This document shows positions 1 to 64,000 of a stretch of 64,000 nt of DNA, in pieces. The notes under the pieces are model-generated. The model was not told the origin of the DNA. It saw nothing but the letters and a program-made list of their open reading frames with translations, and made no database searches. This stretch comes from a phage: assembly GCA_011911785.1 (NCBI GenBank), contig GCA_011911785.1_4084.1. The stretch is one strand, 5' to 3'. The translations under genes were made by a program, and so were the position numbers. How positions within the stretch are numbered: the first letter of the stretch is position 1; every line of letters starts with the position of its first letter.

Positions 1-2
1 TT

Positions 3-209
3 AATGAAGACCACATAAAATACTACGATAATAAAATGGCAGAAGATGATGATGTTATAATCCCAGTAGATATAGACGAAGCTTCATTTTTTCAGTTATC
101 ATTGATTTATGATCTATCTAACATTACTTATGATAATGTGAAAGACCTTTTTATATTGTACAATAAAATGTATAATTACTTTTTAAGACCTTTTTATATT
201 GTACAATAA
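3..209 (+). CDS. 3' end of a gene running off the window start (partial, 68 codons in window)
   Basis: Open frame 3 from window edge to TAA at 207-209; not in ORF track because no start codon of sufficient length lies inside the window. Confidence 0.3.
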   Translation, partial: NEDHIKYYDNKMAEDDDVIIPVDIDEASFFQLSLIYDLSNITYDNVKDLFILYNKMYNYFLRPFYIVQ

Positions 210-227
210 AATGTATAATTACTTTTT
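143..227. repeat. Tandem direct repeat, 2 copies of a 42-bp unit (period 43 bp), each with a TGTATAAT -10-like box
   Basis: agacctttttatattgtacaataaaatgtataattactttt occurs at 143-184 and again at 186-227; second copy ends ~18 bp before the ATG at 245. Confidence 0.8.
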
Positions 228-244
228 ATAACAGAGGTATAGTG

Positions 245-430
245 ATGGAATATACAATAGGTGCAGTTATATGTATCATAGCCTTACTCGGTGGCATTGG
301 TGTGATGATTTACTTTGATGCAGAACCCAGTACTGAAATGGGTACAACCCTGGAACTCAAACCTGGCATTAAGGTGAACGACTCTTACTGTTACGATCCA
401 CATAGTAATAAGTATGTGATTTGCTTATGA
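245..430 (+). CDS. Small single-pass membrane protein (hypothetical)
   Basis: ORF track 242..430; ATG at 245 preceded by GAGGTA; hydrophobic N-terminal segment IGAVICIIALLGGIGVMIYF. Confidence 0.5.
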   Translation: MEYTIGAVICIIALLGGIGVMIYFDAEPSTEMGTTLELKPGIKVNDSYCYDPHSNKYVICL

Positions 431-837
431 AAAAGTTTAATATTAAACCGATATTTGATGCTATCGAAATTAAATTGAAAGACCAACGAAAACCCGATGG
501 TACTGGTTTATTCTTTAGTTTAGATAGAACCTACGTTGAAACACATGTATCAAGTTTTGATAGAACTGGTAATCTTTTCATCCGTTCATATAACATGTTT
601 TATAGTGAAGATGTTTTTATGATAGATATCACTTTAGATGAAAGTATAGGTTTGATGTACATTGAAGATGTTCAATCAAACGATCAACGAAACGGCACAC
701 TTCCTATTGGTGCTACCGAGGAAGAGTTTATGCAATATCAGTTCATTGATGATACCTTTGGTATTGACTTTGTGACATATCAGAGTATAATGCGTGTATA
801 CGAACAGTATGAGGATTACGTAATTGGACGTTACTAA
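427..837 (+). CDS. Hypothetical protein, paralog of the following gene
   Basis: ORF track 421..837 (ATG at 427); C-terminal motif QYQFIDDTFGIDF...YEQYE shared with next ORF. Confidence 0.55.
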   Translation: MKKFNIKPIFDAIEIKLKDQRKPDGTGLFFSLDRTYVETHVSSFDRTGNLFIRSYNMFYSEDVFMIDITLDESIGLMYIEDVQSNDQRNGTLPIGATEEEFMQYQFIDDTFGIDFVTYQSIMRVYEQYEDYVIGRY

Positions 838-1246
838 AATACCCAAATTCAACGAAACGTTAAAGTACTTTTCTGAACAAGAGTTCAGTACTGAAAGACG
901 TGGTTTAGTCACATACAACCAATATCGCGTAATGTATACTAACCAGTTACAAGGAACAGTACGTATTAAAATCCGTAATGCATATGATGATGGTGATGAA
1001 TTATTAATTATACTAAGAAAAAGTAAGATAGAACTACAATACCATAGATTTGATACTTCCGATGAGTTTGCATGGAATGTGTTAGAAAAGAAAGTAGGTT
1101 CATTGCCTGTAGTTGATGATGGACCTGAAACACTTGATCAGTACATGTTCATTGATGATACATTTAGTATTGACTATTCTTCATTTCAGTATATACTATC
1201 TATACATAAACAATATGAATCCCGCTTGCGTGACAGATTAATTTAA
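824..1246 (+). CDS. Hypothetical protein, paralog of preceding gene
   Basis: C-terminal motif QYMFIDDTFSIDY...HKQYE matches preceding ORF; tandem duplication. Confidence 0.55.
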   Translation: MDVTKIPKFNETLKYFSEQEFSTERRGLVTYNQYRVMYTNQLQGTVRIKIRNAYDDGDELLIILRKSKIELQYHRFDTSDEFAWNVLEKKVGSLPVVDDGPETLDQYMFIDDTFSIDYSSFQYILSIHKQYESRLRDRLI

Positions 1247-1257
1247 TTGGAGGCTTT

Positions 1258-1380
1258 ATGATTGCAATGTTAGAAGAAGATTGGGGTGTTTCTGAACAAG
1301 GAACCGACGAATATCAAGTTCCAGAATACAAGCCAAAAGGCTTCTGGGAAAGTCTGCGTGATTGGTTGATGGGAGAATAA
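1258..1380 (+). CDS. Small ORF (40 aa), hypothetical
   Basis: ATG at 1258 directly after GGAGG; translation MIAMLEEDWGVSEQGTDEYQVPEYKPKGFWESLRDWLMGE; below the length cut-off of the ORF track. Confidence 0.3.
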   Translation: MIAMLEEDWGVSEQGTDEYQVPEYKPKGFWESLRDWLMGE

Positions 1381-1382
1381 GA

Positions 1383-2495
1383 ATGAAAAAATACCTTGTT
1401 GGTGGATACTGCCGCGACCGTCTAATGGGCATTCGTGCAAAGGACAAAGATTATGTCATTGTTGGTGCAACTGAATCTGATATAAAATACTTAGAAAGTA
1501 TTGGATATAAACAGGTTGGTAAAGATTTTCCAGTTTATCTAAGCCCAGAAGGTAACGAACACGCATTAGCCCGTACTGAACGAAAAACTGGTACTGGATA
1601 CGGTGGCTTCGAAGTGGATACAAAAGGTGTAACACTGGAACAAGATTTGTATCGTCGTGATCTTACAATTAATGCAATCGCGTATGATCCAGTACTGCAA
1701 ATTCACATCGACCCATACGGTGGTAAAGCTGATATCAAGAATAAAGTACTACGTCATGTATCCGAACACTTCAAAGAAGATCCATTGCGTGTATTACGTC
1801 TAGCTCGCTTTGCTACGCGTTATTCTGATTTCTCTATACACGAGACTACTGAAGCACTTGCAATCGATATGGTAGCGTCTGGTGAGCTAAATCACCTTGT
1901 TCCAGACCGTGTTTATGTTGAATTTGAAAAAGCACTGTCAGAAGAAAAGCCAGCTAAGTTCCTTAAAACACTAAGTAAGTTTGGTTACTATGAAAAAGCA
2001 TTTAATGCTACATTAACCAAAAAGTCATTGGAACTCATTGATCATATCTCTGATAATTGTACTGAAGCATATAAGCCATATTTCTTATGGTCTGTGCTTC
2101 TTGAGAAAGAAGAAGTTGGCGAGGATTCAGTACTGAATGGTGCTATTAAAATGCCCGTTAAGTACGTTAAATTCAGTAATTACATCAAACGTTTCCGTGA
2201 TGATATCAAGGCATTCCGTAAAAAGACCCCAAATGAAATGGGACAATTATTACTGGATATGAATATCAAGAATAACGGCGGTGAAGAATTCCTTTACAAA
2301 GTACTGGAATATTTTATTCTACGTAAAGAGATTGATTTAGACCTTGAAGATTTAATCATTAAGGTATATGATCGTTACACTGATGTAGTACTTCCAGATA
2401 TTCAACAACTGGTAAAAGACGGTGAGTTAGAAGCATCTGAAATCCGTGATTTTGTTTCAGTTTTACGTTGTGAAGCAATTCAACAAATGTTTTAA
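1383..2495 (+). CDS. cca: CCA-adding tRNA nucleotidyltransferase (class II)
   Basis: N-terminal signature VGGYCRDRLMGIRAKDKDYVIV (GGxxRDxLxG...DxD); ATG at 1383 after GGGAGA; ORF track 1362..2495. Confidence 0.9.
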   Translation: MKKYLVGGYCRDRLMGIRAKDKDYVIVGATESDIKYLESIGYKQVGKDFPVYLSPEGNEHALARTERKTGTGYGGFEVDTKGVTLEQDLYRRDLTINAIAYDPVLQIHIDPYGGKADIKNKVLRHVSEHFKEDPLRVLRLARFATRYSDFSIHETTEALAIDMVASGELNHLVPDRVYVEFEKALSEEKPAKFLKTLSKFGYYEKAFNATLTKKSLELIDHISDNCTEAYKPYFLWSVLLEKEEVGEDSVLNGAIKMPVKYVKFSNYIKRFRDDIKAFRKKTPNEMGQLLLDMNIKNNGGEEFLYKVLEYFILRKEIDLDLEDLIIKVYDRYTDVVLPDIQQLVKDGELEASEIRDFVSVLRCEAIQQMF

Positions 2496-2501
2496 AACTC
2501 T

Positions 2502-2529
2502 GGGACAAGAGAACGACTTCTGATATAAT
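2502..2529 (+). promoter_or_regulatory. Sigma70-like promoter (GGGACA - 16 nt - TATAAT with TGn)
   Basis: gggaca at 2502-2507, tataat at 2524-2529, 40 bp upstream of ATG 2569. Confidence 0.5.
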
Positions 2530-2568
2530 AATTGTATCTGGGCATCATTGCTATTAAGAGATAAGATT

Positions 2569-2998
2569 ATGCGTTATAGTTGTGGCATTATATTTTATCG
2601 TGATGGTCAGATACTTGTTGGACACACAACACGGACAGAAGCATTGGGATTTACCAAAAGGTAAAACCGAGGGCAATGAAACATTTGCTGAAGCTGCTGT
2701 TCGTGAGTGCTATGAAGAAACAGGATTTGAGATTGATGAAAAGGATCTTCTCTTATTAGGTGATGTATCATACAGGAAAGGGAAAAGATTAGTTTTATTT
2801 TTCTATACAGCTAAATACAAACCCGAACCGGATGAACTGAAGTGTAACAGTACTTATACCAATCGATATGGTAAAAGCCATCCAGAATTGGATAAATTCA
2901 TGTACATTGATGTTCAAGATTGTCAAAAGTATTTGACCGAACGAATGTGTAACAGTATAATTAAAGCTGTTAAATTGTTTCAAAAAAATAAAGGATAG
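2569..2998 (+). CDS. Nudix hydrolase, reading frame split by an apparent +1 frameshift near 2630-2660
   Basis: Frame 1 from ATG 2569 encodes MRYSCGIIFYRDGQILVGHTT... and stops at 2662; frame 2 (ORF track 2582..2998) continues with HWDLPKGKTEGNETFAEAAVRECYEETG = Nudix box Gx5Ex7REUxEExGU. Confidence 0.75.
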
Positions 2999-3002
2999 TT
3001 AT

Positions 3003-3251
3003 ATGAAAGTGAAAATTTATGGTCGCACGACTGGTTGTAATTTCTGTGATACAGCAAAAGCAATTTGTGAGAACAATTCATTTGAAATGGATTTTATCGA
3101 TGTGGTTTCTGAAGGTATTGATGGTGCTAAACTATCAGAAATTTGCGGTGAGCCAGTTCGTCAAGTTCCACAAATTTTCGTAAATGATGAGTATGTTCCT
3201 GGTGGATGTACTGGTTTTGTTAACGGGCTAAAAGAAGGTCGCTGGAACTAA
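3003..3251 (+). CDS. nrdC: Glutaredoxin/thioredoxin-like protein (T4 NrdC-like)
   Basis: 82 aa, N-terminal CxxC motif GCNFC and overall layout like T4 glutaredoxin (from memory). Confidence 0.75.
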   Translation: MKVKIYGRTTGCNFCDTAKAICENNSFEMDFIDVVSEGIDGAKLSEICGEPVRQVPQIFVNDEYVPGGCTGFVNGLKEGRWN

Positions 3252-3490
3252 TGAATATCGATAAGGTATCATCACGAGCACGTGCATTGGCTGACAGTTT
3301 GGGAGTTAAATTTGAAACTCCAGATATCAACCAATCAAAACAAAAAGCTCAAAAGAAAATTCATGAAATGAAAGAATACACATCAAGACGTGAAGAATAC
3401 GATGCTGCTATTTCTCACATTATTGAAGTGTTTAGTAAAGATGATATTTTAGCATTTATTGCTTCACATGAGGTTGTAAAAAACCCCTAA
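3251..3490 (+). CDS. Hypothetical protein (79 aa)
   Basis: ORF track; start overlaps stop of upstream gene. Confidence 0.5.
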   Translation: MNIDKVSSRARALADSLGVKFETPDINQSKQKAQKKIHEMKEYTSRREEYDAAISHIIEVFSKDDILAFIASHEVVKNP

Positions 3491-3540
3491 ATAATATTGA
3501 AGAACAACAAGTTCTTCTTAACAATTTGGGAGATACTATT

Positions 3541-3783
3541 ATGCTCAGTTTTCGTGAACAATTAGCAAAAGGTCAATTTCAGACTAAAGCTCAAACAAAT
3601 ATTCCTAAAAAATCTGCATTCTTAGGAACAATTACGGAAGATGGTTATTGTGACTTCAATCCACCAGAAGATAGCTGGTATATTGAAAAAGACACAAAAC
3701 GTAGTAATAGACTTCACAAAAGTACAATAGCAAGAAAGCATCGAAAAGAATTGAAGAAAATTCGTTTCGGTGAAGAAGAATAA
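3541..3783 (+). CDS. Hypothetical basic protein
   Basis: ORF track 3526..3783; ATG at 3541 after GGGAGA. Confidence 0.5.
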   Translation: MLSFREQLAKGQFQTKAQTNIPKKSAFLGTITEDGYCDFNPPEDSWYIEKDTKRSNRLHKSTIARKHRKELKKIRFGEEE

Positions 3784-3795
3784 CCTAATAATATA

Positions 3796-3827
3796 AAGGA
3801 CTTGAGATTATCGAGTCCTTTTCTTTT
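3796..3827 (+). terminator. Rho-independent terminator
   Basis: Hairpin aaggacttga/tcgagtcctt (one G-U) with 5-nt loop followed by ttcttttc. Confidence 0.6.
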
Positions 3828-3838
3828 CGGAGCACTAA

Positions 3839-4315
3839 ATGATACATGAACATAGCGGCAATCTGTTTGATTTATTCAGTACTGTAACTGATGATCATAC
3901 AGCATTACATATTATAGCTCATGGTTGTAACGCACAGGGTAAGATGGGTTCCGGTTTTGCAAAAGAACTCAGAATGCAGTACCCAAAGGCATATGATGAT
4001 TATAAAGAATATGAAAAGAGAATGGGTTTTCTAAGAACCGGACAAATTGCATATTCAGCAATTAATGATGATTTGATTATCGCAAACTGCATTACTCAAA
4101 AATGGTACGGAACTGATGGTGCAAAATACGTAAGCTATGATGCCATTGACGACGTTTTCATGCATTTGAATTTTTTCTGTAAAATTGAACGAAATGTTCA
4201 TGTACACTTTCCGAAAATTGGAGCCGATTTGGGCGGTGGTAACTGGAACGTTATCAAAGAAATCATTGACCACAGGCTGGTTAATGCTGAAAAACATTTA
4301 TATATTCTCAAATAA
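3839..4315 (+). CDS. Macro-domain (ADP-ribose binding/processing) protein
   Basis: Motif HIIAHGCNAQGKMGSGFAKEL resembles the macro-domain NxxGxMGxGxA signature. Confidence 0.55.
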   Translation: MIHEHSGNLFDLFSTVTDDHTALHIIAHGCNAQGKMGSGFAKELRMQYPKAYDDYKEYEKRMGFLRTGQIAYSAINDDLIIANCITQKWYGTDGAKYVSYDAIDDVFMHLNFFCKIERNVHVHFPKIGADLGGGNWNVIKEIIDHRLVNAEKHLYILK

Positions 4316-4334
4316 ACAAAAGGACTTGACAAAA

Positions 4335-4643
4335 ATGACTATTACCGTTAAACTACTAAACATCAACAACGTTGGCCCAGTACTAGCAGTTCTACAAACC
4401 GATGCTCCAGAAGCAGTAGTAGTTAACTACCCAGCACAGCTAGGTACTGACGAAAAAGGTGAAATCATTCTACGTGATTATCTAGAATTTATTAGTTCAG
4501 AAAAAGGTGTTATTTTCTTCAAATCTAACATCATCAGTATCAGTGATGCAAACCCTGCACTGGTTGATGCTTATGTTGAAGCAATTAAGACTCTAGAAGA
4601 TAAGCCAGCGTTGATTGTCCCTGACAACAAAATCATCCTATAA
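4335..4643 (+). CDS. Hypothetical protein (~102 aa)
   Basis: ORF track 4185..4643 overlaps the macro gene; first non-overlapping ATG at 4335 after AAAGGA. Confidence 0.5.
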   Translation: MTITVKLLNINNVGPVLAVLQTDAPEAVVVNYPAQLGTDEKGEIILRDYLEFISSEKGVIFFKSNIISISDANPALVDAYVEAIKTLEDKPALIVPDNKIIL

Positions 4644-4655
4644 TAGAGGTATAAA

Positions 4656-5033
4656 ATGGCTGCTAATGAAGTGAAAGCAAAAACTATTCAAGCTATCGTA
4701 GTACTGAAAGGTAAAACCCCATCACCAAAAGAATTGGTTATGGCTGGCATGACTATGCTACATCAGTACAACCCAGCATCCCCTAACTATGTTCAAGAAT
4801 ATGAAGCCAAACAGTTTAAAGCTCATTGGGATTCATGGATTAAAGACAATGAACTGGAACAAGTTGTCTATGAAGCAGATGACATGGATGAAATGATGCA
4901 GATTGAATATCTTGCGAATCAGCAGTCAGTACCACTAAGTATGTTTGGTAATGGGGAAGAGGTTCTAGTACTCGGCCCCTTCACTAAAAAAGATATTGAA
5001 CACATTGTCACTAACTGTACAAAGATAAGTTAA
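4656..5033 (+). CDS. Hypothetical protein (125 aa)
   Basis: ORF track; ATG after GAGGTA. Confidence 0.55.
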   Translation: MAANEVKAKTIQAIVVLKGKTPSPKELVMAGMTMLHQYNPASPNYVQEYEAKQFKAHWDSWIKDNELEQVVYEADDMDEMMQIEYLANQQSVPLSMFGNGEEVLVLGPFTKKDIEHIVTNCTKIS

Positions 5034-5245
5034 TGAGCGATCATCTTTTAACAGGTGTTTATAATCATAAATTAATAGTCGGGAATACTCATTACTGGAT
5101 TGAGCCAAATCAAGACTATATAATATACTATCATGATGGGAAACATATATATTCAGTTAGTATATTTGGTTTCCTTGATATGATAGATACTGAACACTTT
5201 GTTAACTTAGTTTATTTGCGTTGTTGGTACGATAGACTAAGCTAA
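5033..5245 (+). CDS. Hypothetical protein (70 aa)
   Basis: ORF track; start overlaps upstream stop. Confidence 0.5.
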   Translation: MSDHLLTGVYNHKLIVGNTHYWIEPNQDYIIYYHDGKHIYSVSIFGFLDMIDTEHFVNLVYLRCWYDRLS

Positions 5246-5296
5246 ATCAATAGCACCTCTAAATAATGTATATAAACATTAAAGAGGTGCTTTTTT

Positions 5297-6088
5297 ATGT
5301 CATATGACTATATGGGTGGAAATCCAGATGCCCCAAATTACGATCACCGTGAAAAATTAAAAGATGTGATTACACAAATGTTGGGTGCTGGTGCTGTTGA
5401 AGTTGAAATTACTGATGGACAATTAGAAATCGCAATCGATAATGCGGTATCAAACTACAGAGCATGGAGTTCTGCGTCAAAAGAAGAAGCTTTTTTAAGC
5501 ATGAAATTCTATGATTCTCAATCAGTTTACATGCTACCAACTGAAGTGGAAATTGTTAAGAAAATTTATCGTTATGGTAATGGTTATTTGAGTTCTGGTA
5601 GTGGTAACTCAGTTGATCCATTTTCAATTGCATTTACAAACACATATCTACTAACGTCTGCTCGCAACGCTGGTGGTTATGATTTAACAACCTATGACTT
5701 CAGCTTCCAGTTTCAGGAATTAGTAGGTCGTATGTTTGGACGTGAGATTATTTTCCAGTTTAACCCTATGACTAAGAAACTGGTTATTGACCGTGATATT
5801 CGCGGCACAGAAGAAGTACTGGTTCATGTGTATCATAACATCCCAGAACCACTACTATTCCAACGTCAAATGAGTTATCCGTGGCTTCGTGATTGGGCTT
5901 TATCGGAAGCGATGATTATGTTAGGTCGCAACCGTGCTAAGTTTGCTTCTTTGCCTGGACCACAAGGAACATTTTCAATGGATGGTGATACACTTCGTAA
6001 TGAAGGTATGCAACTCCAGGAACAACTTAAAGAACAGTTGAAGAGATACAAAGATGGTGGTGAACCACTTGGTATGATTATTGGTTAA
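5297..6088 (+). CDS. Neck protein, T4 gp13-like
   Basis: N-terminal KLKDVITQMLGAGAVEVEITDGQLEIAIDNAVSNY and C-terminal WLRDWA...LPGPQGTFSMDGDTL resemble T4 gp13 as recalled from memory. Confidence 0.55.
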   Translation: MSYDYMGGNPDAPNYDHREKLKDVITQMLGAGAVEVEITDGQLEIAIDNAVSNYRAWSSASKEEAFLSMKFYDSQSVYMLPTEVEIVKKIYRYGNGYLSSGSGNSVDPFSIAFTNTYLLTSARNAGGYDLTTYDFSFQFQELVGRMFGREIIFQFNPMTKKLVIDRDIRGTEEVLVHVYHNIPEPLLFQRQMSYPWLRDWALSEAMIMLGRNRAKFASLPGPQGTFSMDGDTLRNEGMQLQEQLKEQLKRYKDGGEPLGMIIG

Positions 6089-6096
6089 AATAAAAA

Positions 6097-6121
6097 AAGA
6101 CTCCATGTTGGGGTCTTTTTT
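6097..6121 (+). terminator. Rho-independent terminator
   Basis: Hairpin agactcc/ggggtct followed by T6. Confidence 0.55.
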
Positions 6122-6137
6122 CATATACGGTGATATA

Positions 6138-6395
6138 ATGACAATTGAATATGCAAAATTCAGATGTGGAAAATTAAGCGACAATTATTTCGAATCAGAA
6201 CAGTACTGGCGATTTATCAAAAATGCATTAGTAGATGTATTCACCAGGGATGTAATTAACGCATGGGCAAGTATATGCAGGGATGATAATGGAAAAACAT
6301 TTTATGTTGTATATGTGTCAGTATACAACGGTAATGAAACTATTATTGATATAGTTAGAAGCTTAGTTGGTGATGAATATATGAAGGAAGTGTAA
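6138..6395 (+). CDS. Hypothetical protein (~85 aa)
   Basis: ORF track 6081..6395 begins inside the upstream terminator; ATG 6138 is the first start after it. Confidence 0.45.
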   Translation: MTIEYAKFRCGKLSDNYFESEQYWRFIKNALVDVFTRDVINAWASICRDDNGKTFYVVYVSVYNGNETIIDIVRSLVGDEYMKEV

Positions 6396-6397
6396 CT

Positions 6398-7024
6398 ATG
6401 GAAAGAAAAATCGTAGCCATCAATGGCTCAATAGGAAGTGGTAAAGATACATACGCTAAAACATTCATCGATAATGGATATACCCGTATGTCGTTTGCAA
6501 AGAACCTGAAAGATTCAGTTGCAGCTATTTTTGGCTGGGACAGAGAAATGCTTGAAGGAACTACTAAAGAAGGTCGTGCTATTCGTGAACAACCGGATCA
6601 GTACTGGTGTAATAAATTAGGACGTGATGATGTTTCACCACGTTGGGTACTGCAAAATTACGGTACTAATGTAGTTCGTCGTTATTTGCATAATGACATT
6701 TGGGTATTCAGTTTAGAACGTTCTATGATGGAAATAGAAGGTAACATTATCATTACTGATTGTCGTTTTCCAAATGAATTGAAAATGATTCGTGAAAATA
6801 ACGGTATCATCATTGAAGTTCAACGTAATTTACCATTCTGGTATGGTCTAGCAGCATCATACAATAAAGGTGATATCCAAATGAAACCAGTTGAACTGGA
6901 ATCAGTACATGAATCTGAATGGGCATGGATTGGTATTAACAACCCACATTATATTATCAAGAATAATGGAACTATAAAAGACCTAGAAAACAAAGCACTG
7001 GATATTATTTATACGAAAAACTGA
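6398..7024 (+). CDS. Deoxynucleoside monophosphate kinase (T4 gene 1-like)
   Basis: P-loop AINGSIGSGKDT; size and layout like T4 dNMP kinase. Confidence 0.6.
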   Translation: MERKIVAINGSIGSGKDTYAKTFIDNGYTRMSFAKNLKDSVAAIFGWDREMLEGTTKEGRAIREQPDQYWCNKLGRDDVSPRWVLQNYGTNVVRRYLHNDIWVFSLERSMMEIEGNIIITDCRFPNELKMIRENNGIIIEVQRNLPFWYGLAASYNKGDIQMKPVELESVHESEWAWIGINNPHYIIKNNGTIKDLENKALDIIYTKN

Positions 7025-7118
7025 TAAAAAATCAATTAGCTCAAGTCAATTAAATCCACCAATAAATAAGACTATACGAAATATATTCGAATAACCAATT
7101 ATTTTTGGAGGATTTAAT

Positions 7119-9782
7119 ATGGCAGGAGAACTCCTATCGCCTGGCGTTTCCATTTCAGTTACTGATGAAAGTATGAGCACTGCTTCCGCACCTGGAACAG
7201 TACCACTATTCATCATTGCTACCGCAGAAGATAAATTAGTACCAGGTAGCAACACAATCGCTGCTGGAACCACAAAAGCAAATGCTGGTAAGTTGCAACT
7301 TCTAACTTCTCAGAAAAGTTCACTAGACACTTACGGCACACCGATTTTTCAATCAAGTAATGGTTCAGTTGTTCAAGGTGACGAACTAAACGAATACGGC
7401 CTACATGCTGCTTATTCTTACCTTGGTATTACTAACCGTGCTTATGTTGTACGTGCAGATATCGACTTAGCACAACTATCACCTTCTGCTACTGCTCCAA
7501 CTGGTCCAGTACCAAACGGTACATTGTGGCTAGATGTTGCTCAATCACAAGTTGAAGCATATGTTTCTAAAGTGGATTCACCAACCAGTTTCTATGACTG
7601 GCAACTAAAACCAGTAACTATTGTTAGTGCTGAAGAAGTTAGTGATGTTAGCCTAGTTGGTATTAACGTTGACGATCTAGTACTACGTTATAAGCCAAGC
7701 AATGGTCAAATGCTAATGTACAAACGTGCAGCATCTGGTCTAGTTCAAGTTGAAACTTACCTTTCACCAATCAACAAAGTACCAGTAGGTAATACAGTTG
7801 AGAAAGGTAATATCTGGATTCGTGATGGTTACACTCAAAATGGTGCTAATTACTTCGGTACTCGTTTTGTTATTAAACGTTATGCATCCCTAACTCAAGT
7901 TTGGAATCAAGTACAAGCATTCACTGGTAACAGTTTCCAAGAAATTGAATCCAAAAGTGGTGTTCTAAATAACAGCTTCATCGCTACTCGTTTTGACTGG
8001 GATAGTAAGAGTTTCTCTTTCTATATTCAAAGTGCAAAATTACCAGCACTAAGTGCTCCAGCGATTCCAGTTGGTGAAACTGTAGTTGTTCAAGCAGACC
8101 AAGATTCTTACTTGACTTTCTCTTATTTGACCAAAACTGTTAAAGTACTAGCAGTTGCACTAGGTGGTGTTATTAACACTCAAACTATTCTTGACAATCT
8201 AAATGCTTCATCTGAACTAATCAATGATGGCTTTAAATTTAAAAGAGAAAGTAATGGTGGCCTAGTAATTAATAGTTCTAAAGGTTATAGTTTCAAAACT
8301 GCACAAAGTGGTAGTGTACTATTTGATGAAGATGAATTTGCAAAACTAACTGTTGATAGTAATAACTATGCTTTGATTAACGTTAACAATTTCCGTGTTG
8401 ATAGTAACGTTCCACGTAGTATCGCTAAAGAAGGTACTCTATGGTATGATTTCAGTAATTCTGATAATCTAAATGTTACCATGTATCTAGCTGATGTTGC
8501 TAATGACAAATGGGTTGAAGTTGACGAAGCTAACAAATATGTGCAAGTTGACGAACCTGCTGCTGACCGTACAATCTGGGTTTCTCCTAAATCACAAGGT
8601 ATTGATGGCTACGATTTCTATCGTAATGTTAATGGTGAGTGGGTTAAACTTGACAGTACTGACCAAAGTACACTAAACGGTATGATCTTCAAGGACTTTA
8701 ACTTCCCTGAACAAGTTCCTGCGGCTGCTCTATACCAAAACGGTATGCTCGCAATCGACCTTGGAAATACTGAAGGTGTGGTTAAGAAAATGATCGATGG
8801 ATTTTGGCATGTTGTCAGTGGTGTTGGTCTTGATGGGAATGGCTTGTTTGGTCGTGCTGCTCAACGCCAATTGGTAGTAGAAGCACTAAATGCAGTTATC
8901 GTTGGAAACGATGATATCCGTTCTGAATTCATTGACTTTAACCTAATTTCTGTTCCTGGTTATGTTGAATGTTTAGATGAGTGTGTGACCCTAAACACCG
9001 ACCGTAAAGAAACTGCTTTCATCGTAACTGATGTTCCAGCACGTTTGAACCCAACTGGTAACGGTAATGCTGTTCAACAATGGGCAACTAACGCAAATAA
9101 CGCACCAAGTAATGGTGATGTTGGTCGTACTACTGCATATGATTATGCTGCTCAATATATGGGCTGGTGCTTAAGTACTAACGTTGATGGTGAAGAAGTT
9201 GCAGTTCCTGGCAGTACTATTGCAATGCGTACCTATGCATACAGCGACAGCGTAAGTTATGTATGGTATCCACCTGCTGGTACTACTCGTGGTGTTGTAA
9301 CAAACGCTGCATCTGTAGGCTTCATCAATGATGAAGGTGAATATCAGCCAGTGGTTTATAACCAAGGTCAACGTGATGTAATGTACACCAACAACATTAA
9401 CCCAATTGCAATGCGTCCAAATCGTGGTTTGCTAGTATATGGTGATAAAACACTATCTCCTAACCAAACTTCCGCATTAAGCCGTGTTAACGTTGCACGT
9501 TTAGTTGTTTATATTCGTCGTCAACTAGAAATTATTTCTGAACCATTCCTATTCCGTTTGAATACTCCAAGTACTCGTCAGGAATTCAGTGGTGTAGTTA
9601 ATAGCTTCCTAGCTGAAATCGTTCAACAACAAGGTCTATATAACTTCGCAGTTGTTTGTGATGAAAGTAACAACACCTCCGAGCGTATTGACCGTAACGA
9701 ACTTTGGATGGATATCGCAATCCAACCTACTAAGTCTATCAACTTCATTTACGTACCGATTCGTATTGAAAAGACTCAATAA
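7119..9782 (+). CDS. Tail sheath protein (gp18-like)
   Basis: N-terminal LLSPGV and C-terminal VVCDESNNTSERIDRNE...IQPTKSINFIYVP match conserved T4 gp18 termini; strong GGAGGA SD. Confidence 0.9.
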   Translation: MAGELLSPGVSISVTDESMSTASAPGTVPLFIIATAEDKLVPGSNTIAAGTTKANAGKLQLLTSQKSSLDTYGTPIFQSSNGSVVQGDELNEYGLHAAYSYLGITNRAYVVRADIDLAQLSPSATAPTGPVPNGTLWLDVAQSQVEAYVSKVDSPTSFYDWQLKPVTIVSAEEVSDVSLVGINVDDLVLRYKPSNGQMLMYKRAASGLVQVETYLSPINKVPVGNTVEKGNIWIRDGYTQNGANYFGTRFVIKRYASLTQVWNQVQAFTGNSFQEIESKSGVLNNSFIATRFDWDSKSFSFYIQSAKLPALSAPAIPVGETVVVQADQDSYLTFSYLTKTVKVLAVALGGVINTQTILDNLNASSELINDGFKFKRESNGGLVINSSKGYSFKTAQSGSVLFDEDEFAKLTVDSNNYALINVNNFRVDSNVPRSIAKEGTLWYDFSNSDNLNVTMYLADVANDKWVEVDEANKYVQVDEPAADRTIWVSPKSQGIDGYDFYRNVNGEWVKLDSTDQSTLNGMIFKDFNFPEQVPAAALYQNGMLAIDLGNTEGVVKKMIDGFWHVVSGVGLDGNGLFGRAAQRQLVVEALNAVIVGNDDIRSEFIDFNLISVPGYVECLDECVTLNTDRKETAFIVTDVPARLNPTGNGNAVQQWATNANNAPSNGDVGRTTAYDYAAQYMGWCLSTNVDGEEVAVPGSTIAMRTYAYSDSVSYVWYPPAGTTRGVVTNAASVGFINDEGEYQPVVYNQGQRDVMYTNNINPIAMRPNRGLLVYGDKTLSPNQTSALSRVNVARLVVYIRRQLEIISEPFLFRLNTPSTRQEFSGVVNSFLAEIVQQQGLYNFAVVCDESNNTSERIDRNELWMDIAIQPTKSINFIYVPIRIEKTQ

Positions 9783-9790
9783 CACACTAA

Positions 9791-9816
9791 GGGAACCATA
9801 TGGTTCCCTTTTTTAT
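9791..9816 (+). terminator. Rho-independent terminator
   Basis: Perfect hairpin gggaacca-ta-tggttccc followed by T-run. Confidence 0.75.
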
Positions 9817-9860
9817 TGTTTAAATTAAATACCATATATTCAGTAAGGTGAGAGGGATAT

Positions 9861-10031
9861 ATGGACGAAATAATTAAAAGTATCCTACAAGAATTGGCCT
9901 TTAATTCAGAATCACAAGAAGAAGCCCAAAATCTTATAGAAGCCTTAATGGAAGTATTAAAAGATGTGGGTATTGTGAGTGATTTTTCTGCTTATACAAA
10001 TGGCAGATGGTCAGTTCGGTGTAAGGTTTAA
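9861..10031 (+). CDS. Small acidic ORF (56 aa), hypothetical
   Basis: ATG at 9861 after GGTGAGAGGGA; below ORF-track length threshold. Confidence 0.3.
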   Translation: MDEIIKSILQELAFNSESQEEAQNLIEALMEVLKDVGIVSDFSAYTNGRWSVRCKV

Positions 10032-10132
10032 GCTATATACTGGTGAATTCCAGTACACATATTGTATTAATATGGATTGGTTCCCTATAGATAAAACATA
10101 TCATTAAGTACTACATAAAGTATGTTAATTTT

Positions 10133-10140
10133 TATAAATA
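10133..10140 (+). promoter_or_regulatory. Candidate T4-type late promoter box TATAAATA
   Basis: Only exact TATAAATA I found upstream of a structural gene, ~38 bp before tube gene ATG 10178. Confidence 0.3.
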
Positions 10141-10177
10141 ATATAAAGATCTCATTTCCTAATAGGAGAATTAATTA

Positions 10178-10861
10178 ATGGCTACTATGCTAGATCGATA
10201 TGGCGTTCCGCTTGCTGGTGGTGGTCGTATTTCAATGAAACAACCAAAAGCAAAATATAAATTCCGTGTAATTTTCTTTGGTTTTGGTGCCAATGATGAT
10301 GGCAACATGATTACACTAGATACAAACACTGTTGGTGCAGTATCTGTATCGCATGAAAACGTAACTGTTCATAGTTATAACAGTTCCGCACACTATAAAG
10401 GCAAATATACTTGGGATGCGATTGAAGTTGCTTTCCGTGATTCAGTTGGTAATGCTTCAGCAAAAGCACTTTACAACCAAATGCGTAAAGAATTCAACTA
10501 CTATAGTCAAGAATCTCGTATGACTGATTCCCAGTTTAAATTTGAAATGTGGATTCAAGAACTAGATGGTTCTAACAGCGAAAATGCAACAAACCTTTTT
10601 GAAGGTACTCTAAGTACTTGGGTTTGTCAGGGTTGCTTTATTGAATCCAGCAACTTTGGTGATTGGGATTATTCTTCAAGCGAAGCACAAGTTATTACTA
10701 TGACTGTTCAACCAGATGGTTGTGCTAAGTTGGGTCCAAACGGTGAAGCATTCGGTGATGAAGTTACTGGTTTCGGTAATCCAAGTACTGCATCTTCTAT
10801 TAGTGGTGCACAAACCAACATTAGTAGTACTACACTACCTGATACAAACTTCTTTGATTAA
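10178..10861 (+). CDS. Tail tube protein (gp19-like), paralog A
   Basis: N-terminus YGVPLAGGGRISMKQPKAKYKFRVIFFGFG and core YTWDAIEVAFRDSVGNASAKAL; position immediately after sheath. Confidence 0.6.
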   Translation: MATMLDRYGVPLAGGGRISMKQPKAKYKFRVIFFGFGANDDGNMITLDTNTVGAVSVSHENVTVHSYNSSAHYKGKYTWDAIEVAFRDSVGNASAKALYNQMRKEFNYYSQESRMTDSQFKFEMWIQELDGSNSENATNLFEGTLSTWVCQGCFIESSNFGDWDYSSSEAQVITMTVQPDGCAKLGPNGEAFGDEVTGFGNPSTASSISGAQTNISSTTLPDTNFFD

Positions 10862-10877
10862 TTAAAGATACTTCTAA

Positions 10878-10907
10878 AGCCTCGAAACTATTTCGGGGCT
10901 TTTTTTA
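10878..10907 (+). terminator. Rho-independent terminator between the tube paralogs
   Basis: Hairpin agcctcgaaa/tttcggggct followed by T6. Confidence 0.6.
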
Positions 10908-10948
10908 TGCTAAATAAAGTATAATACCTTAAATTAAAAGAGGTTGCT

Positions 10949-11725
10949 ATGGCAAAAAACATGATTAGTAAATATGGCGTTCCATTACCATCAGGAAGAA
11001 ATAAAACAATGCTACAACCTAAAGCGAAGTATAAATTTAGAGTTATTGTTTATAATTTCGGTACTGATATCGATGAGCGTGATCACATCGCATTAGATGT
11101 TGATAAAGTTGATAGACCAACAGTAACATTCAGCACTCATAAATTGAACCATTTTACTACCAATACTACATATATTGGTAATCATAACTGGGAACCCATC
11201 ACACTAACAATTCGTGATTCAATTGGCAATGAAAGTGCTAAAGCATTGTCTAGACAGTTACAAAAACAATTAGATTTTCAAAGACGTATTACCTCCAGAA
11301 GTGAACAAGACTATGGTTCGTATAAATTTGGTATGGTTATTCAAATGCTAAATGGACGTAACACAGATGATAGTATTGAAGATTTGGCAAGAAATACTGC
11401 TGTTTCTGCTGCTACCGCTGTGACAAATAATGGTGGGTTAGTTAATGCAGTAGATCAGTTCATTGGTGGCTCAAACTATAACAGTGCTGGTGTAATGGAA
11501 TACTTTGTTCTTACAGGGTGTATCATCACCAATATCAGTTACGATACATTGGAATATAGCTCTAGTGCACCAGTAACTATGGATATTACAATTAAGCCTG
11601 ATAATTGTATTCAATTTGATAATATTGAAGAAATGTATAGTACTCGCATTAATTCATTACTACCAGAAAAAGTTAATCAGGGACTAGATATCATTGACCG
11701 TGTATTCGGTAATATAGGTTTTTAA
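10949..11725 (+). CDS. Tail tube protein paralog B
   Basis: N-terminus YGVPLPSGRNKTMLQPKAKYKFRVIVYNFG and NWEPITLTIRDSIGNESAKAL parallel paralog A. Confidence 0.6.
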   Translation: MAKNMISKYGVPLPSGRNKTMLQPKAKYKFRVIVYNFGTDIDERDHIALDVDKVDRPTVTFSTHKLNHFTTNTTYIGNHNWEPITLTIRDSIGNESAKALSRQLQKQLDFQRRITSRSEQDYGSYKFGMVIQMLNGRNTDDSIEDLARNTAVSAATAVTNNGGLVNAVDQFIGGSNYNSAGVMEYFVLTGCIITNISYDTLEYSSSAPVTMDITIKPDNCIQFDNIEEMYSTRINSLLPEKVNQGLDIIDRVFGNIGF

Positions 11726-11735
11726 GGAGAGTACT

Positions 11736-13849
<2,114 letters not shown>

Positions 13850-13877
13850 CTTAAACGACCATTAATGGAGTTATTAA

Positions 13878-14408
13878 ATGAACAAACTACAACAAATTCT
13901 AACAGAAAATAAACCTGTATATGAATATCGTGTCAAATTTGCATTTGAACCTAGTACTGAACAATTGAGTAAAGTTACCCAACGTCTAGTAGATCGCTAT
14001 GATGCTTTCGAAGTTGGTGCTCTGAAGAAAACTATTTTCATGGAAAAACCACTAGACTTTTATGAACTAGATTGTGGTGAAATCTGGATGTTTGATTTCA
14101 AATGCAATCGTGGTGTACAGTCTAATGTACTAATGTATGAAATTGGAAACCTTCTATCTGTTACTGAAGCACTTATTCGTGTTCGCGGTAAAGATGAACC
14201 ACGTCAGATTGAAATGTCCATCAGTGAAGATGACGTTGATTTTGACGAAATTCGTGTTATCGGGAAAGATTTCGGTGATGCAGTAGATAGTACTGGTATT
14301 TCTGGTCAAGAACGTGCTGATAAAGCAGTTGAAGACGCAAAAGAAGAGATTAAACGTGATAATAAATACTCTCAATATATGAGTGCTGGTTTTGGTAAAA
14401 AGGAATAA
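13878..14408 (+). CDS. Hypothetical protein (176 aa)
   Basis: ORF track. Confidence 0.5.
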   Translation: MNKLQQILTENKPVYEYRVKFAFEPSTEQLSKVTQRLVDRYDAFEVGALKKTIFMEKPLDFYELDCGEIWMFDFKCNRGVQSNVLMYEIGNLLSVTEALIRVRGKDEPRQIEMSISEDDVDFDEIRVIGKDFGDAVDSTGISGQERADKAVEDAKEEIKRDNKYSQYMSAGFGKKE

Positions 14409-14411
14409 ACG

Positions 14412-14960
14412 ATGAGTATACTTAATGAAATGTTTGAGTATGAGGACAATGAACTGAATGAAGCTCGTCCTTATAGTCGTTCTCAAAGTGCTATTGATAG
14501 TGCTAAAGGGAAAGTAAAAGGTATGTTCGGTAGTGGGCAGATTGAGCAAGGTGCACAGGAAGTTGGTGCAGAAGCTAACCGCCTATGGGCTGAATTTAAA
14601 CGATATATTGGTAAAAAATATGGCAAAGCACAAAGCTCTGTTCCATATGCTGATGTTGCACAATTCTTCAAAGGTAATCAATTGGATGTGAAATTCCTCG
14701 GTAATAATCAACGCCGTTCTTTTACACCAAAAGATGTTGGTAACGCTCTATTACAGGCTGCTCGTGAATACATGAACACATATCGTGATCAAGAAGAGCC
14801 AGCACCAGCTAAACCACAAAGTGAACCAGCAGCACCACAAGCTTCAAATGAACCACCACAACCAGCGGCGAATCCATCTACCCAATCACAAGGTATTGCT
14901 GGTATTCTACAAGGTCTAAGTCCTGCTGAACGTGAGCAACTACTTCGAATGATTTCGTAA
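14412..14960 (+). CDS. Hypothetical protein with Pro/Ala/Gln-rich C-terminus
   Basis: ORF track. Confidence 0.5.
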   Translation: MSILNEMFEYEDNELNEARPYSRSQSAIDSAKGKVKGMFGSGQIEQGAQEVGAEANRLWAEFKRYIGKKYGKAQSSVPYADVAQFFKGNQLDVKFLGNNQRRSFTPKDVGNALLQAAREYMNTYRDQEEPAPAKPQSEPAAPQASNEPPQPAANPSTQSQGIAGILQGLSPAEREQLLRMIS

Positions 14961-14972
14961 GGGGATAATACA

Positions 14973-16445
14973 ATGCTTAAATTATTCAGTACTGAAAGTA
15001 CGGTAGTTCCTAATGGGTATATCTATACTTCCCATACTGGAGCAAAATATGTCTTCTTAGAAGGTATGTGGTTCAATGATAGTAATATGATGATGGTTGA
15101 TCCACAAAAATATCCAAATATGTATGCTTGTGCTCGACAACAAATTGTTGAGCACAACAATAAATCAAACACTGCATTTAAAATTGGCGAAAACTATCTT
15201 CACAATGGAAAAGAGTGTACGTTCATCGGTGAAAGCCGCTTCCATAGTGATGACGGTACTATTCTTTCTGAAAGTGAAGTTATTACAGAACTAATGGGTG
15301 ATGAACAACGTGTATATCAAGTTTCCAAAGAAACTCTACAAAAAGAGTGGAGTACTTTGAAATTTTATATTCTACCCCCACATGCACAAGATATTTCTAT
15401 CCCAGCAGGTATGGTAGTTCAAGGATATAAGTTTATTCCTAACAGTCATCGCTTTGTTGAACTAAAAAGCGGTCGCCCTGTAAGCCCAGAAATGACACGT
15501 AAGCTAAGTGAAGAAGGTCTTCGCATTGCTCGCCAATTATCTACAAACAATAAGCTAATCCCATTGAAATCTGTATTGATTCAAGGTAATGTTCGTTCTG
15601 AATGGAACGGTAAAGAATTTTGCGATAATGACGGTAATGTGGTAGTATCTGAACAAGGCTCGAAAGCTATTTTCCAAGCATATTCACAGTTCGTTAAGGC
15701 AAATCCTGAAGATTTTCCTTCTTTAACTGGTGCTAGTACTGGTGAAGAACAACGTTTTGGTTCTGTACCGAAGCCAGAAAAAGTTACCGAAGCTGAAGAT
15801 GAACCAGCAGTTGGTGTACCAGATGGATACCGTTTTACTTCTGGTAAAAACAAAACTTATGCTAAACAACGTGGTGCTTGGTTTGATGTTGAAACTAAAA
15901 AACAACTAAATTCAGGTGCTGCACAAAGTATTGAGCGTGCTGCACAACAAGCTATTCTTAAACATAACGAATCCGGTGCAATGAAAATCGGAACAAAAGT
16001 TACTTCTAAGAAAGGCAAAGAATATGTATACGTTGGTGGTGATCGATTCATTGGTCCAGATGGTAAAATGATTCCAAAAAGTGCTGCACAAGCTATTCTG
16101 GATCGTTTTGAATCTTCTAAATCAGAGAATGAACCTAAACCAAATGACGCACCACAAGAAGAACCAAAAGCACAAGAAGAACCTAAACCTGAAGCACAGG
16201 CTGAACCGAAAGAAGAACCAAAGGAAGAGCCTAAACCAGAACCGACCCCTGAACCAGAAGTTGAGCAAGGGAATGGTATGGAAGCACTTGCATCACAAAT
16301 TAAATCTTCTCCTTATGCGAAAAAGATTACAGTACTGCTAACCCGTGGTGATAAGGTTTCTTTACTAGCCGCTGACATTCTATTAGCTGGTAATAAAGAT
16401 GAAGTAGTGCAGATTTTAAAATCATTAAATAATAATGATGAATAA
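14973..16445 (+). CDS. Hypothetical protein with internal ~35-aa repeats and a PE/PK-rich linker
   Basis: Repeated pattern G-x-K-E/Y...RF...DG in four places; linker EPKPNDAPQEEPKAQEEPKPEAQAEPKEEPKEEPKPEPTPEPE. Confidence 0.55.
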   Translation: MLKLFSTESTVVPNGYIYTSHTGAKYVFLEGMWFNDSNMMMVDPQKYPNMYACARQQIVEHNNKSNTAFKIGENYLHNGKECTFIGESRFHSDDGTILSESEVITELMGDEQRVYQVSKETLQKEWSTLKFYILPPHAQDISIPAGMVVQGYKFIPNSHRFVELKSGRPVSPEMTRKLSEEGLRIARQLSTNNKLIPLKSVLIQGNVRSEWNGKEFCDNDGNVVVSEQGSKAIFQAYSQFVKANPEDFPSLTGASTGEEQRFGSVPKPEKVTEAEDEPAVGVPDGYRFTSGKNKTYAKQRGAWFDVETKKQLNSGAAQSIERAAQQAILKHNESGAMKIGTKVTSKKGKEYVYVGGDRFIGPDGKMIPKSAAQAILDRFESSKSENEPKPNDAPQEEPKAQEEPKPEAQAEPKEEPKEEPKPEPTPEPEVEQGNGMEALASQIKSSPYAKKITVLLTRGDKVSLLAADILLAGNKDEVVQILKSLNNNDE

Positions 16446-16458
16446 CTAAAAGGATTTA

Positions 16459-17409
16459 TTGAAAATGGCAAAAAAAATTAATGAAGCACAGGTTAAAATT
16501 GATATTGCTGGTCTAGAATCTGATGATCTAGAAGCACTATCCCGTATGCTTGCACTAGCTGGTCAAGCTGAAAAGCAATCATCCGTAGCACCTACTGTTT
16601 CTCCAATCGCTCCACTTGACTTCGGTTCTTTTGGTGGTTCAGCGGAAGAACCAGAAGTTGTTGCTCCAGAAATGGGTGCTGATGTAGCACCTGTTCCAGA
16701 AATTGGTGAAGAAGACCCACTAGCACAAGCTGTTGATGATCTATCTGGTTCAGTAACTGATTTCGGTGCTGATGCAGAAGGTGAAGCTGACATTCCAGTT
16801 ATCGATGTTGAAGCTCCTGGTGAAGAAGATGAACTTTCTCTTGACATGAGTGGTCAACCTAAGCTAGAATCTACTCTATCAGATGAAGACGATGAAGTTA
16901 TTGAAGAAGAATTCGATTTCGGTCGTATGATGTCTCTAGCTGGTCTTCCTGTTACTGAAGCAGTAGATGAAGATGAAGAAGAAATTGAAGAAGAAGTTAC
17001 TGAATCTCAAATCCTTCCTGACCTAAGTCTAGAAGAAGAGAGTCCAGCACTTGACACAACTGATTTTGGTCCTTTCCGTTCTGAATACGATGCTGTTCAA
17101 GATGGTCAAGCTAAAACCAATGGTGTTGAAGGTGATAACTTCATCGTAGTTCCTAAAGGAAACCAATTCTACTGGAGACGTGTTGTTCAAGAAGAACTTG
17201 ACAATGTTCCAAATCCAGAAGAATATGATAATGAAGGTAATGTACATCGTGTACATGAATTCAAGCCAAAAGCACCTGGTACTGCTCTAGGTGATAACCC
17301 ACTTAATGTTTACGAAGCTGAAGAAGAAGAGTCTGAAGAAGACGAATCTGTAGAAGACATTTTTGAAAGTCTCCAAAGTAAGTACAATAAGTTTCTAGGA
17401 GATAAGTAA
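16459..17409 (+). CDS. Highly acidic protein (316 aa)
   Basis: Very high Asp/Glu content with runs such as EEEESEEDESVED. Confidence 0.55.
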   Translation: MKMAKKINEAQVKIDIAGLESDDLEALSRMLALAGQAEKQSSVAPTVSPIAPLDFGSFGGSAEEPEVVAPEMGADVAPVPEIGEEDPLAQAVDDLSGSVTDFGADAEGEADIPVIDVEAPGEEDELSLDMSGQPKLESTLSDEDDEVIEEEFDFGRMMSLAGLPVTEAVDEDEEEIEEEVTESQILPDLSLEEESPALDTTDFGPFRSEYDAVQDGQAKTNGVEGDNFIVVPKGNQFYWRRVVQEELDNVPNPEEYDNEGNVHRVHEFKPKAPGTALGDNPLNVYEAEEEESEEDESVEDIFESLQSKYNKFLGDK

Positions 17410-17410
17410 T

Positions 17411-17812
17411 ATGTCATACAACTATCGTGAACTAGTGGAATCACTAGATGCGATTATGGCAGAAGAAGAAGTTCCTCAAGAAGAAAATGGTATCGTTGTC
17501 CAAGAAGATTCGGACAACGTTATCGTTGATTTACTAAAGGAAATCACTACATCTTTAGTTGCTTTAGTTGATAAAGCAAAAGAAGAAGGTTCTGACCATA
17601 AAGAAATCGCAGAAAAACTTAAAAAAGCATGTGACATTTTGGCAGATGTGGAATATAATGATGACTTAGAAGCAAAAGACAGTACTAAAGAAATTGAAGA
17701 AGATTTCGGTACTGAAGATATGGCTCCTAAAGTTGACAGTGAAGGTCATCGTAGCTATAAAGTTAAAGATGCTCCTTCTTATGCTGCCAGACAAGGTTTT
17801 GTGGGGATGTAA
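17411..17812 (+). CDS. Acidic protein (133 aa)
   Basis: ORF track; start coupled to upstream stop. Confidence 0.5.
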   Translation: MSYNYRELVESLDAIMAEEEVPQEENGIVVQEDSDNVIVDLLKEITTSLVALVDKAKEEGSDHKEIAEKLKKACDILADVEYNDDLEAKDSTKEIEEDFGTEDMAPKVDSEGHRSYKVKDAPSYAARQGFVGM

Positions 17813-17814
17813 TT

Positions 17815-18159
17815 ATGATACCACAACCCACTAACAGCACTGAATTTCAAAATGAAGTACTTATAAAAGTTAAAGAAGTACATGAATCGGACGCTGAAAT
17901 CACTGACAGAATGCTTCTGATGTCTATTTTTGAAAACTTCAGAACTGGTGGTGGTTTGAGGCTTAGTAAGTATGGATTTATGATTTGTGAAGAAAATAAT
18001 CTTTATGAATTTACAAAAATCCCCTTGCTAAGAGAGTTCAAAAGCTCTATAATATTTACATCGCTTGATAGAATATGTAGAAGTCCTTATTATGTTGATG
18101 GCTACTACATATATCTCTCCGATGCAATGGTAGTTACTGAATTAACATTGTGTCGGTGA
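17815..18159 (+). CDS. Hypothetical protein (114 aa)
   Basis: ORF track. Confidence 0.5.
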   Translation: MIPQPTNSTEFQNEVLIKVKEVHESDAEITDRMLLMSIFENFRTGGGLRLSKYGFMICEENNLYEFTKIPLLREFKSSIIFTSLDRICRSPYYVDGYYIYLSDAMVVTELTLCR

Positions 18160-18223
18160 TGATTTCAAGCAGTTATTTTCGATGCATATGTAGAACGCTT
18201 CGAAAATAAAAATGAAAAAGATG

Positions 18224-18251
18224 TTGACAGTACAGATTAACGTGATATAAT
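18224..18251 (+). promoter_or_regulatory. Sigma70-like promoter P1 (TTGACA - 16 nt - TGaTATAAT)
   Basis: ttgaca 18224-18229, extended -10 tgatataat ending 18251. Confidence 0.6.
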
Positions 18252-18316
18252 GAACGTCACGAAGCAAGATTTCAAAATCACAAGATGTGAGATTGAAAAA
18301 GAAAGAAAAAAAGTTG

Positions 18317-18344
18317 TTGACAAGCCTGAACGATGTGATATAAT
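18317..18344 (+). promoter_or_regulatory. Sigma70-like promoter P2 (TTGACA - 16 nt - TGaTATAAT)
   Basis: ttgaca 18317-18322, tataat 18339-18344; near duplicate of P1 93 bp downstream. Confidence 0.6.
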
Positions 18345-18511
18345 GACCACATCAAGACGGCAAACAAGATTGACCTTTTTAAACACACGGATGATTCACT
18401 GAAGATAAGGAACTGATAAGTTAAAATACTTTTAACACAGTTCCTTTACTTTTGCCAACGGATTGGTTATAATATAAACCTAGTTTTTTATCCAACAAAA
18501 GGAAAATACAC

Positions 18512-19837
18512 ATGAGCGAACAACAAGATATCCTGAACGTAAAACTGACTCCTAAGAAAGCAAAAATGGCTATGGCTCTGGCAGATAAAATTCAGGATAG
18601 TCTGATGATTTGGGGTAGCCCTGGTATCGGTAAGTCTGCGATTGCACGTCAATACGCTGACGAGAACTATCCTCTTCGTAAGGATAACTTGGCTAAAATC
18701 GAGTTCATGAAACAACAAATTGAAGTTGATACTGAAAATGCTGATGCACTTCGCCGCGAACTGGCAGCGTTTGAAGCAAAACTGATTGACCAAGACACTA
18801 ACTTCATCGACTTCCGTTTGTCACAGATTGAACCAAGTGACCTACGTGGTATCCCAGTCCCTGAAAAAGTGTTCCTGGATATGGATGGCAAACAACTGAT
18901 TGAATCTGAACTGGAAACAGCTAAAGATTACATTGCTGAAACAGCAGTTGTATGGGCAGCACCTAAAGTACTGAAACTGTCTCCAGATTGGAAAGGTGTT
19001 ATCCTGTTTGACGAAATTAACTCTGCTATGCCGATTGTACAGGCAGCGTCTTATCAGCTAATCCTCGACCGTTGTGTTGGTGAGATGAAGCTACCTAAGA
19101 CTGCACTGATTCTCGCAGCAGGTAACCGTGAAACTGATGGCGGCGTAACGTTCTCTCTGGCAACGCCACTACGTGACCGTATGACCCACATCGAAATGGT
19201 TCCTTACCATCAAGATTGGATTGACGATTACGCGATTGCTAAGCGTTTGAACCCAGGTACTGTTGCGTTCATCAACAACACTGGTGCTAAGTACTTCAAC
19301 ACCCTTAGCCCACAAGATCCTTCTCACAGTGGTGGTACTTCTCCACGTTCATGGGAAGCAGTAGCACGCTACGAAGACCTGAAGAAAGGCAACAACATTG
19401 ATAAAGAAGTGTTCCGTGCTCTAATCGCTGGTCGTGTTGGTGAAGGTGTAGCAACTGAATATATCGAATACGTAGAAAACGTATCTAAACTACCAGATAC
19501 TATGTCCATCCTACAGGGTGAGATTAAAGAGATTGATGCAACGCTGGATATTTCTGCGAACTACTTCATCTCTCTGAATCTGGTTTATAAAATTATCGAC
19601 CTGTACAATGAGAAGCAAGAACAACGTCTTCCAGTTGAAGAGTGGGGCAAGCTGTGCAACAACTTCATCACCTTCCTGGACCGTAACTTCTCCGAAACTC
19701 AGGCAGAACTGGCAGTACTAGCAATTCGTACCATCACTCAACATAAGGTAGCGATTGCGTACAAAGATGTTCCAGCGTTCAAAGACTTCGTTATGAAGTA
19801 CTCTGACCTAGTACGCAAAGCACGTTCTCTTGGTTAA
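18512..19837 (+). CDS. MoxR-like AAA+ ATPase
   Basis: Walker A GSPGIGKS, Walker B ILFDEIN, single AAA module, 441 aa. Confidence 0.85.
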   Translation: MSEQQDILNVKLTPKKAKMAMALADKIQDSLMIWGSPGIGKSAIARQYADENYPLRKDNLAKIEFMKQQIEVDTENADALRRELAAFEAKLIDQDTNFIDFRLSQIEPSDLRGIPVPEKVFLDMDGKQLIESELETAKDYIAETAVVWAAPKVLKLSPDWKGVILFDEINSAMPIVQAASYQLILDRCVGEMKLPKTALILAAGNRETDGGVTFSLATPLRDRMTHIEMVPYHQDWIDDYAIAKRLNPGTVAFINNTGAKYFNTLSPQDPSHSGGTSPRSWEAVARYEDLKKGNNIDKEVFRALIAGRVGEGVATEYIEYVENVSKLPDTMSILQGEIKEIDATLDISANYFISLNLVYKIIDLYNEKQEQRLPVEEWGKLCNNFITFLDRNFSETQAELAVLAIRTITQHKVAIAYKDVPAFKDFVMKYSDLVRKARSLG

Positions 19838-19911
19838 TAACTAAAAGAATGTTTGACAAGAAGGATGCCACATGGTATCCTTCTTTTATCTTAACTAAAC
19901 GAGGAAATATC

Positions 19912-21315
19912 ATGTCCGATAAGAAATTTAGCGACGTAACACCACAACTCCAGAAAGAATGCCAAGACCGTTTGATTCTTGCTCGTACTTCTCTGATGTT
20001 AACTGCTCCATTCTTTGGTGTACTGGCTTCACGTCTGCGTCCAGTTGCAAACAATACATGGTGTCGTACCTTAGCAGTAGATGGTAAACATTTATTCTAT
20101 AACGTAGAATTTATCATGGGTATTCAAGACCCAAGCAAGAAAGAAGCATACGAAGAAGCAATTCGTGAGAAGCATCCTGAAGTAACTGAAGAACAATTGA
20201 AAGAAATGACCGAAGGTTTGACTGATGAAAACCTGATTGCAGTTATCTGTCATGAAATTCTTCACTGTGCATACGATCACTTCCTTCGTCGTGGTATGCG
20301 TGACCCACAACGCTACAACCGTGCAGCAGACTACGCAATCAACCAAATTATTGTTCGTGAAAAAATTGGTAAGATTCAAAGTCAATGGTTGTATGATAAG
20401 AAGTATGATGGTATGACCGCCGAAGAGATTTATATTCTTCTAGAAGAAGAAGATAAACAAGATCAAGATGAAGGTGAAGGACAACCACAATCTGGTAGTG
20501 GTGAAGGTGAAGGTAAATCACGCGGTACTTTTGGTGATATCCAAAATGGTAAAGGCAAAGGCACTACCATTGACCAACACGATGTACCACAAGATGGTGA
20601 AGGTGGTGCATCTGAAGCACAAAAACGTGAATACATGGACGATTTCAAAACAGCAATGATGAATGCTGCTCGTGCAGGTGGTACTCCTGCTGAAATCGCT
20701 CGTATGATCAATAACTTTAAAGAACCAAAAATTGACTGGCGTTCTAAACTTCAACGTACTCTTCGTAGCTGGTTGAAGTCCGATGCGACCTATCAAAGCC
20801 CAAGCCGCCGTTCGTGGGGTGCTGGTTTTGGTTCTAACGGTTCATTCTACGGGAATCCAATCTTCCCAGGTATGAAACCAGATGACGATATTGATATTGC
20901 AATTGCACTCGATGCATCAGGCTCTATCAGTGAAGATATGCTTCGTGATTTCATCAGTGAAGTACTAGGCATCACTAAACAATTCAAGCAGTTTAAAATT
21001 CGTATCATGACATTTGATACTGAAGTTTATACTGTGATGGATTATAAAACTGGTGAAGAACGTAAGATTCTTGAATATCCAGTTAAAGGTGGTGGCGGTA
21101 CTGACTTTGAAGCAGTTTGGGTTCACATGAAGCATGACAATTATAAGCCTAAACAGCTTATCATGTTTACCGATGGTGAACCGTGGCAGTCATGGGGTGA
21201 TCCTAACTACTGTAAAACACTGTTTGTGATTCACAGTAACCCGAACAAAGTAGCACCATTTGGTGAAACTGTTCACTACGAATATGAAGCGGACAAAAAA
21301 CGCCAACGTTCGTAA
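19912..21315 (+). CDS. VWA-domain protein with N-terminal HExxH (DUF2201-type putative metallopeptidase) domain
   Basis: HEILHCAYDH motif; MIDAS motif DASGSIS; ORF track 19849..21315, ATG 19912 after GAGGA. Confidence 0.8.
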   Translation: MSDKKFSDVTPQLQKECQDRLILARTSLMLTAPFFGVLASRLRPVANNTWCRTLAVDGKHLFYNVEFIMGIQDPSKKEAYEEAIREKHPEVTEEQLKEMTEGLTDENLIAVICHEILHCAYDHFLRRGMRDPQRYNRAADYAINQIIVREKIGKIQSQWLYDKKYDGMTAEEIYILLEEEDKQDQDEGEGQPQSGSGEGEGKSRGTFGDIQNGKGKGTTIDQHDVPQDGEGGASEAQKREYMDDFKTAMMNAARAGGTPAEIARMINNFKEPKIDWRSKLQRTLRSWLKSDATYQSPSRRSWGAGFGSNGSFYGNPIFPGMKPDDDIDIAIALDASGSISEDMLRDFISEVLGITKQFKQFKIRIMTFDTEVYTVMDYKTGEERKILEYPVKGGGGTDFEAVWVHMKHDNYKPKQLIMFTDGEPWQSWGDPNYCKTLFVIHSNPNKVAPFGETVHYEYEADKKRQRS

Positions 21316-21325
21316 AAATAAATAT

Positions 21326-21355
21326 AGAGAACGATTCGTCGTTCTCTTTTATTTT
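21326..21355 (+). terminator. Rho-independent terminator
   Basis: Perfect 9-bp stem agagaacga/tcgttctct, loop ttcg, followed by tttatttt. Confidence 0.75.
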
Positions 21356-21361
21356 ATAATT

Positions 21362-21389
21362 GGGACAACCCAATTAACTATGATATAAT
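21362..21389 (+). promoter_or_regulatory. Sigma70-like promoter (GGGACA - 16 nt - TGaTATAAT)
   Basis: gggaca 21362-21367, tataat 21384-21389; -35 lies inside palindrome aattgggacaacccaatt (21358-21375). Confidence 0.5.
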
Positions 21390-21422
21390 GGAAATTGTAA
21401 TAACATACATGGAGAGTAATAT

Positions 21423-21665
21423 ATGAGTACTGAAAACAATGCACAAGACGAAGTAATCCTAGACCTAGTTGACCTAATCAACGCTGCTCGTATTATGGAA
21501 TCTGCGGTTGCACGTAATGCGTTTCAAGTTGATGAACTAGTGAACGTAGCACCAATTGTTTCCAAGTTCGTTAAATTTGCTGATAAAGCACTTGCTGATA
21601 TCAAAGAACGTGAAGAAGCTGCTGCTCAAGCACAAGATACCGCTGGTACAGAAGGGGAAGAATAA
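21423..21665 (+). CDS. Hypothetical protein (80 aa)
   Basis: ORF track; GGAGAG SD. Confidence 0.5.
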   Translation: MSTENNAQDEVILDLVDLINAARIMESAVARNAFQVDELVNVAPIVSKFVKFADKALADIKEREEAAAQAQDTAGTEGEE

Positions 21666-22321
21666 TGGCTGCTATTCGTCACACAGGTGTAATTCGTAAT
21701 ACTGGTTCTCGTGTTTTCGTTGTTTGGCGTTCACTTCCAGATGATCATGATCATTGTCTAGTTGTGTATCGTGACTCACTTCCAGAAGCATATGTATCTG
21801 CTGTAACCGATTTAGTTATGGGTCGTGGACAAGCTTCTGTTGAACTTTGGGAAGTTATGCATCAAGTAGGTTATCTCGATGGTCGTAAAATGCTAGATGT
21901 TCTTCACAATCTACAATATCTACGTAAAGTCCGTACTTGTGATATTGACATGCACACTGGCGGTAACAACAAGATTTCACTTGATGTACTGAATGATGCA
22001 ATCGACGGTAATGAAAGTAAAAAACATGAAGATGGTAAAGTAAAAGATTACAACCCATTCAATCCACAAGTTCAAGATACAAAAGTCGAAGATGAAACTA
22101 TTGTTGATGAACTACTAAAAACTGCTGCAAAATATGATCAACTAGCTAAAGAGCATTATGAGCGTGCTTATAACCTAGAACCTTCTCTTCGTCCCAACGA
22201 AACGATTGTGAAAACTGATTCTGATAAGAAAGTTTTTTACATTGAACTTCCAGAAGGTATTTCTCAAACCAAAGCAATTGAGAAACTAAAACTTGTTTTT
22301 GCAGAGCGTAAGAATGGCTAA
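21665..22321 (+). CDS. Hypothetical protein (218 aa)
   Basis: ORF track. Confidence 0.5.
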   Translation: MAAIRHTGVIRNTGSRVFVVWRSLPDDHDHCLVVYRDSLPEAYVSAVTDLVMGRGQASVELWEVMHQVGYLDGRKMLDVLHNLQYLRKVRTCDIDMHTGGNNKISLDVLNDAIDGNESKKHEDGKVKDYNPFNPQVQDTKVEDETIVDELLKTAAKYDQLAKEHYERAYNLEPSLRPNETIVKTDSDKKVFYIELPEGISQTKAIEKLKLVFAERKNG

Positions 22322-22619
22322 AGTTACTAGAGAAGATATCATTCTCAAAATAACTGAAGAAAGACAGAAACAAATAGATAATCCAAATACATTATCTGAT
22401 ACACTTAAAACAAAGAATGATTGGGCTTCCTTATGTGCCTATTATCTCTTCGAAGGGGCAACTCGCCCCGATAAGCATGTATCATTCGATGAATTTAGAG
22501 AGTCCTTAATCAAAGCTGGTGCTGTCATTTTGGCAGCCCTTGAAACCAGTTTCGCATTAGAGGATGAGAAATTACAAGAATTAATGTCTGCTTTGGAACA
22601 TAAGAATGACGATAAATGA
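22314..22619 (+). CDS. Hypothetical protein (~101 aa)
   Basis: ORF track 22293..22619; ATG 22314 overlaps upstream stop. Confidence 0.5.
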   Translation: MAKVTREDIILKITEERQKQIDNPNTLSDTLKTKNDWASLCAYYLFEGATRPDKHVSFDEFRESLIKAGAVILAALETSFALEDEKLQELMSALEHKNDDK

Positions 22620-23196
22620 ACTTGATGAAGCAATCAAGGGATTAACTAATACATTTTATAGCGGTGGTGCACAAGGTGCAGACCGCTTTTTCACTTTATA
22701 TGCTATGGAAAATGGTTTTAATGTAATTAACTTTTCATTCAAAAATCATAATCATAGTGTTGATGAAAGTACTATATTAGAAATCCCATCTTATATTTTG
22801 AATGATAGTTCTATTCTACATCAACTAAACATGGCATGTTATTCATTACAACGCCGTGTACCTAAACCTGGCTCGTATGTTTATAATCTATTAGCTCGTA
22901 ATAGATATCAAATTTTAAACACAGAGAGAGTTTATTGTATGGCTTCACTGGCTTCACCTACTCAAGTTAGTGGTGGTACTGCATGGGCTGTACAAATGTA
23001 TATTGACAGTACTGATAATCCTGAAATATACTGCTATGACATTAATGACAGAAAAGTATATTCATATAATCCAGTACTAAAAGAATTCGAAGAAACCGCA
23101 TCAGTACCTAAGCCGCATGGAAATTGGACGGGAATAGGCTCAAGAAATGCACAAGAAAAGCATATGATGCACTTTACAACATTTTTTCAAGGATGA
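22606..23196 (+). CDS. Hypothetical protein, possible Rossmann-like nucleotide-binding (SLOG/DprA-like) fold
   Basis: Motifs YSGGAQGADRFF and VSGGTAWAVQMY; assignment tentative. Confidence 0.4.
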   Translation: MTINELDEAIKGLTNTFYSGGAQGADRFFTLYAMENGFNVINFSFKNHNHSVDESTILEIPSYILNDSSILHQLNMACYSLQRRVPKPGSYVYNLLARNRYQILNTERVYCMASLASPTQVSGGTAWAVQMYIDSTDNPEIYCYDINDRKVYSYNPVLKEFEETASVPKPHGNWTGIGSRNAQEKHMMHFTTFFQG

Positions 23197-23199
23197 ACA

Positions 23200-24129
23200 A
23201 TGAAACAACTACAAGAACTATATCAAAAAATTCTGGATGAAGGCGTAGAAAGTACTGATCGTACAGGTGTAGGTACTATCAAACTAATCGGTCAACAAAT
23301 GCGTTTTGACCTTCAACAAGGCTTTCCAGCAGTGACAACCAAACGTTTAGCTTGGAAAGCAATGACTTCAGAATTATTATGGTTCATTGAAGGTTCTCAT
23401 GATGAGCGTCGCTTGTGTGAAATTCTACACGGCACTCGTGATTGGGAAAAGAAAACAATTTGGACAGACAACTACCTTAATCAAGGTGTAGCTCTTGGAT
23501 ATTCTAATGGTGAGCTTGGACCAGTTTATGGTAAGCAATGGCGTGAATGGGAAGATTATAAATTCAGTGCCAGTACTGTAGAAATTCAGGAATTGAAAGA
23601 TAAAGGTTATAAAGTAATTGATTATACTGGTTCACATGGTGTTGTTATGCGTCGTGTTACTGACCAACTAAAACAAGTCATTGAAGGTATCAAAGCAGAT
23701 CCATACGGTCGTCGTCACATTCTAAGTGCCTGGAACGTTGGTGAGCTTGATGATATGACTTTACCACCCTGTCATAGCTTCGTACAGTTTTGTGTCGTAC
23801 AGGGTAAGCTAAGCTGTATTCTGCATCAACGTTCAGCAGATCTATTTTTGGGCGTACCATTTAACATTAGTAGCTATTCACTACTAACACATATGATTGC
23901 TCAAATTACAGGTTTAGATGTTGGTGAGTTTATTTGGAATGGTGGTGATTGTCACATTTACAAAAACCACGTTGAACAAGTAAAAGAACAACTTCAACGT
24001 GAACCACGTGAATTACCAGAACTATGGCTAGATCCTTCAATTACCGATATTGAAGATTTTACAATGGATTCTTTCAAACTTTTGAATTACAATCCAATGC
24101 CAACAATTAAAGCACCAATGGCTGTATAA
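23200..24129 (+). CDS. thyA: Thymidylate synthase
   Basis: Signature ELLWFIEGS and active-site region PPCHSFVQFCV...SCILHQRSADLFLGVPFNISSYSLL. Confidence 0.95.
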   Translation: MKQLQELYQKILDEGVESTDRTGVGTIKLIGQQMRFDLQQGFPAVTTKRLAWKAMTSELLWFIEGSHDERRLCEILHGTRDWEKKTIWTDNYLNQGVALGYSNGELGPVYGKQWREWEDYKFSASTVEIQELKDKGYKVIDYTGSHGVVMRRVTDQLKQVIEGIKADPYGRRHILSAWNVGELDDMTLPPCHSFVQFCVVQGKLSCILHQRSADLFLGVPFNISSYSLLTHMIAQITGLDVGEFIWNGGDCHIYKNHVEQVKEQLQREPRELPELWLDPSITDIEDFTMDSFKLLNYNPMPTIKAPMAV

Positions 24130-24136
24130 TAGAAAA

Positions 24137-24162
24137 GGGAGACAAATGTCTCCCTTTTTTTT
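24137..24162. terminator. Bidirectional rho-independent terminator between convergent genes
   Basis: Hairpin gggagac-aaat-gtctccc flanked by A-run upstream and T8 downstream. Confidence 0.75.
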
Positions 24163-26134
24163 ATTTCACGGTTACTAATGTTCTTCCTGCAAAACGAACA
24201 TCAGGAGAAGAAGGAATACTATAAACTACACCAGTTAATGTAAACTTAACACTATCAACATCAACTTTAACAAATTCATCAGTTGCTACTTGTTCTTGAA
24301 TTTCAGCATTAACTATATCAGTTTCTGGAACTGTCAGTCTGTAATATGCACCATCAAGTACCCAATTATCAACAGTGAATAATGTAGTTCTTACTGTACC
24401 AGAACCAATCGGAACCCATTTACCATCAACTTTCTGCATTGATGTTCTATTCTGTTCAGAGTACGCAATCATACCATCAACACCTTCACTGTCATTAACA
24501 GTTGTTAGTACTGGTAATTGGATACCATAACGGTTAATACGTGTACGCAACACATTACTGTCATATATAGATAAATCCGCATAACCACGAACATCCATAC
24601 GCAATTCACCGTTTAGTAGTTTCATATTAATATCGTTGGTAACGTGTGCAAATCTAAATGAATTACCACTGGTTAGCAGGATTCCATTAAAATTATTATT
24701 AGCATTGTTAAAATTAGTTTCTTTATTAAACGTGGACACCGAGTTAACTGTTAATAAATTAGTTGAACTACCAGTTCCTAATATAGTATTCCCTTTAACG
24801 TTCAAATTACCATTAGTTGTAACATTTGAAACCGCCGTAACATCACCCGTTAAAGTACTAATACCATCAACTTCTAAGTTTCCATGTAATTTGGTTACAC
24901 CATTTTGCATTTCAACTTGTACTTTGTTCATAGAACTAAATGACAAAATATTATTTTCCCCACTAATACCAACATTTGTATTAGAATTATTAGCAAAACG
25001 TAATGTTGGTGCGGTTGCGGGTGCAGTGGTGCTTTGATATAAATTCAAAGAACCGTTTGTTACTCGCACACGTTCAACACCTGCTGTGGTTAAACCAATA
25101 GCGGCATCTGCTGGGTGGAAAATACCAGTTTTTGTGTCAGTCCATTTACTTGGATCGTTTCCTGGGTTAGTATTTGGGTCATATGGAGCGTTATTAAAGC
25201 CTATAGCTGGCTCTGTAGCACTACCATAAGTTACCCCTAGTCTTCCTTTGCCTATCAGTCCATCATCAACCATAGAGTCACCAGTGCGGCGTAAGCCCTC
25301 TAATACGAGGTTATCTAAGGTAGTTTGAACTGTACCTGCGTTGGTACTGAATTGACGTTGACTACCAACCATGATAGTGTTATCATACAGTACTGAAGAA
25401 GCTGAAATACTAGCTCTTGACTGACGTAGGCGAATGTTTTTAGTTTCAGTGATGATAATCCAGTCACTATCAGCTAATGCAGTTTGGCCTTGTGGTGTCA
25501 AAGATGTATCAAAAGGTGTAGTGATTGATTCGTCTTGTGCCAAATTCACAAGACCTTCATGACCACTTGCTGGGATTGCAGTTGTTACAATACGAGCAAA
25601 CGCATAACTTACCAATTTTTTAGTTGGTTCAATTGGGTTTTGATCTATATAATATAGAATTTCAATCCAATCACCTTGACCAGTTGGGTTCACTGGTGTG
25701 AATTTAACTGGGCTGGTTGTAGGGGTATTTTGTGTATAGTGCTCTTGTGCGGCATCCATAATACCACGAACTACATAATAATCACCATTCAAAGAAACTG
25801 ATGGTGCAGGTAATGCAGCATAGGATGCTGGTGGGTTTGTATCATCTTCAATTGCATCATATGTACCAAGGAATTGCAATCCACTTGTTACAGAATCTGG
25901 TAATTGAGATGACAATAGTTTACCATTTGCATCTAGGTTTGCAAAACGTCTATACGCAACTGAACCATCTTCAAATTCGAGAACACCTTCGAATGCTTTC
26001 CATTCAGTGTTGTATCGAATCATACCTGTACGCATTTGGTCTGCTGTTACTATCGTTGGGGCTTTTGGTAGTTCAAGGAATGCTTTGCTATCTATGATAA
26101 CACCACCATCACCACGAATTCTATTAATTGACAT
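24161..26134 (-). CDS. Tail fibre protein (657 aa)
   Basis: ORF track; Thr/Asn/Gly-rich repetitive C-terminal half typical of fibre shafts; first gene of the fibre block. Confidence 0.5.
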   Translation of the reverse strand: MSINRIRGDGGVIIDSKAFLELPKAPTIVTADQMRTGMIRYNTEWKAFEGVLEFEDGSVAYRRFANLDANGKLLSSQLPDSVTSGLQFLGTYDAIEDDTNPPASYAALPAPSVSLNGDYYVVRGIMDAAQEHYTQNTPTTSPVKFTPVNPTGQGDWIEILYYIDQNPIEPTKKLVSYAFARIVTTAIPASGHEGLVNLAQDESITTPFDTSLTPQGQTALADSDWIIITETKNIRLRQSRASISASSVLYDNTIMVGSQRQFSTNAGTVQTTLDNLVLEGLRRTGDSMVDDGLIGKGRLGVTYGSATEPAIGFNNAPYDPNTNPGNDPSKWTDTKTGIFHPADAAIGLTTAGVERVRVTNGSLNLYQSTTAPATAPTLRFANNSNTNVGISGENNILSFSSMNKVQVEMQNGVTKLHGNLEVDGISTLTGDVTAVSNVTTNGNLNVKGNTILGTGSSTNLLTVNSVSTFNKETNFNNANNNFNGILLTSGNSFRFAHVTNDINMKLLNGELRMDVRGYADLSIYDSNVLRTRINRYGIQLPVLTTVNDSEGVDGMIAYSEQNRTSMQKVDGKWVPIGSGTVRTTLFTVDNWVLDGAYYRLTVPETDIVNAEIQEQVATDEFVKVDVDSVKFTLTGVVYSIPSSPDVRFAGRTLVTVK

Positions 26135-26215
26135 TATTGACTATCCTCATACAATTATATCAAGTATTTATTTTAAGAAAAAGAAAAGGCCAACCATAGT
26201 TGACCTTAGTGTTTA

Positions 26216-27004
26216 TTAATTACGTACTGGGATCTTAGATTGATCTGGATATACAAAAGTTGCTGCTTTTTGTGCATCAAAAATAGTAGTTGCTGCATCA
26301 ATTGCAGTTTGTTGTGCAGTTGCTGCATCAAAGTAACCGTCGATTTGTGCCAATAGACCATTGAAAATTTCAACCATCTCATCACCATCAACTGTTACAA
26401 TCTCACCACTATCTAGATAGATATTAATAGTTTGGGAGCCATTAATCGCTTGTGTATAATAGTTGTTTAACATCTGACGACCATTAACATCACTAGGGAA
26501 TGTTACATCAACTGTTCCGTCAGCATTTTTATAATGATAACCACTATTAATTAAATTATCTCGTTCATATGCGGTTCTTTGCTTCAAATCAGCTTTAACA
26601 TCAGCCAAATCCATATCAATGTAGGTTTGTGTTTTTACTGCTGTTAATGCTGCATATGGTGCTACTTCGGTTTCGTTAAATGTAACTACTGCATCACCTT
26701 CAATTTTGCGATATTCAAGGTATTCACCCTTTGAATTTCTATCACCAACAGATACATATTCTAACCACCAAAATCCTTCTTTCTTGCGAACTTCATCAGC
26801 ATTTTGTGGGATTACTGCATTTGGGGTTATTTTTATTCCATACAATGGTCTAATATCACTATATGTGTAATGATATTTACCATTAGGATCATTGGGTGGT
26901 TGTGGACTAAATGAAAGACCTTTTACATTTTTTGGATTTGAAATAATGCTTCCTAGTTTATAATCTGCTGTTGAACTACCACTTACATATGTAAATTGAG
27001 CCAT
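26216..27004 (-). CDS. Hypothetical tail-fibre-associated protein (262 aa)
   Basis: ORF track; embedded between fibre genes. Confidence 0.4.
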   Translation of the reverse strand: MAQFTYVSGSSTADYKLGSIISNPKNVKGLSFSPQPPNDPNGKYHYTYSDIRPLYGIKITPNAVIPQNADEVRKKEGFWWLEYVSVGDRNSKGEYLEYRKIEGDAVVTFNETEVAPYAALTAVKTQTYIDMDLADVKADLKQRTAYERDNLINSGYHYKNADGTVDVTFPSDVNGRQMLNNYYTQAINGSQTINIYLDSGEIVTVDGDEMVEIFNGLLAQIDGYFDAATAQQTAIDAATTIFDAQKAATFVYPDQSKIPVRN

Positions 27005-27075
27005 AATATTACCTCATTAAAAATTAAATTATTTACAAAGAGGTACAGGAAAAATCCTGTACCAATTATTTTATA

Positions 27076-30000
27076 TTAAGCAGTACGTTGAGCAATAAAC
27101 ATATCTACTACTGGACTGTATCCATCATAAATCAACTGAACGATACTCACTCCACCTGGATTTGTGTTAATTTCACCACCAACGTTTGCATAAGTTCCGT
27201 CCCAATCAAAACTATGTCCACCAGTTGTATCTTGTGCGACATAGATATAATAAGAACCAGCTTTACCACTACCAATTAAACCAGTTATTGGTGTCATCAT
27301 TACGTTTTGATCTAGTGTTATATAATACACATTTGATAGACCATCTGGTGTCCAATTACCACCAACAGCAGCAGTACTTGCAGTAACTTTAGGTGATGGA
27401 GTAACAGCATACTTTTTAGTAGTTACACTTTCAGTTACTAAATCAGCAATATCTGTATGTAGTGTACCTTCAATAGTTACATCTTTAGCAAATGTTGCAT
27501 TTTCAGCAAATGAAGATGTACCAGTAACTGTGATTGCATCAGCAGACGCAGAACCTAGTGTTACAGCACCTTTAAGGTTAGTAGCACCAGTAATTGCTGC
27601 ACCACCCGCAACTACATTGAAGCCACCCGCAGTGATTTCGATACCACCAGTACTAACAGTTAGTTTCTTACCGATAGTAACAACATCAGATAGTGTAGTT
27701 GCACCAGTAACTGCTAGAGTTGTGTTAATCTTAGCACTTGCCATAGTTGCTAGGCCAGAAGTTGTAATAGTTGCAGTAGTTACTGCACCAGACGCACTAA
27801 CGTTTGCACCAGACACATCACCAGTTGTAGTGATTGCACCATCACCAGCGTTGATTGTAGCACCATTAGTTGCAATACCACCTTTCAAAGTACTCAAACC
27901 TTCAGCAGTGATTGTTGAACCAACTGTTAGGGTTGTACCAGCAGCGATAAAGGTTGTAGAAGTTAGAGATTTAACTTCGACTGCACTTGCAGATTGGTCC
28001 AGTGTACCAATAATCTTACCACTAACAGTAAAGTCGCCAGTAGTTACTGCGTTACCATTAACAGTTAGGCTGTTAGCTGTTGAACCTTGTGCACCGAATG
28101 TTGCAGCACGTGCGTGCATATCTTCATCAGTAGTAATATTCTCAACTGCGTGAATTGTGGTATTAGAAGTTAATGAGTTCAGGGAAATATCCTGACCACC
28201 CAAATCTACTGCACCGTTAATATTACCAGCAACAAATAGGTTACTACCAATATAAGTATCACCAACAAATTGGATAGTTTCCGGTCTTGAACTAACTTTA
28301 GGACCGATGATAATACCTTTCGCAGAAATATCAGCTTTAGGCATAGTCACAGTAGAAGCATCAGAGATGTTCACGGATGCACCATTAACAACCAAAGCAC
28401 CACCAACAGTCAAACCAGTAGTTACCGCTGCACTACCAAATGTACCTTTACCAGTTGTGGTAATTGAAGTACCAGTAATGTCACCAGCAGCAGTGATTGC
28501 GGTATTTGCACTAACAGCCAAACCACCAGTTAGAGTGCTTAGACCAGTAACTTCTAGTGTTTCTCTGGATTTCAAGCTTTTCGCATCAACTGGAGTAGTA
28601 GATAGATCCAATGTTCCAGGGTTTAGTGTTCCATTAATGGTAACATCACCAGAAACTGTTAGTGAACTGAGAGCAGCTTCACCAGCGGTTAGTTTTCCAG
28701 TTAGATTTGTAGTACCAGTAACAGCCAAAGCACCACCAGCACTTAGAGCACCAGTAACTTCCGCACTACTTAATGTAGCTTTACCACTTGTTGAAAGAGT
28801 AGTAGTGTTAGTACCACCATTTAGAGTTGAAACACCAGTAACAGTTAGTGTAGTACCAGCAGTTACAGAACCGAGTGCAGTTAAGTTAGCACTTGCATCA
28901 ACACCTTCAACGTTTAGAACAGCAGAACCTAAGTTTAGGCTACCTTCAGGTGTAAATGCACCTTTAACAGTTAGGTCACCAGTAACAACTGCATCACCTG
29001 AAACATCAACACTTGCTAGTGTTGCTTTACCAGAAGTTTGAAGAGTTGCGGATTGAACTTCACCAGTAGTTTTGATTAATGCAGAACCTGCATCAACACC
29101 ACCAGATAGAGTACTTAGTCCAGTAACACCTAATGTTTCACCAATTGTCAAATAACCACCAACAGTTGCATCATTATCAACAGCTACACCAACACCAGTA
29201 GCACTTACTTGGATTGATTTAGAAGTAATTTTACCACCAACATCAACAGTACCATCAAAAGTTGCAGCACCTACAGTATGTAGGGTTGAACTTAGTGTAG
29301 TTGCACCAGAAATTGTTGGAGCACCAGTAATTGTACCAGTAGTTAGAATTAGGTCAGTACCAACAGTAGTACTTGTAGTACTTGCTAATGAGTTAGTTTC
29401 CAAATCAGCATTTGTGATAGTCAAGTTACCATCGATAGTAACGTCATTATCAACTTGTAGTGATTTAACAGTCAAATCAGTTGTACTAAAATCAACGGAA
29501 GTTGCAGTGAAAGCACCTTCAACGTGCAAATCACCAGTAACATCTGTTGGTTTAGCTAGTGTTATTTTATCTCCAGCACTTGTGTATGAACCAGCACTTA
29601 CTGAACCATCAACCACTGCCGCAGCAGCAACTTTCAAGTTTCCAGAAGCAACAGTCAAGCCACCTTTAGCAGTAATACCACCGACGTTTACAGTTACTGC
29701 GTTACCAAATGTTGAAGCACCAGTAACTTCAAGTGCACCAGAAACGGTCGCTTTACCACCGACTGTTGCATCACCAGTAACATTCAATTTACCAGCGGTT
29801 GCTTCAGTACTTGTTAGTTTTGGTAGAATACTTGGTTCAGTATTTTCAGTAACAGTAATAACACCAGAAGAAGTTAGTGATTTAACAGTTAGATCTGCCG
29901 CAGCAGCATTAATTGCACCATCAACAGTTAAGCTTCCACCAATGGTTGCACCTTCAGTTGTTGTTAATGATTTAGAACTGATATCAACTGGGCTTAAATC

Positions 30001-32613
30001 TAATCCACCTTCAGGTGTAAATGTACCTTTAACAGTTAGGTCACCATGTGCAACTGTATCATTTTCTAAATTAATACCATCGGTATTAACAATAGAAGGA
30101 GTAGTTACAGAAACAGCAGAAACAGCAGCCAATGTACTTTCACCAGTAACATTTAATGTAGAAATGTTTGCTGTAGTTACTGTTGCTGTACCAGTTGTAC
30201 TGTTAGTTGTAGTAATATCAGTACTTTGTAATTTTGGTAGAATGTTAGTTCCAGTAGCATCATTACTAATCACAGGACCAGCACTAGTTAAAGATTTAAC
30301 ACTTACATCTGCTGCACTTAAATCTACAGTACCATCAACAGTTAGGTTTCCACCTACATGTGCACTTTCAGATACATCAAGTGTTTTAACAGTTACATCA
30401 GCCGCACTTAGGTCAATAACACCAGCCGTTAAAGTTCCAGTAACATTCAAATCACCACCAACTGATGCATTATGATCTACACTTAGACCAGTTCCGGTTC
30501 CGGTAATTTGTGCGGAAGCTGCGGTCACTTTAGTAGTTGCTGTGATATTTGGGGCAGTGATAGTACCGTCAGATTCAATTGAACCAGTTTCTAATGCATC
30601 AGAACCAACACCAGTAACTTTACCAGTAACTTCAACTTTCAAGCCACTAAAGAGTGCGTTTCCACCAACACTTAGATCAGTCCCCACTGCAACTTCTTCA
30701 GTTGTGGTTACAGAATTAGGTAGAATGTCTAGACCATCAACGTTTGCTTTAATTGCAGCACCAGATAGTGTACCAGTAACGTTTAAATCTTTAACAGTGG
30801 TTGTTTGACCAACAACTTCAAATAAACCATCAACTACCGTGTTACCAACCAATGTGGTAGTACCGTCAACGGTTAGGTTTCCAGATGCAGTTACGTCAAC
30901 ACCTTTAACATTACCAGATGCAGTTACATCTTTAGGAGTAATGTCTTGACCAGCTAGTGTAATACCAGTTGTAGTTCCAGTAACAGTCAAATCAGTTATA
31001 GTTGTGCCTTTTAGAACGGAATCCCCATCAACTGTTAGTGTACCAGAAGCATCTAGATTAACACCACTAATATTACCAGAAGCAGTTACATCTTTAGGTG
31101 TAATATCTTGACCAGAAATGTCAGGAACAAAACCAGTAACTGTACCAGTGAAATTAACGTCTTTGAATTGAGCCTTACCATCCACATCTAGAGTTAATGT
31201 ATTTGGATCTTGTACCGCATTACCAGTTATTTTCAAATAATCAAATAGGTTCAAACCTTTTGCTGTAATACCGTAGGTAGATGCAGATACATCACCAAAT
31301 GTAGCAGTTTTCAGTACTGTTAGATTTGCTGGGGTCATTAATTCGGACTGTACTTCGTTTTGTAGAATTACAGTTGGACGTAAACCAGGAGCAGTATATG
31401 TAAAGTTAACTTTAGCATTCGTGTCTGCTACGTTTCCACCTAAAGTGACAGATTTTAAATTAGCATTCGCAGTTGAACCAACAATATTAGATTCTAGGTT
31501 TAATGCACCTTTTAGTGTAGTTAGTTTTTCAACAACTAAATTATCCGCAGTAATATCACTTAGTACAAAGTTACCTGATAGTGTTCCAGTAATATCCAAA
31601 TCACCAACAGTAGTTTTACCAGTAATATTAGTAGTTCCATCAACTTGTAGGTCAGTTAATTGTGTTTTACCTTTAGTTACACGTAGAATTGGTGTGGTTG
31701 GATCTTGTATTGAGTTACCAGAAAGTGTTAGGTAATCAAATAGGTTCAAACCTTTTGCGGTAATACCATTGGTTGCTGCTGATACATCACCAAATGTAGC
31801 AGTTTTAAGTACTGTTAGATTTGCTGGAGTCATTAGCTCTGACTGTACTTCGTTTTGCAGAATTACAGTTGGGCGTAATCCTGGAGCAGTGTATGCAAAG
31901 CCTAGGCGTGCAGTCGAGTCCGCTGCATTAGAACCCAAAGATACAGCTTTTAGGTTTGCTACAGTATTAGTACCAATGATGTTTGATTCTAGGGTTACAG
32001 CACCTTTTAATGTAGATAGTTTTTCAACAACTAAATTATCGGTATTAACATCCCCTAATGTGAAATCACCATCTAATTTACCAGTTACAGTTAGATTCTC
32101 AACGGTTGCACCAGTTGCAGTAATATCAGTTGCTGATACAGTTGCAATGGTTGCTTCATTAGCAGTTAATTTATCAAAGCTTGCAGTGGTTGCTGCCGCA
32201 GCAGTGAGGTTACCATTTAATGTTGTTGTACCATTAACTTCTAATGCAGAAGTGGTGGTATCTTGAAAAATTGCTTTTCCTGATGTTTGTGTAATATCTT
32301 TGGCAAAAGTAGAAGTGCCATTAAAAGTAGCATTGGAATTAATAGTTGCTGTATCGGAACCAGCAGTAGTATTACCAATAACTGTATTGCCAAGTACATC
32401 CATTCCACCCTTAAGTGACGCTTTGCCTGTAACATCGAGTGTTGTGTTGATTGTTGCTTGATCTACTGTAATTGCAGTGAAGGTAGCATCAGCGAAACTA
32501 ACGGTCCCCTTAATGGTTACGTTTTTATCGAAGACCGCATTACCTTTAACTGATAATTCTTTACCAACATTAGTATTACCAGTTACTGCTAGATCTGTTT
32601 TTATCGAGTACAT
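27076..32613 (-). CDS. Giant repetitive tail fibre/adhesin-like protein (1845 aa)
   Basis: ORF track; T/G/S/V/A-rich beta-strand repeats, internal tandem duplications. Confidence 0.6.
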   Translation of the reverse strand: MYSIKTDLAVTGNTNVGKELSVKGNAVFDKNVTIKGTVSFADATFTAITVDQATINTTLDVTGKASLKGGMDVLGNTVIGNTTAGSDTATINSNATFNGTSTFAKDITQTSGKAIFQDTTTSALEVNGTTTLNGNLTAAAATTASFDKLTANEATIATVSATDITATGATVENLTVTGKLDGDFTLGDVNTDNLVVEKLSTLKGAVTLESNIIGTNTVANLKAVSLGSNAADSTARLGFAYTAPGLRPTVILQNEVQSELMTPANLTVLKTATFGDVSAATNGITAKGLNLFDYLTLSGNSIQDPTTPILRVTKGKTQLTDLQVDGTTNITGKTTVGDLDITGTLSGNFVLSDITADNLVVEKLTTLKGALNLESNIVGSTANANLKSVTLGGNVADTNAKVNFTYTAPGLRPTVILQNEVQSELMTPANLTVLKTATFGDVSASTYGITAKGLNLFDYLKITGNAVQDPNTLTLDVDGKAQFKDVNFTGTVTGFVPDISGQDITPKDVTASGNISGVNLDASGTLTVDGDSVLKGTTITDLTVTGTTTGITLAGQDITPKDVTASGNVKGVDVTASGNLTVDGTTTLVGNTVVDGLFEVVGQTTTVKDLNVTGTLSGAAIKANVDGLDILPNSVTTTEEVAVGTDLSVGGNALFSGLKVEVTGKVTGVGSDALETGSIESDGTITAPNITATTKVTAASAQITGTGTGLSVDHNASVGGDLNVTGTLTAGVIDLSAADVTVKTLDVSESAHVGGNLTVDGTVDLSAADVSVKSLTSAGPVISNDATGTNILPKLQSTDITTTNSTTGTATVTTANISTLNVTGESTLAAVSAVSVTTPSIVNTDGINLENDTVAHGDLTVKGTFTPEGGLDLSPVDISSKSLTTTEGATIGGSLTVDGAINAAAADLTVKSLTSSGVITVTENTEPSILPKLTSTEATAGKLNVTGDATVGGKATVSGALEVTGASTFGNAVTVNVGGITAKGGLTVASGNLKVAAAAVVDGSVSAGSYTSAGDKITLAKPTDVTGDLHVEGAFTATSVDFSTTDLTVKSLQVDNDVTIDGNLTITNADLETNSLASTTSTTVGTDLILTTGTITGAPTISGATTLSSTLHTVGAATFDGTVDVGGKITSKSIQVSATGVGVAVDNDATVGGYLTIGETLGVTGLSTLSGGVDAGSALIKTTGEVQSATLQTSGKATLASVDVSGDAVVTGDLTVKGAFTPEGSLNLGSAVLNVEGVDASANLTALGSVTAGTTLTVTGVSTLNGGTNTTTLSTSGKATLSSAEVTGALSAGGALAVTGTTNLTGKLTAGEAALSSLTVSGDVTINGTLNPGTLDLSTTPVDAKSLKSRETLEVTGLSTLTGGLAVSANTAITAAGDITGTSITTTGKGTFGSAAVTTGLTVGGALVVNGASVNISDASTVTMPKADISAKGIIIGPKVSSRPETIQFVGDTYIGSNLFVAGNINGAVDLGGQDISLNSLTSNTTIHAVENITTDEDMHARAATFGAQGSTANSLTVNGNAVTTGDFTVSGKIIGTLDQSASAVEVKSLTSTTFIAAGTTLTVGSTITAEGLSTLKGGIATNGATINAGDGAITTTGDVSGANVSASGAVTTATITTSGLATMASAKINTTLAVTGATTLSDVVTIGKKLTVSTGGIEITAGGFNVVAGGAAITGATNLKGAVTLGSASADAITVTGTSSFAENATFAKDVTIEGTLHTDIADLVTESVTTKKYAVTPSPKVTASTAAVGGNWTPDGLSNVYYITLDQNVMMTPITGLIGSGKAGSYYIYVAQDTTGGHSFDWDGTYANVGGEINTNPGGVSIVQLIYDGYSPVVDMFIAQRTA
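31205..32060. repeat. Internal tandem duplication (~494-bp period, 2 copies) inside the 1845-aa fibre gene
   Basis: tcaaataggttcaaaccttttgc...gtactgttagatttgctgg...cttcgttttg recurs at ~31241 and ~31735 with high identity; protein segments TAPGLRPTVILQNEVQSELMTPANLTVLKTATFGDVSA duplicated. Confidence 0.7.
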
Positions 32614-32687
32614 TCATTTCCCTCCATTTGGGTAAAATTAAAATACTTATTAACTGTGTTAATATGTAATTATTTATTTGTATATAT

Positions 32688-32720
32688 GAAAAAGCCAGGC
32701 ACTAAGACATCATACCTGGC
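32688..32720 (-). terminator. Candidate terminator on minus strand
   Basis: Stem gccagg/cctggc at 32695-32720 with long loop, U-run on minus strand. Confidence 0.4.
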
Positions 32721-32727
32721 ATAAATC

Positions 32728-33630
32728 TTATTTCCCAGCGATAACAATCTTACCACTGAATTGTTCATCAGATACAAAAGTAACATTACCATCTGTATCA
32801 ATTTGTGTATCCACGAATACCAAATCAAACGGTGCAGATGCTGTTGAACCAGGTACATCATTACCATAGATTGCCACGTACAAAGAATCAGGACTTTGTT
32901 TATGTGTATCAGCAGTGACAGTGTAAGTGAATTTATCAGCAGCAGCAATCCAGTCTGCTTTGTTAATCAATTTTCCGTATGGGGTAGTCATAGCGGTTGC
33001 TCCTATAATATTAACTTTAACCTCAGTAATACCATCTGGGAGGCCAAGCATTTTAATTGTAATATCCCCAAATCCAGACACTGTAATTTCGGAATTAACC
33101 ACACTACGAATATTTGGATTACCGTCTGTTGGTGTATCTTCCATTTGAACTAAAATGTCACGACCACGGTCATGTTGTGATTCAGGAATGGTATATGTAT
33201 ATTCATCGACTGTTCCAGGAATAAGAACAAATGCTGCAACTGGGACAGAGAATGAAGTTACATAAGGACTATCGGTTACTGGACCACCACCATTAAATGG
33301 TTTCCAAATCCCAAGGTCTTTAATATATATTTGAACGATGTTGGTTGCATCAACCATAAAATAAACATCACCATCAGTTCCTAGTGTATCAGCAGGAGCG
33401 ATATCACCACGCAAAATACCACTTGCACCACTACCACCATGAGCATTAAAATATGCTAAGGTTACTAGGTGTGTGTTTGCGGTTGGGTCACCAGCAGAAA
33501 CCGGAAGAAGTCTTGTTCCAGAATAATCTTGGATTTGCACAATATCACCATTTGTTGTGAATTGTGCACCATTTTTACCTAGAATAAATTTCTTCTTCAA
33601 AGTTCCTTCTAAATTAGAAAAAACTGCCAT
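32728..33630 (-). CDS. Receptor-binding tail fibre/spike protein (300 aa) sharing N-terminal adaptor with next gene
   Basis: N-terminus MAVFSNLEGTLKKKFILGKNGA nearly identical to that of 33648..35819. Confidence 0.5.
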   Translation of the reverse strand: MAVFSNLEGTLKKKFILGKNGAQFTTNGDIVQIQDYSGTRLLPVSAGDPTANTHLVTLAYFNAHGGSGASGILRGDIAPADTLGTDGDVYFMVDATNIVQIYIKDLGIWKPFNGGGPVTDSPYVTSFSVPVAAFVLIPGTVDEYTYTIPESQHDRGRDILVQMEDTPTDGNPNIRSVVNSEITVSGFGDITIKMLGLPDGITEVKVNIIGATAMTTPYGKLINKADWIAAADKFTYTVTADTHKQSPDSLYVAIYGNDVPGSTASAPFDLVFVDTQIDTDGNVTFVSDEQFSGKIVIAGK

Positions 33631-33647
33631 TTTGAAATATCTCCTTA

Positions 33648-35819
33648 TTATGGAAGTGTAATGTATGTAATTGGGGATTCGGCTAACAATGGAGTCCCAT
33701 CAGGGAAAGCAGTTTTTATTTCGTCTGCTATATCAATGCAAAATACCGAGTTGACCACGTATGTAGCTCGTGTTATATGAGTGTGGAGATCAGTCCCATT
33801 TTCACCAGCACCAGGAATTACAATTCTTGTACCTGCTGCTTTAGCATATTGGTTTGTACCCCATGCAGTGTTATGTGTTCTAATAGTTTTAGCACCAACT
33901 ACTGCTGCTTTAAGCTGTTCATATTTTCCTACGAATGCACCAGCTACTGTTACTACATATTTACCCCCAGATTGTTTGTGTAAAATTGTTCCTTTGGGGA
34001 AATATCTACCACCTGGGAATTCATCATAAGGTAGATAATATTGCTCCGTGACTGGTATCAGTACTGGGCCACGGTGACCAGTTCCATCTATTTCAGTTGT
34101 TACCGTGAAGTTATTACCAGATTGATCTATTCTATCAACATACATTCGTGAGAATGAATAATTTGATATATTAGCGTCATCTTGAACTATATTACCAATC
34201 CAACTGGTATATGTATAATTAGTTCTGGTATAAACGCCACCACCTTCACCATCTTGATATTGACCAATTACATCTAAATTTTTTGTATAAATTTTACTGA
34301 ATTTTGATGATGATGGTAATCCACGCCAATATAATTTTTCACAAGTTATATTGTGCATATCAGTTTCGTTAGTCCATGCGTTTGCACCGGATGTGTATAT
34401 TTCTATACTAGATTCAGGAATGAAAACGTTTTGAACTTTAAAATCTTTTGGTGGACCTGCATACCATGCATATTGGTGTGTTGCATCAGCAGGGTTAACA
34501 CCCCATGTAAATTTAATCATTCTGTTTGTTGGTGCAGTTGCTGGATCATCCAAATAGCGACCAGTTAATCCGTCAACAACAAAATCTTGACATCCATAAG
34601 TGATGATACCTGCGGCAGTTAAGCCAGTTCCAGTTGATATTGTGGTTGATGGAAATGTCTCATTATCTATTATATTAAAATTCTTACCGACTTCAACGTG
34701 TATACATTGACGACAGTTATATACTCTATTTCGAGCAATAGTGAAGTTTTTAACATATTGACTATCTGGAATATCAACTCCATATGGACCTTTACCAGCA
34801 ACACCGATACCGATACCCCAGTTTGATAATGGGATTGGAGCGTTAGTACCATCAACGTTTTCAATATGGTTTCCTTCAATGATTAGACCATCAGTGAAGT
34901 GTCTTGAAACTACGTTTAATTCAATACCATCACCATAGATATCGTGAATATGGTTATATGCATAGCGAGCATATTTTACTATCTCACCACTACCACCTTG
35001 CTGTAGAACACCAAAGTTAACATCGTACATTTCATTGAAACAAAAGTCGAGAATACCTTCTGAAGTTAAATCACGCATAAAGAATGCACAGGTGAATGTT
35101 GTACCATAGAAGCGGTTGAAATAGAACTTACCATTACCACCAGAAAACTGAATATAACTACGAGCAATGTTTGCCCCTTGTATTTTACAGTTGGTTGCTG
35201 ATATCATTGTTTTACCAGTGCCAGTTAATGTGCCACCATACCATTCAATATTTTCAAAATATATTGCTTTGGATAAACGATAAACACCTTTACCTTGTAT
35301 TTGGATATCATGAGCTTTAGCGTAATCAGCACAAGCTTGAACTGCGTCAGTATCATCAGCAATACCATCACCGATAGCACCAAATTCTTCAGGTGTTATA
35401 TAATACAAAGCTTGTTGTAGTGTTCCACCAGAAACCAAACCAATATAATCAGAACCATTAGTACTGGATAATACTTTAGTATTAACATACATTGATTTTA
35501 TCCATGCACCATTCTTCTTAGCGAAAATATCTAGGATACCACCACTTTCTTGGTCTAATTGCAAATAAGTATAATTATTCTTACCAAGACTATTATCTGG
35601 GATTTCATTCCCAAATAATACGGTTGGGTGGTCAGCGAGATACTTTGCAGTAATCGCTGAATTATCATTAATCGGTTCACCAACTTGTACGGGCAATAAG
35701 ATGCTTCCGAAACTATCTGTAATAGACAGGGAATTGTTAGCATAATTAATTAATGCCCCATTTTTACCAAGTATAAACTTGGTTTTCATTGTCCCTTCAA
35801 AGTTAGAAAAAACTGCCAT
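33648..35819 (-). CDS. Tailspike with parallel beta-helix, depolymerase-like (723 aa)
   Basis: N-terminus MAVFSNFEGTMKTKFILGKNGA; central repeats with NHIHDIYGDGIEL, IIEGNHIENVDG, RNRVYNCRQCIHVE typical of pectate-lyase-fold spikes. Confidence 0.6.
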   Translation of the reverse strand: MAVFSNFEGTMKTKFILGKNGALINYANNSLSITDSFGSILLPVQVGEPINDNSAITAKYLADHPTVLFGNEIPDNSLGKNNYTYLQLDQESGGILDIFAKKNGAWIKSMYVNTKVLSSTNGSDYIGLVSGGTLQQALYYITPEEFGAIGDGIADDTDAVQACADYAKAHDIQIQGKGVYRLSKAIYFENIEWYGGTLTGTGKTMISATNCKIQGANIARSYIQFSGGNGKFYFNRFYGTTFTCAFFMRDLTSEGILDFCFNEMYDVNFGVLQQGGSGEIVKYARYAYNHIHDIYGDGIELNVVSRHFTDGLIIEGNHIENVDGTNAPIPLSNWGIGIGVAGKGPYGVDIPDSQYVKNFTIARNRVYNCRQCIHVEVGKNFNIIDNETFPSTTISTGTGLTAAGIITYGCQDFVVDGLTGRYLDDPATAPTNRMIKFTWGVNPADATHQYAWYAGPPKDFKVQNVFIPESSIEIYTSGANAWTNETDMHNITCEKLYWRGLPSSSKFSKIYTKNLDVIGQYQDGEGGGVYTRTNYTYTSWIGNIVQDDANISNYSFSRMYVDRIDQSGNNFTVTTEIDGTGHRGPVLIPVTEQYYLPYDEFPGGRYFPKGTILHKQSGGKYVVTVAGAFVGKYEQLKAAVVGAKTIRTHNTAWGTNQYAKAAGTRIVIPGAGENGTDLHTHITRATYVVNSVFCIDIADEIKTAFPDGTPLLAESPITYITLP

Positions 35820-35832
35820 TAATCAATCCCCC

Positions 35833-36960
35833 TTAGATGTTGTTTTCAATTGGTTGGATTGGTGCTTGCCATGCTAGAGTACAAATTACTTTCATTTGAC
35901 CATAATTACTGTTATTAACTGATTCATTAAAAACACAAGCAATGATTTCATCTTCTGCTGACGGTTCATGGTTTGTTTCATTAACGATAAAGCGTAGTGC
36001 ACGGTTGATATCAAAATAATCAACTGGTGCAATAATAGTACCACCGATATCTTCTTGTGCTTCCCCACCTACACGAATGTGCATTTCAGTTACAGGGTCA
36101 ATATAAGCTTGGGTGATATCAACTTCAATATTAGTTACTACATAACCTGCTGGGCATGTACCGATTACCAATACTGCGTTGGTCCATGAATGATCAATCG
36201 TGTTTACAACGATAATTGAATCTTTACCATTCTGACCCGGATCACCTTGCTTACCTTCTGGACCAGGTTCACCATCTTTACCACGGAACTCAATACCTTC
36301 ACTCCATTCTTTTGTTGGAGGGGTGGTTTGCTTATTAATATCTACGTAATATAGTTTTCCATCAGTCGTGTTATAGAAGCAATAATCTTCTGGTAAGTTA
36401 TCAATACTTGGGAAAGCAGGACCATCACTGTCAATATGGAAACGACCACGTGGACCTTGTTCACCACGGAAATCAATACCATTACTCCATGAACCAGCTT
36501 TTTGATTATAAAAATACACTTTACCATCGGAAGTATTATAGAAAGTGTATTGGTCAAATAGACCAGTGGTTGGGAAAACAGGACCAGAAGAATCAATTTT
36601 AAATGATTTACCTGGTGCACCAGTATCACCTTTACCAAATTCTACTGTGTTCCAAGTACTTGGTGCTACACCAGCATCATTTGTTTTAAAATATAGTTTT
36701 GCAGTTCCATTTGCTAGACTTAAATAACACCAACCTTCTGGTTTATCAACTGCAAATGTACCGTCTGGTATTTCCATACCAACATCATCAGGATAGAAAT
36801 TTTTACCATTAGTACCGTCATGTCCAACGACTAGACCCAAATCTTGTATTGTATTATCAGCGAATGTTACAATCAAATGACCAGCAGAGTTAATTACTAA
36901 ACTCTTAATACCAGAATTGTTACATGAACCGCCAGACCCATTGTTGAATGAAATTGTCAT
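35833..36960 (-). CDS. Tail fibre protein with short collagen-like Gly-X-Y segments (375 aa)
   Basis: GEQGPRGRF, GKDGEPGPEGKQGDPGQNGKD. Confidence 0.5.
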   Translation of the reverse strand: MTISFNNGSGGSCNNSGIKSLVINSAGHLIVTFADNTIQDLGLVVGHDGTNGKNFYPDDVGMEIPDGTFAVDKPEGWCYLSLANGTAKLYFKTNDAGVAPSTWNTVEFGKGDTGAPGKSFKIDSSGPVFPTTGLFDQYTFYNTSDGKVYFYNQKAGSWSNGIDFRGEQGPRGRFHIDSDGPAFPSIDNLPEDYCFYNTTDGKLYYVDINKQTTPPTKEWSEGIEFRGKDGEPGPEGKQGDPGQNGKDSIIVVNTIDHSWTNAVLVIGTCPAGYVVTNIEVDITQAYIDPVTEMHIRVGGEAQEDIGGTIIAPVDYFDINRALRFIVNETNHEPSAEDEIIACVFNESVNNSNYGQMKVICTLAWQAPIQPIENNI

Positions 36961-37069
36961 AATTATTCCCTTTATGAATTGTTATCATATAGGAATATTT
37001 ATCTGTTCAATGCAGCAACGAAGACCAATAATAAATAAATGAAAGTTCACTACACAAAAGGGCTTAACA

Positions 37070-37567
37070 ATGGCTTTAAGATCAAAGAATTTTCTTTTCA
37101 AACGCAAAGGAAAAGATGGAGCTATTCAGGATTTTCCAGATTCTGATAGTTGGTATCCATCAAATGACGATTATCACTGGAACGAAGTGACATTACCAAT
37201 GGCAAGCGGTGGCTACTATGGTAGTACAACTGGTCTACATACAATTTCCTTCACATTACGTGAATTTATTGGAAGAATTTATGTGTTAGCAACATTAGCT
37301 AGTAACCCAACTGATGATGATTGGTTCCCGATTAAATTTACCGAATCATGTAATTATTATCTGGAATTTACTGATACCAGAATTTACAACCCAAATAATG
37401 GCGATAGTATGCTTGAGCATGGTACAACTGGCACATTTGCAGAAACACTAACTGGTAATTTTACATATTTGAAAGTTGGTATCGACCGTAATTACATTAG
37501 TCAGAATCCAACTGATATTCAAAAGAGTATGGCTGGAAAAATTGAAGAAATTTTAATAAACTTTTAA
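37070..37567 (+). CDS. Hypothetical protein (165 aa)
   Basis: ORF track. Confidence 0.5.
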   Translation: MALRSKNFLFKRKGKDGAIQDFPDSDSWYPSNDDYHWNEVTLPMASGGYYGSTTGLHTISFTLREFIGRIYVLATLASNPTDDDWFPIKFTESCNYYLEFTDTRIYNPNNGDSMLEHGTTGTFAETLTGNFTYLKVGIDRNYISQNPTDIQKSMAGKIEEILINF

Positions 37568-37576
37568 GGATTGGAA

Positions 37577-38185
37577 ATGAAATTAGAAACAGAACAACCA
37601 AAACTGTTCGTTAAGGGTCATGTACTAATTACTGACGTTACTGATCCTGCGAATGAAAAAATTGTGCTCGATAAATCGAACGCAATTCACCCAGAAAACA
37701 TGAGTACTGCAATCGCTAACGCACTAGCATATAACCAAGATAGTTCTGGTATCCCAGTTGGTTCAATATCAGAAATGCGTTTTGGTAACGGTGGTACTGT
37801 AGTATTGAGTACTGGACGTGTAACATACAAAAAACCACGTGTAACTTCATTTGGTGGTCTATATTCACAAACATATTTGAAGAAAATAAACCCACGAATC
37901 TCAAGTAGCATTGATTCACAATATAATAACATCACAACTGTTCATATTCCAGGTCAAGCATACACCGATATCGTTTGTATTTGTACTTTGGGACTAGGTG
38001 AACCAGTAGACCAGAATACAAGTTCAAGTACTAACATGGACGGTACTTACGTATTTGATGAATTGGGTTTATATACTGATGGTGATAATGGTATGCCGTT
38101 ATCTCATATTATTTTCCACCCAGTAGAGAAAAGTGCGAACCGTGTTTTACAAATAAAATATACTGTTCGTGTACAACTACAGTAA
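37577..38185 (+). CDS. Hypothetical protein (~202 aa)
   Basis: ORF track 37571..38185; ATG 37577 after AAGGA. Confidence 0.5.
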   Translation: MKLETEQPKLFVKGHVLITDVTDPANEKIVLDKSNAIHPENMSTAIANALAYNQDSSGIPVGSISEMRFGNGGTVVLSTGRVTYKKPRVTSFGGLYSQTYLKKINPRISSSIDSQYNNITTVHIPGQAYTDIVCICTLGLGEPVDQNTSSSTNMDGTYVFDELGLYTDGDNGMPLSHIIFHPVEKSANRVLQIKYTVRVQLQ

Positions 38186-38195
38186 GGAGTGGTAA

Positions 38196-39293
38196 ATGAA
38201 TAATTATACTATATATCGCAGTGATGGAAGCGTTTATGCTTCCATTCCAAACAACGTTATCCTTGGTCCTAACCAACCAGGTACTAACCCAGTTCCTATT
38301 AACTTAGTTGGGCGTAATAAGGTTGGTTATGGTCAAGCATGGAACGAAAACTTTCTACACTTAGTTGAGCATTTTAGTGGTCCATCTGCACCACGTGGTA
38401 GTGTTAAAGGACAAATTTGGTATAAAAACACTGGTAACATTGGTGAACTACTTATTTCTCTAGTAGATAACGCTCGTCAACCAATAGATACTGCTTCTGA
38501 AGCAGATTGGGCATCAATCCCAATGATCACAATTTTCAATACCATCCCAGATGGCGAAAGTAGTGTTATGGGTCGTATGGTTTTGACAAATAACGGTGAT
38601 TCACTCCGTGTTTTGATGAAAAACAAAGAATGGCGTGAAATTCAAACATCTCGTCCTGAAAACAAAGAATATTCATCACTATTGGATATAAACTATGATT
38701 TAGGTAAAAAATATATTGAATTTACCCAAACTGAAAGTACTAAGACACTTGCATATTTCAACTTAGGTGGTGGTTCTAAGGTAGATCCAGACAACTGGAC
38801 ATCATTTAGTAATGGTAATGGTGTTTTCCAATTCGGAAGTAACTATTTCTATGATTTGAAGATTATGATTCGTGAAGTACAGGATAGTACTGGTGAAGTT
38901 GTTTCTTTACCATTCAACTCCAAGACATTTATCATTAAAGGTCAATTCTATATTGACAATGAAGGTGCTTTTGTGCCAGGTTCTATACCATGTAGTGAGA
39001 TTCCAGACCCACGTCGAATTACAAGTCTGGAAGTTATTAAAGATGTTATTACCAGTTCACAACCAACTTGGGATGTTAATATGGTAGTTAATGGTGTGGA
39101 CCCAACAATTCCAAATCCAGGTGGAATGACGAAGACTGATTATGAAGCATGGGTTATCAACTCACTCAATACTAATAAACATTTAGGTTTCCGTGTTGAT
39201 GGTTCAATTTCCGGTTTAGGAACTGGTCAAAGTGTTAAGCTTCAGGCTTCAGTACTGCTTAATATAACTGGTATTCCTATTATTGGTGTGTAA
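38196..39293 (+). CDS. Hypothetical structural/fibre-associated protein (365 aa)
   Basis: ORF track; AGGAG SD. Confidence 0.45.
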   Translation: MNNYTIYRSDGSVYASIPNNVILGPNQPGTNPVPINLVGRNKVGYGQAWNENFLHLVEHFSGPSAPRGSVKGQIWYKNTGNIGELLISLVDNARQPIDTASEADWASIPMITIFNTIPDGESSVMGRMVLTNNGDSLRVLMKNKEWREIQTSRPENKEYSSLLDINYDLGKKYIEFTQTESTKTLAYFNLGGGSKVDPDNWTSFSNGNGVFQFGSNYFYDLKIMIREVQDSTGEVVSLPFNSKTFIIKGQFYIDNEGAFVPGSIPCSEIPDPRRITSLEVIKDVITSSQPTWDVNMVVNGVDPTIPNPGGMTKTDYEAWVINSLNTNKHLGFRVDGSISGLGTGQSVKLQASVLLNITGIPIIGV

Positions 39294-39305
39294 TACAAAA
39301 GAAAA

Positions 39306-39329
39306 AGGAGCCATTGGCTCCTTTTTTTT
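39306..39329. terminator. Bidirectional rho-independent terminator
   Basis: Hairpin ggagcc-att-ggctcc with A-run upstream and T8 downstream, between convergent genes. Confidence 0.75.
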
Positions 39330-39792
39330 AATATCTATATGGTAGACTATTGACAAATTGTGTACCAGCGTTTATACTTTCCCATAAAGAATAAAAATCT
39401 TTCATCAAATTAACATTTAATAATGTATTTTTAGCTCCAGGGTGAAGAGGTTTAGGCCATGAGCCAATTTTAACCCAAGCATATCCAGAGCTTTCCTTAT
39501 TGAGAATAGGAACAAACTCATTTTCAACAACAACAACGAAAGAATAATATTTGAACTTACCATTCTTAGTACAAAATACATCAAAGGGTATAATATCAAT
39601 TATATCAGGTAACGAATCTCCCAATTCTTCTCGTATTTCACGATGCAAAGCTTGCAAAGGGGATTCGTTGTATTCGAGTTTTCCACCAACAAAAGCCCAG
39701 TTGTTTGAATAGGTACTGCTTTCAGATCTAAGATTGAGCATCATATGACCAGTACTTTTAGATAAAAATATTGCTCCTACTGCCTCATTCAT
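39328..39792 (-). CDS. Nudix hydrolase (second copy, 154 aa)
   Basis: Nudix box GGKLEYNESPLQALHREIREELG. Confidence 0.8.
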   Translation of the reverse strand: MNEAVGAIFLSKSTGHMMLNLRSESSTYSNNWAFVGGKLEYNESPLQALHREIREELGDSLPDIIDIIPFDVFCTKNGKFKYYSFVVVVENEFVPILNKESSGYAWVKIGSWPKPLHPGAKNTLLNVNLMKDFYSLWESINAGTQFVNSLPYRY

Positions 39793-39801
39793 ACATCCTC
39801 C

Positions 39802-41145
39802 TTATTTGTCAGTGAATGATATCTTCCAATATCCCTGACGGTATTGCGACATAATACTCTTATGCCATTTGAATTTTTCATTGTATCTATAATAGTGACT
39901 ATCTTGACGATTGTAAACATAATTAAGTACTGAAGACGGTTCAATTAGTTCAGCACCTTCATTTGTTATTTTGAACAAATAATTTGGTGGAATAACTGTG
40001 TCTTTGTAAATTAAATCTCTTGCACTATTATTTACATAATATTGTTCAGGTATAGCTGAATACAATTCTGAATCTTTGGATATCAACGCTATGATAGAGT
40101 AATCGACAACATAATTACTACTATCCAATTGAACAACAATCTTGTTTGCCTTATCTTCGTGTCCCATTGATATTATAGTTCCACGCAAAGGATTACTTTC
40201 TTCGATTGCTTGTTGGAATTTAATACCGAGTTTCTTATCTTTGTATTCAGGCTCTAAGTACTGAATATATTTCTCCCAAGAATATATACCACCGTTGGAT
40301 GTTCTCTCACTCATACTTTGACTTACCAATGTAAGGACATAAGTATCTGCGTTTTTATCCGATGCTTCTGTTATTTCTTCAACTTTGATGCATAAATTTT
40401 TAGGAGTGAATACATCAGTAATTATATCCTGATAGTTTCCTATTTCAAAATCCAATTCATCACGACCACTTTCTATATTAGTTGTTATCTGTTGTATAAG
40501 CTTTGGCTTTTCAACGATAGCAGGTAATGATAACCATATAGTTGTTTCAAATGTAAGAACCATAATATCAAGTTCAGTATCAGTTCCTTGTGGAAATCCA
40601 CGAGTACTGAATTGACAGTCAATTAATTCCACATCACTTTGTGCCGTCCAGTCTAATGGGTTATCAGATAGTTGCAATTGAACACTTGGAGCAAACAATG
40701 TACTGATTTGCTCATATAATTCCATTTTTGTTTGCAGTTGTGTAACCCATATGTTTAAATCAAATGTAAATGTCCAAGGTACAGGGTTATGTCTTGTTAT
40801 TTTATACTGCTTATCCAACTCAGGAGTGAATTCATTTGGTGCAGGGGACTTATTTGTCCCCATAATAATAGTTTCGTTCGCATTTGAACGAATACTTTTA
40901 CGATCCAATTTCAATTGATTCACACTAATAGTCATGATCGGTGCAGTAGGCATTACGTTCTCACTGTTACCATTGATAACAGCAGCAGCCAAACGTGAAA
41001 TATCTGCATATCTACATGGAACTTGCTTGTATCTTGGTTTACCTTCGTCATCAACTCCATTTTGTACTTGAAACCCACCAAAAATCCTGATAAGATGTTT
41101 CAGTACTCGACGAAATTGACCATCATAGTAGTATTCTACTTTCAT
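39802..41145 (-). CDS. Tail sheath stabiliser/tail completion protein, T4 gp15-like
   Basis: N-terminus YYYDGQFRRVLKHLIRIF...KQVPCRYA resembles T4 gp15 N-terminus as recalled from memory. Confidence 0.55.
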   Translation of the reverse strand: MKVEYYYDGQFRRVLKHLIRIFGGFQVQNGVDDEGKPRYKQVPCRYADISRLAAAVINGNSENVMPTAPIMTISVNQLKLDRKSIRSNANETIIMGTNKSPAPNEFTPELDKQYKITRHNPVPWTFTFDLNIWVTQLQTKMELYEQISTLFAPSVQLQLSDNPLDWTAQSDVELIDCQFSTRGFPQGTDTELDIMVLTFETTIWLSLPAIVEKPKLIQQITTNIESGRDELDFEIGNYQDIITDVFTPKNLCIKVEEITEASDKNADTYVLTLVSQSMSERTSNGGIYSWEKYIQYLEPEYKDKKLGIKFQQAIEESNPLRGTIISMGHEDKANKIVVQLDSSNYVVDYSIIALISKDSELYSAIPEQYYVNNSARDLIYKDTVIPPNYLFKITNEGAELIEPSSVLNYVYNRQDSHYYRYNEKFKWHKSIMSQYRQGYWKISFTDK

Positions 41146-42650
41146 TCTTTATCCCCTTTTGCACGGTATAGAGTGTTTGGTTTTGCCGCGTCGTGTAATG
41201 GGACACGATTAGGACTGTTAACGAACTCGGTTAGGGCTAAATCTGCACCTTCCCACGGTTTACGTCCACCATAATCAAAGATTACCCAAGACTTTTTAAC
41301 TTCACTGTATTCCCAAAGAGTTACAGGGTTGTAATCAGTGCGATAGAAGTATTCACCATCAGTTGGATCAGATGGGAACGTGTCCCCTTCTTGCACAGTA
41401 CCGCGAGCAGGTGGAATTTTAGGTCTTGAATCTTGTTGCGAGTCTATGTTACCATATACACTGTTAGAACTGAAAGGTAAGTTAACATGTGTATCTGGTG
41501 GAACTTGCCATGTACCATCTAAGTACTGGTACATTGTTGGTTTTTCATATTGAATGTAAAAATCCTCAGCATTTTTCGGTGGAACGTCACCAGTTGAGTA
41601 TTCAACGTCACAATTAAGCCACTTTTTGAGAGATTTGTCATATTGATACAGGGAATATCCAGTAACATCTGAATCATTCTCTTTATAGAAGAAATCACCG
41701 TCAGATGGTTTACGTGGAAACGTTGTTCCATACGGAACTGAAACATTTTCCCAAGAATTGTTGACTTTCTCTTTCAGTACTGGTAAAGTTTTCTTCAAGA
41801 AGTACATTTTGTTAGCTGGTTCTTCTGGGAAGTCATATCCATTAAGAACAAACTTTGACAAATCGGTTGTATCTGGTCTATCATCGTATATATGTTCATT
41901 TGTGAAGTGGATGTAAGGGACTTCATCATCAGCTTGCATTATAATACGGTTCATGATATCCATTTCGTTATCATAACTGCTGTTTGGTGAAGAACCATTG
42001 GAACCACTGTTACCATTACCATTATTTGGGTCATCTGGGTTGTCTGGATAATCATTATTAGTAAGTAAGTCCGCGTACTCAGGTGAATCGGTAATAGGTT
42101 TGACACGAATTTTGTAAATGTGATGTTGCCATGTTGCAGAGTAACCTTCAGATGTTCTAAAGCCGTCCTGAACTACGTAAAAACGGTTTAAACCTGAATC
42201 TTTACCAACAACATCGAAATCACGAAGGTTTGGAAGTTCAATTACATCACCAGGCATAATTTTTCTTCCCAATCGCTGCATCATTGTGTTATAATGAACT
42301 GTAATGTCCATTGTGTTGAAGTTAAAGAACAACCCAGGAATTTTTAAATCAGGTGTTGCTTCTTGTACTTGATAAACACAACTAAGTGTGATAGCCTCTA
42401 GATTGTAACTACGATTTGAGGTTTCACCAAAAATTAGGTCACCAATACTTGACGCAGCGGAACCATCAGTGATATAATCACCACCGTAAGAATAGTCGTT
42501 AGGAGTTGATGATGGTTTAGCACCGACAAAGGCATAAAGCCACATGTCTACGCCACCAATATTGTATTGTTCAGCAATGGCAGAATCTATGAATTTATAA
42601 TCATTGGTTCTACCTTTTTTCCACATTCTGTATGCCATTTTGTTCTCCAA
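41142..42650 (-). CDS. Hypothetical neck/tail-associated structural protein (502 aa)
   Basis: ORF track; translationally coupled upstream of gp15-like gene. Confidence 0.4.
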   Translation of the reverse strand: MENKMAYRMWKKGRTNDYKFIDSAIAEQYNIGGVDMWLYAFVGAKPSSTPNDYSYGGDYITDGSAASSIGDLIFGETSNRSYNLEAITLSCVYQVQEATPDLKIPGLFFNFNTMDITVHYNTMMQRLGRKIMPGDVIELPNLRDFDVVGKDSGLNRFYVVQDGFRTSEGYSATWQHHIYKIRVKPITDSPEYADLLTNNDYPDNPDDPNNGNGNSGSNGSSPNSSYDNEMDIMNRIIMQADDEVPYIHFTNEHIYDDRPDTTDLSKFVLNGYDFPEEPANKMYFLKKTLPVLKEKVNNSWENVSVPYGTTFPRKPSDGDFFYKENDSDVTGYSLYQYDKSLKKWLNCDVEYSTGDVPPKNAEDFYIQYEKPTMYQYLDGTWQVPPDTHVNLPFSSNSVYGNIDSQQDSRPKIPPARGTVQEGDTFPSDPTDGEYFYRTDYNPVTLWEYSEVKKSWVIFDYGGRKPWEGADLALTEFVNSPNRVPLHDAAKPNTLYRAKGDKE

Positions 42651-42679
42651 AATAAATCGGTATATCTGTATTTACTAGG

Positions 42680-42707
42680 TAGACAAACTGAAAGAATGTG
42701 ATATAAT
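42680..42707 (+). promoter_or_regulatory. Sigma70-like promoter (TAGACA - 16 nt - TGaTATAAT)
   Basis: tagaca 42680-42685, tataat 42702-42707, 40 bp upstream of ClpA-like ATG; flanked by inverted repeat atgtgat/atcacat. Confidence 0.55.
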
Positions 42708-42746
42708 GATTTTAATGACAGTGAGAAGAATCACATAGGAGAGAAC

Positions 42747-45032
42747 ATGAATTTAACACAGCTATTCAAAAGCAGCGACGACCTTGCAACCTCTATGGGT
42801 CATACTTTCTTGACAATCGATCACATCAGTGCTACAGTGCTGACAGTGGATAGCATTATTGATGTATTTGGGACAATGAACGTTGACGCAACGAAAGTGC
42901 GTGATCGCTTGATTGAATATCTGAAAAATACCAATGTTCCACACGCACCACGCAGCACTATGGGGGAAGAAGTTAATCGCACTACACTAATCGTCAATCG
43001 TGTAATGCAAGAACTATCTAAGAAATCTGTCATCGAACAACTCAAACGTGACGATTTCTCAATTGATGCATTCTTTGTACTGTTTGAATGTTTGTCATTC
43101 CCAAACACTGCATTAGAAGCAGCATTGTTGGAAGAGGGTGTAACTCGTACTGAAGCGGCCCGTACTCTTCAGAAATATGTAGAATCTCTTGATTCTGAAA
43201 TTAACCTACAAAGCATCGCTGATGAACCTACTGGGGAGAAAAAGGTGGCTCAACAACAACCTGCATCAAAACAGAAATCAATCGAAGATTACACGACCAA
43301 CCTAACACAGTTGGCTAAAGATGGTAAACTGGACCCAATGATTGGTCGTCAAAAAGAACTGGACGCACTAATTGAAACTCTGGCTCGTAAAACTAAGAAA
43401 AATGCTATTCTGACTGGTGAAGCTGGTGTTGGTAAAACTCAGATTGTTGACGGTCTAGCACAAGCCATTGTTGATGGTAATGTACCAGAACATCTACAAA
43501 ACATTGAGATTTTATCTCTTAACGTTGGTGCACTAACTGCTGGTACTAAGTATCGTGGTGAATTCGAAGAACGTATTGATAATCTTCTCAAAGAACTGAA
43601 GAAACGTGAAAATACAATCGTGTTCATTGACGAAATCCATATCATGGTAGGTGCAGGTTCTGCAAGCAACGGTTCAATGGATATGAGTAACATGTTGAAA
43701 CCAGCACTATCTCGTGGTGAGATTCGTGTAATCGGTGCAACTACTTATGATGAATATCGTAAAAACATCGAGAAAGATAGTGCATTGACTCGTCGTTTCA
43801 TGAAAATTGACGTAGTTGAGCCAACTATTGAAGAAACTCGTGCGATTGTAAATGGTCTGCAAGGTACATATGAGAAATTCCATAACGTAACTTTCAGTAC
43901 TGAAGCAATGGATGCGATTGTGTCTTTGAGTGATAAGTTCCTGAAGAACAAACACTTCCCAGACAAAGCAATCGACCTTATGGATGCAGCAGCAGCTAAG
44001 AAACGTTCACGCGATGAATCTGATAATGTGATTTCACTACGCACAATTCAAGAAGTTGTTGCGGGAATTGCAAACTTGGATATCAACGTAGTAGCTTGTA
44101 CTGAAACTGAACGTATGAAGTCACTACCAGCAGCACTTCGTAGTCGTGTATTCGGTCAAGAAGAAGCAGTGGAGAAATTGGTTGATAACGTAATGGTTGC
44201 ACGTGCAGGACTTCGTGAGAAAGCAAGTGTTCAGGGTGCATTCATGTTTGTCGGTCCGTCTGGTACTGGTAAAACTGAAATCACTAAAGCACTAGCCGAT
44301 GCAATGGGTTCTGAACTGATTCGCTTCGATATGTCTGAATTTTCACAAGAACATACCGTTGCAAAACTAATTGGTTCACCTCCTGGCTATGTTGGTCACG
44401 ATACTGGTAATGGTCTGCTACTCGACAAAATTGAGCAATTCCCGAATGCAGTTCTACTGCTGGACGAAATTGAAAAAGCACACCCTAAAGTACTGCTAAC
44501 CTTCCTACAGGTTCTGGATGAAGGTCACCTAACTGGTTCACAGGGTAAAACTGTATACTTTAACAACGTAACAGTTATTATGACAACCAACTTGGGTGCA
44601 GCAGATGCAAATAAACGTAGTCTGGGTTTGAGTGGTGGTGAAACAGCACAGGAGAAGGCAGTGAAAGCTTTCCTACCACCTGAATTCCTAAACCGTATCG
44701 ATAGCATCGTGAAGTTTAATGAGCTATCCAGTGAAGCTATCCAGAGCGTTATTGATAAGTTCATGGCTGGTCTAAATGAGCAAATCAAAGAGCGTGGCGT
44801 GAAAGTAACACTGACTAAAGCGGCTCGTGAATGGTTAGAAGCAAATGGTGTTCAGCCTGGAATGGGTGCACGTCCAATGAAACGTACAATCGAGCAGAAC
44901 ATCCGTGTTCCTCTGGCTAAAGAAATGCTATGCGGTTCACTGGTAAATGGTGGTAACGTAACATTTGATGTGATTAACGGAAAGTTGGGTATCAAACCAA
45001 AACGTCAAGTTAAAACCCCATCTGTAGTGTAA
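42747..45032 (+). CDS. ClpA/Hsp100-family double AAA+ ATPase (761 aa)
   Basis: Clp N-domain-like repeats, D1 Walker A GEAGVGKT, D2 Walker A GPSGTGKT, sensor GARPMKRTIE, and LGL tripeptide where ClpA has the ClpP-docking IGL. Confidence 0.85.
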   Translation: MNLTQLFKSSDDLATSMGHTFLTIDHISATVLTVDSIIDVFGTMNVDATKVRDRLIEYLKNTNVPHAPRSTMGEEVNRTTLIVNRVMQELSKKSVIEQLKRDDFSIDAFFVLFECLSFPNTALEAALLEEGVTRTEAARTLQKYVESLDSEINLQSIADEPTGEKKVAQQQPASKQKSIEDYTTNLTQLAKDGKLDPMIGRQKELDALIETLARKTKKNAILTGEAGVGKTQIVDGLAQAIVDGNVPEHLQNIEILSLNVGALTAGTKYRGEFEERIDNLLKELKKRENTIVFIDEIHIMVGAGSASNGSMDMSNMLKPALSRGEIRVIGATTYDEYRKNIEKDSALTRRFMKIDVVEPTIEETRAIVNGLQGTYEKFHNVTFSTEAMDAIVSLSDKFLKNKHFPDKAIDLMDAAAAKKRSRDESDNVISLRTIQEVVAGIANLDINVVACTETERMKSLPAALRSRVFGQEEAVEKLVDNVMVARAGLREKASVQGAFMFVGPSGTGKTEITKALADAMGSELIRFDMSEFSQEHTVAKLIGSPPGYVGHDTGNGLLLDKIEQFPNAVLLLDEIEKAHPKVLLTFLQVLDEGHLTGSQGKTVYFNNVTVIMTTNLGAADANKRSLGLSGGETAQEKAVKAFLPPEFLNRIDSIVKFNELSSEAIQSVIDKFMAGLNEQIKERGVKVTLTKAAREWLEANGVQPGMGARPMKRTIEQNIRVPLAKEMLCGSLVNGGNVTFDVINGKLGIKPKRQVKTPSVV

Positions 45033-45041
45033 AAAAGAAAA

Positions 45042-45066
45042 GGAGAGCCAATGGCTCTCCTTTTTT
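45042..45066. terminator. Bidirectional rho-independent terminator
   Basis: Hairpin ggagagcc-aat-ggctctcc with A-run upstream and T6 downstream. Confidence 0.75.
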
Positions 45067-45067
45067 G

Positions 45068-48000
45068 TTATTGAATATTCAATAGATTTTCGATATCAGT
45101 TCCAGTAATTGACAATCCATTTCTGAATGTATCTAATGGAATTGGTGGATAGAAGTTTTGATATTGAGTAAACTTATCAATGCTCCCCAAGTTCAATCCA
45201 TTAAAGCTATAAGACGTTCCTTTAGTAAAATTATGTTCCGCACTATACATGACACCACGTAATAGACGGTCAGTGTTTCTTACCTGAACCTTCTCATATC
45301 CAACCACAATAATATCATCATTCTGTGCCGCAGCACCTGACAGTACTGAATCAGTAATGATATATGGGCTTATTGAACGAGGTTTAGCAACATAAGTGAT
45401 TGCCTCATCTTCAACGGTTGTAATGTTAATTACACTACATCCTACTTCTTTGATGAACGTGTTATTGACCACAGGTTGTGCATACTGCCACACGCGATCA
45501 TAACTTAGTACTGGTTGAATAACATCAACATCGTATTCAAATACAGTGATTTCAATACCATCAGTCATTTTAGCTCGTACTAGTTCACCCAGGACACCTT
45601 TACCAGAGATTGGCTGATTGTAACCATTATCAATTGTAATACCATCAACTTCAAAAATCTCATTGGAAACTAACCACAAATCAATTTCATCAGGTGTGAT
45701 ACCATCATTGAATTTACCACCATATAATGTTTCGTCATAGAATACTTCATAGTTCAATGCATGTATACTGTAATGACGATTATTTTCATATAGTTTAAGT
45801 CCATTGTCATCAAACTCAGGGTCTTGGAAAGTGCGGATTCTAACTAAGTTCATTGATAATGTATAAAAACGCTCATTACTTTCACGCTTAGTTATACTAT
45901 CAAACATTAACACTACACCATTACTATCAACCAACTCTACGTTACCATTACCCAATACACGTACTGTGTATAGTTTTGGTTTTTTAGAGGATTGGATTTT
46001 ACTAGCACTTAATATAGTTACCCAGTTACCGTCTTGGAATCGTACATAATCTTCACCATCTGGCGTGAAAATCATAACCTTATCACCATCTTTCAAACCT
46101 TCATCGTGAACTTTGATTTCAGTAATTGTTTTAATTTCTGAAATTGGGAAGAAGTATTTTTCAGATTCTTTGAACACATCTTTACCCATATTCTCAATGA
46201 CAATATCATATGATGGAATACTTACAACTGCTTCTGACATATTGTAAGGGTTTTGTACGATCATACCCTCAATCTGGAATCTACTTGTGTCTTTTAATTG
46301 CTCTTGAGCAACTTCATCGAAACCGTAACCATCAACAGTGAAACGTAATTGTGCCATTGTTCTTCCTGATGGGTTTAGTTCAGAAATGTCGATGATATAA
46401 GGATCAATCTCACTATCTTTAACTTCCCATTTAATGGATTTGGTTTGTGATTCCAATGCCAAGTTATCGAATGCATTCATATCATTGAAATATTTTGCAG
46501 TATTGATACTTTCCAGTACTTCAACATATGCAGAATACATTGGATTATTCTGGTCTTGTGGTAAATCATTTAAATCAATTTCAGCCAATACAACTGATTC
46601 TCCGGTTGTTATGAATAAGTCTTCCATGAAATCAGATATGCTGTAACTTTCAGGAATCGGTAGATATTCACCTGCCGCATTCACAACATACACATATTTC
46701 CTTGGCATCATAACAAAAGCATACTTATCAACTGCACGATTACTTAAGATTTCTCTAGCAACATAATAATGATCTAGAATATTCTTATTAAATGTTTGTC
46801 GCATTGCAGATAACACATGAACGGTATCAGAATAATAACGGTCATTTAATGTGGTATCATACTTGTAGCAATAAACACCATATTCTATCTCTAGTATATT
46901 ACGAACTTGGTCTTCATTAGTAAACTCAGGGTGATTTTTCTTGATCATATCGACATATTTTTCATATAGTTCAATACTAATCTCAAAATAACCATAGTTG
47001 TAATCACTACTTGCACTGAACCCAAAAGGTAGGCGAGTATTAGGATTATCATTATAGTTCGTACCCTTAAATGGACAACCAATCTCATTAGAAACCATGT
47101 CATCAGATATATTCTTAAACATTTTCACACGAGTTGCTAATGTATTGTATTGAATATATTTCTTAACGTCTTCTAAAATGTTACTGTTGTTTGTATCAGT
47201 AGTTACCTGCTCCAAATCAGCAGTAAATTGGTCAGTCATTGCAATATCAGTTGAATGGGCTTTATACCATGCATCAATTCCTTTAATGACACCATTACTA
47301 ATATCCAAATCTGAATATTTGGTAGTCATTTCAATACCAATCTGTGAAATTAAGGTATTATTATCATATTCAGGGAATGTATAAACATATCTCTGTAATT
47401 CATAATCATTTCCTATATCCGAAGCATTAGATTGATACTTACTATTGGTTGATTTCAACTCATCAATTGTATAATTACTATCATACGGGTCACATTGAAT
47501 ATTATCATAATGCATAATAACGTCGATTTCTTGGAATCGTCTGTTAGGTGTGATAAAGTCACTTGGTAGTGAACCAATCTTTTCCCAACGTTGGGTTACG
47601 TCATTAAATTGTGCATATTCTAAATCCCAAATGTCTTTTTCAGTCTTAACCCACACACCATCAACTAAAATATAGCCATCTGGGTCAAGGTCATTACTGA
47701 TACCATTAATCAAATCATCATCAGAAGTTTTCTGTTCTATTTGAGAACGGATTTTGGTTCTGTATGGTTTAACTTCTTCGAAGTACTCAACAATTTGATT
47801 AATCAAGTTGTCATTTGAGTAGTTTTGTACGAGAGATTGTTCTAAACCTACAATATAGATATATGAGGTTTTGAATACCCAGTCAACAACACTTTGTTCA
47901 GTGTGTACGTACTTAACCATATCAAAAACAATATTACTTTGATATAAGTTGAATGAATTTTTCAACAACGCTAACGCATTACGAACGTTAACCTCATGAG

Positions 48001-51000
48001 AATTCAAAGAACCATCATCATTGTAAACATTGTACCCAGAATATAACATTGAATTCAATTCAACTGTACTATTCTCACGTCCAATAGCTTTCCAGTATAT
48101 ATTATTACGAGATGCAGTCTTGATGTATAATGTCCAAACACCATCACTATCAGTTACACGGATAATATCACCAATTTGGTAATTTTTAGTGTTTGCGTCA
48201 TCTAAACTAACTTCTTGTGTATATTCAGTGTTGCTATCGTATCCAGTATCGTACCAATCAGCCAGATTCCAGTACTGGGTCATATCCAAAGATGTACCAA
48301 GTGATTCTATGAAGTCAGCTTGTTTAATCATCTTGTGTTGACCTTCACCTCTATTTTCTAGAGTGATTGTAACAGTACTTCCAACTGTACTTGGACTGTT
48401 CATCAATTGAATGTATCCATTTGGATCAATGTGAACAAAATATACTGAACTAGAAGATAATGGTGCTGGCAGAGTTCCGATGGAACTTACAAATACTGCA
48501 TCATTCTCTTTAAAGCGGTTATCTTCTGGTGCAATTACCAATTCATTGTTAAATGATAGAACACGGAATGTAATATCATTTGGGTTCATTTTTAATGTTT
48601 TCACATTAAACACATCATTCATAACAACACTGTTAGTTGTGATGTTCTGTGAACGGTAAAAGTTATTTGCACTCTCAACAAACGCACGACGAGCTTCAAT
48701 GACATTCTGGAACCAAGTTTTATTAGAACCTAAACCAGTTTCAACTTTAGGATAAATTATTTCATTTACAACACCAGTTGAAGTAGTTTCTTGACCAATT
48801 AGTGAGTTCCATAGTGAATTCCAAATATCTGGGTTAAAGTCATAACTATCACCTTCTTTACAGAGTTGATATTGATCATGCTTCAGTACTTCGATATTGT
48901 CATTTCTATATGAAATTGTCAAAATGCTTGTATCATCATTAACTTCAAATTGCATATTACTTAGAATGAAACTATTTTCATTAATAGGTGCAAACCAAGG
49001 AACATTCAATTGTGTTGGATCTTGAATAATACGTGCAATATCAGTACAAGACTTACTACGAGTAGTCATTGGTGGAACATAAATGGTATTACGAACCCAG
49101 AAATAATAACGAACTACATATGTATCAGTGATTGGATCATATTCCATAGATGAACTGTAGTTCTCATCCATTGCAATCCCACTTGGGAGATACATAGTAT
49201 TGTTTTTATTTTTATTGGCTTGTTCTGCACAATATTTTTCCCAGTTGTATGGTTCTACTGGTGAACTAACCCATTCTAGAACATCAATAACACTGTGTGG
49301 TAATAATTTACCCCAATTATAACGCTTATATTCATTAGTTGCTTTTACATCAACGTTACCATCCTCATCAAAGATTGGACGGGTATAATCCAGATAGAAT
49401 GCAGTGCTAGTGTTCCACCACACTTTACCTACCTTTTCAGCACCCCATGCTTGTAATAGTTCACCGTTACTGCTATACTGTGCTGGGTCCACTGGAGAGA
49501 TGAAATCAACATCTTGCATTGCAACCCCAGGAATAACACCGTTAATTGGGTCAAACACATTCAAATACAATGCAGTAATGTTTGTTCTTTCATCATACGT
49601 AGTAGGACGGTCAAACAAAGTGCTTTCAGGTGCACTGTAACTATATTTTTTAGCAATATATTCATCGCGTTCTTGTTGAGTACTAAATCTACTAACATAA
49701 CGATACAAACGTGGTGCTGATTCTACTGTTGAAAAGTCAATAGTAATGGAAGTGTCAAATGGCACTACCATAACTTTTGGATCTAGTCCAGAAGTGTAGT
49801 ATTGGCATTCATCACGTAGGGCATCAGGCATAAAGTTTGTTTCATCAACAAAATAATAATAATCACCATCATTGAGTGGGATATCATCAGACAATAGTAC
49901 TTTACAATATTGCTCAGCATATGGATCTTCACTTTCAATTGGTGTAATAGAAACCATTGTAATACCAGTATCTACTAAATCATACACATTCCATTCGTTA
50001 TTGATATCTTGGAACATCCAAACAGATGTTGGGATTTTACCAGAATTATTCATATAACTAATGCGGTCTTGATTTGCAGTTTCGTAATTTAATGTGGTAT
50101 AATCAATTTCATCTAGGGTTACTGGTCCAATATTAGGTAATTGGATATTCTCACTTCTCCCATTACGCATAGGGAATGAGAATTTACCTTTTGGACGACT
50201 AATCCAGCGTGAATCTTCACCAATTTCACCATAATATACAATTTCATTCTCAGATTCAACCTTATCGGAATAACGGTCAAACGTAATCATTTGTGGTTGT
50301 TGTTTAAACTCATTATTAATTAGTTTAAATTGAAGATTTTTAACACCATCAATGTTACCATAAGAACCAACACGGAATGCCCATTCTTGTAATGCTTTAT
50401 ACTCATCAGTATTATATGATTTAGATACACGTAATACTTTTTCTAGTACTTGGTTAGTGCCTTTATCATGAATAAAACCTTTATAGAAATCAATTCGACC
50501 AGGCTCATTAGTGATCATACGTTGTAAGTAATCACGAGACTGATAGCCAATTAAGTGGTTTGAAAGTTCATTTAATTGAACATCACTAACTGGGGTTTCA
50601 TTATCATAATACTGTTGGAAATTAGACACCAAAGTTTCAAATGATGGTAATGTACCAGCTTCTAGGATGATAAATCCAGGAGCTTGTAAACGTCCAGACC
50701 ATGAACCAGTGATATATCCATACAATTTAATCAATTCTTGAACTGCACCATAGGTTGGTTCATAGATATAATCACCGAAAATCGTCTGATCATCAAAAAT
50801 AACAGCATGTTCATAAGAACTGATACTTAAACGAATAAGTGCCATGCGTTTATTTGATTCTTCAGTTGTTCTTACCGTGAATATGTTACCAATACGAGAT
50901 GTTTCAATCTCAAATTGACGTATACCCTGGTTTGAATCATCTAACAATGACCAAACACCACCACTATTTTGTGCAATTGACTGTACTGAACCAAAATCTG

Positions 51001-54000
51001 TACCAAATTTAGCATTAATTGCTGATGGGGTACAAGAAATGAATTCACCAGTACTCAATTGTTGTTGACTCCAGATTAAAAAGTCTTTTGCAATTGTATT
51101 CCAGTCCTGTTGGATACCAGATTCATCAACTTCTTCAAAAATCCAACCATGTTGCTTGAGATACTCACCATAACCACAAATAAATGTGTAAACTTCCTGG
51201 AAGGTATTCATCAAAGTTCCGTAAGGAATGGATGCATCATTTTTCCACTCATTATAATGAACAACATTACGATTATCAACTTTCAAAGATACTTTATGAC
51301 CGTTTTTAACAGGCAATTTATAATTGAATGTTGCAGAAACTAAATCATAACCATCAATTTGGTAAGCACTACCAGTCCAAGTAATTTTAATTGCACTCAT
51401 TTGCTCATTTCTAATATTATTAGAACGAACTAAACCGATAGATTGGTTTTCTTGTGAAATTAGACCAGTTGCTTCTGATGTAAATGTTAATTGATCAGCT
51501 TTAGTGAATCCACCTAGTTTATGACCCACATTAATATGAGAAGAACGAACAATTTCACCGTACTTAGTTGTAATATTTTTGTTTTGATACATCAAATAAT
51601 CACTAACAATCATTTGATAACCAATAACGCGAGTACTATTCTCACCATGTACGATTGTATCACTATTAAAGTTCAAACGTAAACGAGTATCACCATATAA
51701 AAACTGTGGTTCATTACCAGATACAGTTTTTAATGTATTATTTCGGGTATCCCAGAAATAGTTTGTGAACTGTGCAGGTTTAGCTTTGAATAACATCAAT
51801 AATTCATCATATGCAAACATTGCTGTATTCATATAAGTGAATTCCATATCACCCATATCACCATAAGTCCACGGTTCAGCACGATGATTTAGACTACCAT
51901 ATACAAGACCTAAAACTTCAGGAGCAATGTACTCAATGACACAAATATCAACACCAGATGCTGTCTGCTTGCCTGTTTTAGTGATCTTAAATGGTTGTGT
52001 ACCAAAACGTTTGTACTTGTCATATTGACCTTTACGTGCACCAAACAAGATAGTACCAGTTGAGCTATCACCTTTCTCGTTACCAACGTCCCATAACCCA
52101 CTAGGAACCATGTTACCTTGTTCGTTGATAACTAATGCCTCATATACATAAACAACATCACCATCACGTTCGCCAACTTGAACTGCGGTAGGTTCATATT
52201 CCTGGTTCCACCAAACTGGACGTTGGGAGAAACCAAACATTTCCCACGGATGGGTTGCTGGGCGATATGTACCAAATTGGTCAGTGTAGATTGCTCGCCA
52301 TGAACCACGGGCTGCTATTTGTGTTTGTTGACCATTAACCATGTAATGTGTTCCAGTATAGTTCCAAGTCATCCAGTTATTTGGATCATAATCATGTGAA
52401 CTATTACTGATACCATTGGTTGCGATGAAGTTAATATAACCACGTAGTAGTAAGTTCTTTTTCTCTTCGTCATTATACTCTGTATCTCTGTAATACGGAG
52501 TTGGGAAAAGATCAGAAGCATCTAGCTTAGGTTGGTAATCTTCATCTTTGAAAATAACATCAATACTATTGAAAATTCTATTTTCTAACTCATATATAAC
52601 GTCATCCATTTTATCAACACCGTTTATTACACGGTATGCTTTAGTGATTGCACCTGTATGACTGATGTTATAACAGCTTTGCTTACTACCAGCATTCAAA
52701 AATGTTGCTTTTTCTGGAACGTGTGCTTTCAAAATACCCAAAAACTGTGGAGTTGGTGGTACAAACGCACGAATGAAGCCAGAAGTACTTGCTACGTTAT
52801 CATAATAGAATGGGAAAGTATTATCATGACCCATATTAATAATTGTTAGAATTTCATCAACAATATTAGAAGCATTATTAGCTAAGAAGTTTGCTGGGTT
52901 CTCATTGTACAAACGGATCATTTGTGTATTGAACTTGTTTACGAAACGGAAATATTCGGATTGCATAAACAATACAGATTCAAATAGGTCAATATCTTCA
53001 TTTGCAGAATGTGCCATTAACGGTAGCATTGATGCTTCGTTTTGAATAATCTTAGTACCAACGGAGTTATCCACTAATCCTTTAGACAAACGATCTTCGT
53101 AGTCGTTGAAATCATCAACGGAACCACTGGTGATATTCTTTTGAATGATATCTTTAAAATGTAATGTAAAATTACTTTGGTTGATATAAAGAATATTATC
53201 GTTGTATGGGTTATTTTGTAAGTTGATTGGGATTTCATATGCACCCAACTCTTTATTTGGTACTTCAGTACTGCTGTATGTTCTAATTTGAATCACTGAT
53301 TCATCTTTAAGAGCTACATCTTCACCTAAAGTGATGCTTTGAACCTTGTTATTATATACATGACGTGTATAATCGGTTACATCCACACCATCAACTTGAA
53401 TTTCAATGATTTCAGTACTCTTACCATCAATAATTTTCTGGGCCAATTCAAATGTGCGATTGAAACGTTCACTTTGAATACCTTCACCACTAATTACATG
53501 CCAATCCATATAGGTTTGACGTTCTTCTTTGTAATATTGATAGGTACGATCCACTTCAGTAACATATGCATACATACCTTCTAATGGATTTTTAAAGTTT
53601 TCCATTTCGAATACAGTATTGAATACACGATACATATCAGTGTGTTCTATTTGTGGCGTTTGTTTAACGAATTGCTTTGAATCTTCCTTAGAACGAACCC
53701 AATCGGTCTTAAGGTGTAGTTCATTATCTTTACCAACTACATTATAGTAGTACAATCCAGAAATTTCAGTTTCAACACCCAAATGATCATATGTATAACG
53801 AACACTTTGTAGGAAGTTTTCGTACATATAGTAATTATAATTACCTAGTTCGATATTATAACCATATACTTTATCAGTGCCGTAATTATAGTTGATTTTA
53901 AAACCAAATAGGGATGAACCAACAAAGTTACTTGATGGATAAATTGTAGAATCATTTAATTTAACACCATCACGGTCATATAATTGGAATTGTGGGAATA

Positions 54001-55075
54001 CGTTTACACCAGATTTTGTTTGTGCTCTAATCCAGTTAACACCATTCCAGTACATGGATGTATTTTTATATACATTACCATCACGCACCAAAATAACATC
54101 ACCATTATGTGGCTCACCACTTGGGCGGTCATCAGTTTCTTCATCTGGGTCCAATGCTAGACCATATGTGCGAGAACCATCTTGCATTTTCTTAATAAAA
54201 ACTTTATAAATGCGGTTGTTTTCACCAACGTTACCTATACTAGTGAAAAGAATACGCATACCATCTTGTGGAATAATCCCGTCAATACGAATACCATCAT
54301 TTACGTCTTTTTGGACGATATCTTCTGGTTTAATTGTATCAGAGAAAAGATCCACAACACCACGGAAATGTGTCCCGTAGTTAATTAATTCGATATTTTT
54401 ATTGTACTCGATGATTGGTGCTTGTGCACGAATAAAACGAGTATCTTGTGTCATGTCAGCAGTTAGTACTGTTCCATCTTCTAGTGTTTGACCAATAGTA
54501 TACCAAAAGTTCTGTAGGGACCATGTGTTTCCGTTATCAGCACCACGTTCCATAACAATAAAGTCAGGAGTTGTGATACCATAACTATTTTTACTATCCC
54601 ACAAATAGGAACTGTAGTTGGTCATTTTGTTTGGGTTAATTGGTGGTGTCCAAGAATAGAACTTACCAGAAAATAGACGGCTCTCGTTTGAAGTTAACGT
54701 GCCGTAGTGTTCCATGTAGCCAACCAAATCATCATAAAATTGAAGCGAACGAATGCTTGTGTCATCATTACGAGACACATATGCTGTTGATAATTGATAT
54801 AGCTGACGTTCAACGGTTGCTTCGTCAAGGAAAATCTTAGCAGATGCAGCAGGAGAACCCATATCACCAATATATCCATCAACGATTTCATTATCCGCTG
54901 GATTGAACCATTGTTGAATTACATCATCACTAACCTTTTGAATGTCTTCTAAGCCTTGCATCCATTCAGGTAATCTTTTAATGAAAAGCTTCTGTTGTAC
55001 TGCTTCTGCCGTTTTAGTTGGTAGAAACTTAAAATTATTAGTCATGTATAGGACTCCATAAATTCGTTCATTCAT
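45068..55075 (-). CDS. Giant protein (3335 aa), putative baseplate wedge/fibre-network component
   Basis: Single uninterrupted 10-kb ORF; follows gp25-like and 1154-aa genes in the baseplate operon order. Confidence 0.6.
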   Translation of the reverse strand: MNERIYGVLYMTNNFKFLPTKTAEAVQQKLFIKRLPEWMQGLEDIQKVSDDVIQQWFNPADNEIVDGYIGDMGSPAASAKIFLDEATVERQLYQLSTAYVSRNDDTSIRSLQFYDDLVGYMEHYGTLTSNESRLFSGKFYSWTPPINPNKMTNYSSYLWDSKNSYGITTPDFIVMERGADNGNTWSLQNFWYTIGQTLEDGTVLTADMTQDTRFIRAQAPIIEYNKNIELINYGTHFRGVVDLFSDTIKPEDIVQKDVNDGIRIDGIIPQDGMRILFTSIGNVGENNRIYKVFIKKMQDGSRTYGLALDPDEETDDRPSGEPHNGDVILVRDGNVYKNTSMYWNGVNWIRAQTKSGVNVFPQFQLYDRDGVKLNDSTIYPSSNFVGSSLFGFKINYNYGTDKVYGYNIELGNYNYYMYENFLQSVRYTYDHLGVETEISGLYYYNVVGKDNELHLKTDWVRSKEDSKQFVKQTPQIEHTDMYRVFNTVFEMENFKNPLEGMYAYVTEVDRTYQYYKEERQTYMDWHVISGEGIQSERFNRTFELAQKIIDGKSTEIIEIQVDGVDVTDYTRHVYNNKVQSITLGEDVALKDESVIQIRTYSSTEVPNKELGAYEIPINLQNNPYNDNILYINQSNFTLHFKDIIQKNITSGSVDDFNDYEDRLSKGLVDNSVGTKIIQNEASMLPLMAHSANEDIDLFESVLFMQSEYFRFVNKFNTQMIRLYNENPANFLANNASNIVDEILTIINMGHDNTFPFYYDNVASTSGFIRAFVPPTPQFLGILKAHVPEKATFLNAGSKQSCYNISHTGAITKAYRVINGVDKMDDVIYELENRIFNSIDVIFKDEDYQPKLDASDLFPTPYYRDTEYNDEEKKNLLLRGYINFIATNGISNSSHDYDPNNWMTWNYTGTHYMVNGQQTQIAARGSWRAIYTDQFGTYRPATHPWEMFGFSQRPVWWNQEYEPTAVQVGERDGDVVYVYEALVINEQGNMVPSGLWDVGNEKGDSSTGTILFGARKGQYDKYKRFGTQPFKITKTGKQTASGVDICVIEYIAPEVLGLVYGSLNHRAEPWTYGDMGDMEFTYMNTAMFAYDELLMLFKAKPAQFTNYFWDTRNNTLKTVSGNEPQFLYGDTRLRLNFNSDTIVHGENSTRVIGYQMIVSDYLMYQNKNITTKYGEIVRSSHINVGHKLGGFTKADQLTFTSEATGLISQENQSIGLVRSNNIRNEQMSAIKITWTGSAYQIDGYDLVSATFNYKLPVKNGHKVSLKVDNRNVVHYNEWKNDASIPYGTLMNTFQEVYTFICGYGEYLKQHGWIFEEVDESGIQQDWNTIAKDFLIWSQQQLSTGEFISCTPSAINAKFGTDFGSVQSIAQNSGGVWSLLDDSNQGIRQFEIETSRIGNIFTVRTTEESNKRMALIRLSISSYEHAVIFDDQTIFGDYIYEPTYGAVQELIKLYGYITGSWSGRLQAPGFIILEAGTLPSFETLVSNFQQYYDNETPVSDVQLNELSNHLIGYQSRDYLQRMITNEPGRIDFYKGFIHDKGTNQVLEKVLRVSKSYNTDEYKALQEWAFRVGSYGNIDGVKNLQFKLINNEFKQQPQMITFDRYSDKVESENEIVYYGEIGEDSRWISRPKGKFSFPMRNGRSENIQLPNIGPVTLDEIDYTTLNYETANQDRISYMNNSGKIPTSVWMFQDINNEWNVYDLVDTGITMVSITPIESEDPYAEQYCKVLLSDDIPLNDGDYYYFVDETNFMPDALRDECQYYTSGLDPKVMVVPFDTSITIDFSTVESAPRLYRYVSRFSTQQERDEYIAKKYSYSAPESTLFDRPTTYDERTNITALYLNVFDPINGVIPGVAMQDVDFISPVDPAQYSSNGELLQAWGAEKVGKVWWNTSTAFYLDYTRPIFDEDGNVDVKATNEYKRYNWGKLLPHSVIDVLEWVSSPVEPYNWEKYCAEQANKNKNNTMYLPSGIAMDENYSSSMEYDPITDTYVVRYYFWVRNTIYVPPMTTRSKSCTDIARIIQDPTQLNVPWFAPINENSFILSNMQFEVNDDTSILTISYRNDNIEVLKHDQYQLCKEGDSYDFNPDIWNSLWNSLIGQETTSTGVVNEIIYPKVETGLGSNKTWFQNVIEARRAFVESANNFYRSQNITTNSVVMNDVFNVKTLKMNPNDITFRVLSFNNELVIAPEDNRFKENDAVFVSSIGTLPAPLSSSSVYFVHIDPNGYIQLMNSPSTVGSTVTITLENRGEGQHKMIKQADFIESLGTSLDMTQYWNLADWYDTGYDSNTEYTQEVSLDDANTKNYQIGDIIRVTDSDGVWTLYIKTASRNNIYWKAIGRENSTVELNSMLYSGYNVYNDDGSLNSHEVNVRNALALLKNSFNLYQSNIVFDMVKYVHTEQSVVDWVFKTSYIYIVGLEQSLVQNYSNDNLINQIVEYFEEVKPYRTKIRSQIEQKTSDDDLINGISNDLDPDGYILVDGVWVKTEKDIWDLEYAQFNDVTQRWEKIGSLPSDFITPNRRFQEIDVIMHYDNIQCDPYDSNYTIDELKSTNSKYQSNASDIGNDYELQRYVYTFPEYDNNTLISQIGIEMTTKYSDLDISNGVIKGIDAWYKAHSTDIAMTDQFTADLEQVTTDTNNSNILEDVKKYIQYNTLATRVKMFKNISDDMVSNEIGCPFKGTNYNDNPNTRLPFGFSASSDYNYGYFEISIELYEKYVDMIKKNHPEFTNEDQVRNILEIEYGVYCYKYDTTLNDRYYSDTVHVLSAMRQTFNKNILDHYYVAREILSNRAVDKYAFVMMPRKYVYVVNAAGEYLPIPESYSISDFMEDLFITTGESVVLAEIDLNDLPQDQNNPMYSAYVEVLESINTAKYFNDMNAFDNLALESQTKSIKWEVKDSEIDPYIIDISELNPSGRTMAQLRFTVDGYGFDEVAQEQLKDTSRFQIEGMIVQNPYNMSEAVVSIPSYDIVIENMGKDVFKESEKYFFPISEIKTITEIKVHDEGLKDGDKVMIFTPDGEDYVRFQDGNWVTILSASKIQSSKKPKLYTVRVLGNGNVELVDSNGVVLMFDSITKRESNERFYTLSMNLVRIRTFQDPEFDDNGLKLYENNRHYSIHALNYEVFYDETLYGGKFNDGITPDEIDLWLVSNEIFEVDGITIDNGYNQPISGKGVLGELVRAKMTDGIEITVFEYDVDVIQPVLSYDRVWQYAQPVVNNTFIKEVGCSVINITTVEDEAITYVAKPRSISPYIITDSVLSGAAAQNDDIIVVGYEKVQVRNTDRLLRGVMYSAEHNFTKGTSYSFNGLNLGSIDKFTQYQNFYPPIPLDTFRNGLSITGTDIENLLNIQ

Positions 55076-55091
55076 TTGATTTATTTATGCT

Positions 55092-55117
55092 ATAAAAAAG
55101 GCGACCCGAAGGCCGCC
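55092..55117 (-). terminator. Minus-strand terminator with UUCG tetraloop
   Basis: On minus strand ggcggcc-uucg-ggucgcc followed by UUUUUUA. Confidence 0.6.
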
Positions 55118-55126
55118 ACGATTTTA

Positions 55127-58100
55127 TTAAAAACCAATATTAATATTACTTTTAGCTAGAGAGTTAACGATTTGTACGTTATCAACGGTAGCAGTACTAA
55201 TGAATATTTGGTCAGGTCTTGAAGGTATCTCAAACAATGAACCAAACTTAGAATTAGGGTTTTGAGCTACAATTACAACAGTACTAATGTGTCTACCAAG
55301 TTGGGTATGAAGGTACGTACACAAGTCAGTATAATAGAAACTTTCACCAAAATCCCAGTTCTCAACTGCAAAGTACTGGTTAGTTAATGAAACAATATTT
55401 TGACGAATTTCATCATCACTCATTGTACTATTAGGTAATTTCACTACTTTGAAATCAGCTTTATAATCCGGTGCTGCACTATTACCAAATAAAGGCAAAT
55501 ATTCAGCACTATGCCATATCAAACTATCACTAATTACAGTTTTCTTCTCAACATCCTTGAAGATATCTTGTAATTCAACCGATGTTGGTGGTTTAGGCAT
55601 ATCACCTTTAGCACCATTCTTCAACCAAATATCAACTTCTGTCTTATATGAGTTTGTTAAAACATACATATCAATTAAGTTGGTTCTGCTTGGGTCGATT
55701 CGATTATCATCTGGTGCATAATGCTTCCAGTGGAAGTTAATAGACGTTCTAGCATTAGTTTTTATAGTAAGTTCAGATGTAATATCCTTATAACCATAAT
55801 AATTAAGCTTTTTATTAGCGTCAACACTTGTACCCATGTTTTTAATACAACGATAGAAAGCAGTTTCTGGAGTAGCCGCACTTGGGTCTGTAACTTCAGT
55901 CATGTTCTGAATTAGAACACCCAAACGGTCATTGTTATTACCAACTGTTTGTTCGATGAAGTAATATTGCCCTTCGTATTGGAATGCAATAATAAAACCA
56001 GTACCTTTACTATATAGTTCACTCAGTGTAGTTGAGCGAATTTCATTATTACGAATGAATTCTTGTCTCTTGTACGCATTAGTTTCAGCTAATGCCTGAT
56101 CCATTGTGTAATTCCATGTTGAATCCATGATAGTGAATGATGAATTTGGTAATGTCAATGAAGAAATAGTAAAATCTTCATTTTGTTGAAATACCAATAT
56201 ACCACCATATTTTCTAGAATCTTCACCTGTCCAATCAGGAACAATAGATTGGAATTGGTTAGGATTTAATGGAATACCATTACTATCCATACTTTCTGAT
56301 GTAATTACAACTCTTGAACCATCCAAATAACCATTTTCTTGTTTTATTGTATCCAGAATCTGGAAATCAATGTTATTGGTTAGACCCACGTTACTAGTAC
56401 TGGTAGAGTTTGATGAAAGAATCTCAATTTTATCACTTTGCACTGAACCAGAACTAATATCAGTGATTTTCTTAGAGCTTACAAAGTAAAAACGAACTTT
56501 TTCTCCACCAACAAATACATACTCAACACCATTGGAATCAAATTCCCATGTTTCAGCAGTGTATTGGATGTTAACCATCACCTGTACTAACGAACCATTG
56601 TATGTTATAGTATCACTAGTGGTTGTCATTTCCAAAGGAACCCATGTAGTGGATACAATATCATAAATTAGAATAAAGTTAGTTTTCTTATCTAACATTG
56701 CAGCAATATTTTGTACTTCAACTGTATTGAAACGAGTTCTATATGGGCTAATGTACTCCTGAATCTGCATAGAGGAAGAAATCGGCGTACTTAGAACATA
56801 AAAACCGTTAGGTAACACGCTAACAATACTAGCCCATACGATATTATTTGAACTACTACCGAATTTAATTAATGTACCAACTTTATAATCACCATAAATT
56901 GTACCAGTTGCCCCAATAATACGACCATATGTATTAGTTGCATAGCTTGAACTATATGATGGAACCCAGTTTTGTTGTAATTCAACACGTACTGTATTCT
57001 GCGGATATGCTTGATACTTCTGAATAACAGCATTTTCACCAATTAATGGTTGTATATCATCGATAACAATACTAGAATTAGATTTAGTACTTGGTAAATT
57101 AACAGATTTATTGTATTTGGTGACATTTTTGTACATTGCACCATCATCACTAAACACATCAGTGTTTTGATACTTACCAGTTGGGTCATTTATGTCAATA
57201 AATCGTGATTGTCCACTGTAAATTCGGTTAATCGCTTTAGATTTCAGTACTGCATTACCTTGACTCAACGGAGCAATGTTATAATCTTCACCATTCACAA
57301 AACGGTTTTGAGTATAATACATTTGTGGTGCACGAGCTTTAATTTGTTCAAGGGTTTCTGCACTTTGTGCACGGTCTGATTCAAATTGTAAACTAAATTT
57401 AATATCTAATGTACTATTCTCATAGTTAGATTGTGATTTAGTTCTGTAAATGTACTTAACACTTTTGTTTTGAATGTCAGCAGTTTTGATGTTGTATGTT
57501 TCGCCATTACTAACACGATACCAAACGCGATATGTACCACGTGGAACAACACCACTACGTGAATCAGGGAACTTAATACTGATTTGGTCACGATCACGAG
57601 TAGTTACCGCATAAATTGTTTTAAGTTGGCGTGTTACAGTGTTATATGCGATACTTTCCATCGATGGAACCTTAGTCCATTTAGTACGAACTATACCATC
57701 TTCAGTGATTTCCTGTACCCATACGTCAGTTTCGTTAATATTGTCTACGTTTATATCCTGAATACGGTTTTCTTGTCTTACATCGTATTGGAAATCTTGA
57801 TATTGTAATGTTCCTTGAATAAAATAAACAAAGAATCCAGTATTAGGTGAACTAAAACCATTACCATCATTCTGATACACAATATATTTCTGTTCTTGTG
57901 GCTCAGGGTGTCTTTCATCAACACCAATAACGTTAATATCTGGGTTTACGACTTCAAATGTCATCGATTCACCATTTACTGTTGCGGTGAATGGTAAATT
58001 AGGTGCAGACATAGGTAAAGTGTTCATTCTATACAAATGACGAGACACACCATTAATATCTAAACGTTTTACTGGATTACCAAACTGGTTAGTACTGACA

Positions 58101-58591
58101 AATGCACTATTCATCACCAGAATAAAGTTTTCATACCAGTTAGAGTCCATTGGGTCATTCCAACGGATAATTTTATCTTTAAGAGATTCGTTATAGCTGT
58201 TGCGAACGTCTTGGTTAGTTTTAATTTCAGTTAGTTTTGCTGTTGCTCGCCCTGGATATGCACGACGAGGTGAATATGAGATCATTTTAGCTAATTTAAG
58301 TACAGATGCACGACGACTAGCAGTATCTAGGAAGTTTTCACGCGTGTTTAAATCCATACGAAATGCTAAGTTTTGTCCAAGCATCGCAATGGTATCTAAA
58401 ATGAAGATAAACTGGTCATTCTCAATCCAGTCATTGAATGAATCAGGATATGTTTGACGCAAATAATCAATCATACTTTGACGTATTGTATCGAAGTCAT
58501 AAGCCGTCAGATTTATTTTATAGAAACTTTCATATACCTGGGTCCAGTCTTCCCCCGCGTATAAATTAGATTGTCTTTTTTGTTGTGACAT
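55127..58591 (-). CDS. Large baseplate protein (1154 aa), possibly gp6/baseplate-J-like
   Basis: ORF track; assignment from synteny directly downstream of gp25-like gene, no motif confirmed. Confidence 0.45.
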   Translation of the reverse strand: MSQQKRQSNLYAGEDWTQVYESFYKINLTAYDFDTIRQSMIDYLRQTYPDSFNDWIENDQFIFILDTIAMLGQNLAFRMDLNTRENFLDTASRRASVLKLAKMISYSPRRAYPGRATAKLTEIKTNQDVRNSYNESLKDKIIRWNDPMDSNWYENFILVMNSAFVSTNQFGNPVKRLDINGVSRHLYRMNTLPMSAPNLPFTATVNGESMTFEVVNPDINVIGVDERHPEPQEQKYIVYQNDGNGFSSPNTGFFVYFIQGTLQYQDFQYDVRQENRIQDINVDNINETDVWVQEITEDGIVRTKWTKVPSMESIAYNTVTRQLKTIYAVTTRDRDQISIKFPDSRSGVVPRGTYRVWYRVSNGETYNIKTADIQNKSVKYIYRTKSQSNYENSTLDIKFSLQFESDRAQSAETLEQIKARAPQMYYTQNRFVNGEDYNIAPLSQGNAVLKSKAINRIYSGQSRFIDINDPTGKYQNTDVFSDDGAMYKNVTKYNKSVNLPSTKSNSSIVIDDIQPLIGENAVIQKYQAYPQNTVRVELQQNWVPSYSSSYATNTYGRIIGATGTIYGDYKVGTLIKFGSSSNNIVWASIVSVLPNGFYVLSTPISSSMQIQEYISPYRTRFNTVEVQNIAAMLDKKTNFILIYDIVSTTWVPLEMTTTSDTITYNGSLVQVMVNIQYTAETWEFDSNGVEYVFVGGEKVRFYFVSSKKITDISSGSVQSDKIEILSSNSTSTSNVGLTNNIDFQILDTIKQENGYLDGSRVVITSESMDSNGIPLNPNQFQSIVPDWTGEDSRKYGGILVFQQNEDFTISSLTLPNSSFTIMDSTWNYTMDQALAETNAYKRQEFIRNNEIRSTTLSELYSKGTGFIIAFQYEGQYYFIEQTVGNNNDRLGVLIQNMTEVTDPSAATPETAFYRCIKNMGTSVDANKKLNYYGYKDITSELTIKTNARTSINFHWKHYAPDDNRIDPSRTNLIDMYVLTNSYKTEVDIWLKNGAKGDMPKPPTSVELQDIFKDVEKKTVISDSLIWHSAEYLPLFGNSAAPDYKADFKVVKLPNSTMSDDEIRQNIVSLTNQYFAVENWDFGESFYYTDLCTYLHTQLGRHISTVVIVAQNPNSKFGSLFEIPSRPDQIFISTATVDNVQIVNSLAKSNINIGF

Positions 58592-58655
58592 TTATTAATC
58601 CTTTAAGCCAATAAAGTACTGGGTCAGTACTGAAATTTTATATAGAAATATTTAT

Positions 58656-58684
58656 CCAAAAGAAAAGCACTCCGAAGAGTGCTT
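58656..58684 (-). terminator. Minus-strand terminator with UUCG tetraloop
   Basis: On minus strand aagcacuc-uucg-gagugcuu followed by UUCUUUUGG. Confidence 0.6.
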
Positions 58685-58690
58685 AGTAAA

Positions 58691-59086
58691 TTATAATTTA
58701 GATGTTGTGAATGTCGCCATTCTATTATTACTTCTGGCATCAAACACTATAGTTAGTTGTTCTAATTTATCAAGCATTACATACTCTAAAATTATATCCA
58801 AACGATAACCATATTCAACATTACTAACTGTTAGATTTTTTAAATTCAAACGTGGGTCTAATGAAATAATTCTACGAGCGTCAGCTTCTAAAAGATTTTT
58901 TGTATTATAACCATCAAGTTCAAAAATCAAATCCCAAGCAATGAAACCATAATCAGCATCAAATGCTCTTTCACCTTTCTTTGTATTGAAGTGGTTCATC
59001 AAATCCTGTCTCACCAACTCAGCATCATACAGAGTTTGTGTTTTACCCACAACAGGAGTAGAGAAACCTTTAAAAACTATTGCCAT
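58691..59086 (-). CDS. Baseplate wedge protein, gp25/GPW-like
   Basis: 131 aa; motif KKGERAFDADYGFIAWDLIFE matches the gp25-family GER...FG...L.FE signature. Confidence 0.65.
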   Translation of the reverse strand: MAIVFKGFSTPVVGKTQTLYDAELVRQDLMNHFNTKKGERAFDADYGFIAWDLIFELDGYNTKNLLEADARRIISLDPRLNLKNLTVSNVEYGYRLDIILEYVMLDKLEQLTIVFDARSNNRMATFTTSKL

Positions 59087-59099
59087 AGACTTTCCTCAT

Positions 59100-59588
59100 T
59101 TATACGGATTCAACAATCCTTGCCATTTTTTCAGCACGAGAAGTTGTTTGACGATACCAAGCGGAATCACGCATTTCTTTGCCAGCGGTTTTATAATCAC
59201 CACGACCCAATGCTGCCATTGCTTTCTTAAAGTTCAATACACGAGATTTACCCATTTGGAATACCATCATCCAAAGTACACGTTGTACTTGAATAGGTGC
59301 AGTCATTCCGAATTGATCGTAAATCTCTTTTGCTTCTCTGTATGCATTTAGGGAATCTTTTTGAAGTAATGCTTCAGCTTCAGCTTCCGTTAGCCCTGCA
59401 CTGAAATTTTCACCTTTTAGTACTAAGTGACCATATCCAATGGTATCTAGTCCTAGGCTATCTTTATAAACTCTGAATTTACCATTCTTGAAATAACCTA
59501 ATTTAGTTTGGAAAGCAATAGTACCTTCAAACTCTTTAATTTCTTTCAAATACTGTGCATCATCAGGTTTAATTTCCCATTTACTCAT
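59100..59588 (-). CDS. Lysozyme, GH24 (T4 e-like)
   Basis: EFEG...YKDSLGLDTIGYGHL...MVFQMG...SAWYRQT matches T4 lysozyme catalytic region. Confidence 0.9.
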   Translation of the reverse strand: MSKWEIKPDDAQYLKEIKEFEGTIAFQTKLGYFKNGKFRVYKDSLGLDTIGYGHLVLKGENFSAGLTEAEAEALLQKDSLNAYREAKEIYDQFGMTAPIQVQRVLWMMVFQMGKSRVLNFKKAMAALGRGDYKTAGKEMRDSAWYRQTTSRAEKMARIVESV

Positions 59589-59622
59589 ATACTTCTCCTA
59601 TAATATTTATTGGATAAAATAT

Positions 59623-62286
59623 TTATTGACATGCCTCAATTCTACGTGCCATTAACTCTGCACGACGAGTTGTTTGACGATACCAAGCGGAACTACGTAT
59701 ATGAGCAGCAGCACCACGATAATCACCTTTAGCTAAACATCCAAGCATACCCTTGAATTTTTGAACTTTGTATTTGCCCATTTGGAATACCATTTGACAT
59801 AGTACTTGTTGAGCAATAACAGGTGTTTTTAAATCCCAGGCCGCATATATTGATTTGGCATCATTAATTGCTTGCGTACTGTCTCGTACTAATATTGCTT
59901 CAGCTTCTGCTTCAGTTATGCCACCAGAAAAATCTTCACCTCCGGCAATAAGGTGTCCATATCCAATTGTAGGGAATCCACGGCTATCAATATAACGCCA
60001 GAATTTTCCATTTCTGAAATATCCAAGTGCTGTTTGATATTGGATAGTACCTTCGTGTTCTTTAAGTTCGGATATAAATTGGGAATCACCCGGAGCAACT
60101 TTCCATCCAACGGCAGTTTTATCAACATTACCTACATTATAATTTTGTTCAACTTTTGGAGCGGTTCCTGCATTTCGAGGCTTACGTTCTCTACGACGAG
60201 GAACATGACGAGAACCACGTTGTGAATAACCAGTTCCAATAGTTCGTATGCGAGTTGATATTACCAATTCATCACTATCAGCAGATGGTCTGACCACATC
60301 TTTAGGGTTATTTTGTGTTGATGGTTGACCACCAATTAATGTTTTATTCGCCGCAGCAGAACCCTGACCAGTTACAGTTGTGTAGAATAATCCAGGATCA
60401 ACTGAACCACTAAAACCATAGATATTAGATGAGCGAACTCTTATTTCAAATCGTAATATACCATTAGCAGTTCCTATTACTTGTCCTTTTTCAACAACAT
60501 CTTTATTGAATAGGTCAGAAGTTAAACCATAGAAAACAGATTTATAACCAGATTTATGCTCAACAATAAGAGCATCACCACTGATACCAACAATCCCACC
60601 ATCTGGTGCAACCACACTTCCACGGGCTTGAATTTCCCATCCACTACTATCACGCTTGGTTCCATTCTCGGTCGTTACACCCTTACCCCAATAACCATTC
60701 TGGCGAATAGTACCGCTACATGGCATAAGCATATGCAAACCTTCAAACGTCTGCGAATAACCAGTCATTCCTGGTTCAGCCGCCATTAAATCTTGTGTTT
60801 GAACTTCACTAGTCTCTGGGGCATAATTTACAAATTGAATTGCTTCTGTTTCTTGTTGCTCTGCAAGTGTAGGTTGAACATCATTTGCTGGTTGTGGCTC
60901 AACTGGAGATGTTGTACTACCTTGACCACCACCACTTATACCAGGATCAACCCTATCACCGTGGTTTTCTGCATCTTTCCAGTTAGCAATCATATGAATG
61001 TGGTCATTAAGACCCACTGATGGAGTTTTGAAGTCAGGAGCCATGAATGCAGCACTACCACTATTACCTGCACTATCAACCGTTAGGTTTTGACCACCAC
61101 CACTAATGTTAACGGATGAACCACCAATAACGTTTGCAGAGGATGAACCTTTAATAGATGCAGTTGACCCAGCCGTAATATCAGTACTGCTACCACTTTG
61201 AAGACGTAATGAAGCACCAGTAACCAAACGAAGATCAGCACCAGAATTAATTACAACCTGACCATTGACCTTAGCATCCAAATTACCGACCAATTCCAGT
61301 TTGGTATTTCCACCAACACGAGTATTGAAGTCTTGCCCACTTTCAATATTATAAGAACGACCTGCAACCATGTTAATATCTTGACCTGCACGAATGTTTA
61401 TGTTTTTATCACAGTGCATTTCAATATCACCATCGCCAGTGAATTTAATACGAGCCGTACCATCACGGTTAATTAATAAAACATTACCAGTGGCTTCAGA
61501 AATAAGAAGTTGTGCACCACTACGTGTTTTAATAACAATACCTTCATTCTTTCTGGAACCAACACGAGTGTCATTAACTGGGTTGTTAAATTGTGTGTCT
61601 TGGTATCCATCAGGGTCTTGATCCCATGTTGGCTTGGTCAATTCTTCTTCTGTATATCCATCATCAAGAATAAAACTATTACCACGAGGTGTACTCATAC
61701 CATATACAGTACTGGTTGTTTGACGAGTACTGCTGCGGTTTGCAACACCTGCTTCATCATCGTATAATAAGTTTTGTTTTTTCAATCCTTCAACAGCAGG
61801 AACGTTAATATATTTGTCTTGCATGTCAGTTGTGATTGTGTTACGATCATAATCAGTTACTGGTAATGGCATATCAGTACCATTGTAATTGGTATCCGCA
61901 GTTGCCATTCCAGGAACCATTGTATTCATACGTTGGTCATAAACACATCCAATCCAGTAAGCTTGGAATGTACGTGCTTGTGCAAAAATAACAACAACAG
62001 TACATCCCACATCTGGTGGAACGGCCCAAAAACCATAACCCTTTGGATATTGTCCATAACTATCTGCACTCGGTATTCCTGGAGTTTTGCCAGCAAACGG
62101 AGCCATATAAGAAGCTTCAATCCATGAATCTTTAGAGTTTTTATCACTTTGTGAACCTTGTATCCATACTTTTAGCTTACCAGATTTCGTAGGATCACGG
62201 TTATCCATAACGGTTGCTAATTGTGGATAAGATGGGTCAAAACGACCCAACTGTTCCTTTGCATACTTTTTACTTGTATCTGCCAT
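59623..62286 (-). CDS. Baseplate central spike, gp5-like, with C-terminal GH24 lysozyme domain
   Basis: N-terminal DPTKSGKLKVWIQG like gp5/VgrG OB-fold motif; beta-helix-like repeats; M23-like segment; C-terminal ~150 aa colinear with the adjacent lysozyme. Confidence 0.75.
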   Translation of the reverse strand: MADTSKKYAKEQLGRFDPSYPQLATVMDNRDPTKSGKLKVWIQGSQSDKNSKDSWIEASYMAPFAGKTPGIPSADSYGQYPKGYGFWAVPPDVGCTVVVIFAQARTFQAYWIGCVYDQRMNTMVPGMATADTNYNGTDMPLPVTDYDRNTITTDMQDKYINVPAVEGLKKQNLLYDDEAGVANRSSTRQTTSTVYGMSTPRGNSFILDDGYTEEELTKPTWDQDPDGYQDTQFNNPVNDTRVGSRKNEGIVIKTRSGAQLLISEATGNVLLINRDGTARIKFTGDGDIEMHCDKNINIRAGQDINMVAGRSYNIESGQDFNTRVGGNTKLELVGNLDAKVNGQVVINSGADLRLVTGASLRLQSGSSTDITAGSTASIKGSSSANVIGGSSVNISGGGQNLTVDSAGNSGSAAFMAPDFKTPSVGLNDHIHMIANWKDAENHGDRVDPGISGGGQGSTTSPVEPQPANDVQPTLAEQQETEAIQFVNYAPETSEVQTQDLMAAEPGMTGYSQTFEGLHMLMPCSGTIRQNGYWGKGVTTENGTKRDSSGWEIQARGSVVAPDGGIVGISGDALIVEHKSGYKSVFYGLTSDLFNKDVVEKGQVIGTANGILRFEIRVRSSNIYGFSGSVDPGLFYTTVTGQGSAAANKTLIGGQPSTQNNPKDVVRPSADSDELVISTRIRTIGTGYSQRGSRHVPRRRERKPRNAGTAPKVEQNYNVGNVDKTAVGWKVAPGDSQFISELKEHEGTIQYQTALGYFRNGKFWRYIDSRGFPTIGYGHLIAGGEDFSGGITEAEAEAILVRDSTQAINDAKSIYAAWDLKTPVIAQQVLCQMVFQMGKYKVQKFKGMLGCLAKGDYRGAAAHIRSSAWYRQTTRRAELMARRIEACQ

Positions 62287-63983
62287 TACTCACCACCTGG
62301 GTTTATTATACTATCTTTACGTTTAAGTGCACGAGCGACAATAGCACCTTGAATTTGTTGCGTGAAAGTACCGTTTGTACCAAAATCATGAATTATTTTG
62401 TTTACGCGATAGATTGTTTCGTTGAATGTGGTTGGCGTGGTTATGTCCAAAATACCAGTATTATCATTAATTGAAACTACTGGTTGTAATTTCAATAACA
62501 AATATGCTTCAGTTGAAATATAATTTGCATATTTGAAATCCTCTGGATTTATATATAATGCTTCACCATTTACCAACATATCCAAATATTGAAGATATGC
62601 ATGATCACCCCACCCCAACCAATATGGGTCACCAATTACACGCATATCCAACTTACACATAAATGGACGGTTATAATAGTTGTCGCGTATTTTACGTCTG
62701 TCCATTTCATACGTACTACTATTATCGTTATCAGATGCCGATAAAGTTGTATGGTTGTTTGTAGCTTCAGTTGGTATAGTGAATATTTCACCCCTACGAT
62801 CACCAATTCCATCAGCACCCATGTCATTTTCTTCATATACACTACGATAATCTTCAATGTATTCAGGAAGGACATGAACTTTGTAATTCATATAAGCATC
62901 TTGTTCTTCTTGATTACCCACACCCATCGCATTTTTTAATTGCTCATCTACTTCATTTAGTAATGCAGTTTGAGCTTGTGTTATAATTTCCCCTTTACTT
63001 CGTGCTTTTCTTATATCACTAGTCTTATTCCACGCATCTAATGGGTTACTATATTGAACCCCTTGTATGGTTAATTCCTGTGATGCATGTGTACCACTTC
63101 TGTTACCTTGGTCTTGTATTGGACCTGGGTTACGTGTTGTAGCTACATAAAATTGCTGATCGAAATTCATATCCAAATCTAATATTTCATTATTCAATCC
63201 ACTGAATTGATAATTGTATATTTTCATTCTTAACTTTTCTTCATTATCTCTAGGGTCAAGATAACGTTCAGAGTTTTCTAGGAACGTTTCGAAGTTAAAG
63301 TTTTCTGGTTGTAAATCCGATTCATGAACAACATCACCAATTCGAAAACGAACAATATTAAAAATAACTTTATATACTGATGTATTACGTAAATTATCAA
63401 AACCAACATATTGTTTAAGTGGGATTATATTAACAAATTGGCGAACGCTAGTACTATCACCTTCACGAACAGTACATGCATCAATAACATCATCAATTAT
63501 TCTTGATATTGGTGTACTTGGATTCCATGAAAAGTTTTTAGAACCCTGTGAACCATTTTTTGTTGAAGTTACTTCAGTCATTTGTTTAGAATCATAGTTT
63601 ATGAACATATCAGCAAGTTCAGGTGCAACTTTAAATTCAAAAAATTTACCTTCTGCCAGTTCTGGAAATTTCATACACAAATAACCATACTGTTGTTCTG
63701 ACATTTCATTTAACTTATCTTCCAAATCATAACAAAATGCTCCAAATTGTGCAGCAGTACATGAGAATGTTTCTTTTAATGTCCATTCTACGTTATCAAC
63801 CAATGCAGCACGATTGTGTACTAAGTTAATGGTATATAACATTGTACTACCAGTTGCACTGGCACTTGCTTTAACGTTGTTAATCTTCACTGACCAACGT
63901 TTTGTAGTGTTTGGTATGACTTGAGGAACACCATCTTCATTATAACCAATGAACTTTAGTTCAAGGATTAATGGTAAATCCAT
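62286..63983 (-). CDS. Putative baseplate hub protein (gp27-like by position)
   Basis: 565 aa; stop overlaps spike start (TAATG); assignment from synteny only. Confidence 0.35.
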   Translation of the reverse strand: MDLPLILELKFIGYNEDGVPQVIPNTTKRWSVKINNVKASASATGSTMLYTINLVHNRAALVDNVEWTLKETFSCTAAQFGAFCYDLEDKLNEMSEQQYGYLCMKFPELAEGKFFEFKVAPELADMFINYDSKQMTEVTSTKNGSQGSKNFSWNPSTPISRIIDDVIDACTVREGDSTSVRQFVNIIPLKQYVGFDNLRNTSVYKVIFNIVRFRIGDVVHESDLQPENFNFETFLENSERYLDPRDNEEKLRMKIYNYQFSGLNNEILDLDMNFDQQFYVATTRNPGPIQDQGNRSGTHASQELTIQGVQYSNPLDAWNKTSDIRKARSKGEIITQAQTALLNEVDEQLKNAMGVGNQEEQDAYMNYKVHVLPEYIEDYRSVYEENDMGADGIGDRRGEIFTIPTEATNNHTTLSASDNDNSSTYEMDRRKIRDNYYNRPFMCKLDMRVIGDPYWLGWGDHAYLQYLDMLVNGEALYINPEDFKYANYISTEAYLLLKLQPVVSINDNTGILDITTPTTFNETIYRVNKIIHDFGTNGTFTQQIQGAIVARALKRKDSIINPGGE

Positions 63984-64000
63984 AAATTTATGATAACGAA

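What the first reader, a model, noticed from the sequence alone, without database searches (positions are those of the whole stretch)
31205..32060. Recent ~494-bp tandem duplication inside the 1845-aa fibre gene
Two long, highly similar DNA segments (beginning tcaaataggttcaaaccttttgc at ~31241 and ~31735) lie in tandem within the gene and duplicate a ~165-aa segment. A shorter ~160-bp duplication is visible at ~30930/31090 (DITPKDVTASGN repeated). Such repeats allow length variation of the fibre by unequal recombination and can cause assembly collapse.
Basis: seen in the sequence. Interest (0 to 1): 0.5.

Follow-up and report, generated by a model that had tools for sequence, protein, structure and literature searches.

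The report
Old tandem module pair in tail-fibre gene
The repeat is real, but it is an old, selectively maintained pair of 165-amino-acid shaft modules in the long tail fibre of a jumbo coliphage; the module count varies from one to three in related phages through unequal recombination, which is ordinary fibre-gene evolution.

Summary
An in-frame 495-nt (165-aa) tandem repeat lies in the 1845-aa minus-strand gene 27076-32613, with unit A at 31576-32070 and unit B at 31081-31575. A second 162-nt (54-aa) repeat follows it. The gene is 99.5% identical to A4_569 of Escherichia phage A4 (Asteriusvirus), annotated 'long tail fiber proximal subunit'.

'Recent' is not supported.
- The units are 78% identical in DNA and 73% in protein, with dS 0.66 and dN/dS about 0.25.
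- A 39-aa core is invariant in protein yet carries 11 synonymous differences.
- The longest identical run is 26 nt.
- Three A4-type alleles share the two-unit structure.
- The orthologues examined (121Q, UE-S1, Ecwhy_1, JNE01) carry the pair at the same position, and most listed Asteriusvirus records show a matching copy count.

Length variation by unequal recombination is supported within the family.
- JP4 and CRJP21 carry three units. The middle unit is a B-head/A-tail hybrid, the expected unequal-crossover product.
- One JNE01 paralogue has three units with a conversion-like patch.
- Two metagenomic contigs carry one unit.
- phiTE- and rV5-type fibres have one.

Assembly collapse is unlikely. 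The module's fold is unresolved (AF2 monomer pLDDT 47). I infer a trimeric shaft spacer just distal to the baseplate-attachment region. This is an ordinary, low-novelty finding.

The parts
27076..32613 (-). Long tail-fibre gene, 1845 aa (orthologue of A4_569, 121Q gp571, phAPEC6 gp256)
   Evidence: ORF list. It is 99.5% nt identical to ON286972.1 A4_569, annotated 'long tail fiber proximal subunit'. PHROG 4549 'tail fiber protein', E 1.3e-179. It is syntenic with 121Q gp571. phAPEC6 Gp256, 180 kDa, was found in virions by MS (PMC7247149); I equate it with this gene from its size and position, not from a sequence comparison.
32071..32613 (-). N-terminal region, aa 1-181, upstream of the first module; presumed baseplate-proximal part
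   Evidence: In every homologue scanned the first module starts at aa ~130-280, and at ~175-185 in most. In the phiTE long tail fibre the modelled, baseplate-bound part is residues 14-171 (PMC11972413). The role of this region in the window protein is inferred.
31576..32070 (-). Module unit A, aa 182-346 (165 aa)
   Evidence: hmmsearch domain at 182-343, score 320. Codon-register comparison. DNA alignment A3.
31081..31575 (-). Module unit B, aa 347-511 (165 aa)
   Evidence: hmmsearch domain at 347-511, score 319..
31777..31893 (-). Invariant 39-aa core of unit A (YTAPGLRPTVILQNEVQSELMTPANLTVLKTATFGDVSA, aa 241-279)
   Evidence: It is 100% aa identical to the unit B core, with 11 synonymous codon differences: dN 0, dS 0.47.
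31282..31398 (-). Invariant 39-aa core of unit B (aa 406-444)
   Evidence: The corresponding conserved stretch is where the JP4/CRJP21 hybrid unit switches parent.
30985..31155 (-). First copy of the 54-aa short shaft repeat (aa 487-543; contains GQDITPKDVTASGN); overlaps the end of unit B
   Evidence: Self-blastn: 31025-31115 vs 30863-30953, 81%, E 1e-19. Dot-plot offset 54, score 102. The same motif is reiterated in phiTE and rV5-type fibres.
30823..30993 (-). Second copy of the 54-aa short shaft repeat (aa 541-597)
27079..27354 (-). Conserved C-terminal domain (aa ~1754-1845), predicted mainly beta-stranded
   Evidence: phmmer to phiTE long tail fibre 9cuy_g residues 631-792. It is shared with jumbo-phage and rV5-type fibres. 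AF2 pLDDT is ~90+ over the last ~90 residues. There is no PDB fold match at E<0.001.

Best explanation
The window comes from an Asteriusvirus jumbo coliphage almost identical to phage A4. The feature is a pair of tandem, in-frame 165-aa structural modules near the N-terminus of its 1845-aa long tail-fibre protein.

Architecture. The module is a family-wide building block. It always begins shortly after the N-terminal region, at aa ~130-280 and ~175-185 in most homologues. It is followed by shorter ~54-aa 'GxDIxPxxV' shaft repeats, a long repetitive shaft, and a conserved C-terminal domain.

Evolution (shown). The pair is old and kept by purifying selection. Across the family the array behaves as a small birth-and-death / concerted-evolution system. 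Misaligned homologous recombination in the conserved core adds or removes whole units, giving 1-, 2- and 3-unit alleles, and occasionally homogenises patches.

Function (inferred). Each unit is a trimeric, beta-rich shaft segment that acts as a spacer. Unit number would set the length and geometry of the baseplate-proximal part of the fibre. Scaling from the phiTE fibre (793 aa, predicted 512 A) gives roughly 10 nm per unit.

In this phage further copy-number change should be rare, because the units share no identical run longer than 26 nt.
For: The repeat is real and in frame.

Age and selection:
- dS is 0.66, dN 0.165 and dN/dS about 0.25 over 131 codons. The core has dN 0 and dS 0.47.
- Window versus A4 differs by only 25 of 5538 nt, scattered along the gene.
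- A third A4-type allele, P0001, is 98% identical overall and identical over aa 1-645.

Same two-unit architecture elsewhere:
- It is found at aa ~183-345 and ~353-517 in 121Q gp571, UE-S1_520, Ecwhy_1 207 and JNE01 WOL22752, and at aa 130-280 and 300-464 in Ecwhy_1 208.
- Matches per record in 33 listed Asteriusvirus records: 2 in 20 records, 3 in 2, 4 in 9 and 5 in 2.

Copy-number change by unequal recombination:
- JP4 (2129 aa) has three 170-aa units. The first ~285 nt of the middle unit are 80-98% identical to unit 3. Its last ~220 nt are 87-100% identical to unit 1. The switch falls in the conserved core.
- CRJP21, an independent isolate, has the same allele.
- JNE01 WOL22751 has three units. 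Its unit 2 is mostly A-like, but one patch is 96-98% identical to unit 3.
- Single-unit alleles occur in two separate sequencing runs, SRR20818753 and ERR13965906.

Tree:
- The A units and B units of 121Q, UE-S1, Ecwhy_1 and JNE01 form separate clades.
- The window's two units pair with each other, as do those of GAP32 (77%) and Munch (60%).

Family placement:
- PHROG 4549.
- The only PDB sequence match is the phiTE long tail fibre 9cuy_g, E 1.3e-26. The module, the DIxPxS repeats and the C-terminal domain align in the same order.
- The phiTE fibre is a trimer whose region beyond residue 171 is predicted to be an extended beta-helix (PMC11972413).
- A likely orthologue (matched by size and gene position) is a virion protein by mass spectrometry (PMC7247149).
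Against: - The fold and the spacer function are not shown. The AF2 monomer model of the module is uninformative (mean pLDDT 46.8), and no experimental structure covers the module.
- I could not separate 're-duplication in the A4 lineage' from 'gene conversion of an ancestral pair'. Diagnostic A/B sites gave a mixed signal.
- The single-unit alleles come from short Logan contigs of ~2.2-2.4 kb and could be chimeric assemblies, although two independent runs agree.
- No copy-number variation was seen among the three A4-type alleles.
Confidence: 0.72

Rival explanations
1. Recent tandem duplication: the second unit arose lately in this phage lineage and is still a hot substrate for unequal recombination and for assembly collapse.
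For: The window's two units are more alike (69-73% aa) than either is to any unit of other Asteriusviruses (47-60%), and they pair in the tree. Their dS of 0.66 is lower than the 1.08 between the 121Q units.
Against: A dS of 0.66 is about 60 times the window-A4 divergence of roughly 0.01. The protein-invariant core carries 11 synonymous differences. The longest identical run is 26 nt. The two-unit architecture is found at the same position in the four orthologues examined and matches the copy count of most listed records. Three A4-type alleles have identical unit structure.
Confidence: 0.05
2. A single ancient duplication followed by purely vertical, independent divergence of units A and B, with no later exchange or copy-number turnover.
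For: The A and B units of the 121Q/UE-S1/Ecwhy_1/JNE01 group form clean orthologous clades. Unit boundaries and position are the same in these orthologues.
Against: The window, GAP32 and Munch units each cluster within their own genome. The JP4/CRJP21 hybrid middle unit and the JNE01 patch show exchange between units. Alleles with 1 and 3 units exist.
Confidence: 0.1
3. The modules are not passive spacers. Their invariant core is a docking or recognition surface, for example for neighbouring virion proteins, side fibres or a host ligand, so that unit number sets valency rather than length.
For: The 39-aa core is under very strong constraint (dN 0) within the window, and its central stretch is closely conserved across all Asteriusvirus units. 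Asteriusviruses carry complex 'whisker' and 'hairy' fibre sets (PMC7247149). Small virion structural genes flank the fibre gene.
Against: There is no direct evidence. Strong conservation is equally expected for a trimerisation or folding core. phiTE's homologous region is predicted to be an extended beta-helix. There is no Pfam or PDB domain match.
Confidence: 0.12
4. Assembly artefact: the tandem copy is a mis-assembly (false expansion), or the region is a diversity-generating retroelement template/variable pair.
For: None beyond the presence of a repeat.
Against: The window, A4 and P0001 are independent sequences with the same structure. The reading frame is intact. The units are 22% diverged. 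The mismatch spectrum involves all base changes and is not adenine-specific.
Confidence: 0.01

Closest known systems
Escherichia phage A4 gene A4_569 (ON286972.1), and orthologues 121Q gp571 and phAPEC6 gp256 (Asteriusvirus 'long tail fiber proximal subunit')
   Same: The locus and synteny are the same. A4 is 99.5% nt identical and has the same two units. 121Q has two tandem units at the same position. phAPEC6 gp256, which I equate with this gene by size and position, is a virion protein by MS (PMC7247149).
   Different: 121Q-type units are 170 aa, against 165 aa here, and are only ~55% identical to the window's units. This whole fibre region is saturated in synonymous divergence between the window and 121Q (dS ~1-1.3).
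JP4 / CRJP21 three-unit alleles and the JNE01 WOL22751 paralogue
   Same: They belong to the same gene family and have the same module at the same position.
   Different: They carry three units. In JP4 and CRJP21 the middle unit is a B-head/A-tail hybrid, an unequal-crossover product. JNE01 and Ecwhy_1 also carry a second, paralogous fibre gene in tandem, which the window lacks.
Pectobacterium phage phiTE long tail fibre (PDB 9CUY chain g / 9MJN; Vequintavirinae-type) and rV5-like tail fibres (e.g. Murica gp27, phage A73)
   Same: This is the only solved-structure relative by sequence (E 1.3e-26). The module, the reiterated 'DG.DI.P.S' repeats and the C-terminal domain come in the same order. 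It is a trimeric baseplate fibre (PMC11972413).
   Different: It has one module and is 581-1080 aa long, against two modules and 1845 aa here. I found no N-terminal similarity. Only phiTE residues 14-171 are modelled experimentally, so the module's structure is not solved.
T4 gp34 (long tail fibre proximal subunit)
   Same: The database annotation borrows this name. Both are long trimeric fibres with internally repeated shaft segments (the T4 side is from general knowledge).
   Different: There is no detectable sequence relationship. phmmer against all PDB chains at E<=1 returned only phiTE, although gp34 fragments are in the PDB (from my memory: 4UXE-4UXG, 5NXF). Pfam gave no hit. The window protein also carries a C-terminal domain shared with complete fibres such as the phiTE long tail fibre, so 'proximal subunit' may be a misnomer.
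Adenovirus fibre shaft pseudo-repeats (analogy only)
   Same: The number of tandem shaft repeats varies between relatives and sets fibre length (general knowledge).
   Different: They are unrelated in sequence. The adenovirus repeat is ~15 residues, against 165 here.

Membership tests
Asteriusvirus / phiTE-type long tail fibre (PHROG 4549) | Significant sequence match to the family profile | tested here: met
   phrog_4549 'tail fiber protein', E 1.3e-179, 8 matched stretches.
Asteriusvirus / phiTE-type long tail fibre (PHROG 4549) | Domain order: N-terminal region, 160-170-aa module(s) starting at aa ~130-280 (~175-185 in most), short 'DIxPxS' repeats, shaft, conserved C-terminal domain | tested here: met
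   hmmsearch of the module HMM on 11 fibre proteins and 26 database proteins. Alignment to 9cuy_g. C-terminal domain comparison.
Asteriusvirus / phiTE-type long tail fibre (PHROG 4549) | Conserved genomic context (between a colanic-acid-degrading/structural gene block and thymidylate synthase) | tested here: met
   The gene order is the same in A4, 121Q, UE-S1, Ecwhy_1, JNE01, JP4 and CRJP21, and partly in GAP32 and Munch.
Asteriusvirus / phiTE-type long tail fibre (PHROG 4549) | Trimeric virion fibre attached to the baseplate | not testable with these tools
   Only by proxy. phAPEC6 gp256 was detected in virions (PMC7247149). The phiTE long tail fibre trimer is seen on the baseplate (PMC11972413).
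T4 gp34-type proximal long-tail-fibre subunit | Detectable sequence homology to gp34 | tested here: not met
   phmmer against all PDB sequences at E<=1 returned only the phiTE long tail fibre. Pfam returned 0 families at E<=1.
T4 gp34-type proximal long-tail-fibre subunit | Works with separate hinge and distal subunits (gp35/36/37 equivalents) | not tested
   Downstream genes are small 'structural proteins'. No analysis was made.
Recent segmental (tandem) duplication | Near-identical copies with few synonymous differences | tested here: not met
   78% nt identity, dS 0.66, longest identical run 26 nt.
Recent segmental (tandem) duplication | Absent from close relatives or polymorphic among isolates | tested here: not met
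   A4 and P0001 have the same two units. The genus orthologues examined also have two, and most listed records show a matching count.
Tandem-repeat array evolving by unequal crossing-over / gene conversion | Copy-number variants among homologues | tested here: met
   1 unit (L011, L014, rV5/phiTE types), 2 units (most records), 3 units (JP4, CRJP21, JNE01 WOL22751).
Tandem-repeat array evolving by unequal crossing-over / gene conversion | Hybrid units with a parental switch inside the homologous core | tested here: met
   Sliding-window identity of the JP4 and CRJP21 middle unit. JNE01 patch. This was shown in relatives, not in the window itself.
Diversity-generating retroelement TR/VR pair | Adenine-specific mismatches between the repeats | tested here: not met
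   The 88 mismatches are spread over all substitution types; C>T 16, G>A 13 and A>T 11 are the commonest.

The most novel reading that the evidence does not exclude
The invariant 39-aa core of each module could be a docking or recognition site, so that module number (1, 2 or 3) sets how many accessory fibres, adaptor proteins or ligands each long fibre carries. Alternatively, module number could tune fibre reach to the thickness of the host capsule or O-antigen. Either way, unequal recombination in this array would be a simple host-range 'dial' in jumbo phages.
Probability: 0.1. Interest if true: 0.55.

Novelty: new member of a known kind. Interest (0 to 1): 0.22.

Why it matters
The practical value is modest.
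- It corrects the reading of this repeat: it is old and selected, not recent.
- It shows that the annotation 'T4 gp34-like proximal subunit' has no sequence support.
- It defines a 160-170-aa module shared by the fibres of Asteriusvirus, related jumbo phages (GAP32, Munch) and Vequintavirinae-type phages.
- The JP4/CRJP21 hybrid unit is a clean natural example of unequal crossing-over changing the number of shaft units.
- Natural 1-, 2- and 3-unit alleles indicate that units can probably be added or removed. That suggests module boundaries for engineering fibre length in jumbo coliphages considered for therapy.

None of this would surprise a phage specialist.

Tried and rejected
- The search for homologous proteins with the 165-aa module alone found nothing. 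With the C-terminal 246 aa it found only one hit. The exhaustive representative search found only 13 clusters at E<=0.001, so no deep alignment was available.
- The AF2 monomer model of the module, from a 16-sequence alignment, has mean pLDDT 46.8 and no secondary structure. I therefore made no fold search on it and assign no fold.
- Pfam gave no family for the whole protein. The precomputed families PF26208 and PF26209 seen on relatives were not reported by the local Pfam scan, either for the window protein or for the relatives. No paper in the library mentions them.
- Diagnostic A-type versus B-type residues were too few and gave a mixed signal. They could not decide between gene conversion and re-duplication for the window's pair.
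- A diversity-generating retroelement was rejected because the mismatches are not A-specific.
- No other copy of the module exists elsewhere in the window.
- The antisense ORFs inside the repeat (31421-31735 +, 31769-32266 +) have no PHROG match and are not annotated in A4. I treat them as shadow ORFs.
- The promoter and terminator scan of the gene found nothing above chance inside the repeat.
- Literature searches found no description of this repeat.
- The fold search of the C-terminal domain against the PDB found no match at E<0.001.
Full report
**Observation**

The gene is a 5538-nt ORF on the minus strand, 27076-32613, encoding 1845 aa.

The period is 495 nt.
- Tandem Repeats Finder reports 31238-32215, period 495, 2.0 copies, 72% matches.
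- Self-blastn gives an ungapped 369-nt match at 79% (E 3.6e-89) between 31684-32052 and 31189-31557. It also gives a second repeat of period 162 nt, 31025-31115 vs 30863-30953, at 81% (E 1e-19).
- Both repeats are in frame. Unit A is aa 182-346 (31576-32070) and unit B is aa 347-511 (31081-31575). They are 73% identical in protein over 131 ungapped positions.
- The short repeat is 54 aa and contains GQDITPKDVTASGN twice.
- In a protein dot-plot, offsets 165 and 54 are the two strongest off-diagonals, scoring 127 and 102 against at most 52 in shuffles. Weaker internal repeats follow at offsets 138, 355, 433, 376 and 111.

**What the gene is**

The gene is 99.5% identical to A4_569 of Escherichia phage A4. 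A4 is a 355-kb Asteriusvirus, and the gene is annotated 'long tail fiber proximal subunit'.

- It matches PHROG 4549 'tail fiber protein' at E 1.3e-179 and no Pfam family.
- Orthologues sit in the same gene order in 121Q (gp571), UE-S1, Ecwhy_1, JNE01, JP4 and CRJP21.
- In phAPEC6 a 180-kDa 'tail fiber protein', Gp256, was detected in virions by mass spectrometry (PMC7247149). I take it to be the orthologue from its size and its position near thymidylate synthase.
- The only solved-structure relative by sequence is the long tail fibre of Pectobacterium phage phiTE (9CUY chain g, 793 aa, E 1.3e-26). It aligns to the module, to the following short repeats and to the C-terminal domain, in the same order.
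- In phiTE only residues 14-171 are modelled, as a trimer bound to the baseplate wedge. The rest is predicted to be an extended beta-helix (PMC11972413).
- T4 gp34 was not recovered at E<=1, so the 'gp34-like' name has no sequence support here.

**Age of the duplication**

Between the two units, Nei-Gojobori dS is 0.66 and dN is 0.165 over 131 codons.

- The 39-aa core YTAPGLRPTVILQNEVQSELMTPANLTVLKTATFGDVSA is invariant in protein but has 11 synonymous differences (dS 0.47).
- Identity in 60-nt windows runs from 33% to 92%, and the longest identical run is 26 nt.
- For scale, the window and A4 differ at 25 of 5538 positions, 16 of them synonymous, scattered along the gene.
- A third A4-type allele, P0001, is 98% identical overall and identical over aa 1-645.
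- The window and 121Q are saturated in this region, with dS 0.96-1.34 in five flanking genes. The 121Q units differ by dS 1.08.

The pair is therefore far older than strain-level divergence and is under purifying selection. 'Recent' is not supported.

**Distribution and copy number**

An HMM of the module finds two tandem units at aa ~183-345 and ~353-517 in 121Q, UE-S1, Ecwhy_1 207 and JNE01 WOL22752, and at aa 130-280 and 300-464 in Ecwhy_1 208.

- It finds three units in JNE01 WOL22751 (2120 aa).
- It finds two in GAP32, two to three in Munch, and one in the rV5-like Murica gp27.
- It finds one in the phiTE-, rV5- and A73-type proteins. The first module starts at aa ~175-185 in nearly all of these.
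- tblastn of the module against 50,697 phage records gives, among 33 listed Asteriusvirus records, 2 matches in 20 records, 3 in 2, 4 in 9 (two paralogous fibre genes in the one I examined, Ecwhy_1) and 5 in 2.
- Two Logan contigs from different runs (SRR20818753, ERR13965906; 99.1% identical to each other) encode a 121Q-like fibre with a single unit.
- The exhaustive search of 1.84 billion representatives found only 13 clusters at E<=0.001, so this is a small family. The named members I saw are all phage fibres.

**Mechanism of copy-number change**

JP4's single fibre gene (2129 aa) has three 170-aa units.

- The first ~285 nt of its middle unit are 80-98% identical to unit 3 (B-type).
- Its last ~220 nt are 87-100% identical to unit 1 (A-type).
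- Units 1 and 3 are only 59% identical overall. The switch lies in the conserved core, where A and B are most alike.

This is the product expected from a crossover between a misaligned B unit and A unit. CRJP21, an independent isolate, carries the same allele, with the gene 99.45% identical. In JNE01 WOL22751 the middle unit is mostly A-like but contains a patch 96-98% identical to unit 3, which suggests gene conversion.

In a neighbour-joining tree, the A and B units of the 121Q/UE-S1/Ecwhy_1/JNE01 group form separate clades. The units of the window, GAP32 and Munch pair within each genome. I read this as turnover or homogenisation on long time scales. For the window's own pair I could not tell re-duplication from conversion.

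**Function**

Function is inferred, not shown. The AF2 monomer model of the module is uninformative (pLDDT 46.8), as expected for an obligate trimeric fibre segment.

- I base the inference on three things: the module's position directly after the N-terminal region, the phiTE prediction of an extended beta-helix, and the natural occurrence of 1 to 3 units.
- The most likely role is a shaft spacer whose number sets proximal fibre length. Scaling from 793 aa to 512 A in phiTE gives roughly 10 nm per unit.
- A docking or valency role for the invariant core is not excluded.

**Rejected alternatives**

- Assembly artefact: three independent sequences agree on two units.
- Diversity-generating retroelement: the mismatches are not adenine-specific.
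- Genes on the other strand: the antisense ORFs have no family match.

**Verdict**

This is a real but ordinary feature. It is an old, conserved tandem module pair in a jumbo-phage tail fibre, and its family shows clear unequal-recombination turnover. Novelty and interest are low.

Noticed in passing
window 27079-27354 (-), aa ~1754-1845 of the fibre: The C-terminal ~90-170 aa form a domain shared with the phiTE long tail fibre and with rV5-like and other jumbo-phage fibres. Relatives carry the precomputed family PF26209. AF2 predicts a confident, mainly beta-stranded domain (pLDDT >90) with no PDB fold match at E<0.001; the best hit is a Pa223 capsid spike at E 0.04. A domain this conserved on fibres of phages with different hosts suggests a role other than host-specific receptor binding.
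   Followed up: partly
window 27076-30800 (-), aa ~600-1845 of the fibre: The shaft contains further internal repeats: aa 731-798 vs 869-936 (offset 138), 842-883 vs 1197-1238 (offset 355), 1270-1302 vs 1381-1413 (offset 111) and others. The whole shaft appears to have grown by repeated internal duplication, relative to the 581-1080-aa rV5/phiTE-type fibres.
   Followed up: partly
L006 (Ecwhy_1 459-11242), L007 (JNE01 3175-14562): Some Asteriusviruses carry two paralogous long-fibre genes in tandem at this locus (for example Ecwhy_1 207 and 208). The window, A4, 121Q, UE-S1 and JP4 carry one. This is gene-level duplication on top of module-level duplication.
   Followed up: partly
window 33648-35819 (-): A 723-aa protein two genes upstream of the fibre matches PHROG 6117 'colanic acid degradation' (E 6e-229) and several tail-spike families. 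It is probably a depolymerase tail spike. In JP4 the annotated counterpart is only ~200 aa, and in JNE01 it is split into two CDS.
   Followed up: no
window 45068-55075 (-) and 55127-58591 (-): There are very large ORFs of 3335 aa and 1154 aa. phAPEC6 lists a 382-kDa virion protein (gp245) that may correspond to the larger one. I did not examine them.
   Followed up: no
window 27042-27063: A perfect 9-bp stem-loop (GGTACAGGA-loop-TCCTGTACC) lies in the 71-nt gap between the fibre gene's stop and the next minus-strand gene. It is terminator-like on both strands.
   Followed up: no
L014 182-1408 (Logan ERR13965906): The single-unit fibre allele in this contig is interrupted by an apparent frameshift after aa ~400. 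The fibre sequence continues in another frame. This is either a sequencing or assembly error or a pseudogene.
   Followed up: partly

What the first reader, a model, noticed from the sequence alone, without database searches (positions are those of the whole stretch)
39328..39792. Second, intact Nudix hydrolase embedded in the structural region
An intact Nudix gene (GGKLEYNESPLQALHREIREELG) sits between the neck/tail-completion genes and a bidirectional terminator, while the other Nudix copy at 2569-2998 is frame-split. Two divergent Nudix genes suggest distinct substrates, or functional replacement of the damaged copy.
Basis: partly seen in the sequence, partly recalled or inferred. Interest (0 to 1): 0.45.

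Follow-up and report, generated by a model that had tools for sequence, protein, structure and literature searches.

The report
Late-operon Nudix hydrolase of jumbo coliphage
This is an intact, already annotated Nudix hydrolase gene that follows the tail-sheath-stabiliser gene in RaK2-like jumbo phages; it is ordinary, but the other "broken" Nudix gene is kept by selection and may be read by a +1 ribosomal frameshift.

Summary
Window 39328-39792 (-) is a 154-aa ORF with a complete Nudix box, a confident Nudix fold and strong purifying selection. It lies 9 nt behind a gp15-like tail-sheath-stabiliser gene and ends in a two-way terminator hairpin. The window is an Asteriusvirus jumbo coliphage, 99.5% identical to phage A4, where the identical protein is already annotated as "NUDIX domain protein".

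The gp15-like/Nudix pair is conserved in RaK2, CBB, Vibrio 2.275.O and PA5oct. Three virion proteomes detect neighbouring gene products but not this protein.

Its nearest solved relatives are enterobacterial NudI, then MutT-like enzymes and RppH. It passes no subfamily threshold. My best guess is a soluble, late-made (d)NTP pyrophosphohydrolase.

"Replacement of a damaged copy" is not supported. The other copy (2569-2998) is a T4 NudE.1 orthologue of a different family, and both genes coexist in relatives where that copy is unsplit. Its 1-nt frame split is conserved in the nine Asteriusvirus genomes I read (the window among them) and in one metagenome contig. Both halves are under purifying selection in their own frames. 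The junction, ACA-CGG-A, holds the phage's rarest codon. That points to a programmed +1 frameshift, which is untested.

The parts
39328..39792 (-). Target gene: 154-aa Nudix hydrolase of the phrog_1198 family. It is 100% identical to A4_576 / USL83652.1, annotated 'NUDIX domain protein'.
   Evidence: ORF. Pfam PF00293 E 3.2e-15. phrog_1198 E 2.3e-42. tblastn 100% identity to A4 and annotation. AlphaFold2 mean pLDDT 91.7. dN/dS 0.053 against phAPEC6 gp249.
39619..39684 (-). Nudix box GKLEYNESPLQALHREIREELG (residues 37-58) with E43, R51, E52, E55 and E56.
   Evidence: Regex scan of the six-frame translation. These residues are invariant in alignment A1.
39796..39801 (-). Shine-Dalgarno GGAGGA, 3 nt before the ATG. 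It directly abuts the TAA stop of the upstream gp15-like gene, and the intergenic gap is 9 nt.
   Evidence: Read from the sequence and ORF coordinates.
39300..39329 (.). Two-way intrinsic terminator: A-rich run, GGAGCC-ATT-GGCTCC hairpin, then T8. The T-run overlaps the Nudix stop codon.
   Evidence: Terminator scan. Folds of -18.2 and -17.1 kcal/mol, z -4.95 and -5.48, with 0 of 200 shuffles as stable.
39802..41145 (-). Upstream gene of the same operon: T4 gp15-like tail sheath stabiliser / completion protein (447 aa).
   Evidence: PF16724 E 1.3e-22. A4_577 annotation. Detected in virions of phAPEC6 (gp248), PA5oct and fENko-Kae01.
41142..42650 (-). First gene of the run: virion structural protein (502 aa). 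It overlaps the gp15-like gene by 4 nt.
   Evidence: phrog_11591 E 7.6e-254. A4_578 annotation.
38196..39293 (+). Convergent virion structural gene that ends at the shared terminator.
   Evidence: phrog_14394 E 1.3e-209. The phAPEC6 orthologue gp250c was found in virions.
2569..2631 (+). Other Nudix gene (T4 NudE.1 orthologue), N-terminal 21 codons in frame A: MRYSCGIIFYRDGQILVGHTT. If read on in frame A it ends at TAA 2662-2664.
   Evidence: dN/dS 0.056 in frame A against 1.17 and 1.89 in the other two frames.
2626..2635 (+). Candidate +1 shift site ACA ACA C GGA. The zero-frame codon after Thr-Thr is CGG (2632-2634). Skipping C2632 gives GHTT-GQKHWDLPKGK, as in the unsplit orthologues.
   Evidence: Alignment with unsplit GAP32, phiKp_21, EJP2, fENko, BF, Yen9-04 and CBB. 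ACAACACGGACA is invariant in the split genomes read. CGG makes up 2 of 20,266 codons.
2633..2998 (+). The same gene, C-terminal part in frame B (+1). It holds the Nudix box GKTEGNETFAEAAVRECYEETG at 2660-2725.
   Evidence: Pairwise dN/dS 0.04-0.07 in frame B. The joined protein matches phrog_1185 end to end at E 4.3e-52 and GAP32 NudE at 78% identity over residues 1-141.

Best explanation
The ORF encodes an active, soluble Nudix pyrophosphohydrolase that is not part of the virion. It is co-transcribed and probably translationally linked with the late tail-completion genes (502-aa virion protein, then gp15-like protein, then Nudix), and transcription ends at the shared hairpin.

By fold and sequence it belongs to the small single-domain MutT/NudI/NudG class. 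I therefore expect it to split a nucleoside triphosphate into NMP and PPi on Mg2+ held by E52, E55, E56 and E100. The substrate is most likely a pyrimidine or otherwise non-canonical (d)NTP. Its role would be to clean or re-balance the nucleotide pool while the 350-kb genomes are still being replicated and packaged.

Shown here: an intact catalytic motif, the fold, purifying selection, the conserved operon position, and absence from virion proteomes. Inferred: late timing, (d)NTP substrates and the physiological role.
For: The Nudix box is complete and invariant. Further family-invariant residues are F80, E92, F93, P95, N98, E100, G103, W106, H117 and G119.

The best NCBIfam hits are Nudix-family hydrolase, MutT, NudI and NudG models.

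dN/dS is 0.053 at pS 0.66 against phAPEC6.

The gene directly follows the gp15-like gene in A4, RaK2, CBB, Vibrio 2.275.O, PA5oct, fENko-Kae01 and phAPEC6. The gap is 9-13 nt where both genes are fully annotated. PA5oct's Nudix is annotated from a later start, with the protein match beginning about 8 nt after the gp15-like stop. A strong GGAGGA Shine-Dalgarno sequence abuts the upstream stop codon.

Neighbouring gene products are detected in virions by mass spectrometry, and this protein is not, in phAPEC6 (PMC7247149 Table 1), PA5oct and fENko-Kae01.

Distant members of the same family (32-37% identity, same C-terminal motif) lie among DNA and nucleotide-metabolism genes. In phiRSL1 the neighbours are topoisomerase IB and a dCMP-deaminase-like gene; in BcepSauron a deaminase lies nearby.
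Against: No subfamily assignment passes. The MutT, NudI, NudG and RppH equivalog models all score far below their cut-offs, at 18-36 bits against 95-259. Nudix substrate range is notoriously hard to read from sequence.

The best sequence match among solved structures is the RNA pyrophosphohydrolase BdRppH at E 1.2e-6, and Dcp2 Nudix domains score about 1e-5.

Late expression is inferred from gene order only. I found no transcript data for this gene.

Failure to detect a 17-kDa protein in virion mass spectrometry does not exclude a few packaged copies.

The deaminase neighbourhood is seen in only two distant genomes.
Confidence: 0.45

Rival explanations
1. It is an RNA 5'-end pyrophosphohydrolase or decapping enzyme of the RppH / BdRppH / Dcp2 type. 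Made late, it would convert 5'-triphosphate or nucleotide-capped RNA to 5'-monophosphate and so speed up decay of host or early and middle phage transcripts. The NudE.1-type copy would do related work at another time, much as poxviruses carry two Nudix decapping enzymes.
Against: These matches are carried mainly by the Nudix box (query residues 8-59). The RppH equivalog scores are 16-25 bits against cut-offs of 116-259. NudI is clearly closer in both structural searches. No RNA-binding extension is present; the protein is a bare 154-aa domain.
Confidence: 0.2
2. It is an ADP-ribose / NAD-derivative hydrolase used against NAD- or ADPr-based host defence. It might be carried into the cell with the virion because it is encoded among morphogenesis genes.
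Against: The protein was not detected in three virion proteomes that do detect neighbouring gene products. The residue 16 positions after the box is T75, not the Pro typical of ADP-ribose pyrophosphatases. No SQPWPFPxS (NADH) motif and no Tyr at +16-18 (ApnA) is present. These signatures come from my own knowledge of Dunn et al. 1999 and were read against the sequence. The phage already has a NudE.1-type Nudix two genes upstream of a Macro-domain gene, which fits this role better.
Confidence: 0.15
3. It has a role in tail or neck assembly itself, as a chaperone-like or nucleotide-dependent partner of the gp15-like protein. That would explain why the two genes have stayed adjacent from coliphages to PA5oct.
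For: The gp15-like/Nudix adjacency persists down to 54% protein identity across several genera.
Against: The full catalytic set is invariant, which argues for enzymatic use. More distant family members are not next to tail genes. The protein is absent from virion proteomes. Operon adjacency can simply reflect shared late timing.
Confidence: 0.05

Closest known systems
NudI (YfaO) of Salmonella, Klebsiella and E. coli: pyrimidine dNTP pyrophosphohydrolase
   Different: The target scores only 34.2 bits on the NudI equivalog model, against a cut-off of 95. It has GGK where NudI has GGG. It has a family-specific P-L-H-P-G-A motif and a roughly 30-residue C-terminal helix and tail that NudI lacks.
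E. coli MutT (8-oxo-dGTP diphosphatase)
   Same: The architecture is the same. K38, E43, R51, E52, E55, E56 and E100 align with MutT K39, E44, R52, E53, E56, E57 and E98.
   Different: The MutT models score about 35 bits against cut-offs of 148 and 98. The position of MutT N119, which reads 8-oxo-G, aligns with A120 (indicative only).
T4 NudE.1 (gene e.1) and its orthologue at window 2569-2998
   Same: Both are phage Nudix hydrolases carried in the same genome.
   Different: They belong to different families (phrog_1185 and phrog_1198) and share 31% identity over the box region only. The contexts differ: CCA-adding enzyme, glutaredoxin and Macro domain for one, a tail operon for the other. NudE.1 acts on FAD, Ap3A, ADP-ribose and NAD-RNA caps (PMC9503650; bioRxiv 10.1101/2024.04.04.588121).
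RppH / BdRppH RNA pyrophosphohydrolases
   Different: The target is far below every RppH equivalog cut-off. The similarity is concentrated in the Nudix box.
Programmed +1 ribosomal frameshifts at a slowly decoded codon (E. coli prfB CUU-UGA-C; yeast Ty1 CUU-AGG-C; Ty3 GCG-AGU-U). This applies to the other Nudix copy only.
   Same: There are two overlapping frames in +1 relation whose fusion restores the full-length protein. The shift site is invariant. The zero-frame A-site codon is the rarest in the genome.
   Different: The P-site codon ACA cannot re-pair in the +1 frame (CAC), so only a Ty3-like non-slipping mechanism would fit. No Shine-Dalgarno-like stimulator is visible upstream, and no significant downstream structure was found. 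There is no experimental evidence. The named examples are cited from my own knowledge.

Membership tests
Nudix hydrolase superfamily (PF00293) | Nudix box GX5EX7REUXEEXGU with the metal-binding Glu residues | tested here: met
   G37-D59 fits the pattern, except that the last position is D rather than a hydrophobic residue. E43, R51, E52, E55 and E56 are invariant in 27 homologues.
Nudix hydrolase superfamily (PF00293) | Profile score above Pfam's gathering threshold | tested here: met
   56.8 bits against 21.1, E 3.2e-15, covering residues 4-123.
Nudix hydrolase superfamily (PF00293) | Alpha/beta/alpha Nudix fold | tested here: met
Nudix hydrolase superfamily (PF00293) | Pyrophosphohydrolase activity on an NDP-X substrate | not testable with these tools
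   Needs an enzyme assay.
MutT 8-oxo-dGTP diphosphatase (NF008044 / TIGR00586) | Equivalog model score at or above the curated cut-off | tested here: not met
   35.8 against 148 bits and 35.3 against 97.9 bits.
NudI nucleoside triphosphatase (NF012016) | Equivalog model score at or above the curated cut-off | tested here: not met
   34.2 against 95 bits, although NudI is the closest solved structure.
NudG pyrimidine (d)NTP diphosphatase (NF007834) | Equivalog model score at or above the curated cut-off | tested here: not met
   32.9 against 156 bits.
RppH RNA pyrophosphohydrolase (NF001934-NF001938) | Equivalog model score at or above the curated cut-off | tested here: not met
   15.6-24.8 bits against cut-offs of 116-259.
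ADP-ribose pyrophosphatase / NADH pyrophosphatase / ApnA hydrolase Nudix subfamilies | Signature residues downstream of the box: Pro at +16; SQPWPFPxS; Tyr at +16-18 (Dunn et al. 1999, from my own knowledge) | tested here: not met
   Residues 75-77 are T-K-N. The only nearby Pro is P69 (+10). No SQPWPFPxS is present (sequence).
T4 NudE.1 family (phrog_1185) | Best PHROG match is phrog_1185 | tested here: not met
   The target matches phrog_1198 (E 2.3e-42), and phrog_1185 is not among its hits. The other copy matches phrog_1185 at E 4.3e-52.
Virion (structural) protein | Detected in purified particles by mass spectrometry | tested here: not met
   phAPEC6 gp249 is absent from the 62-protein virion list, while gp248, gp250c, gp251c and gp253 are present. 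The PA5oct and fENko-Kae01 records mark neighbouring genes, not the Nudix, as MS-identified. No data exist for this exact phage.
Programmed +1 ribosomal frameshift (other copy, 2569-2998) | Two ORFs in +1 relation whose fusion restores a full-length homologue | tested here: met
   The joined protein aligns end to end with the unsplit GAP32 NudE (78% identity, residues 1-141) and with phrog_1185.
Programmed +1 ribosomal frameshift (other copy, 2569-2998) | Shift site conserved, and both parts under purifying selection in their own frames | tested here: met
   ACAACACGGACA is identical in the window, A4, 121Q, UE-S1, Turkey5, Ecwhy_1, phAPEC6, JNE01, CMSTMSU and one metagenome contig, while flanking synonymous sites vary. 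dN/dS is 0.056 for the N part in frame A and 0.04-0.07 pairwise for the C part in frame B. It is above 1 in the wrong frames.
Programmed +1 ribosomal frameshift (other copy, 2569-2998) | Slowly decoded zero-frame codon at the A site | tested here: met
   CGG is the rarest sense codon: 2 of 20,266 codons in 52 heuristically called genes, and 0 of 17,055 codons in the 27 longest ORFs. The CGG trinucleotide itself occurs 489 times.
Programmed +1 ribosomal frameshift (other copy, 2569-2998) | P-site tRNA can re-pair in the +1 frame, or a known stimulator is present | tested here: not met
   ACA shifts to CAC, which gives no re-pairing. No Shine-Dalgarno-like element is seen upstream. Downstream folds are not significant (z -0.4 to -2.0).
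Programmed +1 ribosomal frameshift (other copy, 2569-2998) | The trans-frame protein is made | not testable with these tools
   Needs mass spectrometry of infected cells or a reporter assay.

The most novel reading that the evidence does not exclude
In Asteriusvirus the two Nudix genes are both in use, and the NudE.1-type copy is made only through a conserved programmed +1 ribosomal frameshift at ACA-CGG-A. Here the ribosome stalls on the phage's rarest codon and resumes at GGA. Output of this NAD/ADPr/cap-directed Nudix would then depend on decoding of CGG by the host's minor tRNA-Arg(CCG), which would act as a translational gauge. The late-operon copy would provide a separate, constitutive NTP-directed activity. 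A +1 frameshift of the non-re-pairing (Ty3-like) type has not, to my knowledge, been described in a phage metabolic gene.
Probability: 0.4. Interest if true: 0.6.

Novelty: already known. Interest (0 to 1): 0.3.

Why it matters
The gene itself is a routine annotation: "MutT/NUDIX hydrolase" in every RaK2-like jumbo phage genome. Its worth lies in three modest points.

First, it is a core gene of this phage lineage. It is locked behind the tail-sheath-stabiliser gene from coliphages to Pseudomonas phage PA5oct, yet it was not detected in particles, so it marks a late, non-structural enzymatic need that nobody has tested.

Second, it shows that these phages keep two Nudix enzymes of different families in different expression contexts. 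This is a phage parallel to the paired Nudix enzymes of large eukaryotic DNA viruses.

That split is conserved across most of the genus (all but EJP2 among the genomes read) and maintained by selection, at the phage's rarest codon. It is a cheap and directly testable candidate for a new programmed +1 frameshift.

Tried and rejected
T4-type late promoter motif TATAAATA: 2 matches in 64 kb against 8.2 expected, and none near the operon. The late timing therefore rests on gene order only. The sigma-70-like scan was no better than shuffled sequence, 21 against 17.6.

tRNA scan of the window, looking for a possible suppressor or quadruplet-reading tRNA: none found.

Downstream RNA structure as a frameshift stimulator: not significant and not conserved.

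Independent initiation of the C-terminal part: the in-frame ATG at 2603 and GTG at 2582 have no purine-rich Shine-Dalgarno sequence upstream (read). Re-initiation after the frame-A stop would lose the WDLPKG strand. I rate this less likely but have not excluded it.

Sequencing error as the cause of the split: rejected. The same extra base appears in nine phage sequences (the window and eight independently sequenced GenBank genomes) and one metagenome contig.

Pseudogene decay: rejected on dN/dS.

Metagenome and IMG/VR pattern scans for more split junctions gave only one new true example plus 121Q itself. L039 and L042 are unrelated chance matches.

Literature: nothing on this gene in the RaK2 or PA5oct papers, and no supplementary tables are held. 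No paper links a frameshift to Asteriusvirus Nudix genes.

The afdb50 fold library was not available.

Full report
**Origin of the window.** The 4-kb stretch around the finding is 99.5% identical to Escherichia phage A4 (ON286972, genus Asteriusvirus, 355 kb). It is 76-78% identical to about 30 other jumbo coliphages, including 121Q, PBECO4 and phAPEC6. In A4 the identical protein (tblastn 100%) is annotated A4_576 "NUDIX domain protein". Relatives call it "MutT/NUDIX hydrolase". The object is therefore already annotated, though I found no functional study of it.

**Check of the observation.** ORF 39328..39792 on the minus strand encodes 154 aa.
- It matches Pfam NUDIX at E 3.2e-15, 56.8 bits against a cut-off of 21.1.
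- It matches phrog_1198 at E 2.3e-42.
- The box G37-D59 fits GX5EX7REUXEEXGU. G36, G37, E43, R51, E52, E55 and E56 are invariant among 27 homologues down to 39% identity. So are F80, E92, F93, P95, N98, E100, G103, W106, H117 and G119.
- dN/dS against phAPEC6 gp249 is 0.053 at pS 0.66, so the gene is under strong purifying selection.
- AlphaFold2 gives a confident Nudix fold (mean pLDDT 91.7, pTM 0.85).

**Surroundings.**
- The ATG lies 9 nt after the TAA of a 447-aa gene that matches the T4 gp15 tail-sheath-stabiliser family (PF16724, E 1.3e-22). A GGAGGA Shine-Dalgarno sequence abuts that stop codon.
- The gp15-like gene overlaps by 4 nt the 502-aa virion protein gene upstream (phrog_11591). 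The three genes form one tight minus-strand run, 42650 to 39328.
- The 34-nt gap to the convergent virion gene 38196..39293 holds a GGAGCC-AUU-GGCUCC hairpin flanked by an A-run and a T8-run. It folds on both strands at -18.2 and -17.1 kcal/mol, z about -5, and none of 200 shuffles is as stable. The "bidirectional terminator" is real as a sequence feature.
- I found no recognisable promoter that would date the operon.

**Conservation of the arrangement.** The order virion protein, gp15-like, Nudix recurs in RaK2, CBB, Vibrio phage 2.275.O, PA5oct, fENko-Kae01 and phAPEC6. Protein identity falls to 54% across these phages. The gap between the gp15-like gene and the Nudix gene is 9-13 nt where both are fully annotated. 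PA5oct's Nudix is annotated from a later start, and the protein match there begins about 8 nt after the gp15-like stop. Homologues in the large protein collection come almost only from phage-like contigs, many of 300-380 kb. More distant family members (32-37% identity) share the C-terminal motif EF.P.LN.E..G..W...P.HPG but are not next to tail genes:
- In phiRSL1 the gene sits between topoisomerase IB and homospermidine synthase, three genes before a dCMP-deaminase-like gene.
- In BcepSauron it lies two genes before a deaminase.
- In SCTP-2 it lies near a terminase gene.

**Is it a virion protein?** Published and deposited virion proteomics say no, as far as they go.
- In phAPEC6, gp248 (gp15-like), gp250c, gp251c and gp253 are among the 62 virion proteins. 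gp249, the Nudix, is not (PMC7247149 Table 1).
- In PA5oct, three upstream genes and a downstream tail-fibre gene carry an ESI-MS/MS note, and the Nudix does not.
- In fENko-Kae01 the gp15-like protein and the protein upstream of it are "identified with LC-MS/MS", and the Nudix is not.

**What kind of Nudix enzyme is it?**
- By sequence against solved structures, the best hits are BdRppH (1.2e-6), NudI (1.5e-6), NudG (5.5e-6), MutT and Dcp2. These matches lie mostly over the box region.
- NCBIfam equivalog models for MutT, NudI, NudG and RppH all hit but score far below their cut-offs. I do not file it in any of these subfamilies.
- The downstream signatures of ADP-ribose, NADH and ApnA hydrolases are absent. 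These signatures come from my own knowledge and were checked against the sequence.
- NudI is described as a pyrimidine dNTP pyrophosphohydrolase (PMC11288057).
- Together with the deaminase and DNA-gene neighbourhoods of distant members, this makes a MutT/NudI-class (d)NTP pyrophosphohydrolase the best guess (0.45). The rivals are an RppH-like RNA 5'-end enzyme (0.2), an ADPr/NAD-derivative hydrolase (0.15) and an assembly role (0.05).

**The other Nudix copy and the "replacement" idea.** Copy 1 (2569-2998, plus strand) is the orthologue of T4 NudE.1.
- The conceptually joined protein matches phrog_1185 end to end (E 4.3e-52). It also matches NudE of T4-like phages and 78% of GAP32 NudE over residues 1-141.
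- It lies directly downstream of a CCA-adding enzyme gene and just upstream of glutaredoxin and Macro-domain genes.
- The two copies share only 31% identity over 58 residues.
- Both genes are present in GAP32, CBB, RaK2 and fENko-Kae01, where copy 1 is unsplit. The late-operon copy therefore did not arise or persist as a substitute.

**The split itself.** Compared with unsplit orthologues (…CAT ACA ACA GGT CAG…), the main Asteriusvirus clade has one extra base: …CAY ACA ACA C GGA CAG….
- The same junction is present in the window, A4, 121Q, UE-S1, Turkey5, Ecwhy_1, phAPEC6, JNE01 and CMSTMSU. CMSTMSU has a further frameshift, and its record is marked UNVERIFIED. One metagenome contig also carries the junction.
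- EJP2, also filed under Asteriusvirus, is unsplit.
- Upstream of the extra base, substitutions are synonymous in frame A: dN/dS is 0.056 there, against 1.17 and 1.89 in the other frames.
- Downstream they are synonymous in frame B: dN/dS is 0.04-0.07 pairwise at pS 0.54-0.70.
- This is not a decaying pseudogene, and it is not a sequencing error.

**Why a +1 frameshift is the leading reading.** The zero-frame codon at the junction is CGG.
- CGG is the rarest sense codon of the phage. It appears 0 times in 17,055 codons of the 27 longest ORFs, and 2 times in 20,266 codons of 52 heuristically called genes. Both of those lie in the last 13 codons of a gene.
- The trinucleotide CGG itself occurs 489 times, so the avoidance is at the codon level.
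- The simplest reading is a programmed +1 ribosomal frameshift at ACA-CGG-A: a stall on a hungry codon, with translation resuming at GGA.

Against this, ACA cannot re-pair in the +1 frame, and I found no stimulatory element. Two separately made polypeptides remain possible, but no Shine-Dalgarno sequence precedes the frame-B starts. I found no paper on this. I put about 0.4 on a true programmed frameshift.

**Verdict.** The target gene is an ordinary, already annotated, uncharacterised core gene of RaK2-like jumbo phages. The most interesting result lies outside the given coordinates, in the conserved frame split of the NudE.1 orthologue.

Noticed in passing
window 2569-2998 (+), junction 2626-2635: The NudE.1-type Nudix gene carries a 1-nt frame split. 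The split is conserved in the nine Asteriusvirus genomes I read (the window among them) and in one metagenome contig. Both halves are under purifying selection, and the zero-frame codon at the junction (CGG) is the phage's rarest. It is a candidate programmed +1 frameshift at ACA-CGG-A. All deposited annotations instead start the gene at an internal ATG or GTG in frame B.
   Followed up: partly
window-wide codon usage; CGG codons at 13244-13246 and 18154-18156: CGG is almost absent as a codon (2 of 20,266) although the trinucleotide is common (489 occurrences). The only two in-frame uses lie within the last 13 codons of their ORFs (…[16 protein letters not shown] and …TLCR*).
   Followed up: partly
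L030 (Escherichia phage EJP2, OQ411014) 165 to beyond 733: In EJP2 the NudE.1 orthologue is unsplit and appears to run in frame into the downstream glutaredoxin. The CDS is annotated 'glutaredoxin 1' and is 678 nt long. This is either a NudE-Grx fusion or a lost stop codon.
   Followed up: no
window about 1300-1400 compared with L002 (A4) 591-1658: A4 has an extra 1,068-nt gene (A4_535, hypothetical protein) directly upstream of the CCA-adding enzyme gene, and the window lacks it. The BLAST match is broken into two pieces spanning 4,171 nt in A4 against 3,101 nt in the window. This is an indel between otherwise 98-100% identical phages, possibly a mobile gene.
   Followed up: no
window 1362-4315 (+): This is a cluster of a CCA-adding tRNA nucleotidyltransferase, the NudE.1-type Nudix, a glutaredoxin, two small ORFs and a Macro-domain protein. 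It looks like an RNA-repair / NAD-ADPr handling module, conserved in 121Q and A4.
   Followed up: partly
L029 (Klebsiella phage fENko-Kae01) 163-594: The unsplit NudE.1 orthologue and the neighbouring nucleotidyltransferase are flagged 'identified with LC-MS/MS analysis' in that record. The late-operon Nudix of the same phage is not flagged.
   Followed up: no
L007 (PA5oct) 4103-4420: The PA5oct orthologue is annotated from an internal start (105 aa). The protein match begins about 100 nt further upstream, at about 4001, right after the gp15-like gene, so the deposited CDS is probably truncated at its N-terminus.
   Followed up: no

What the first reader, a model, noticed from the sequence alone, without database searches (positions are those of the whole stretch)
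42651..45066. Phage-encoded ClpA-like double-ring unfoldase as a stand-alone transcription unit
A 761-aa protein with a Clp N-domain, two AAA+ modules (GEAGVGKT; GPSGTGKT), sensor GARPMKRTIE and an LGL tripeptide at the position of the ClpA IGL loop that docks onto ClpP. It is the only + strand gene between two long - strand structural operons and has its own promoter and bidirectional terminator. No clpP or clpS is present in the window, which suggests it may use the host ClpP to redirect proteolysis.
Basis: partly seen in the sequence, partly recalled or inferred. Interest (0 to 1): 0.75.

Follow-up and report, generated by a model that had tools for sequence, protein, structure and literature searches.

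The report
Jumbo-phage ClpA unfoldase with phage ClpP
This is a real, intact ClpA-type protein-unfolding motor already annotated in Rak2-like jumbo coliphages, and the same phage also carries its own ClpP protease and a ClpS-like adaptor elsewhere in the genome, so it need not borrow the host's ClpP.

Summary
It aligns end to end with E. coli ClpA, has no ClpB-type middle domain, and carries LGL exactly where ClpA has its IGL ClpP-docking loop. It has a sigma-70-type promoter and a strong bidirectional terminator. It sits convergent and divergent to late-type structural genes.

The window is about 99.8% identical to Escherichia phage A4 (Asteriusvirus, 355 kb), where the gene is already annotated "ClpA-like protein". 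Papers note that ClpA is conserved across Rak2-like phages.

The inference that it uses host ClpP is undercut. Outside the window the phage encodes:
- one true ClpP with an intact Ser-His-Asp triad, about 90 kb upstream;
- a ClpS-fold adaptor, about 85 kb downstream.

All three genes occur in the same ~70 Rak2-like phage records, and all have sigma-70-type promoters. The ClpP docking pocket is remodelled across the clade (L114G, F82N/S, a conserved C-terminal tail), and the ClpA docking tripeptide varies between lineages.

Most likely this is the unfoldase of a dispersed, phage-encoded ClpAP(S) protease made before the late genes. Its substrates are unknown, and no binding or activity was tested. 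It is an already known feature of modest interest.

The parts
42680..42707 (+). Sigma-70-type promoter of clpA: -35 TAGACA (42680-42685), 16-nt spacer, extended -10 TGTGATATAAT (42697-42707)
   Evidence: A TGnTATAAT element is conserved upstream of clpA in 121Q, K64-1, GAP32 and CBB. An almost identical GTAGACAAA-N12-TGTGATATAAT precedes the phage clpP, and these are the only two exact TAGACA-N15-17-TATAAT sites found in the whole-genome scan. The scan did not cover the overlap windows at the locus joins. Of 59 sigma-70-like sites in the genome, 55 are on the plus strand.
42737..42741 (+). Ribosome-binding site AGGAG, 5 nt before the ATG
   Evidence: Sequence read
42747..45032 (+). clpA-like CDS, 761 aa, 83.5 kDa (= A4_579)
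   Evidence: TIGR02639 ClpA scores 762.6 bits (cut-off 993). E. coli ClpA 1ksf matches at E 1.7e-179.
42747..43196 (+). N-domain (residues ~1-150), a divergent Clp_N double repeat
   Evidence: 17.6% identity to the E. coli ClpA N-domain. Pfam Clp_N 19.1 bits, below the 20.7 cut-off. AF2 gives eight helices, with pLDDT 83-91 for repeat 1 and 53-88 for repeat 2.
43197..43286 (+). Flexible N-to-D1 linker (residues ~151-180)
   Evidence: pLDDT below 50 for residues 155-176. 11.5% identity to the ClpA linker.
43287..44081 (+). D1 AAA+ module: Walker A 43416-43439, KYRG pore loop 43548-43559, Walker B 43623-43640, RRF 43791-43799
   Evidence: 51% identity to E. coli ClpA D1.
44082..44972 (+). D2 AAA+ module: Walker A 44253-44276, GYVG 44385-44396, Walker B 44454-44483, NRID Arg finger 44685-44702, sensor-2 GARPM 44865-44894
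   Evidence: 46.5% identity to E. coli ClpA D2.
44622..44630 (+). LGL tripeptide (residues 626-628) at the position of the ClpA IGL ClpP-docking loop
   Evidence: Alignments. The predicted loop is flexible, with pLDDT below 50 for residues 623-630. The roles of the IGL loop and its pocket come from 10.1101/820209.
45036..45066 (.). Bidirectional intrinsic terminator shared with the convergent 3335-aa gene
   Evidence: -20.9 and -18.6 kcal/mol, z -5.6 on each strand, 0 of 200 shuffles as stable
42669..42674 (-). TAAATA late-type promoter motif of the divergent structural gene A4_578. This is context, not part of the clpA unit.
   Evidence: TAAATA lies 22-64 nt upstream of 12 of 14 structural genes examined, against 1.75% of 80-nt tiles in the window. 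It is absent upstream of clpA on its own strand.

Best explanation
The gene encodes an active ClpA-type hexameric double-ring unfoldase. It most likely serves as the ATPase of a phage-encoded ClpAP protease, rather than as a stand-alone hijacker of host ClpP.

Proposed mechanism:
1. The gene is transcribed from a sigma-70-type promoter, and so before or independently of the surrounding late structural genes.
2. The protein hexamerises and engages substrates through its divergent N-domain, probably helped by the phage's ClpS-fold adaptor A4_74.
3. It threads substrates with the KYR and GYVG pore loops.
4. It docks through the LGL loop onto the phage's own ClpP, A4_455, which degrades them.

Shown here:
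- The domain architecture and the intact catalytic motifs of all three proteins.
- Their co-occurrence across the Rak2-like clade.
- The shared promoter class.
- Absence of ClpA from two published virion proteomes.

Inferred, not shown:
- Hexamer formation.
- Which ClpP it binds.
- Expression timing.
- The adaptor role of A4_74.
- Substrate identity, which may be host proteins, phage early proteins, or misfolded giant virion proteins.
For: (1) The protein looks like an active ClpA.
- It is collinear with ClpA over its full length, and ClpA is the best match in NCBIfam and PDB.
- All Walker, pore-loop, Arg-finger and sensor motifs are present in A4, and the common variants across ~110 phage-clade homologues are conservative.

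(2) The phage has its own ClpP.
- A4 encodes exactly one detectable ClpP homologue (A4_455), no ClpX, and no second Hsp100.
- Pfam CLP_protease matches it over the full length at E 7.7e-42.
- The Ser-His-Asp triad is conserved in 65 of 65 clade members, and the N-terminal axial-loop residues P4, V6, E8, R15 and D18 in 64 of 65.
- It is closer to cellular ClpP (157 bits) than to the ClpP-related head-maturation model (52 bits).
- The phage has a separate prohead protease, A4_8, next to the scaffold and capsid genes.

(3) The phage has a ClpS-fold protein, A4_74.
- A profile search against PDB hits only ClpS at E below 0.01; the best is E 1.4e-5.
- 14 of 15 family members match Pfam ClpS.
- With an AF2 model of pLDDT 84, the top 35 Foldseek PDB hits are all ClpS, with TM-score up to 0.91.

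(4) The three genes co-occur. There are about 70 phage records with ClpA at >=60% identity, about 70 with ClpP at >=60%, and 72 with the ClpS-like protein. All 72 ClpS-like records carry host genera of the Rak2-like group, and the ClpA and ClpP hits at >=60% come from the same genera. ClpA and ClpP each hit 11 Pseudomonas phage records, including the PA5oct type.

(5) They share a promoter class.
- clpA and clpP in A4 carry near-identical GTAGACAAA-N12-TGTGATATAAT promoters.
- The IF3/clpS-like operon has TTGACA-17-TACAAT.
- Neighbouring structural genes instead carry TAAATA late-type motifs.

(6) ClpA is not a virion protein.
- It is absent from the phAPEC6 virion list; gp246, equated with ClpA by gene order, is missing between gp245 and gp248.
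- It is absent from the CBB virion list.

(7) The docking interface has diverged on both sides.
- The tripeptide varies between phages of enterobacteria: LGL, IGM, IGV, IGA/IGG, MNM/MSM, LGM/MGM.
- The phage ClpP pocket is changed clade-wide at contact residues named in 10.1101/820209: L114G in 62 of 65 members, and F82 replaced by N or S in 53 of 65.
- The phage ClpP also has a conserved ~20-aa C-terminal tail.
- This pattern fits a partner that evolves with the phage. That host ClpP is nearly invariant among these hosts was assumed, not checked.
Against: - No binding or activity data exist, either here or in the papers searched.
- The three genes are dispersed: clpP about 90 kb upstream and clpS-like about 85 kb downstream. 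They are not an operon.
- In GAP32 and CBB, clpP has no promoter of its own.
- Loss of L114 and F82 in the phage ClpP pocket could mean that it does not accept IGL-type loops at all.
- Some lineages have Gly or Ala at tripeptide position 3, or Ser or Asn at position 2. Docking may therefore be weak or lost in those lineages.
- A4 and 121Q have identical pocket residues but different tripeptides (LGL against IGM), so no clean covariation is seen.
- clpA's position inside the tail and baseplate module is conserved across four genera, which could point to a morphogenetic role.
- A4's LGL is close enough to IGL that docking on E. coli ClpP remains plausible.
Confidence: 0.6

Rival explanations
1. 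One reading: the phage ClpA docks through LGL onto host E. coli ClpP and redirects host proteolysis. The phage ClpP would then do something else, for example form mixed rings with host ClpP or work with host ClpX or ClpA.
For: - LGL is a conservative variant of IGL at the aligned position.
- D2 is 46.5% identical to E. coli ClpA.
- The phage ClpP pocket lacks L114 and F82, so it might not be the loop's receptor.
Against: - The phage keeps its own catalytically intact ClpP in every lineage that has this ClpA.
- The tripeptide drifts to IGG/IGA and MNM/MSM in relatives. The MNM form is carried by a Salmonella phage protein (P0044). That would be hard to reconcile with a host ClpP pocket that stays fixed, though host ClpP sequences were not compared here.
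- clpA and clpP share a promoter type.
Confidence: 0.15
2. A ClpP-independent remodelling chaperone. The unfoldase acts alone, as ClpA does on P1 RepA, to fold, disassemble or hand over very large tail and baseplate proteins such as the adjacent 3335-aa protein.
For: - The arrangement of structural gene (-), clpA (+) and giant gene (-) is conserved in Asteriusvirus, Alcyoneusvirus and Mimasvirus.
- The phage also carries GroES-like and DnaJ-zinc-finger-like genes.
- PMC7824862 suggests a role in virion assembly or as a translocase.
Against: - The promoter is of the sigma-70 class, not the TAAATA late type used by the structural neighbours.
- A hydrophobic-Gly-hydrophobic loop is kept in most lineages, which a pure chaperone such as ClpB lacks.
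- ClpA co-occurs with ClpP and the ClpS-like protein.
Confidence: 0.15
3. A decoy or inhibitor. The phage ClpA or ClpS-like protein titrates host ClpS, ClpP or substrates, shutting down host ClpAP to protect phage proteins.
For: - The N-domain is highly diverged, at 17.6% identity.
- The ClpS-like protein has changed residues at the N-degron pocket positions: N34D, D36P, M40A, H66N in the alignment. The roles of those residues are recalled from memory.
Against: Every ATPase and pore-loop motif is retained across the clade, and so is the ClpP triad. That is not expected for a passive decoy.
Confidence: 0.05

Closest known systems
E. coli ClpAPS (ClpA unfoldase, ClpP peptidase, ClpS N-degron adaptor)
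   Same: - The domain order is the same: N-domain, linker, D1, D2.
- There is no M-domain.
- The KYR and GYVG pore loops are present, and the docking tripeptide is at the aligned position.
- The partner ClpP has an intact triad and a conserved axial loop.
- The adaptor has a ClpS-fold core.
   Different: - Overall identity is only 40.7% (N-domain 17.6%), and the protein scores below NCBIfam's ClpA equivalog cut-off.
- The tripeptide is LGL and varies within the clade.
- The phage ClpP pocket has L114G and F82S/N, plus a conserved ~20-aa C-terminal tail.
- The ClpS-like protein has a predicted folded N-terminal region of about 65 aa in place of the short disordered N-terminal extension that E. 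coli ClpS needs (PMC9663308; model).
- Its N-degron pocket residues are altered.
- The genes are dispersed over about 175 kb.
ClpA/ClpP/ClpS/ClpX sets reported in other jumbo phages (Atu_ph07, PA5oct, Vibrio phages; PMC6102473, PMC7824862)
   Same: - These are phage-borne Clp components noted by comparative genomics.
[quoted passage not shown]
- Their function is untested.
   Different: - Those ClpA proteins are only 40-45% identical to this one, about as distant as cellular ClpA.
- Atu_ph07 additionally has ClpX and ClpB. A4 has only the ClpA/ClpP/ClpS-like trio.
ClpB/Hsp104 disaggregases
   Same: They share N-domain, D1 and D2 homology.
   Different: There is no coiled-coil M-domain. The ClpB models match as two separate stretches, and the protein is about 100 aa shorter. 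ClpB also lacks a ClpP-docking loop.
ClpC-MecA-ClpP systems and multi-ClpP systems (ClpP1P2, P. aeruginosa ClpP2)
   Same: - They are double-ring unfoldases that dock on ClpP, and Foldseek cannot separate ClpA from ClpC.
- There is precedent for ClpP paralogues whose C-terminus lies over the docking pocket (PMC9823225).
   Different: - There is no ClpC-type short M-domain.
- Sequence identity is highest to ClpA (46-48% in D1-D2).
- Whether the phage ClpP tail covers its pocket, or whether it mixes with host ClpP, is unknown.
Phages that exploit host Clp machines (lambda O with ClpXP, Mu with ClpX, P1 RepA with ClpA)
   Same: Clp unfoldases act on phage or plasmid proteins during the life cycle (partly cited in PMC6102473; the rest is from my own knowledge).
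   Different: Those phages use host enzymes. This phage carries its own.

Membership tests
ClpA (Hsp100/Clp class I, ClpP-coupled) | Two tandem AAA+ modules with intact Walker A/B motifs, arginine fingers and sensor motifs | tested here: met
   Pfam AAA, AAA_lid_9, AAA_2 and ClpB_D2-small all match. The motifs are located and are kept across ~110 homologues, with only conservative variants among the common forms.
ClpA (Hsp100/Clp class I, ClpP-coupled) | No middle (M) coiled-coil domain between D1 and D2 | tested here: met
   A single collinear alignment, residues 17-741 against ClpA 20-734. ClpB, ClpV, ClpK and ClpG models match only as two stretches. AF2 secondary structure shows no long coiled coil.
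ClpA (Hsp100/Clp class I, ClpP-coupled) | [LIV]-G-[FL] ClpP-docking loop in the D2 module | tested here: met
   LGL at residues 626-628 aligns with I617-G618-L619. The motif is not uniformly kept in the phage clade, where IGM, IGV, IGG, IGA, MNM and MSM also occur.
ClpA (Hsp100/Clp class I, ClpP-coupled) | N-terminal Clp_N double-repeat domain | tested here: inconclusive
   Pfam Clp_N scores 19.1 bits, below the 20.7 cut-off, and covers one repeat only. Relatives do pass Clp_N (PF02861 is listed). AF2 gives 2 x 4 helices. Identity to the E. coli N-domain is 17.6%.
ClpA (Hsp100/Clp class I, ClpP-coupled) | Score above the curated equivalog threshold (TIGR02639 / NF008263) | tested here: not met
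   762.6 bits against a cut-off of 993.15, and 653.5 against 1350. ClpA is the best-matching family, but this is a divergent member and not an NCBI 'equivalog'.
ClpA (Hsp100/Clp class I, ClpP-coupled) | Physical docking on ClpP and ATP-dependent degradation; binding of ClpS by the N-domain | not testable with these tools
   This needs biochemistry or multimer modelling. The structure tool here folds single chains only.
ClpB/Hsp104 | Long coiled-coil M-domain and no ClpP-docking loop | tested here: not met
   See the ClpA rows above.
ClpP (partner A4_455, outside the window) | CLP_protease fold with a Ser-His-Asp triad and an N-terminal axial loop | tested here: met
   Pfam E 7.7e-42 over profile positions 2-179 of 182. 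The triad is conserved in 65 of 65 clade members and the axial-loop residues in 64 of 65. It is below the NCBIfam clpP equivalog cut-off (157 against 309 bits).
ClpP (partner A4_455, outside the window) | Canonical hydrophobic IGL/IGF pocket (L23, L48, F49, A52, F82, Y60, Y62, I90, M92, F112, L114, L189) | tested here: inconclusive
   The residue list comes from 10.1101/820209. A4 has M, V, W, S, S, T, Y, V, M, L, G and I at those positions. L114G and F82N/S are clade-specific.
ClpS (adaptor A4_74, outside the window) | ClpS alpha/beta core fold | tested here: met
   The profile search against PDB hits only ClpS at E below 0.01, best E 1.4e-5. The Foldseek top 35 hits are all ClpS, with TM-score up to 0.91 and rmsd 1.1-1.9 A. 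A4_74 itself is below the Pfam cut-off (20.3 against 23 bits), but 14 of 15 relatives match.
ClpS (adaptor A4_74, outside the window) | Conserved N-degron pocket residues and a short disordered N-terminal extension | tested here: not met
   The aligned positions read D, D, P, T, A, N where E. coli ClpS has N34, D35, D36, T38, M40, H66 (alignment; residue roles recalled from memory). Residues 1-65 are predicted to be folded, whereas PMC9663308 describes a disordered extension.

The most novel reading that the evidence does not exclude
Rak2-like jumbo phages carry a private, orthogonal ClpAPS machine.
- The unfoldase-peptidase docking interface has been rebuilt on both sides. On ClpA the tripeptide varies between lineages. 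On ClpP the pocket has L114G and F82N/S, and there is a conserved C-terminal ...KRRxGxxEW[VI] tail.
- As a result, phage ClpA and phage ClpP would assemble with each other but not with host ClpP, ClpA or ClpX.
- A ClpS-fold adaptor with a changed N-degron pocket and extra domains would retarget the machine to specific host proteins, such as defence or stress factors, or to phage early proteins, before late gene expression.
Probability: 0.25. Interest if true: 0.7.

Novelty: already known. Interest (0 to 1): 0.3.

Why it matters
As it stands, this is a correctly recognised and already annotated gene.

Its value is as a pointer. A whole clade of 350-kb coliphages maintains a complete but dispersed Clp unfoldase-peptidase-adaptor set that nobody appears to have tested biochemically.

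If the set is a self-contained degradation machine with its own docking code and adaptor, two things would follow:
- It would be a tractable example of a virus importing regulated proteolysis to reshape the host or its own proteome.
- It could supply orthogonal ClpAP parts for targeted protein degradation in E. coli.

If it merely supplements host proteostasis during assembly of very large virions, it is ordinary.

Tried and rejected
1. Covariation between the docking tripeptide and the ClpP pocket.
   - An IMG/VR scan with the ClpA alignment returned only two Rak2-like loci among 80; the rest were ~37-46% identical ClpA relatives. Pairing by contig was therefore impossible.
   - Pairing nine genomes by organism name or matching contig length gave no clean covariation. 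A4 and 121Q share identical pocket residues but have LGL and IGM.

2. The exact T4 late promoter TATAAATA is depleted in the window, with 2 found against 8.2 expected. The shorter TAAATA core proved to be the enriched element.

3. Two further annotated 'protease-like' genes were checked as possible extra ClpP subunits.
   - A4_467 shows only a weak partial match to the ClpP N-terminal half, including SPGG (hhalign probability 36%; NCBIfam E 0.003).
   - A4_469 shows none.
   - Neither is treated as part of the system.

4. The Foldseek search with the full-length model does not discriminate ClpA from ClpC or ClpB. The family assignment rests on sequence and architecture.

5. Literature searches found annotation-level mentions only. 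They turned up no functional, transcriptomic or interaction data for the Rak2-like Clp genes.

6. The generic promoter scan is not enriched over shuffles in this AT-rich region, with 21 found against 18.5 expected. The promoter call therefore rests on position, conservation in four other genera and the strand bias of consensus sites across the genome.

7. A 'head maturation protease' role for the phage ClpP, as RefSeq and PHROGs label it, was rejected for three reasons.
   - A T4-type prohead protease sits next to the scaffold and capsid genes.
   - ClpP was absent from the phAPEC6 virion proteome and gave a single peptide in CBB.
   - It scores far better against cellular ClpP models.
Full report
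**What is there**

The window holds one long plus-strand ORF at 42747-45032: ATG start, 761 aa, 83.5 kDa.
- GEAGVGKT at residues 224-231
- GPSGTGKT at 503-510
- GARPMKRTIE at 707-716
- LGL at 626-628

Pfam finds AAA, AAA_lid_9, AAA_2 and ClpB_D2-small. The best NCBIfam model is ClpA (TIGR02639), at 762.6 bits over residues 3-741. That is below the curated equivalog cut-off of 993. The ClpB, ClpV, ClpK and ClpG models match only as two separated stretches.

Against PDB sequences the top hit is E. coli ClpA (1ksf, E 1.7e-179). It aligns as one collinear stretch, residues 17-741 against 20-734. There is therefore no M-domain. LGL aligns column for column with I617-G618-L619 of ClpA.

An AF2 model built on 37 homologues has mean pLDDT 78. 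It shows:
- eight N-terminal helices in two sets of four;
- a disordered linker at residues 155-176;
- flexible pore loops;
- a flexible loop at residues 623-630, as expected for a docking loop.

Identity to E. coli ClpA differs sharply by domain:

| Region | Identity to E. coli ClpA |
|---|---|
| N-domain | 17.6% |
| D1 | 51% |
| D2 | 46.5% |
| Overall | 40.7% |

Pfam Clp_N falls just below threshold on this sequence (19.1 against 20.7 bits). It is detected in close relatives.

**Transcription unit**

A 108-nt divergent intergenic region precedes the ATG. It contains TAGACA-16 nt-TATAAT with an extended -10 (TGTGATATAAT) at 42680-42707, and an AGGAG ribosome-binding site.

The generic promoter scan is not enriched over shuffles in this AT-rich DNA. 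The promoter call therefore rests on three other observations:
- A TGnTATAAT element sits at the same place upstream of clpA in 121Q, K64-1, GAP32 and CBB.
- Across the A4 genome, 55 of 59 sigma-70-consensus sites lie on the plus strand, which carries most of the non-structural genes.
- The structural neighbours carry a different element. TAAATA lies 22-64 nt upstream of 12 of 14 structural genes examined, against 1.75% of 80-nt tiles in the window. It is absent upstream of clpA on its own strand.

Downstream, a hairpin at 45036-45066 folds at -20.9 kcal/mol on the plus strand and -18.6 kcal/mol on the minus strand. The z-score is -5.6 on each, and U-runs follow on both sides. It is shared with the convergent 3335-aa gene.

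The upstream minus-strand run, however, is only three genes long.

**Origin and prior knowledge**

The region is 99.8% identical to Escherichia phage A4 (ON286972, Asteriusvirus, 355,528 bp). There the gene is A4_579, 'ClpA-like protein'. Forty-one phage records match at the DNA level. [quoted passage not shown]

Attai et al. (PMC6102473) state that ClpA is highly conserved in most Rak2-like phages. Iyer et al. (PMC7824862) list ClpA, ClpX, ClpP and ClpS among jumbo-phage genes and suggest translocase or assembly roles.

I found no functional study. The feature is therefore already known at the annotation and comparative-genomics level.

**The key correction**

I fetched the rest of the A4 genome. 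Two relevant genes lie outside the window.

*A4_455, a ClpP (nt 88155-88850, about 90 kb upstream, 231 aa)*
- It is a full-length ClpP: Pfam CLP_protease E 7.7e-42, and the best NCBIfam models are ClpP.
- It has Ser, His and Asp in the canonical motifs.
- Across 65 phage-clade homologues the triad is invariant. The N-terminal axial-loop residues that contact unfoldases are conserved in 64 of 65.
- It is distinct from the T4-type prohead protease A4_8, which sits beside the scaffold and capsid genes.

*A4_74, a ClpS-like protein (nt 263162-263707, 181 aa, 'protease adapter protein')*
- Alone it scores just under the Pfam ClpS threshold.
- A 15-member family profile hits only ClpS chains in the PDB at E below 0.01; the best is E 1.4e-5.
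- 14 of 15 family members match Pfam ClpS.
- An AF2 model (pLDDT 84) gives ClpS for the top 35 Foldseek PDB hits, with TM-score up to 0.91.

tblastn with E. coli ClpP, ClpS, ClpX and the phage ClpA against the whole genome finds one ClpP, no ClpX, and no second Hsp100. It did not detect the divergent ClpS-like gene.

In the GenBank phage collection the three genes track each other:
- about 70 records with ClpA at >=60% identity;
- about 70 records with ClpP at >=60% identity;
- 72 records with the ClpS-like protein.

The organism-name counts are near-identical for the three searches. ClpA and ClpP each hit 11 Pseudomonas phage records. The statement 'no clpP/clpS in the window' is true, but it reflects only where the window ends.

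**Co-regulation hint**

In A4, clpP is preceded by GTAGACAAA-N12-TGTGATATAAT. This is almost the same promoter as clpA. These are the only two exact TAGACA-N15-17-TATAAT sites found in the whole-genome scan. About 0.8 would be expected by chance anywhere in the genome, by my own estimate from base composition. Each of the two sits just upstream of its gene's start codon.

The IF3/clpS-like pair has TTGACA-17-TACAAT.

In 121Q the -35 elements of clpA and clpP differ. In GAP32 and CBB, clpP has no promoter of its own. The conserved point is therefore the promoter class, not the exact sequence.

**Docking interface**

The ClpAP cryo-EM paper (10.1101/820209) names the pocket residues that receive IGL: L23, L48, F49, A52, F82, Y60, Y62, I90, M92, F112, L114 and L189.

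In the phage ClpP clade:
- L114 is Gly in 62 of 65 members, against Leu in 39 of 43 cellular hits.
- F82 is Asn or Ser in 53 of 65 members, against Tyr or Phe in 36 of 43 cellular hits.
- A ~20-residue C-terminal extension (GPRNEKGQYLVKRRGGVEEWV in A4) is conserved next to the pocket strand.

On the ClpA side, the tripeptide varies between lineages:

| Tripeptide | Lineage |
|---|---|
| LGL | A4 type (8 sequences) |
| IGM | 121Q type |
| IGV | RaK2 |
| IGA, IGG | unnamed metagenome/assembly sequences |
| MNM, MSM | Salmonella SE_PL type |
| LGM, MGM | GAP32, Erwinia and related phages |
| VGF | XaC1 |

These phages infect enterobacteria. I assumed, without checking, that host ClpP is nearly invariant among them. 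If so, this drift fits a partner that evolves with the phage better than it fits host ClpP.

This is an inference. Nine genome-matched pairs gave no clean covariation. The pocket changes could equally mean that docking is altered or weak.

**Not a virion protein**

- The phAPEC6 virion proteome lists gp244 (baseplate wedge), gp245 (the 382-kDa giant protein) and gp248. It does not list gp246, which I equate with ClpA by gene order, and no Clp protein appears in it.
- The CBB virion proteome lists ClpP with a single peptide (4.5% coverage) and no ClpA.

**Mechanism I commit to**

This is an active ClpA-type unfoldase expressed from a sigma-70-class promoter, and so not with the late genes. It works with the phage's own ClpP as a ClpAP protease. 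Substrate choice is shaped by its divergent N-domain and the ClpS-fold protein A4_74.

A4_74 differs from E. coli ClpS in two ways:
- It has a predicted folded N-terminal region of about 65 aa, where E. coli ClpS has a short disordered extension that must enter the ClpA pore (PMC9663308; model).
- It reads D, D, P, T, A, N where E. coli ClpS has N34, D35, D36, T38, M40, H66. The roles of those residues are recalled from memory.

So I would not assume classical N-end-rule specificity.

My confidence is about 0.9 that it is a functional ClpA-type unfoldase, and about 0.6 that phage ClpP is its main partner. The substrates are unknown.

The rivals are host-ClpP hijack (0.15), a ClpP-independent assembly chaperone suggested by the conserved position beside the giant tail/baseplate gene (0.15), and a decoy (0.05).

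**Verdict**

The feature is already known, and interest is modest (0.3). The most novel reading still open is an orthogonal phage-private ClpAPS machine with a rebuilt docking code and a retargeting adaptor. I give that about a 0.25 probability.

Noticed in passing
window 45068-55075 (-): A 3335-aa ORF (A4_580, 'structural protein') lies convergent with clpA and shares its terminator. Its 382-kDa homologue gp245 is a detected virion protein in phAPEC6. The arrangement of structural gene (-), clpA (+) and giant gene (-) is conserved in 121Q, K64-1, GAP32 and CBB.
   Followed up: partly
window, 22-64 nt upstream of structural genes (for example 42669-42674 on the minus strand, ahead of A4_578): A TAAATA core, resembling the T4 late promoter, precedes 12 of 14 structural genes examined, yet occurs in only 1.75% of 80-nt tiles in the window. 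The exact TATAAATA is depleted, with 2 found against 8.2 expected. This is probably the late promoter of this phage group, which encodes a gp55-like late sigma factor (A4_588).
   Followed up: partly
L003:39155-39850 (phage A4 nt 88155-88850), outside the window: A phage ClpP with an intact triad, a remodelled docking pocket (L114G, F82S) and a conserved ~20-aa C-terminal tail ending EEWV. RefSeq and PHROGs label it 'head maturation protease', although a separate T4-type prohead protease exists.
   Followed up: yes
L006:14644-15707 (phage A4 nt 262644-263707), outside the window: A phage-encoded translation initiation factor IF3 homologue (Pfam IF3_N plus IF3_C) lies 14 nt upstream of the ClpS-fold gene, apparently as a two-gene operon behind a TTGACA-17-TACAAT promoter.
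   Followed up: partly
L003:46219-46824 and L003:47227-47829 (A4_467, A4_469), outside the window: Two more 'protease-like' annotations lie about 7 kb from clpP. A4_467 has a weak partial match to the ClpP N-terminal half, including an SPGG motif (hhalign probability 36%). A4_469 has only a 20-bit HslV-like match. Their nature is unresolved.
   Followed up: partly
phage A4 genome, L002-L008: Other proteostasis-related genes are present: two GroES-like co-chaperones (A4_23, A4_86) and a DnaJ-type zinc-finger protein (A4_448). There is also a run of seven paralogous 'DNA condensation' (RCC1-like) genes at nt ~345.9-354.6 kb.
   Followed up: no
IMG/VR loci L017-L096: 270 viral contigs in IMG/VR encode ClpA relatives. 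Only two of the best 80 are Rak2-like (59-61% identity). The rest are ~37-46% identical, either separate phage lineages carrying ClpA or host contamination.
   Followed up: no

What the first reader, a model, noticed from the sequence alone, without database searches (positions are those of the whole stretch)
45068..58591. Giant 3335-aa and 1154-aa ORFs in the baseplate operon
Downstream of the gp25-like gene, in the position where contractile systems carry the gp6/gp7 (TssF/TssG-like) wedge proteins, lie a 1154-aa ORF and an uninterrupted 3335-aa ORF (10 kb). The latter far exceeds known wedge proteins, implying fusion of a wedge core with extensive fibre, enzymatic or decoration domains. I could not recognise any catalytic motif by eye.
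Basis: partly seen in the sequence, partly recalled or inferred. Interest (0 to 1): 0.65.

Follow-up and report, generated by a model that had tools for sequence, protein, structure and literature searches.

The report
Giant baseplate-operon proteins of a jumbo phage
The two huge genes are real, already catalogued tail-baseplate genes of a jumbo E. coli phage: one is an enlarged standard wedge protein, and the other, about 3,300 residues long, is a particle protein of a large giant-protein family that has no recognisable relative of known structure.

Summary
Both ORFs exist as described, on the minus strand. The window is 99.6% identical to Escherichia phage A4 (Asteriusvirus, 355 kb), where they are annotated "baseplate wedge" and "structural protein". 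They are not assembly artefacts. Orthologues were found in virions by mass spectrometry in phages phAPEC6 and, by gene order, CBB.

The 1154-aa protein is an enlarged gp6/gpJ/TssF-type wedge protein (PHROG 219, E = 1.6e-21; P1 BplA, E = 1.7e-4).

Its core defines a family of at least 1,478 clusters, mostly giants of 2,500–6,600 aa. In 75 of 80 viral loci (7 of 9 deep lineages) it follows gp25 and the gp6-like gene.

Best reading: a baseplate scaffold in the gp7/TssG position. Homology to gp7 is undemonstrated. The gene is known; its role is not. Interest is moderate.

The parts
59623..62286 (-). Baseplate hub/spike protein (887 aa), gp5/gp27-like, with a C-terminal lysozyme domain and a weak M23 peptidase signal
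   Evidence: Pfam Phage_base_V 1.1e-6, Phage_lysozyme 4.2e-8, DUF2345 1.3e-6, Peptidase_M23 7e-4. phrog_13211 matches over its full length.
59100..59588 (-). Small lysozyme (162 aa), a paralogue of the C-terminal domain of the hub protein
   Evidence: Pfam Phage_lysozyme 2.2e-9. Matches positions 727-885 of phrog_13211, the hub family.
58691..59086 (-). gp25/gpW/TssE-like baseplate wedge protein (131 aa)
   Evidence: Pfam GPW_gp25 3.9e-9; phrog_43 3e-14.
58665..58684 (-). Terminator-like hairpin (8 pairs, TTCG loop, T-rich tail) between the gp25-like and gp6-like genes
   Evidence: Consensus scan.
55127..58591 (-). Enlarged gp6/gpJ/TssF-family wedge protein (1154 aa; family PF27647/DUF8360)
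   Evidence: phrog_10646 over its full length and phrog_219 at 1.6e-21. Family profile hits P1 baseplate BplA (9ay5_Y) at E = 1.7e-4. Pfam Gp6-like_1st matches weakly in 10 of 32 members. 3,835 homologues found. The phAPEC6 orthologue gp244 was detected in virions with 21 peptides.
55100..55117 (-). Terminator-like hairpin GGCGGCC-TTCG-GGTCGCC followed by T6, between the gp6-like gene and the giant gene
45068..55045 (-). Giant virion structural protein: 3325 aa from Met11 (the maximal ORF reaches 55075, 3335 aa), about 380 kDa
   Evidence: phrog_10938 matches over its full length at 5223 bits. Annotated as A4_580 'structural protein'. The phAPEC6 orthologue gp245 (381.9 kDa) gave 17 virion peptides. 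CBB_236, taken as the CBB orthologue by gene order, gave 21 peptides. Start codon reasoning.
51926..55075 (-). Giant, residues 1-1050. Conserved multi-domain N-terminal third: residues 1-100 poorly predicted (helices 31-57), 100-620 beta-rich, 630-900 helical, 910-1050 beta
50216..51925 (-). Giant, residues 1051-1620: the most conserved, almost gap-free core block of the family
   Evidence: Conservation profiles. A profile of this block finds 1,478 clusters in 1.84 billion proteins and more than 600 IMG/VR loci, but no PDB hit.
50417..50641 (-). Giant, residues about 1479-1553. Family-invariant motif LPNFEK..LSxHLIGYQxRxYL..FYxGFIxEKGT..LR..EEWAF, predicted as five helices at very low monomer confidence. 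Candidate hetero-oligomer interface.
   Evidence: Invariant residues Y1531, G1533, K1538, G1539, R1549. pLDDT 27-40. The resemblance to the P2 gpI / T4 gp7 'KGT' region is not statistically supported.
49676..50278 (-). Giant, residues about 1600-1800: variable region and main insertion hotspot (FG-GAP-containing inserts in distant relatives)
47666..49675 (-). Giant, residues about 1801-2470: second conserved half of the core, ending in the highly conserved EVKPYRTKIR motif (about 2434-2443)
   Evidence: Model 2 is confident for residues about 1580-2060.
45071..47665 (-). Giant, residues about 2471-3335: fast-evolving C-terminal region. Nucleotide similarity to other Asteriusviruses is lost here.
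   Evidence: The megablast match to PBECO4/121Q starts only at query base 2412-2425. Identity to close relatives drops from about 80% to 50-58%.
45038..45064 (-). Strong terminator-like hairpin (12 pairs plus a T-run) closing the operon, between the giant and the convergent ClpA-like gene

Best explanation
These are late structural genes of an Asteriusvirus (Rak2-like) jumbo myophage, essentially Escherichia phage A4.

The 1154-aa protein is the gp6/gpJ/TssF-family wedge protein, enlarged by extra domains.

The giant protein (3325 aa from Met11, about 380 kDa) is a virion component encoded as the third gene of a conserved gp25 -> gp6-like -> giant cassette. It most likely binds the gp6-like protein and forms the outer part of each baseplate wedge. 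That would make it a single-chain peripheral-baseplate scaffold in the position and role that gp7/TssG/gpI, plus accessory peripheral proteins, fill in other contractile systems.

Its conserved core (residues about 50-2450) is a string of many small beta-rich and helical domains that would build the platform. The fast-evolving C-terminal part of about 860 aa, and the insertion hotspots that carry adhesion modules in relatives, would face outward to dock fibres or touch the host surface.

Shown: the genes are real, the orthologues are in virions, the family is large, the synteny is conserved, and there are no enzyme domains.
Inferred: the baseplate location of the giant, its contact with the gp6-like protein, and its scaffold and fibre-platform role.
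For: - Identity with phage A4 and its annotation.
- Virion mass spectrometry of orthologues: phAPEC6 gp244 and gp245; CBB_236 and CBB_237, matched by gene order.
- The gp6-like nature of the 1154-aa protein.
- The cassette hub - gp25 - gp6-like - giant recurs in a relative only 27% identical. In 75 of 80 IMG/VR loci the gp6-like gene lies at most 2.1 kb upstream on the same strand. That covers 7 of 9 lineages at 50% identity. gp25 lies directly before the gp6-like gene in 73 of 75.
- The PA5oct paper describes gp128 as one of the two largest proteins and gp129 as baseplate wedge.
- The table of T4 homologues in the CBB paper, as far as it was displayed, lists gp6, gp25 and gp53; a search of that paper for 'gp7' found no occurrence. 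No other ORF in the window or flanking A4 DNA matches gp7 or gpI profiles.
- The giant has globular, aromatic-rich, non-repetitive sequence. Its models show multiple small domains.
- The most conserved helices have the lowest monomer confidence, as expected for interface segments.
- Relatives insert FG-GAP and CBM5/12 adhesion modules at the hotspots.
Against: - My hhalign positive control (DUF8360 family against P2 gpJ) also failed, so the negative results have limited power.
- The location of the giant within the virion has never been shown. Mass spectrometry shows only that it is in particles.
- Two of nine lineages, and locus L004, lack the DUF8360 neighbour.
- The 80 loci are not independent samples.
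- Only residues 1-2250 were modelled. The second model is mediocre (pLDDT 68.9).
Confidence: 0.55

Rival explanations
1. One reading: the giant is a true, divergent gp7/TssG/gpI homologue whose wedge core (core-bundle helix plus trifurcation domain) is fused to about 3,000 residues of added domains.
For: - Its position immediately after the gp6-like gene, as in P2 W-J-I, T6SS TssE-F-G and the phiKZ gp87/gp128 wedge (gene orders of P2).
- Conserved helical segments with low monomer confidence at residues 31-57 and 1479-1553.
- An eye-level resemblance of the FYxGFIxEKGT region to P2 gpI 'HCHKGT' and T4 gp7 'YSTKGI'.
- The best, though non-significant, hhalign alignment to T4 gp7 falls on gp7 residues 654-787.
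Against: - hhalign with deep profiles gives probability at most 1.4%, similar to reversed controls.
- Pfam Tail_P2_I does not detect 10 diverse fragments.
- Neither the full-length profile nor the core profile gives any PDB hit at E <= 10.
Confidence: 0.2
2. The giant is mainly a receptor-binding or fibre-type protein (the gpH position of P2-like operons). It hangs from the baseplate and is not part of the wedge architecture.
For: - In P2 the fibre gene H follows I.
- The C-terminal part of about 860 aa diverges fastest.
- Relatives carry CBM5/12, FG-GAP and TIG adhesion modules and a faint T7-tail-fibre N-terminal signal.
Against: - About 2,400 residues are conserved down to 25% identity across more than 1,000 clusters, which is unlike receptor-binding proteins.
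- There are no repeats, coiled coil, beta-helix or collagen-like sequence, and no fibre or tailspike PHROG or Pfam hit.
- The window holds separate fibre and depolymerase genes: a 1845-aa fibre protein and a colanic-acid-degrading protein.
Confidence: 0.17
3. The giant is an internal or ejected virion protein (like P1 DarB or N4 vRNAP) or a tape-measure-like tail-lumen protein, co-located with the baseplate genes by accident.
For: - PHROGs files phrog_10938 under the generic 'head and packaging / virion structural protein' label.
- Mass spectrometry shows only that it is in particles.
- Giant size is typical of some ejected proteins (my own knowledge).
Against: - No polymerase, helicase, methylase, protease or lysin domain is found.
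- The models are beta-rich and multi-domain rather than the long helices of tape measures.
- The adjacency to gp25 and gp6-like is conserved.
- Surface-type adhesion inserts occur in relatives.
Confidence: 0.06
4. The long ORF is an assembly or annotation artefact, or a non-structural gene.
For: None found.
Against: - It is identical in length in an independent complete genome, with no indels.
- Intact orthologues occur in dozens of phages and hundreds of metagenomic contigs.
- Peptides from the phAPEC6 orthologue, and from CBB_236 (the CBB orthologue by gene order), were found in purified virions.
Confidence: 0.01

Closest known systems
Orthologues in Rak2-like jumbo phages: A4_580/A4_581, phAPEC6 gp245/gp244, CBB_236/CBB_237, 121Q 582/583, PBECO4, probably PA5oct gp128/gp129
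   Same: Same two genes in the same order. The window is 99.6% identical in nucleotides to A4 and 59-74% identical in amino acids to the others. Both phAPEC6 proteins were detected in virions; CBB_236/237 were too, matched by gene order.
   Different: Nothing of substance. None of these orthologues has an assigned role, a location in the virion or a structure.
T4 gp6 / P2 gpJ / P1 BplA / phiKZ gp87 / T6SS TssF (wedge protein, two copies per wedge)
   Same: The 1154-aa protein shares the N-terminal helical and gpJ-type motif region (phrog_219 1.6e-21; BplA E = 1.7e-4). It also follows gp25.
   Different: It is about twice the size of T4 gp6 (660 aa by my own knowledge) and larger than phiKZ gp87 (963-residue chain). 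Most of its length (family DUF8360) has no counterpart in the solved proteins.
T4 gp7 (1032 aa) / P2 gpI (176 aa) / phiKZ gp128 / T6SS TssG (third member of the wedge heterotrimer)
   Same: Gene position right after the gp6-type gene. No other candidate for this essential role was seen among the ORFs of the window and flanking A4 DNA that were checked. Roles of these proteins are taken and from established knowledge (Taylor et al. 2016).
   Different: No detectable sequence or fold similarity. The giant is three times longer than T4 gp7 and nineteen times longer than gpI.
Peripheral baseplate scaffolds: the T4 gp8/gp9/gp10/gp11 network, CBA120 TSP4 gp10-like anchor domains, and phiKZ gp27 (the core scaffold of its outer periphery)
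   Different: The similarities are weak and limited to single domains. In those phages the platform is built from many separate proteins, whereas here it would be a single chain of about 380 kDa.

Membership tests
gp6 / gpJ / TssF wedge family (for the 1154-aa protein) | Significant match to family sequence profiles, including the N-terminal helical domain | tested here: met
   phrog_219 'baseplate wedge subunit' at 1.6e-21 over residues 26-126 plus a second stretch. The family profile hits P1 BplA 9ay5_Y at E = 1.7e-4. Pfam Gp6-like_1st matches weakly in 10 of 32 members, best E = 0.013. The CBB paper reports BLASTP 3e-5 between CBB_237 and the second reference phage's gp6, NP_899587.1.
gp6 / gpJ / TssF wedge family (for the 1154-aa protein) | Encoded next to the gp25/gpW/TssE gene in a baseplate operon | tested here: met
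   gp25-like gene directly upstream. The same holds in 73 of 75 related loci.
gp6 / gpJ / TssF wedge family (for the 1154-aa protein) | Two copies per wedge forming a heterotrimer with a gp7-type protein | not testable with these tools
   Needs a structure or stoichiometry data.
gp7 / gpI / TssG wedge family (for the giant) | Sequence similarity to gp7, gpI or TssG profiles | tested here: not met
   hhalign against a 78-sequence gp7 profile and a 113-sequence gpI profile gives probability at most 1.4%, like the reversed controls. Pfam Tail_P2_I is not detected. No PDB sequence hit. Caveat: the positive control also failed.
gp7 / gpI / TssG wedge family (for the giant) | Fold of the trifurcation unit and core-bundle helix shared with solved gp7/TssG chains | tested here: inconclusive
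gp7 / gpI / TssG wedge family (for the giant) | Gene immediately downstream of the gp6-type gene | tested here: met
gp7 / gpI / TssG wedge family (for the giant) | One copy per wedge, bound to two gp6-type subunits | not testable with these tools
   Needs cryo-EM, cross-linking mass spectrometry or multimer prediction.
PHROG 10938 'virion structural protein' (for the giant) | Full-length match to the family profile | tested here: met
   5223 bits; residues 11-3332 align to profile positions 1-3324 of 3324.
Tail fibre / tailspike receptor-binding proteins (for the giant) | Fibrous repeats, beta-helix or known fibre domains; variable distal part on a short conserved anchor | tested here: not met
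   No internal repeats and globular composition. No fibre Pfam or PHROG hit. About 2,400 aa are conserved. Only the C-terminal 860 aa are variable.
Tape measure / internal ejected proteins (for the giant) | Long helical protein, or one carrying enzymatic domains such as lysin, polymerase or methylase | tested here: not met

The most novel reading that the evidence does not exclude
The giant family is a structurally new, single-chain solution to the outer baseplate. One polypeptide of 2,500-6,600 aa, always paired with a DUF8360 gp6-type protein, would replace both the gp7/TssG adaptor and the multi-protein peripheral network of T4 or phiKZ. Adhesion modules plugged into surface loops would tune host contact. 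This would be widespread in environmental jumbo phages (at least 1,478 clusters at 50% identity, more than 600 IMG/VR loci).
Probability: 0.3. Interest if true: 0.6.

Novelty: already known. Interest (0 to 1): 0.38.

Why it matters
The genes are catalogued: they appear in the GenBank annotation, in PHROGs and in two virion proteomes, and the largest gene was used as an anchor in published genome comparisons. The finding is therefore not a discovery.

What remains open is of some value. All solved contractile baseplates in the PDB copy searched here, including T4, P1, phi812 and phiKZ, fail to explain the largest structural protein of a very large clade of jumbo phages. Those solved baseplates use a (gp6)2-gp7-type wedge. 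If this 380-kDa protein fills the gp7 position without the gp7 fold, or hides a divergent core, it would show how far the conserved wedge module can be remodelled.

It is also the likely docking platform for the branched fibre systems that give these therapeutic-candidate phages their host range.

Tried and rejected
1. Direct and profile HMMER searches of the giant (full length and core block) against all PDB sequences gave zero hits at E <= 10.
2. Pfam scans of the giant, of 14 family members at E <= 1, and of 10 motif fragments at E <= 10 showed no recurrent family.
3. I pursued an eye-level resemblance of the invariant FYxGFIxEKGT region to the P2 gpI / T4 gp7 'KGT' region. I built gpI (113 sequences) and gp7 (78 sequences, down to about 30% identity) profiles and a 343-sequence giant-core profile. 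hhalign gave probability at most 1.4%, like the reversed controls, so I dropped it as evidence. The positive control (DUF8360 family against P2 gpJ) also failed, so the power of this test is limited.
5. A T4-type late promoter (TATAAATA) upstream of the giant: the motif is not enriched in the window (2 matches against 8 expected), so I dropped it.
6. Self-BLAST for internal repeats, and BLAST of the giant against the gp6-like protein, found nothing.
7. The assembly-artefact reading is rejected.
8. The tape-measure and ejected-enzyme readings are rejected on domain content.
Full report
**1. Observation**

The window contains, on the minus strand, an ORF of 3335 codons (45068..55075) and one of 1154 codons (55127..58591). 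Upstream in the direction of transcription are:
- a gp25-like gene (58691..59086; Pfam GPW_gp25, E = 3.9e-9);
- a 162-aa lysozyme;
- an 887-aa hub/spike protein with Phage_base_V, DUF2345, lysozyme and weak M23 signals.

GC content is about 34%, so a 10-kb open frame cannot be chance (my estimate: P about e^-250). The ATG at 55045 (Met11) has GGAG 8 nt upstream, while the ATG at 55075 has no ribosome-binding site. The GenBank annotation and the PHROG alignment both start at Met11. The likely product is therefore 3325 aa.

**2. Identity of the locus**

The 13.5-kb region is 99.6% identical to Escherichia phage A4 (ON286972, Asteriusvirus, 355.5 kb). It is about 78% identical to PBECO4, 121Q, phAPEC6 and about 30 other jumbo coliphages, except for the 3'-terminal 2.4 kb of the giant gene. 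A4 annotates the genes as A4_581 'baseplate wedge' and A4_580 'structural protein'. Compared with A4 there are 50 substitutions, no indels and 6 amino-acid changes in the giant. This, together with dozens of intact orthologues of 3,310-3,361 aa, rules out an assembly artefact.

Both proteins are virion components in relatives:
- In phAPEC6, gp244 (131 kDa, 21 peptides) and gp245 (381.9 kDa, 17 peptides) were detected (PMC7247149).
- In CBB, CBB_237 (13 peptides) and CBB_236 (21 peptides) were detected; I equate these with the orthologues by gene order (PMC5259590).

The CBB authors used 'the largest gene' as the anchor when comparing Rak2-like genomes, so a giant gene in these genomes is known. 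In PA5oct, gp128 is described as one of the two largest proteins and gp129 is annotated as baseplate wedge.

**3. The 1154-aa protein**

It matches phrog_10646 over its full length, and phrog_219 ('baseplate wedge subunit') at 1.6e-21 through its N-terminal helical region. It belongs to a family of 3,835 detected homologues of about 1,100-1,300 aa, tagged PF27647/DUF8360. A 32-sequence profile hits the P1 baseplate protein BplA (9ay5_Y) at E = 1.7e-4, over the conserved N-terminal motif and the region around residues 330-440. Ten of 32 members weakly hit Pfam 'Gp6-like_1st'. It is therefore an enlarged gp6/gpJ/TssF-type wedge protein, as annotated.

**4. The giant: what it is made of**

- It matches phrog_10938 end to end at 5223 bits, but no Pfam family. 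Scanning 14 members at E <= 1 showed no recurrent family.
- It has no internal repeats. Its composition is uniformly globular and aromatic-rich, with FWY at 10-16%.
- Alignments show a conserved core over residues about 50-2450, with about 130 invariant positions. Indel hotspots lie at 164-169, 450-600, 950-1050, 1600-1800 and 2150-2200. The C-terminal 860 aa evolve faster.
- The block 1401-1600 is the most conserved in every comparison.
- AlphaFold2 models show many small beta-rich domains and helical segments. The model of residues 1-1050 has pLDDT 83.8; the model of residues 1051-2250 has pLDDT 68.9.
- The most conserved stretch (about 1479-1553, motif LPNFEK..HLIGYQxRxYL..FYxGFIxEKGT..EEWAF) is predicted as five helices at pLDDT 27-40. 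The conserved N-terminal helices (31-57) are also poorly predicted. High conservation with low monomer confidence is what I would expect of segments that fold only in a hetero-oligomer. This is inference.

**5. The giant: comparison with known structures**

- phmmer and profile searches against all PDB sequences gave no hit at E <= 10, for the full length and for the core block.
- No enzyme fold appears, and T4 gp7 is not listed.

I tested a tempting resemblance of the 'KGT' motif to P2 gpI and T4 gp7. Using profiles of 113 gpI, 78 gp7 and 343 giant-core sequences, hhalign gave probability at most 1.4%, comparable with reversed controls. I therefore do not use it as evidence. Because my positive control (DUF8360 family against P2 gpJ) also failed, these negatives mean 'not detected', not 'excluded'.

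**6. Family size and genomic coupling**

A profile of the core block finds 1,478 clusters at 50% identity in 1.84 billion proteins (1,037 at E <= 1e-30). Most of the top 150 are giants of 2,500-6,600 aa; about ten are under 2,200 aa, and in several of those the match runs to an end of the protein, so they may be truncated. IMG/VR holds more than 600 loci.

In the 80 best loci:
- a DUF8360 gp6-like gene lies immediately upstream on the same strand in 71, and within 2.1 kb in 75;
- gp25 directly precedes the gp6-like gene in 73 of 75.

The 80 loci collapse into 9 lineages at 50% identity or more, and 7 of these keep the cassette. The exceptions carry a different large ORF upstream: 933-938 aa in the lineage whose contigs are the size of the PA5oct genome, and 716 aa in L013. 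One distant member (L004) is not in a baseplate context. No other ORF in the window or flanking A4 DNA matches gp7 or gpI profiles. A search of the CBB paper for 'gp7' found no occurrence, and its table of T4 homologues, as displayed, lists gp6, gp25 and gp53.

**7. Plug-in modules**

In larger relatives such as P0080 and P0092, an FG-GAP repeat sits in an insertion at the hotspot equivalent to residues about 1757-1780 of the giant. A CBM5/12 module sits just after the end of the conserved core (about 2490-2540). Further insertions lie near residue 2950. Other members carry TIG domains or a faint T7-fibre N-terminal signal. These are surface or adhesion modules, which suggests the sites are exposed on the particle.

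**8. Mechanism proposed**

All solved contractile baseplates build each wedge from two gp6-type subunits and one gp7/TssG-type subunit, joined by an N-terminal helical bundle to which gp25 docks. This rests on established knowledge (Taylor et al. 2016) and is confirmed for phiKZ gp87/gp128 in PMC13250141. Peripheral proteins then form the fibre platform.

Here the third gene of the cassette is the giant. I propose that it binds the gp6-like dimer and extends outward as a single-chain peripheral scaffold, presumably one copy per wedge. The conserved 2,400-aa core would form the platform. The variable C-terminus and the hotspots would face fibres or the host. Confidence is about 0.55. A baseplate location and contact with gp6 are inferred, not shown. 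True homology to gp7 is a separate, weaker claim (about 0.2).

Rival readings:
- a fibre or receptor-binding protein (0.17);
- an internal or ejected protein, or a tape measure (0.06);
- an artefact (0.01).

**9. Verdict**

The genes themselves are already catalogued and known to encode virion proteins. What is unknown is the architecture and role of the giant, which belongs to a very large, structurally unassigned family. Interest is moderate: it is a good cryo-EM target rather than a surprise.

Noticed in passing
window 58665-58684, 55100-55117, 45038-45064 (minus strand): Each intergenic gap of the gp25 / gp6-like / giant series holds a terminator-like GC hairpin followed by a T-run, and two of them have TTCG loops. 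A partial terminator between the gp6-like gene and the giant could lower expression of the giant relative to the gp6-like protein, which would fit a 2:1 wedge stoichiometry. This is speculation. Phage G17's record lists a 'terminator' feature under the matched region.
   Followed up: partly
window 55045 vs 55075: The maximal ORF (3335 aa) probably over-extends. Met11 has a GGAG Shine-Dalgarno 8 nt upstream, and it matches the A4 annotation and the start of the PHROG alignment, giving 3325 aa.
   Followed up: yes
window 42747-45032 (+): A 761-aa ClpA/ClpB-like double AAA+ ATPase (AAA_2 2.6e-50, ClpB_D2-small 1.6e-21) sits inside the structural module, convergent with and only 35 nt from the end of the giant gene. 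A phage-encoded unfoldase or chaperone next to a 380-kDa structural gene may be relevant to its folding or assembly.
   Followed up: no
window 59100-59588 and 59623-62286 (minus strand): The 162-aa lysozyme is a paralogue of the C-terminal domain of the 887-aa hub protein (it matches positions 727-885 of the same PHROG). The hub also shows a weak M23 peptidase signal, so it may carry two cell-wall-degrading activities.
   Followed up: no
window 39328-39792 (minus strand): A NUDIX/MutT hydrolase gene lies among the tail genes, next to the gp15-like tail sheath stabiliser (39802-41145).
   Followed up: no
window 27076-32613 and 33648-35819 (minus strand): An 1845-aa tail-fibre protein gives seven matched stretches to phrog_4549. 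A 723-aa protein matches the 'colanic acid degradation' family and has a tailspike-like N-terminal adaptor. These are separate host-recognition genes downstream of the baseplate operon.
   Followed up: no
L004 (GCA_025061805.1, contig JANWZV010000001.1): A 4664-aa family member is labelled as 'Candidatus Dojkabacteria' (a CPR bacterium MAG), but its 117-kb contig encodes a terminase, DNA polymerase B and SbcCD-like genes. It is probably a phage contig binned into a bacterial MAG. Here the giant is not next to gp25 or gp6 genes.
   Followed up: partly
One search hit list (e.g. P0491 6606 aa, P0377 6281 aa, P0444 6278 aa): Family members reach more than 6,600 aa, with the conserved core block displaced to residues about 2,200-2,900. 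Large N-terminal additions therefore occur as well as internal and C-terminal ones.
   Followed up: no
L020, L022, L060 (contigs of 282-287 kb, the size of the PA5oct genome): This lineage has a shorter version of the giant (about 2,440-2,460 aa). The 933-938-aa ORF upstream is not recognised by the DUF8360 profile, although the PA5oct paper annotates the neighbouring gene as baseplate wedge. It may be a very divergent or different gp6-type partner.
   Followed up: partly
Pfam library vs precomputed tags: PF27647 (DUF8360) appears in the precomputed annotations of the protein database, but the local Pfam-A copy did not report it for the same proteins. The model is probably newer than the local library.
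   Followed up: no
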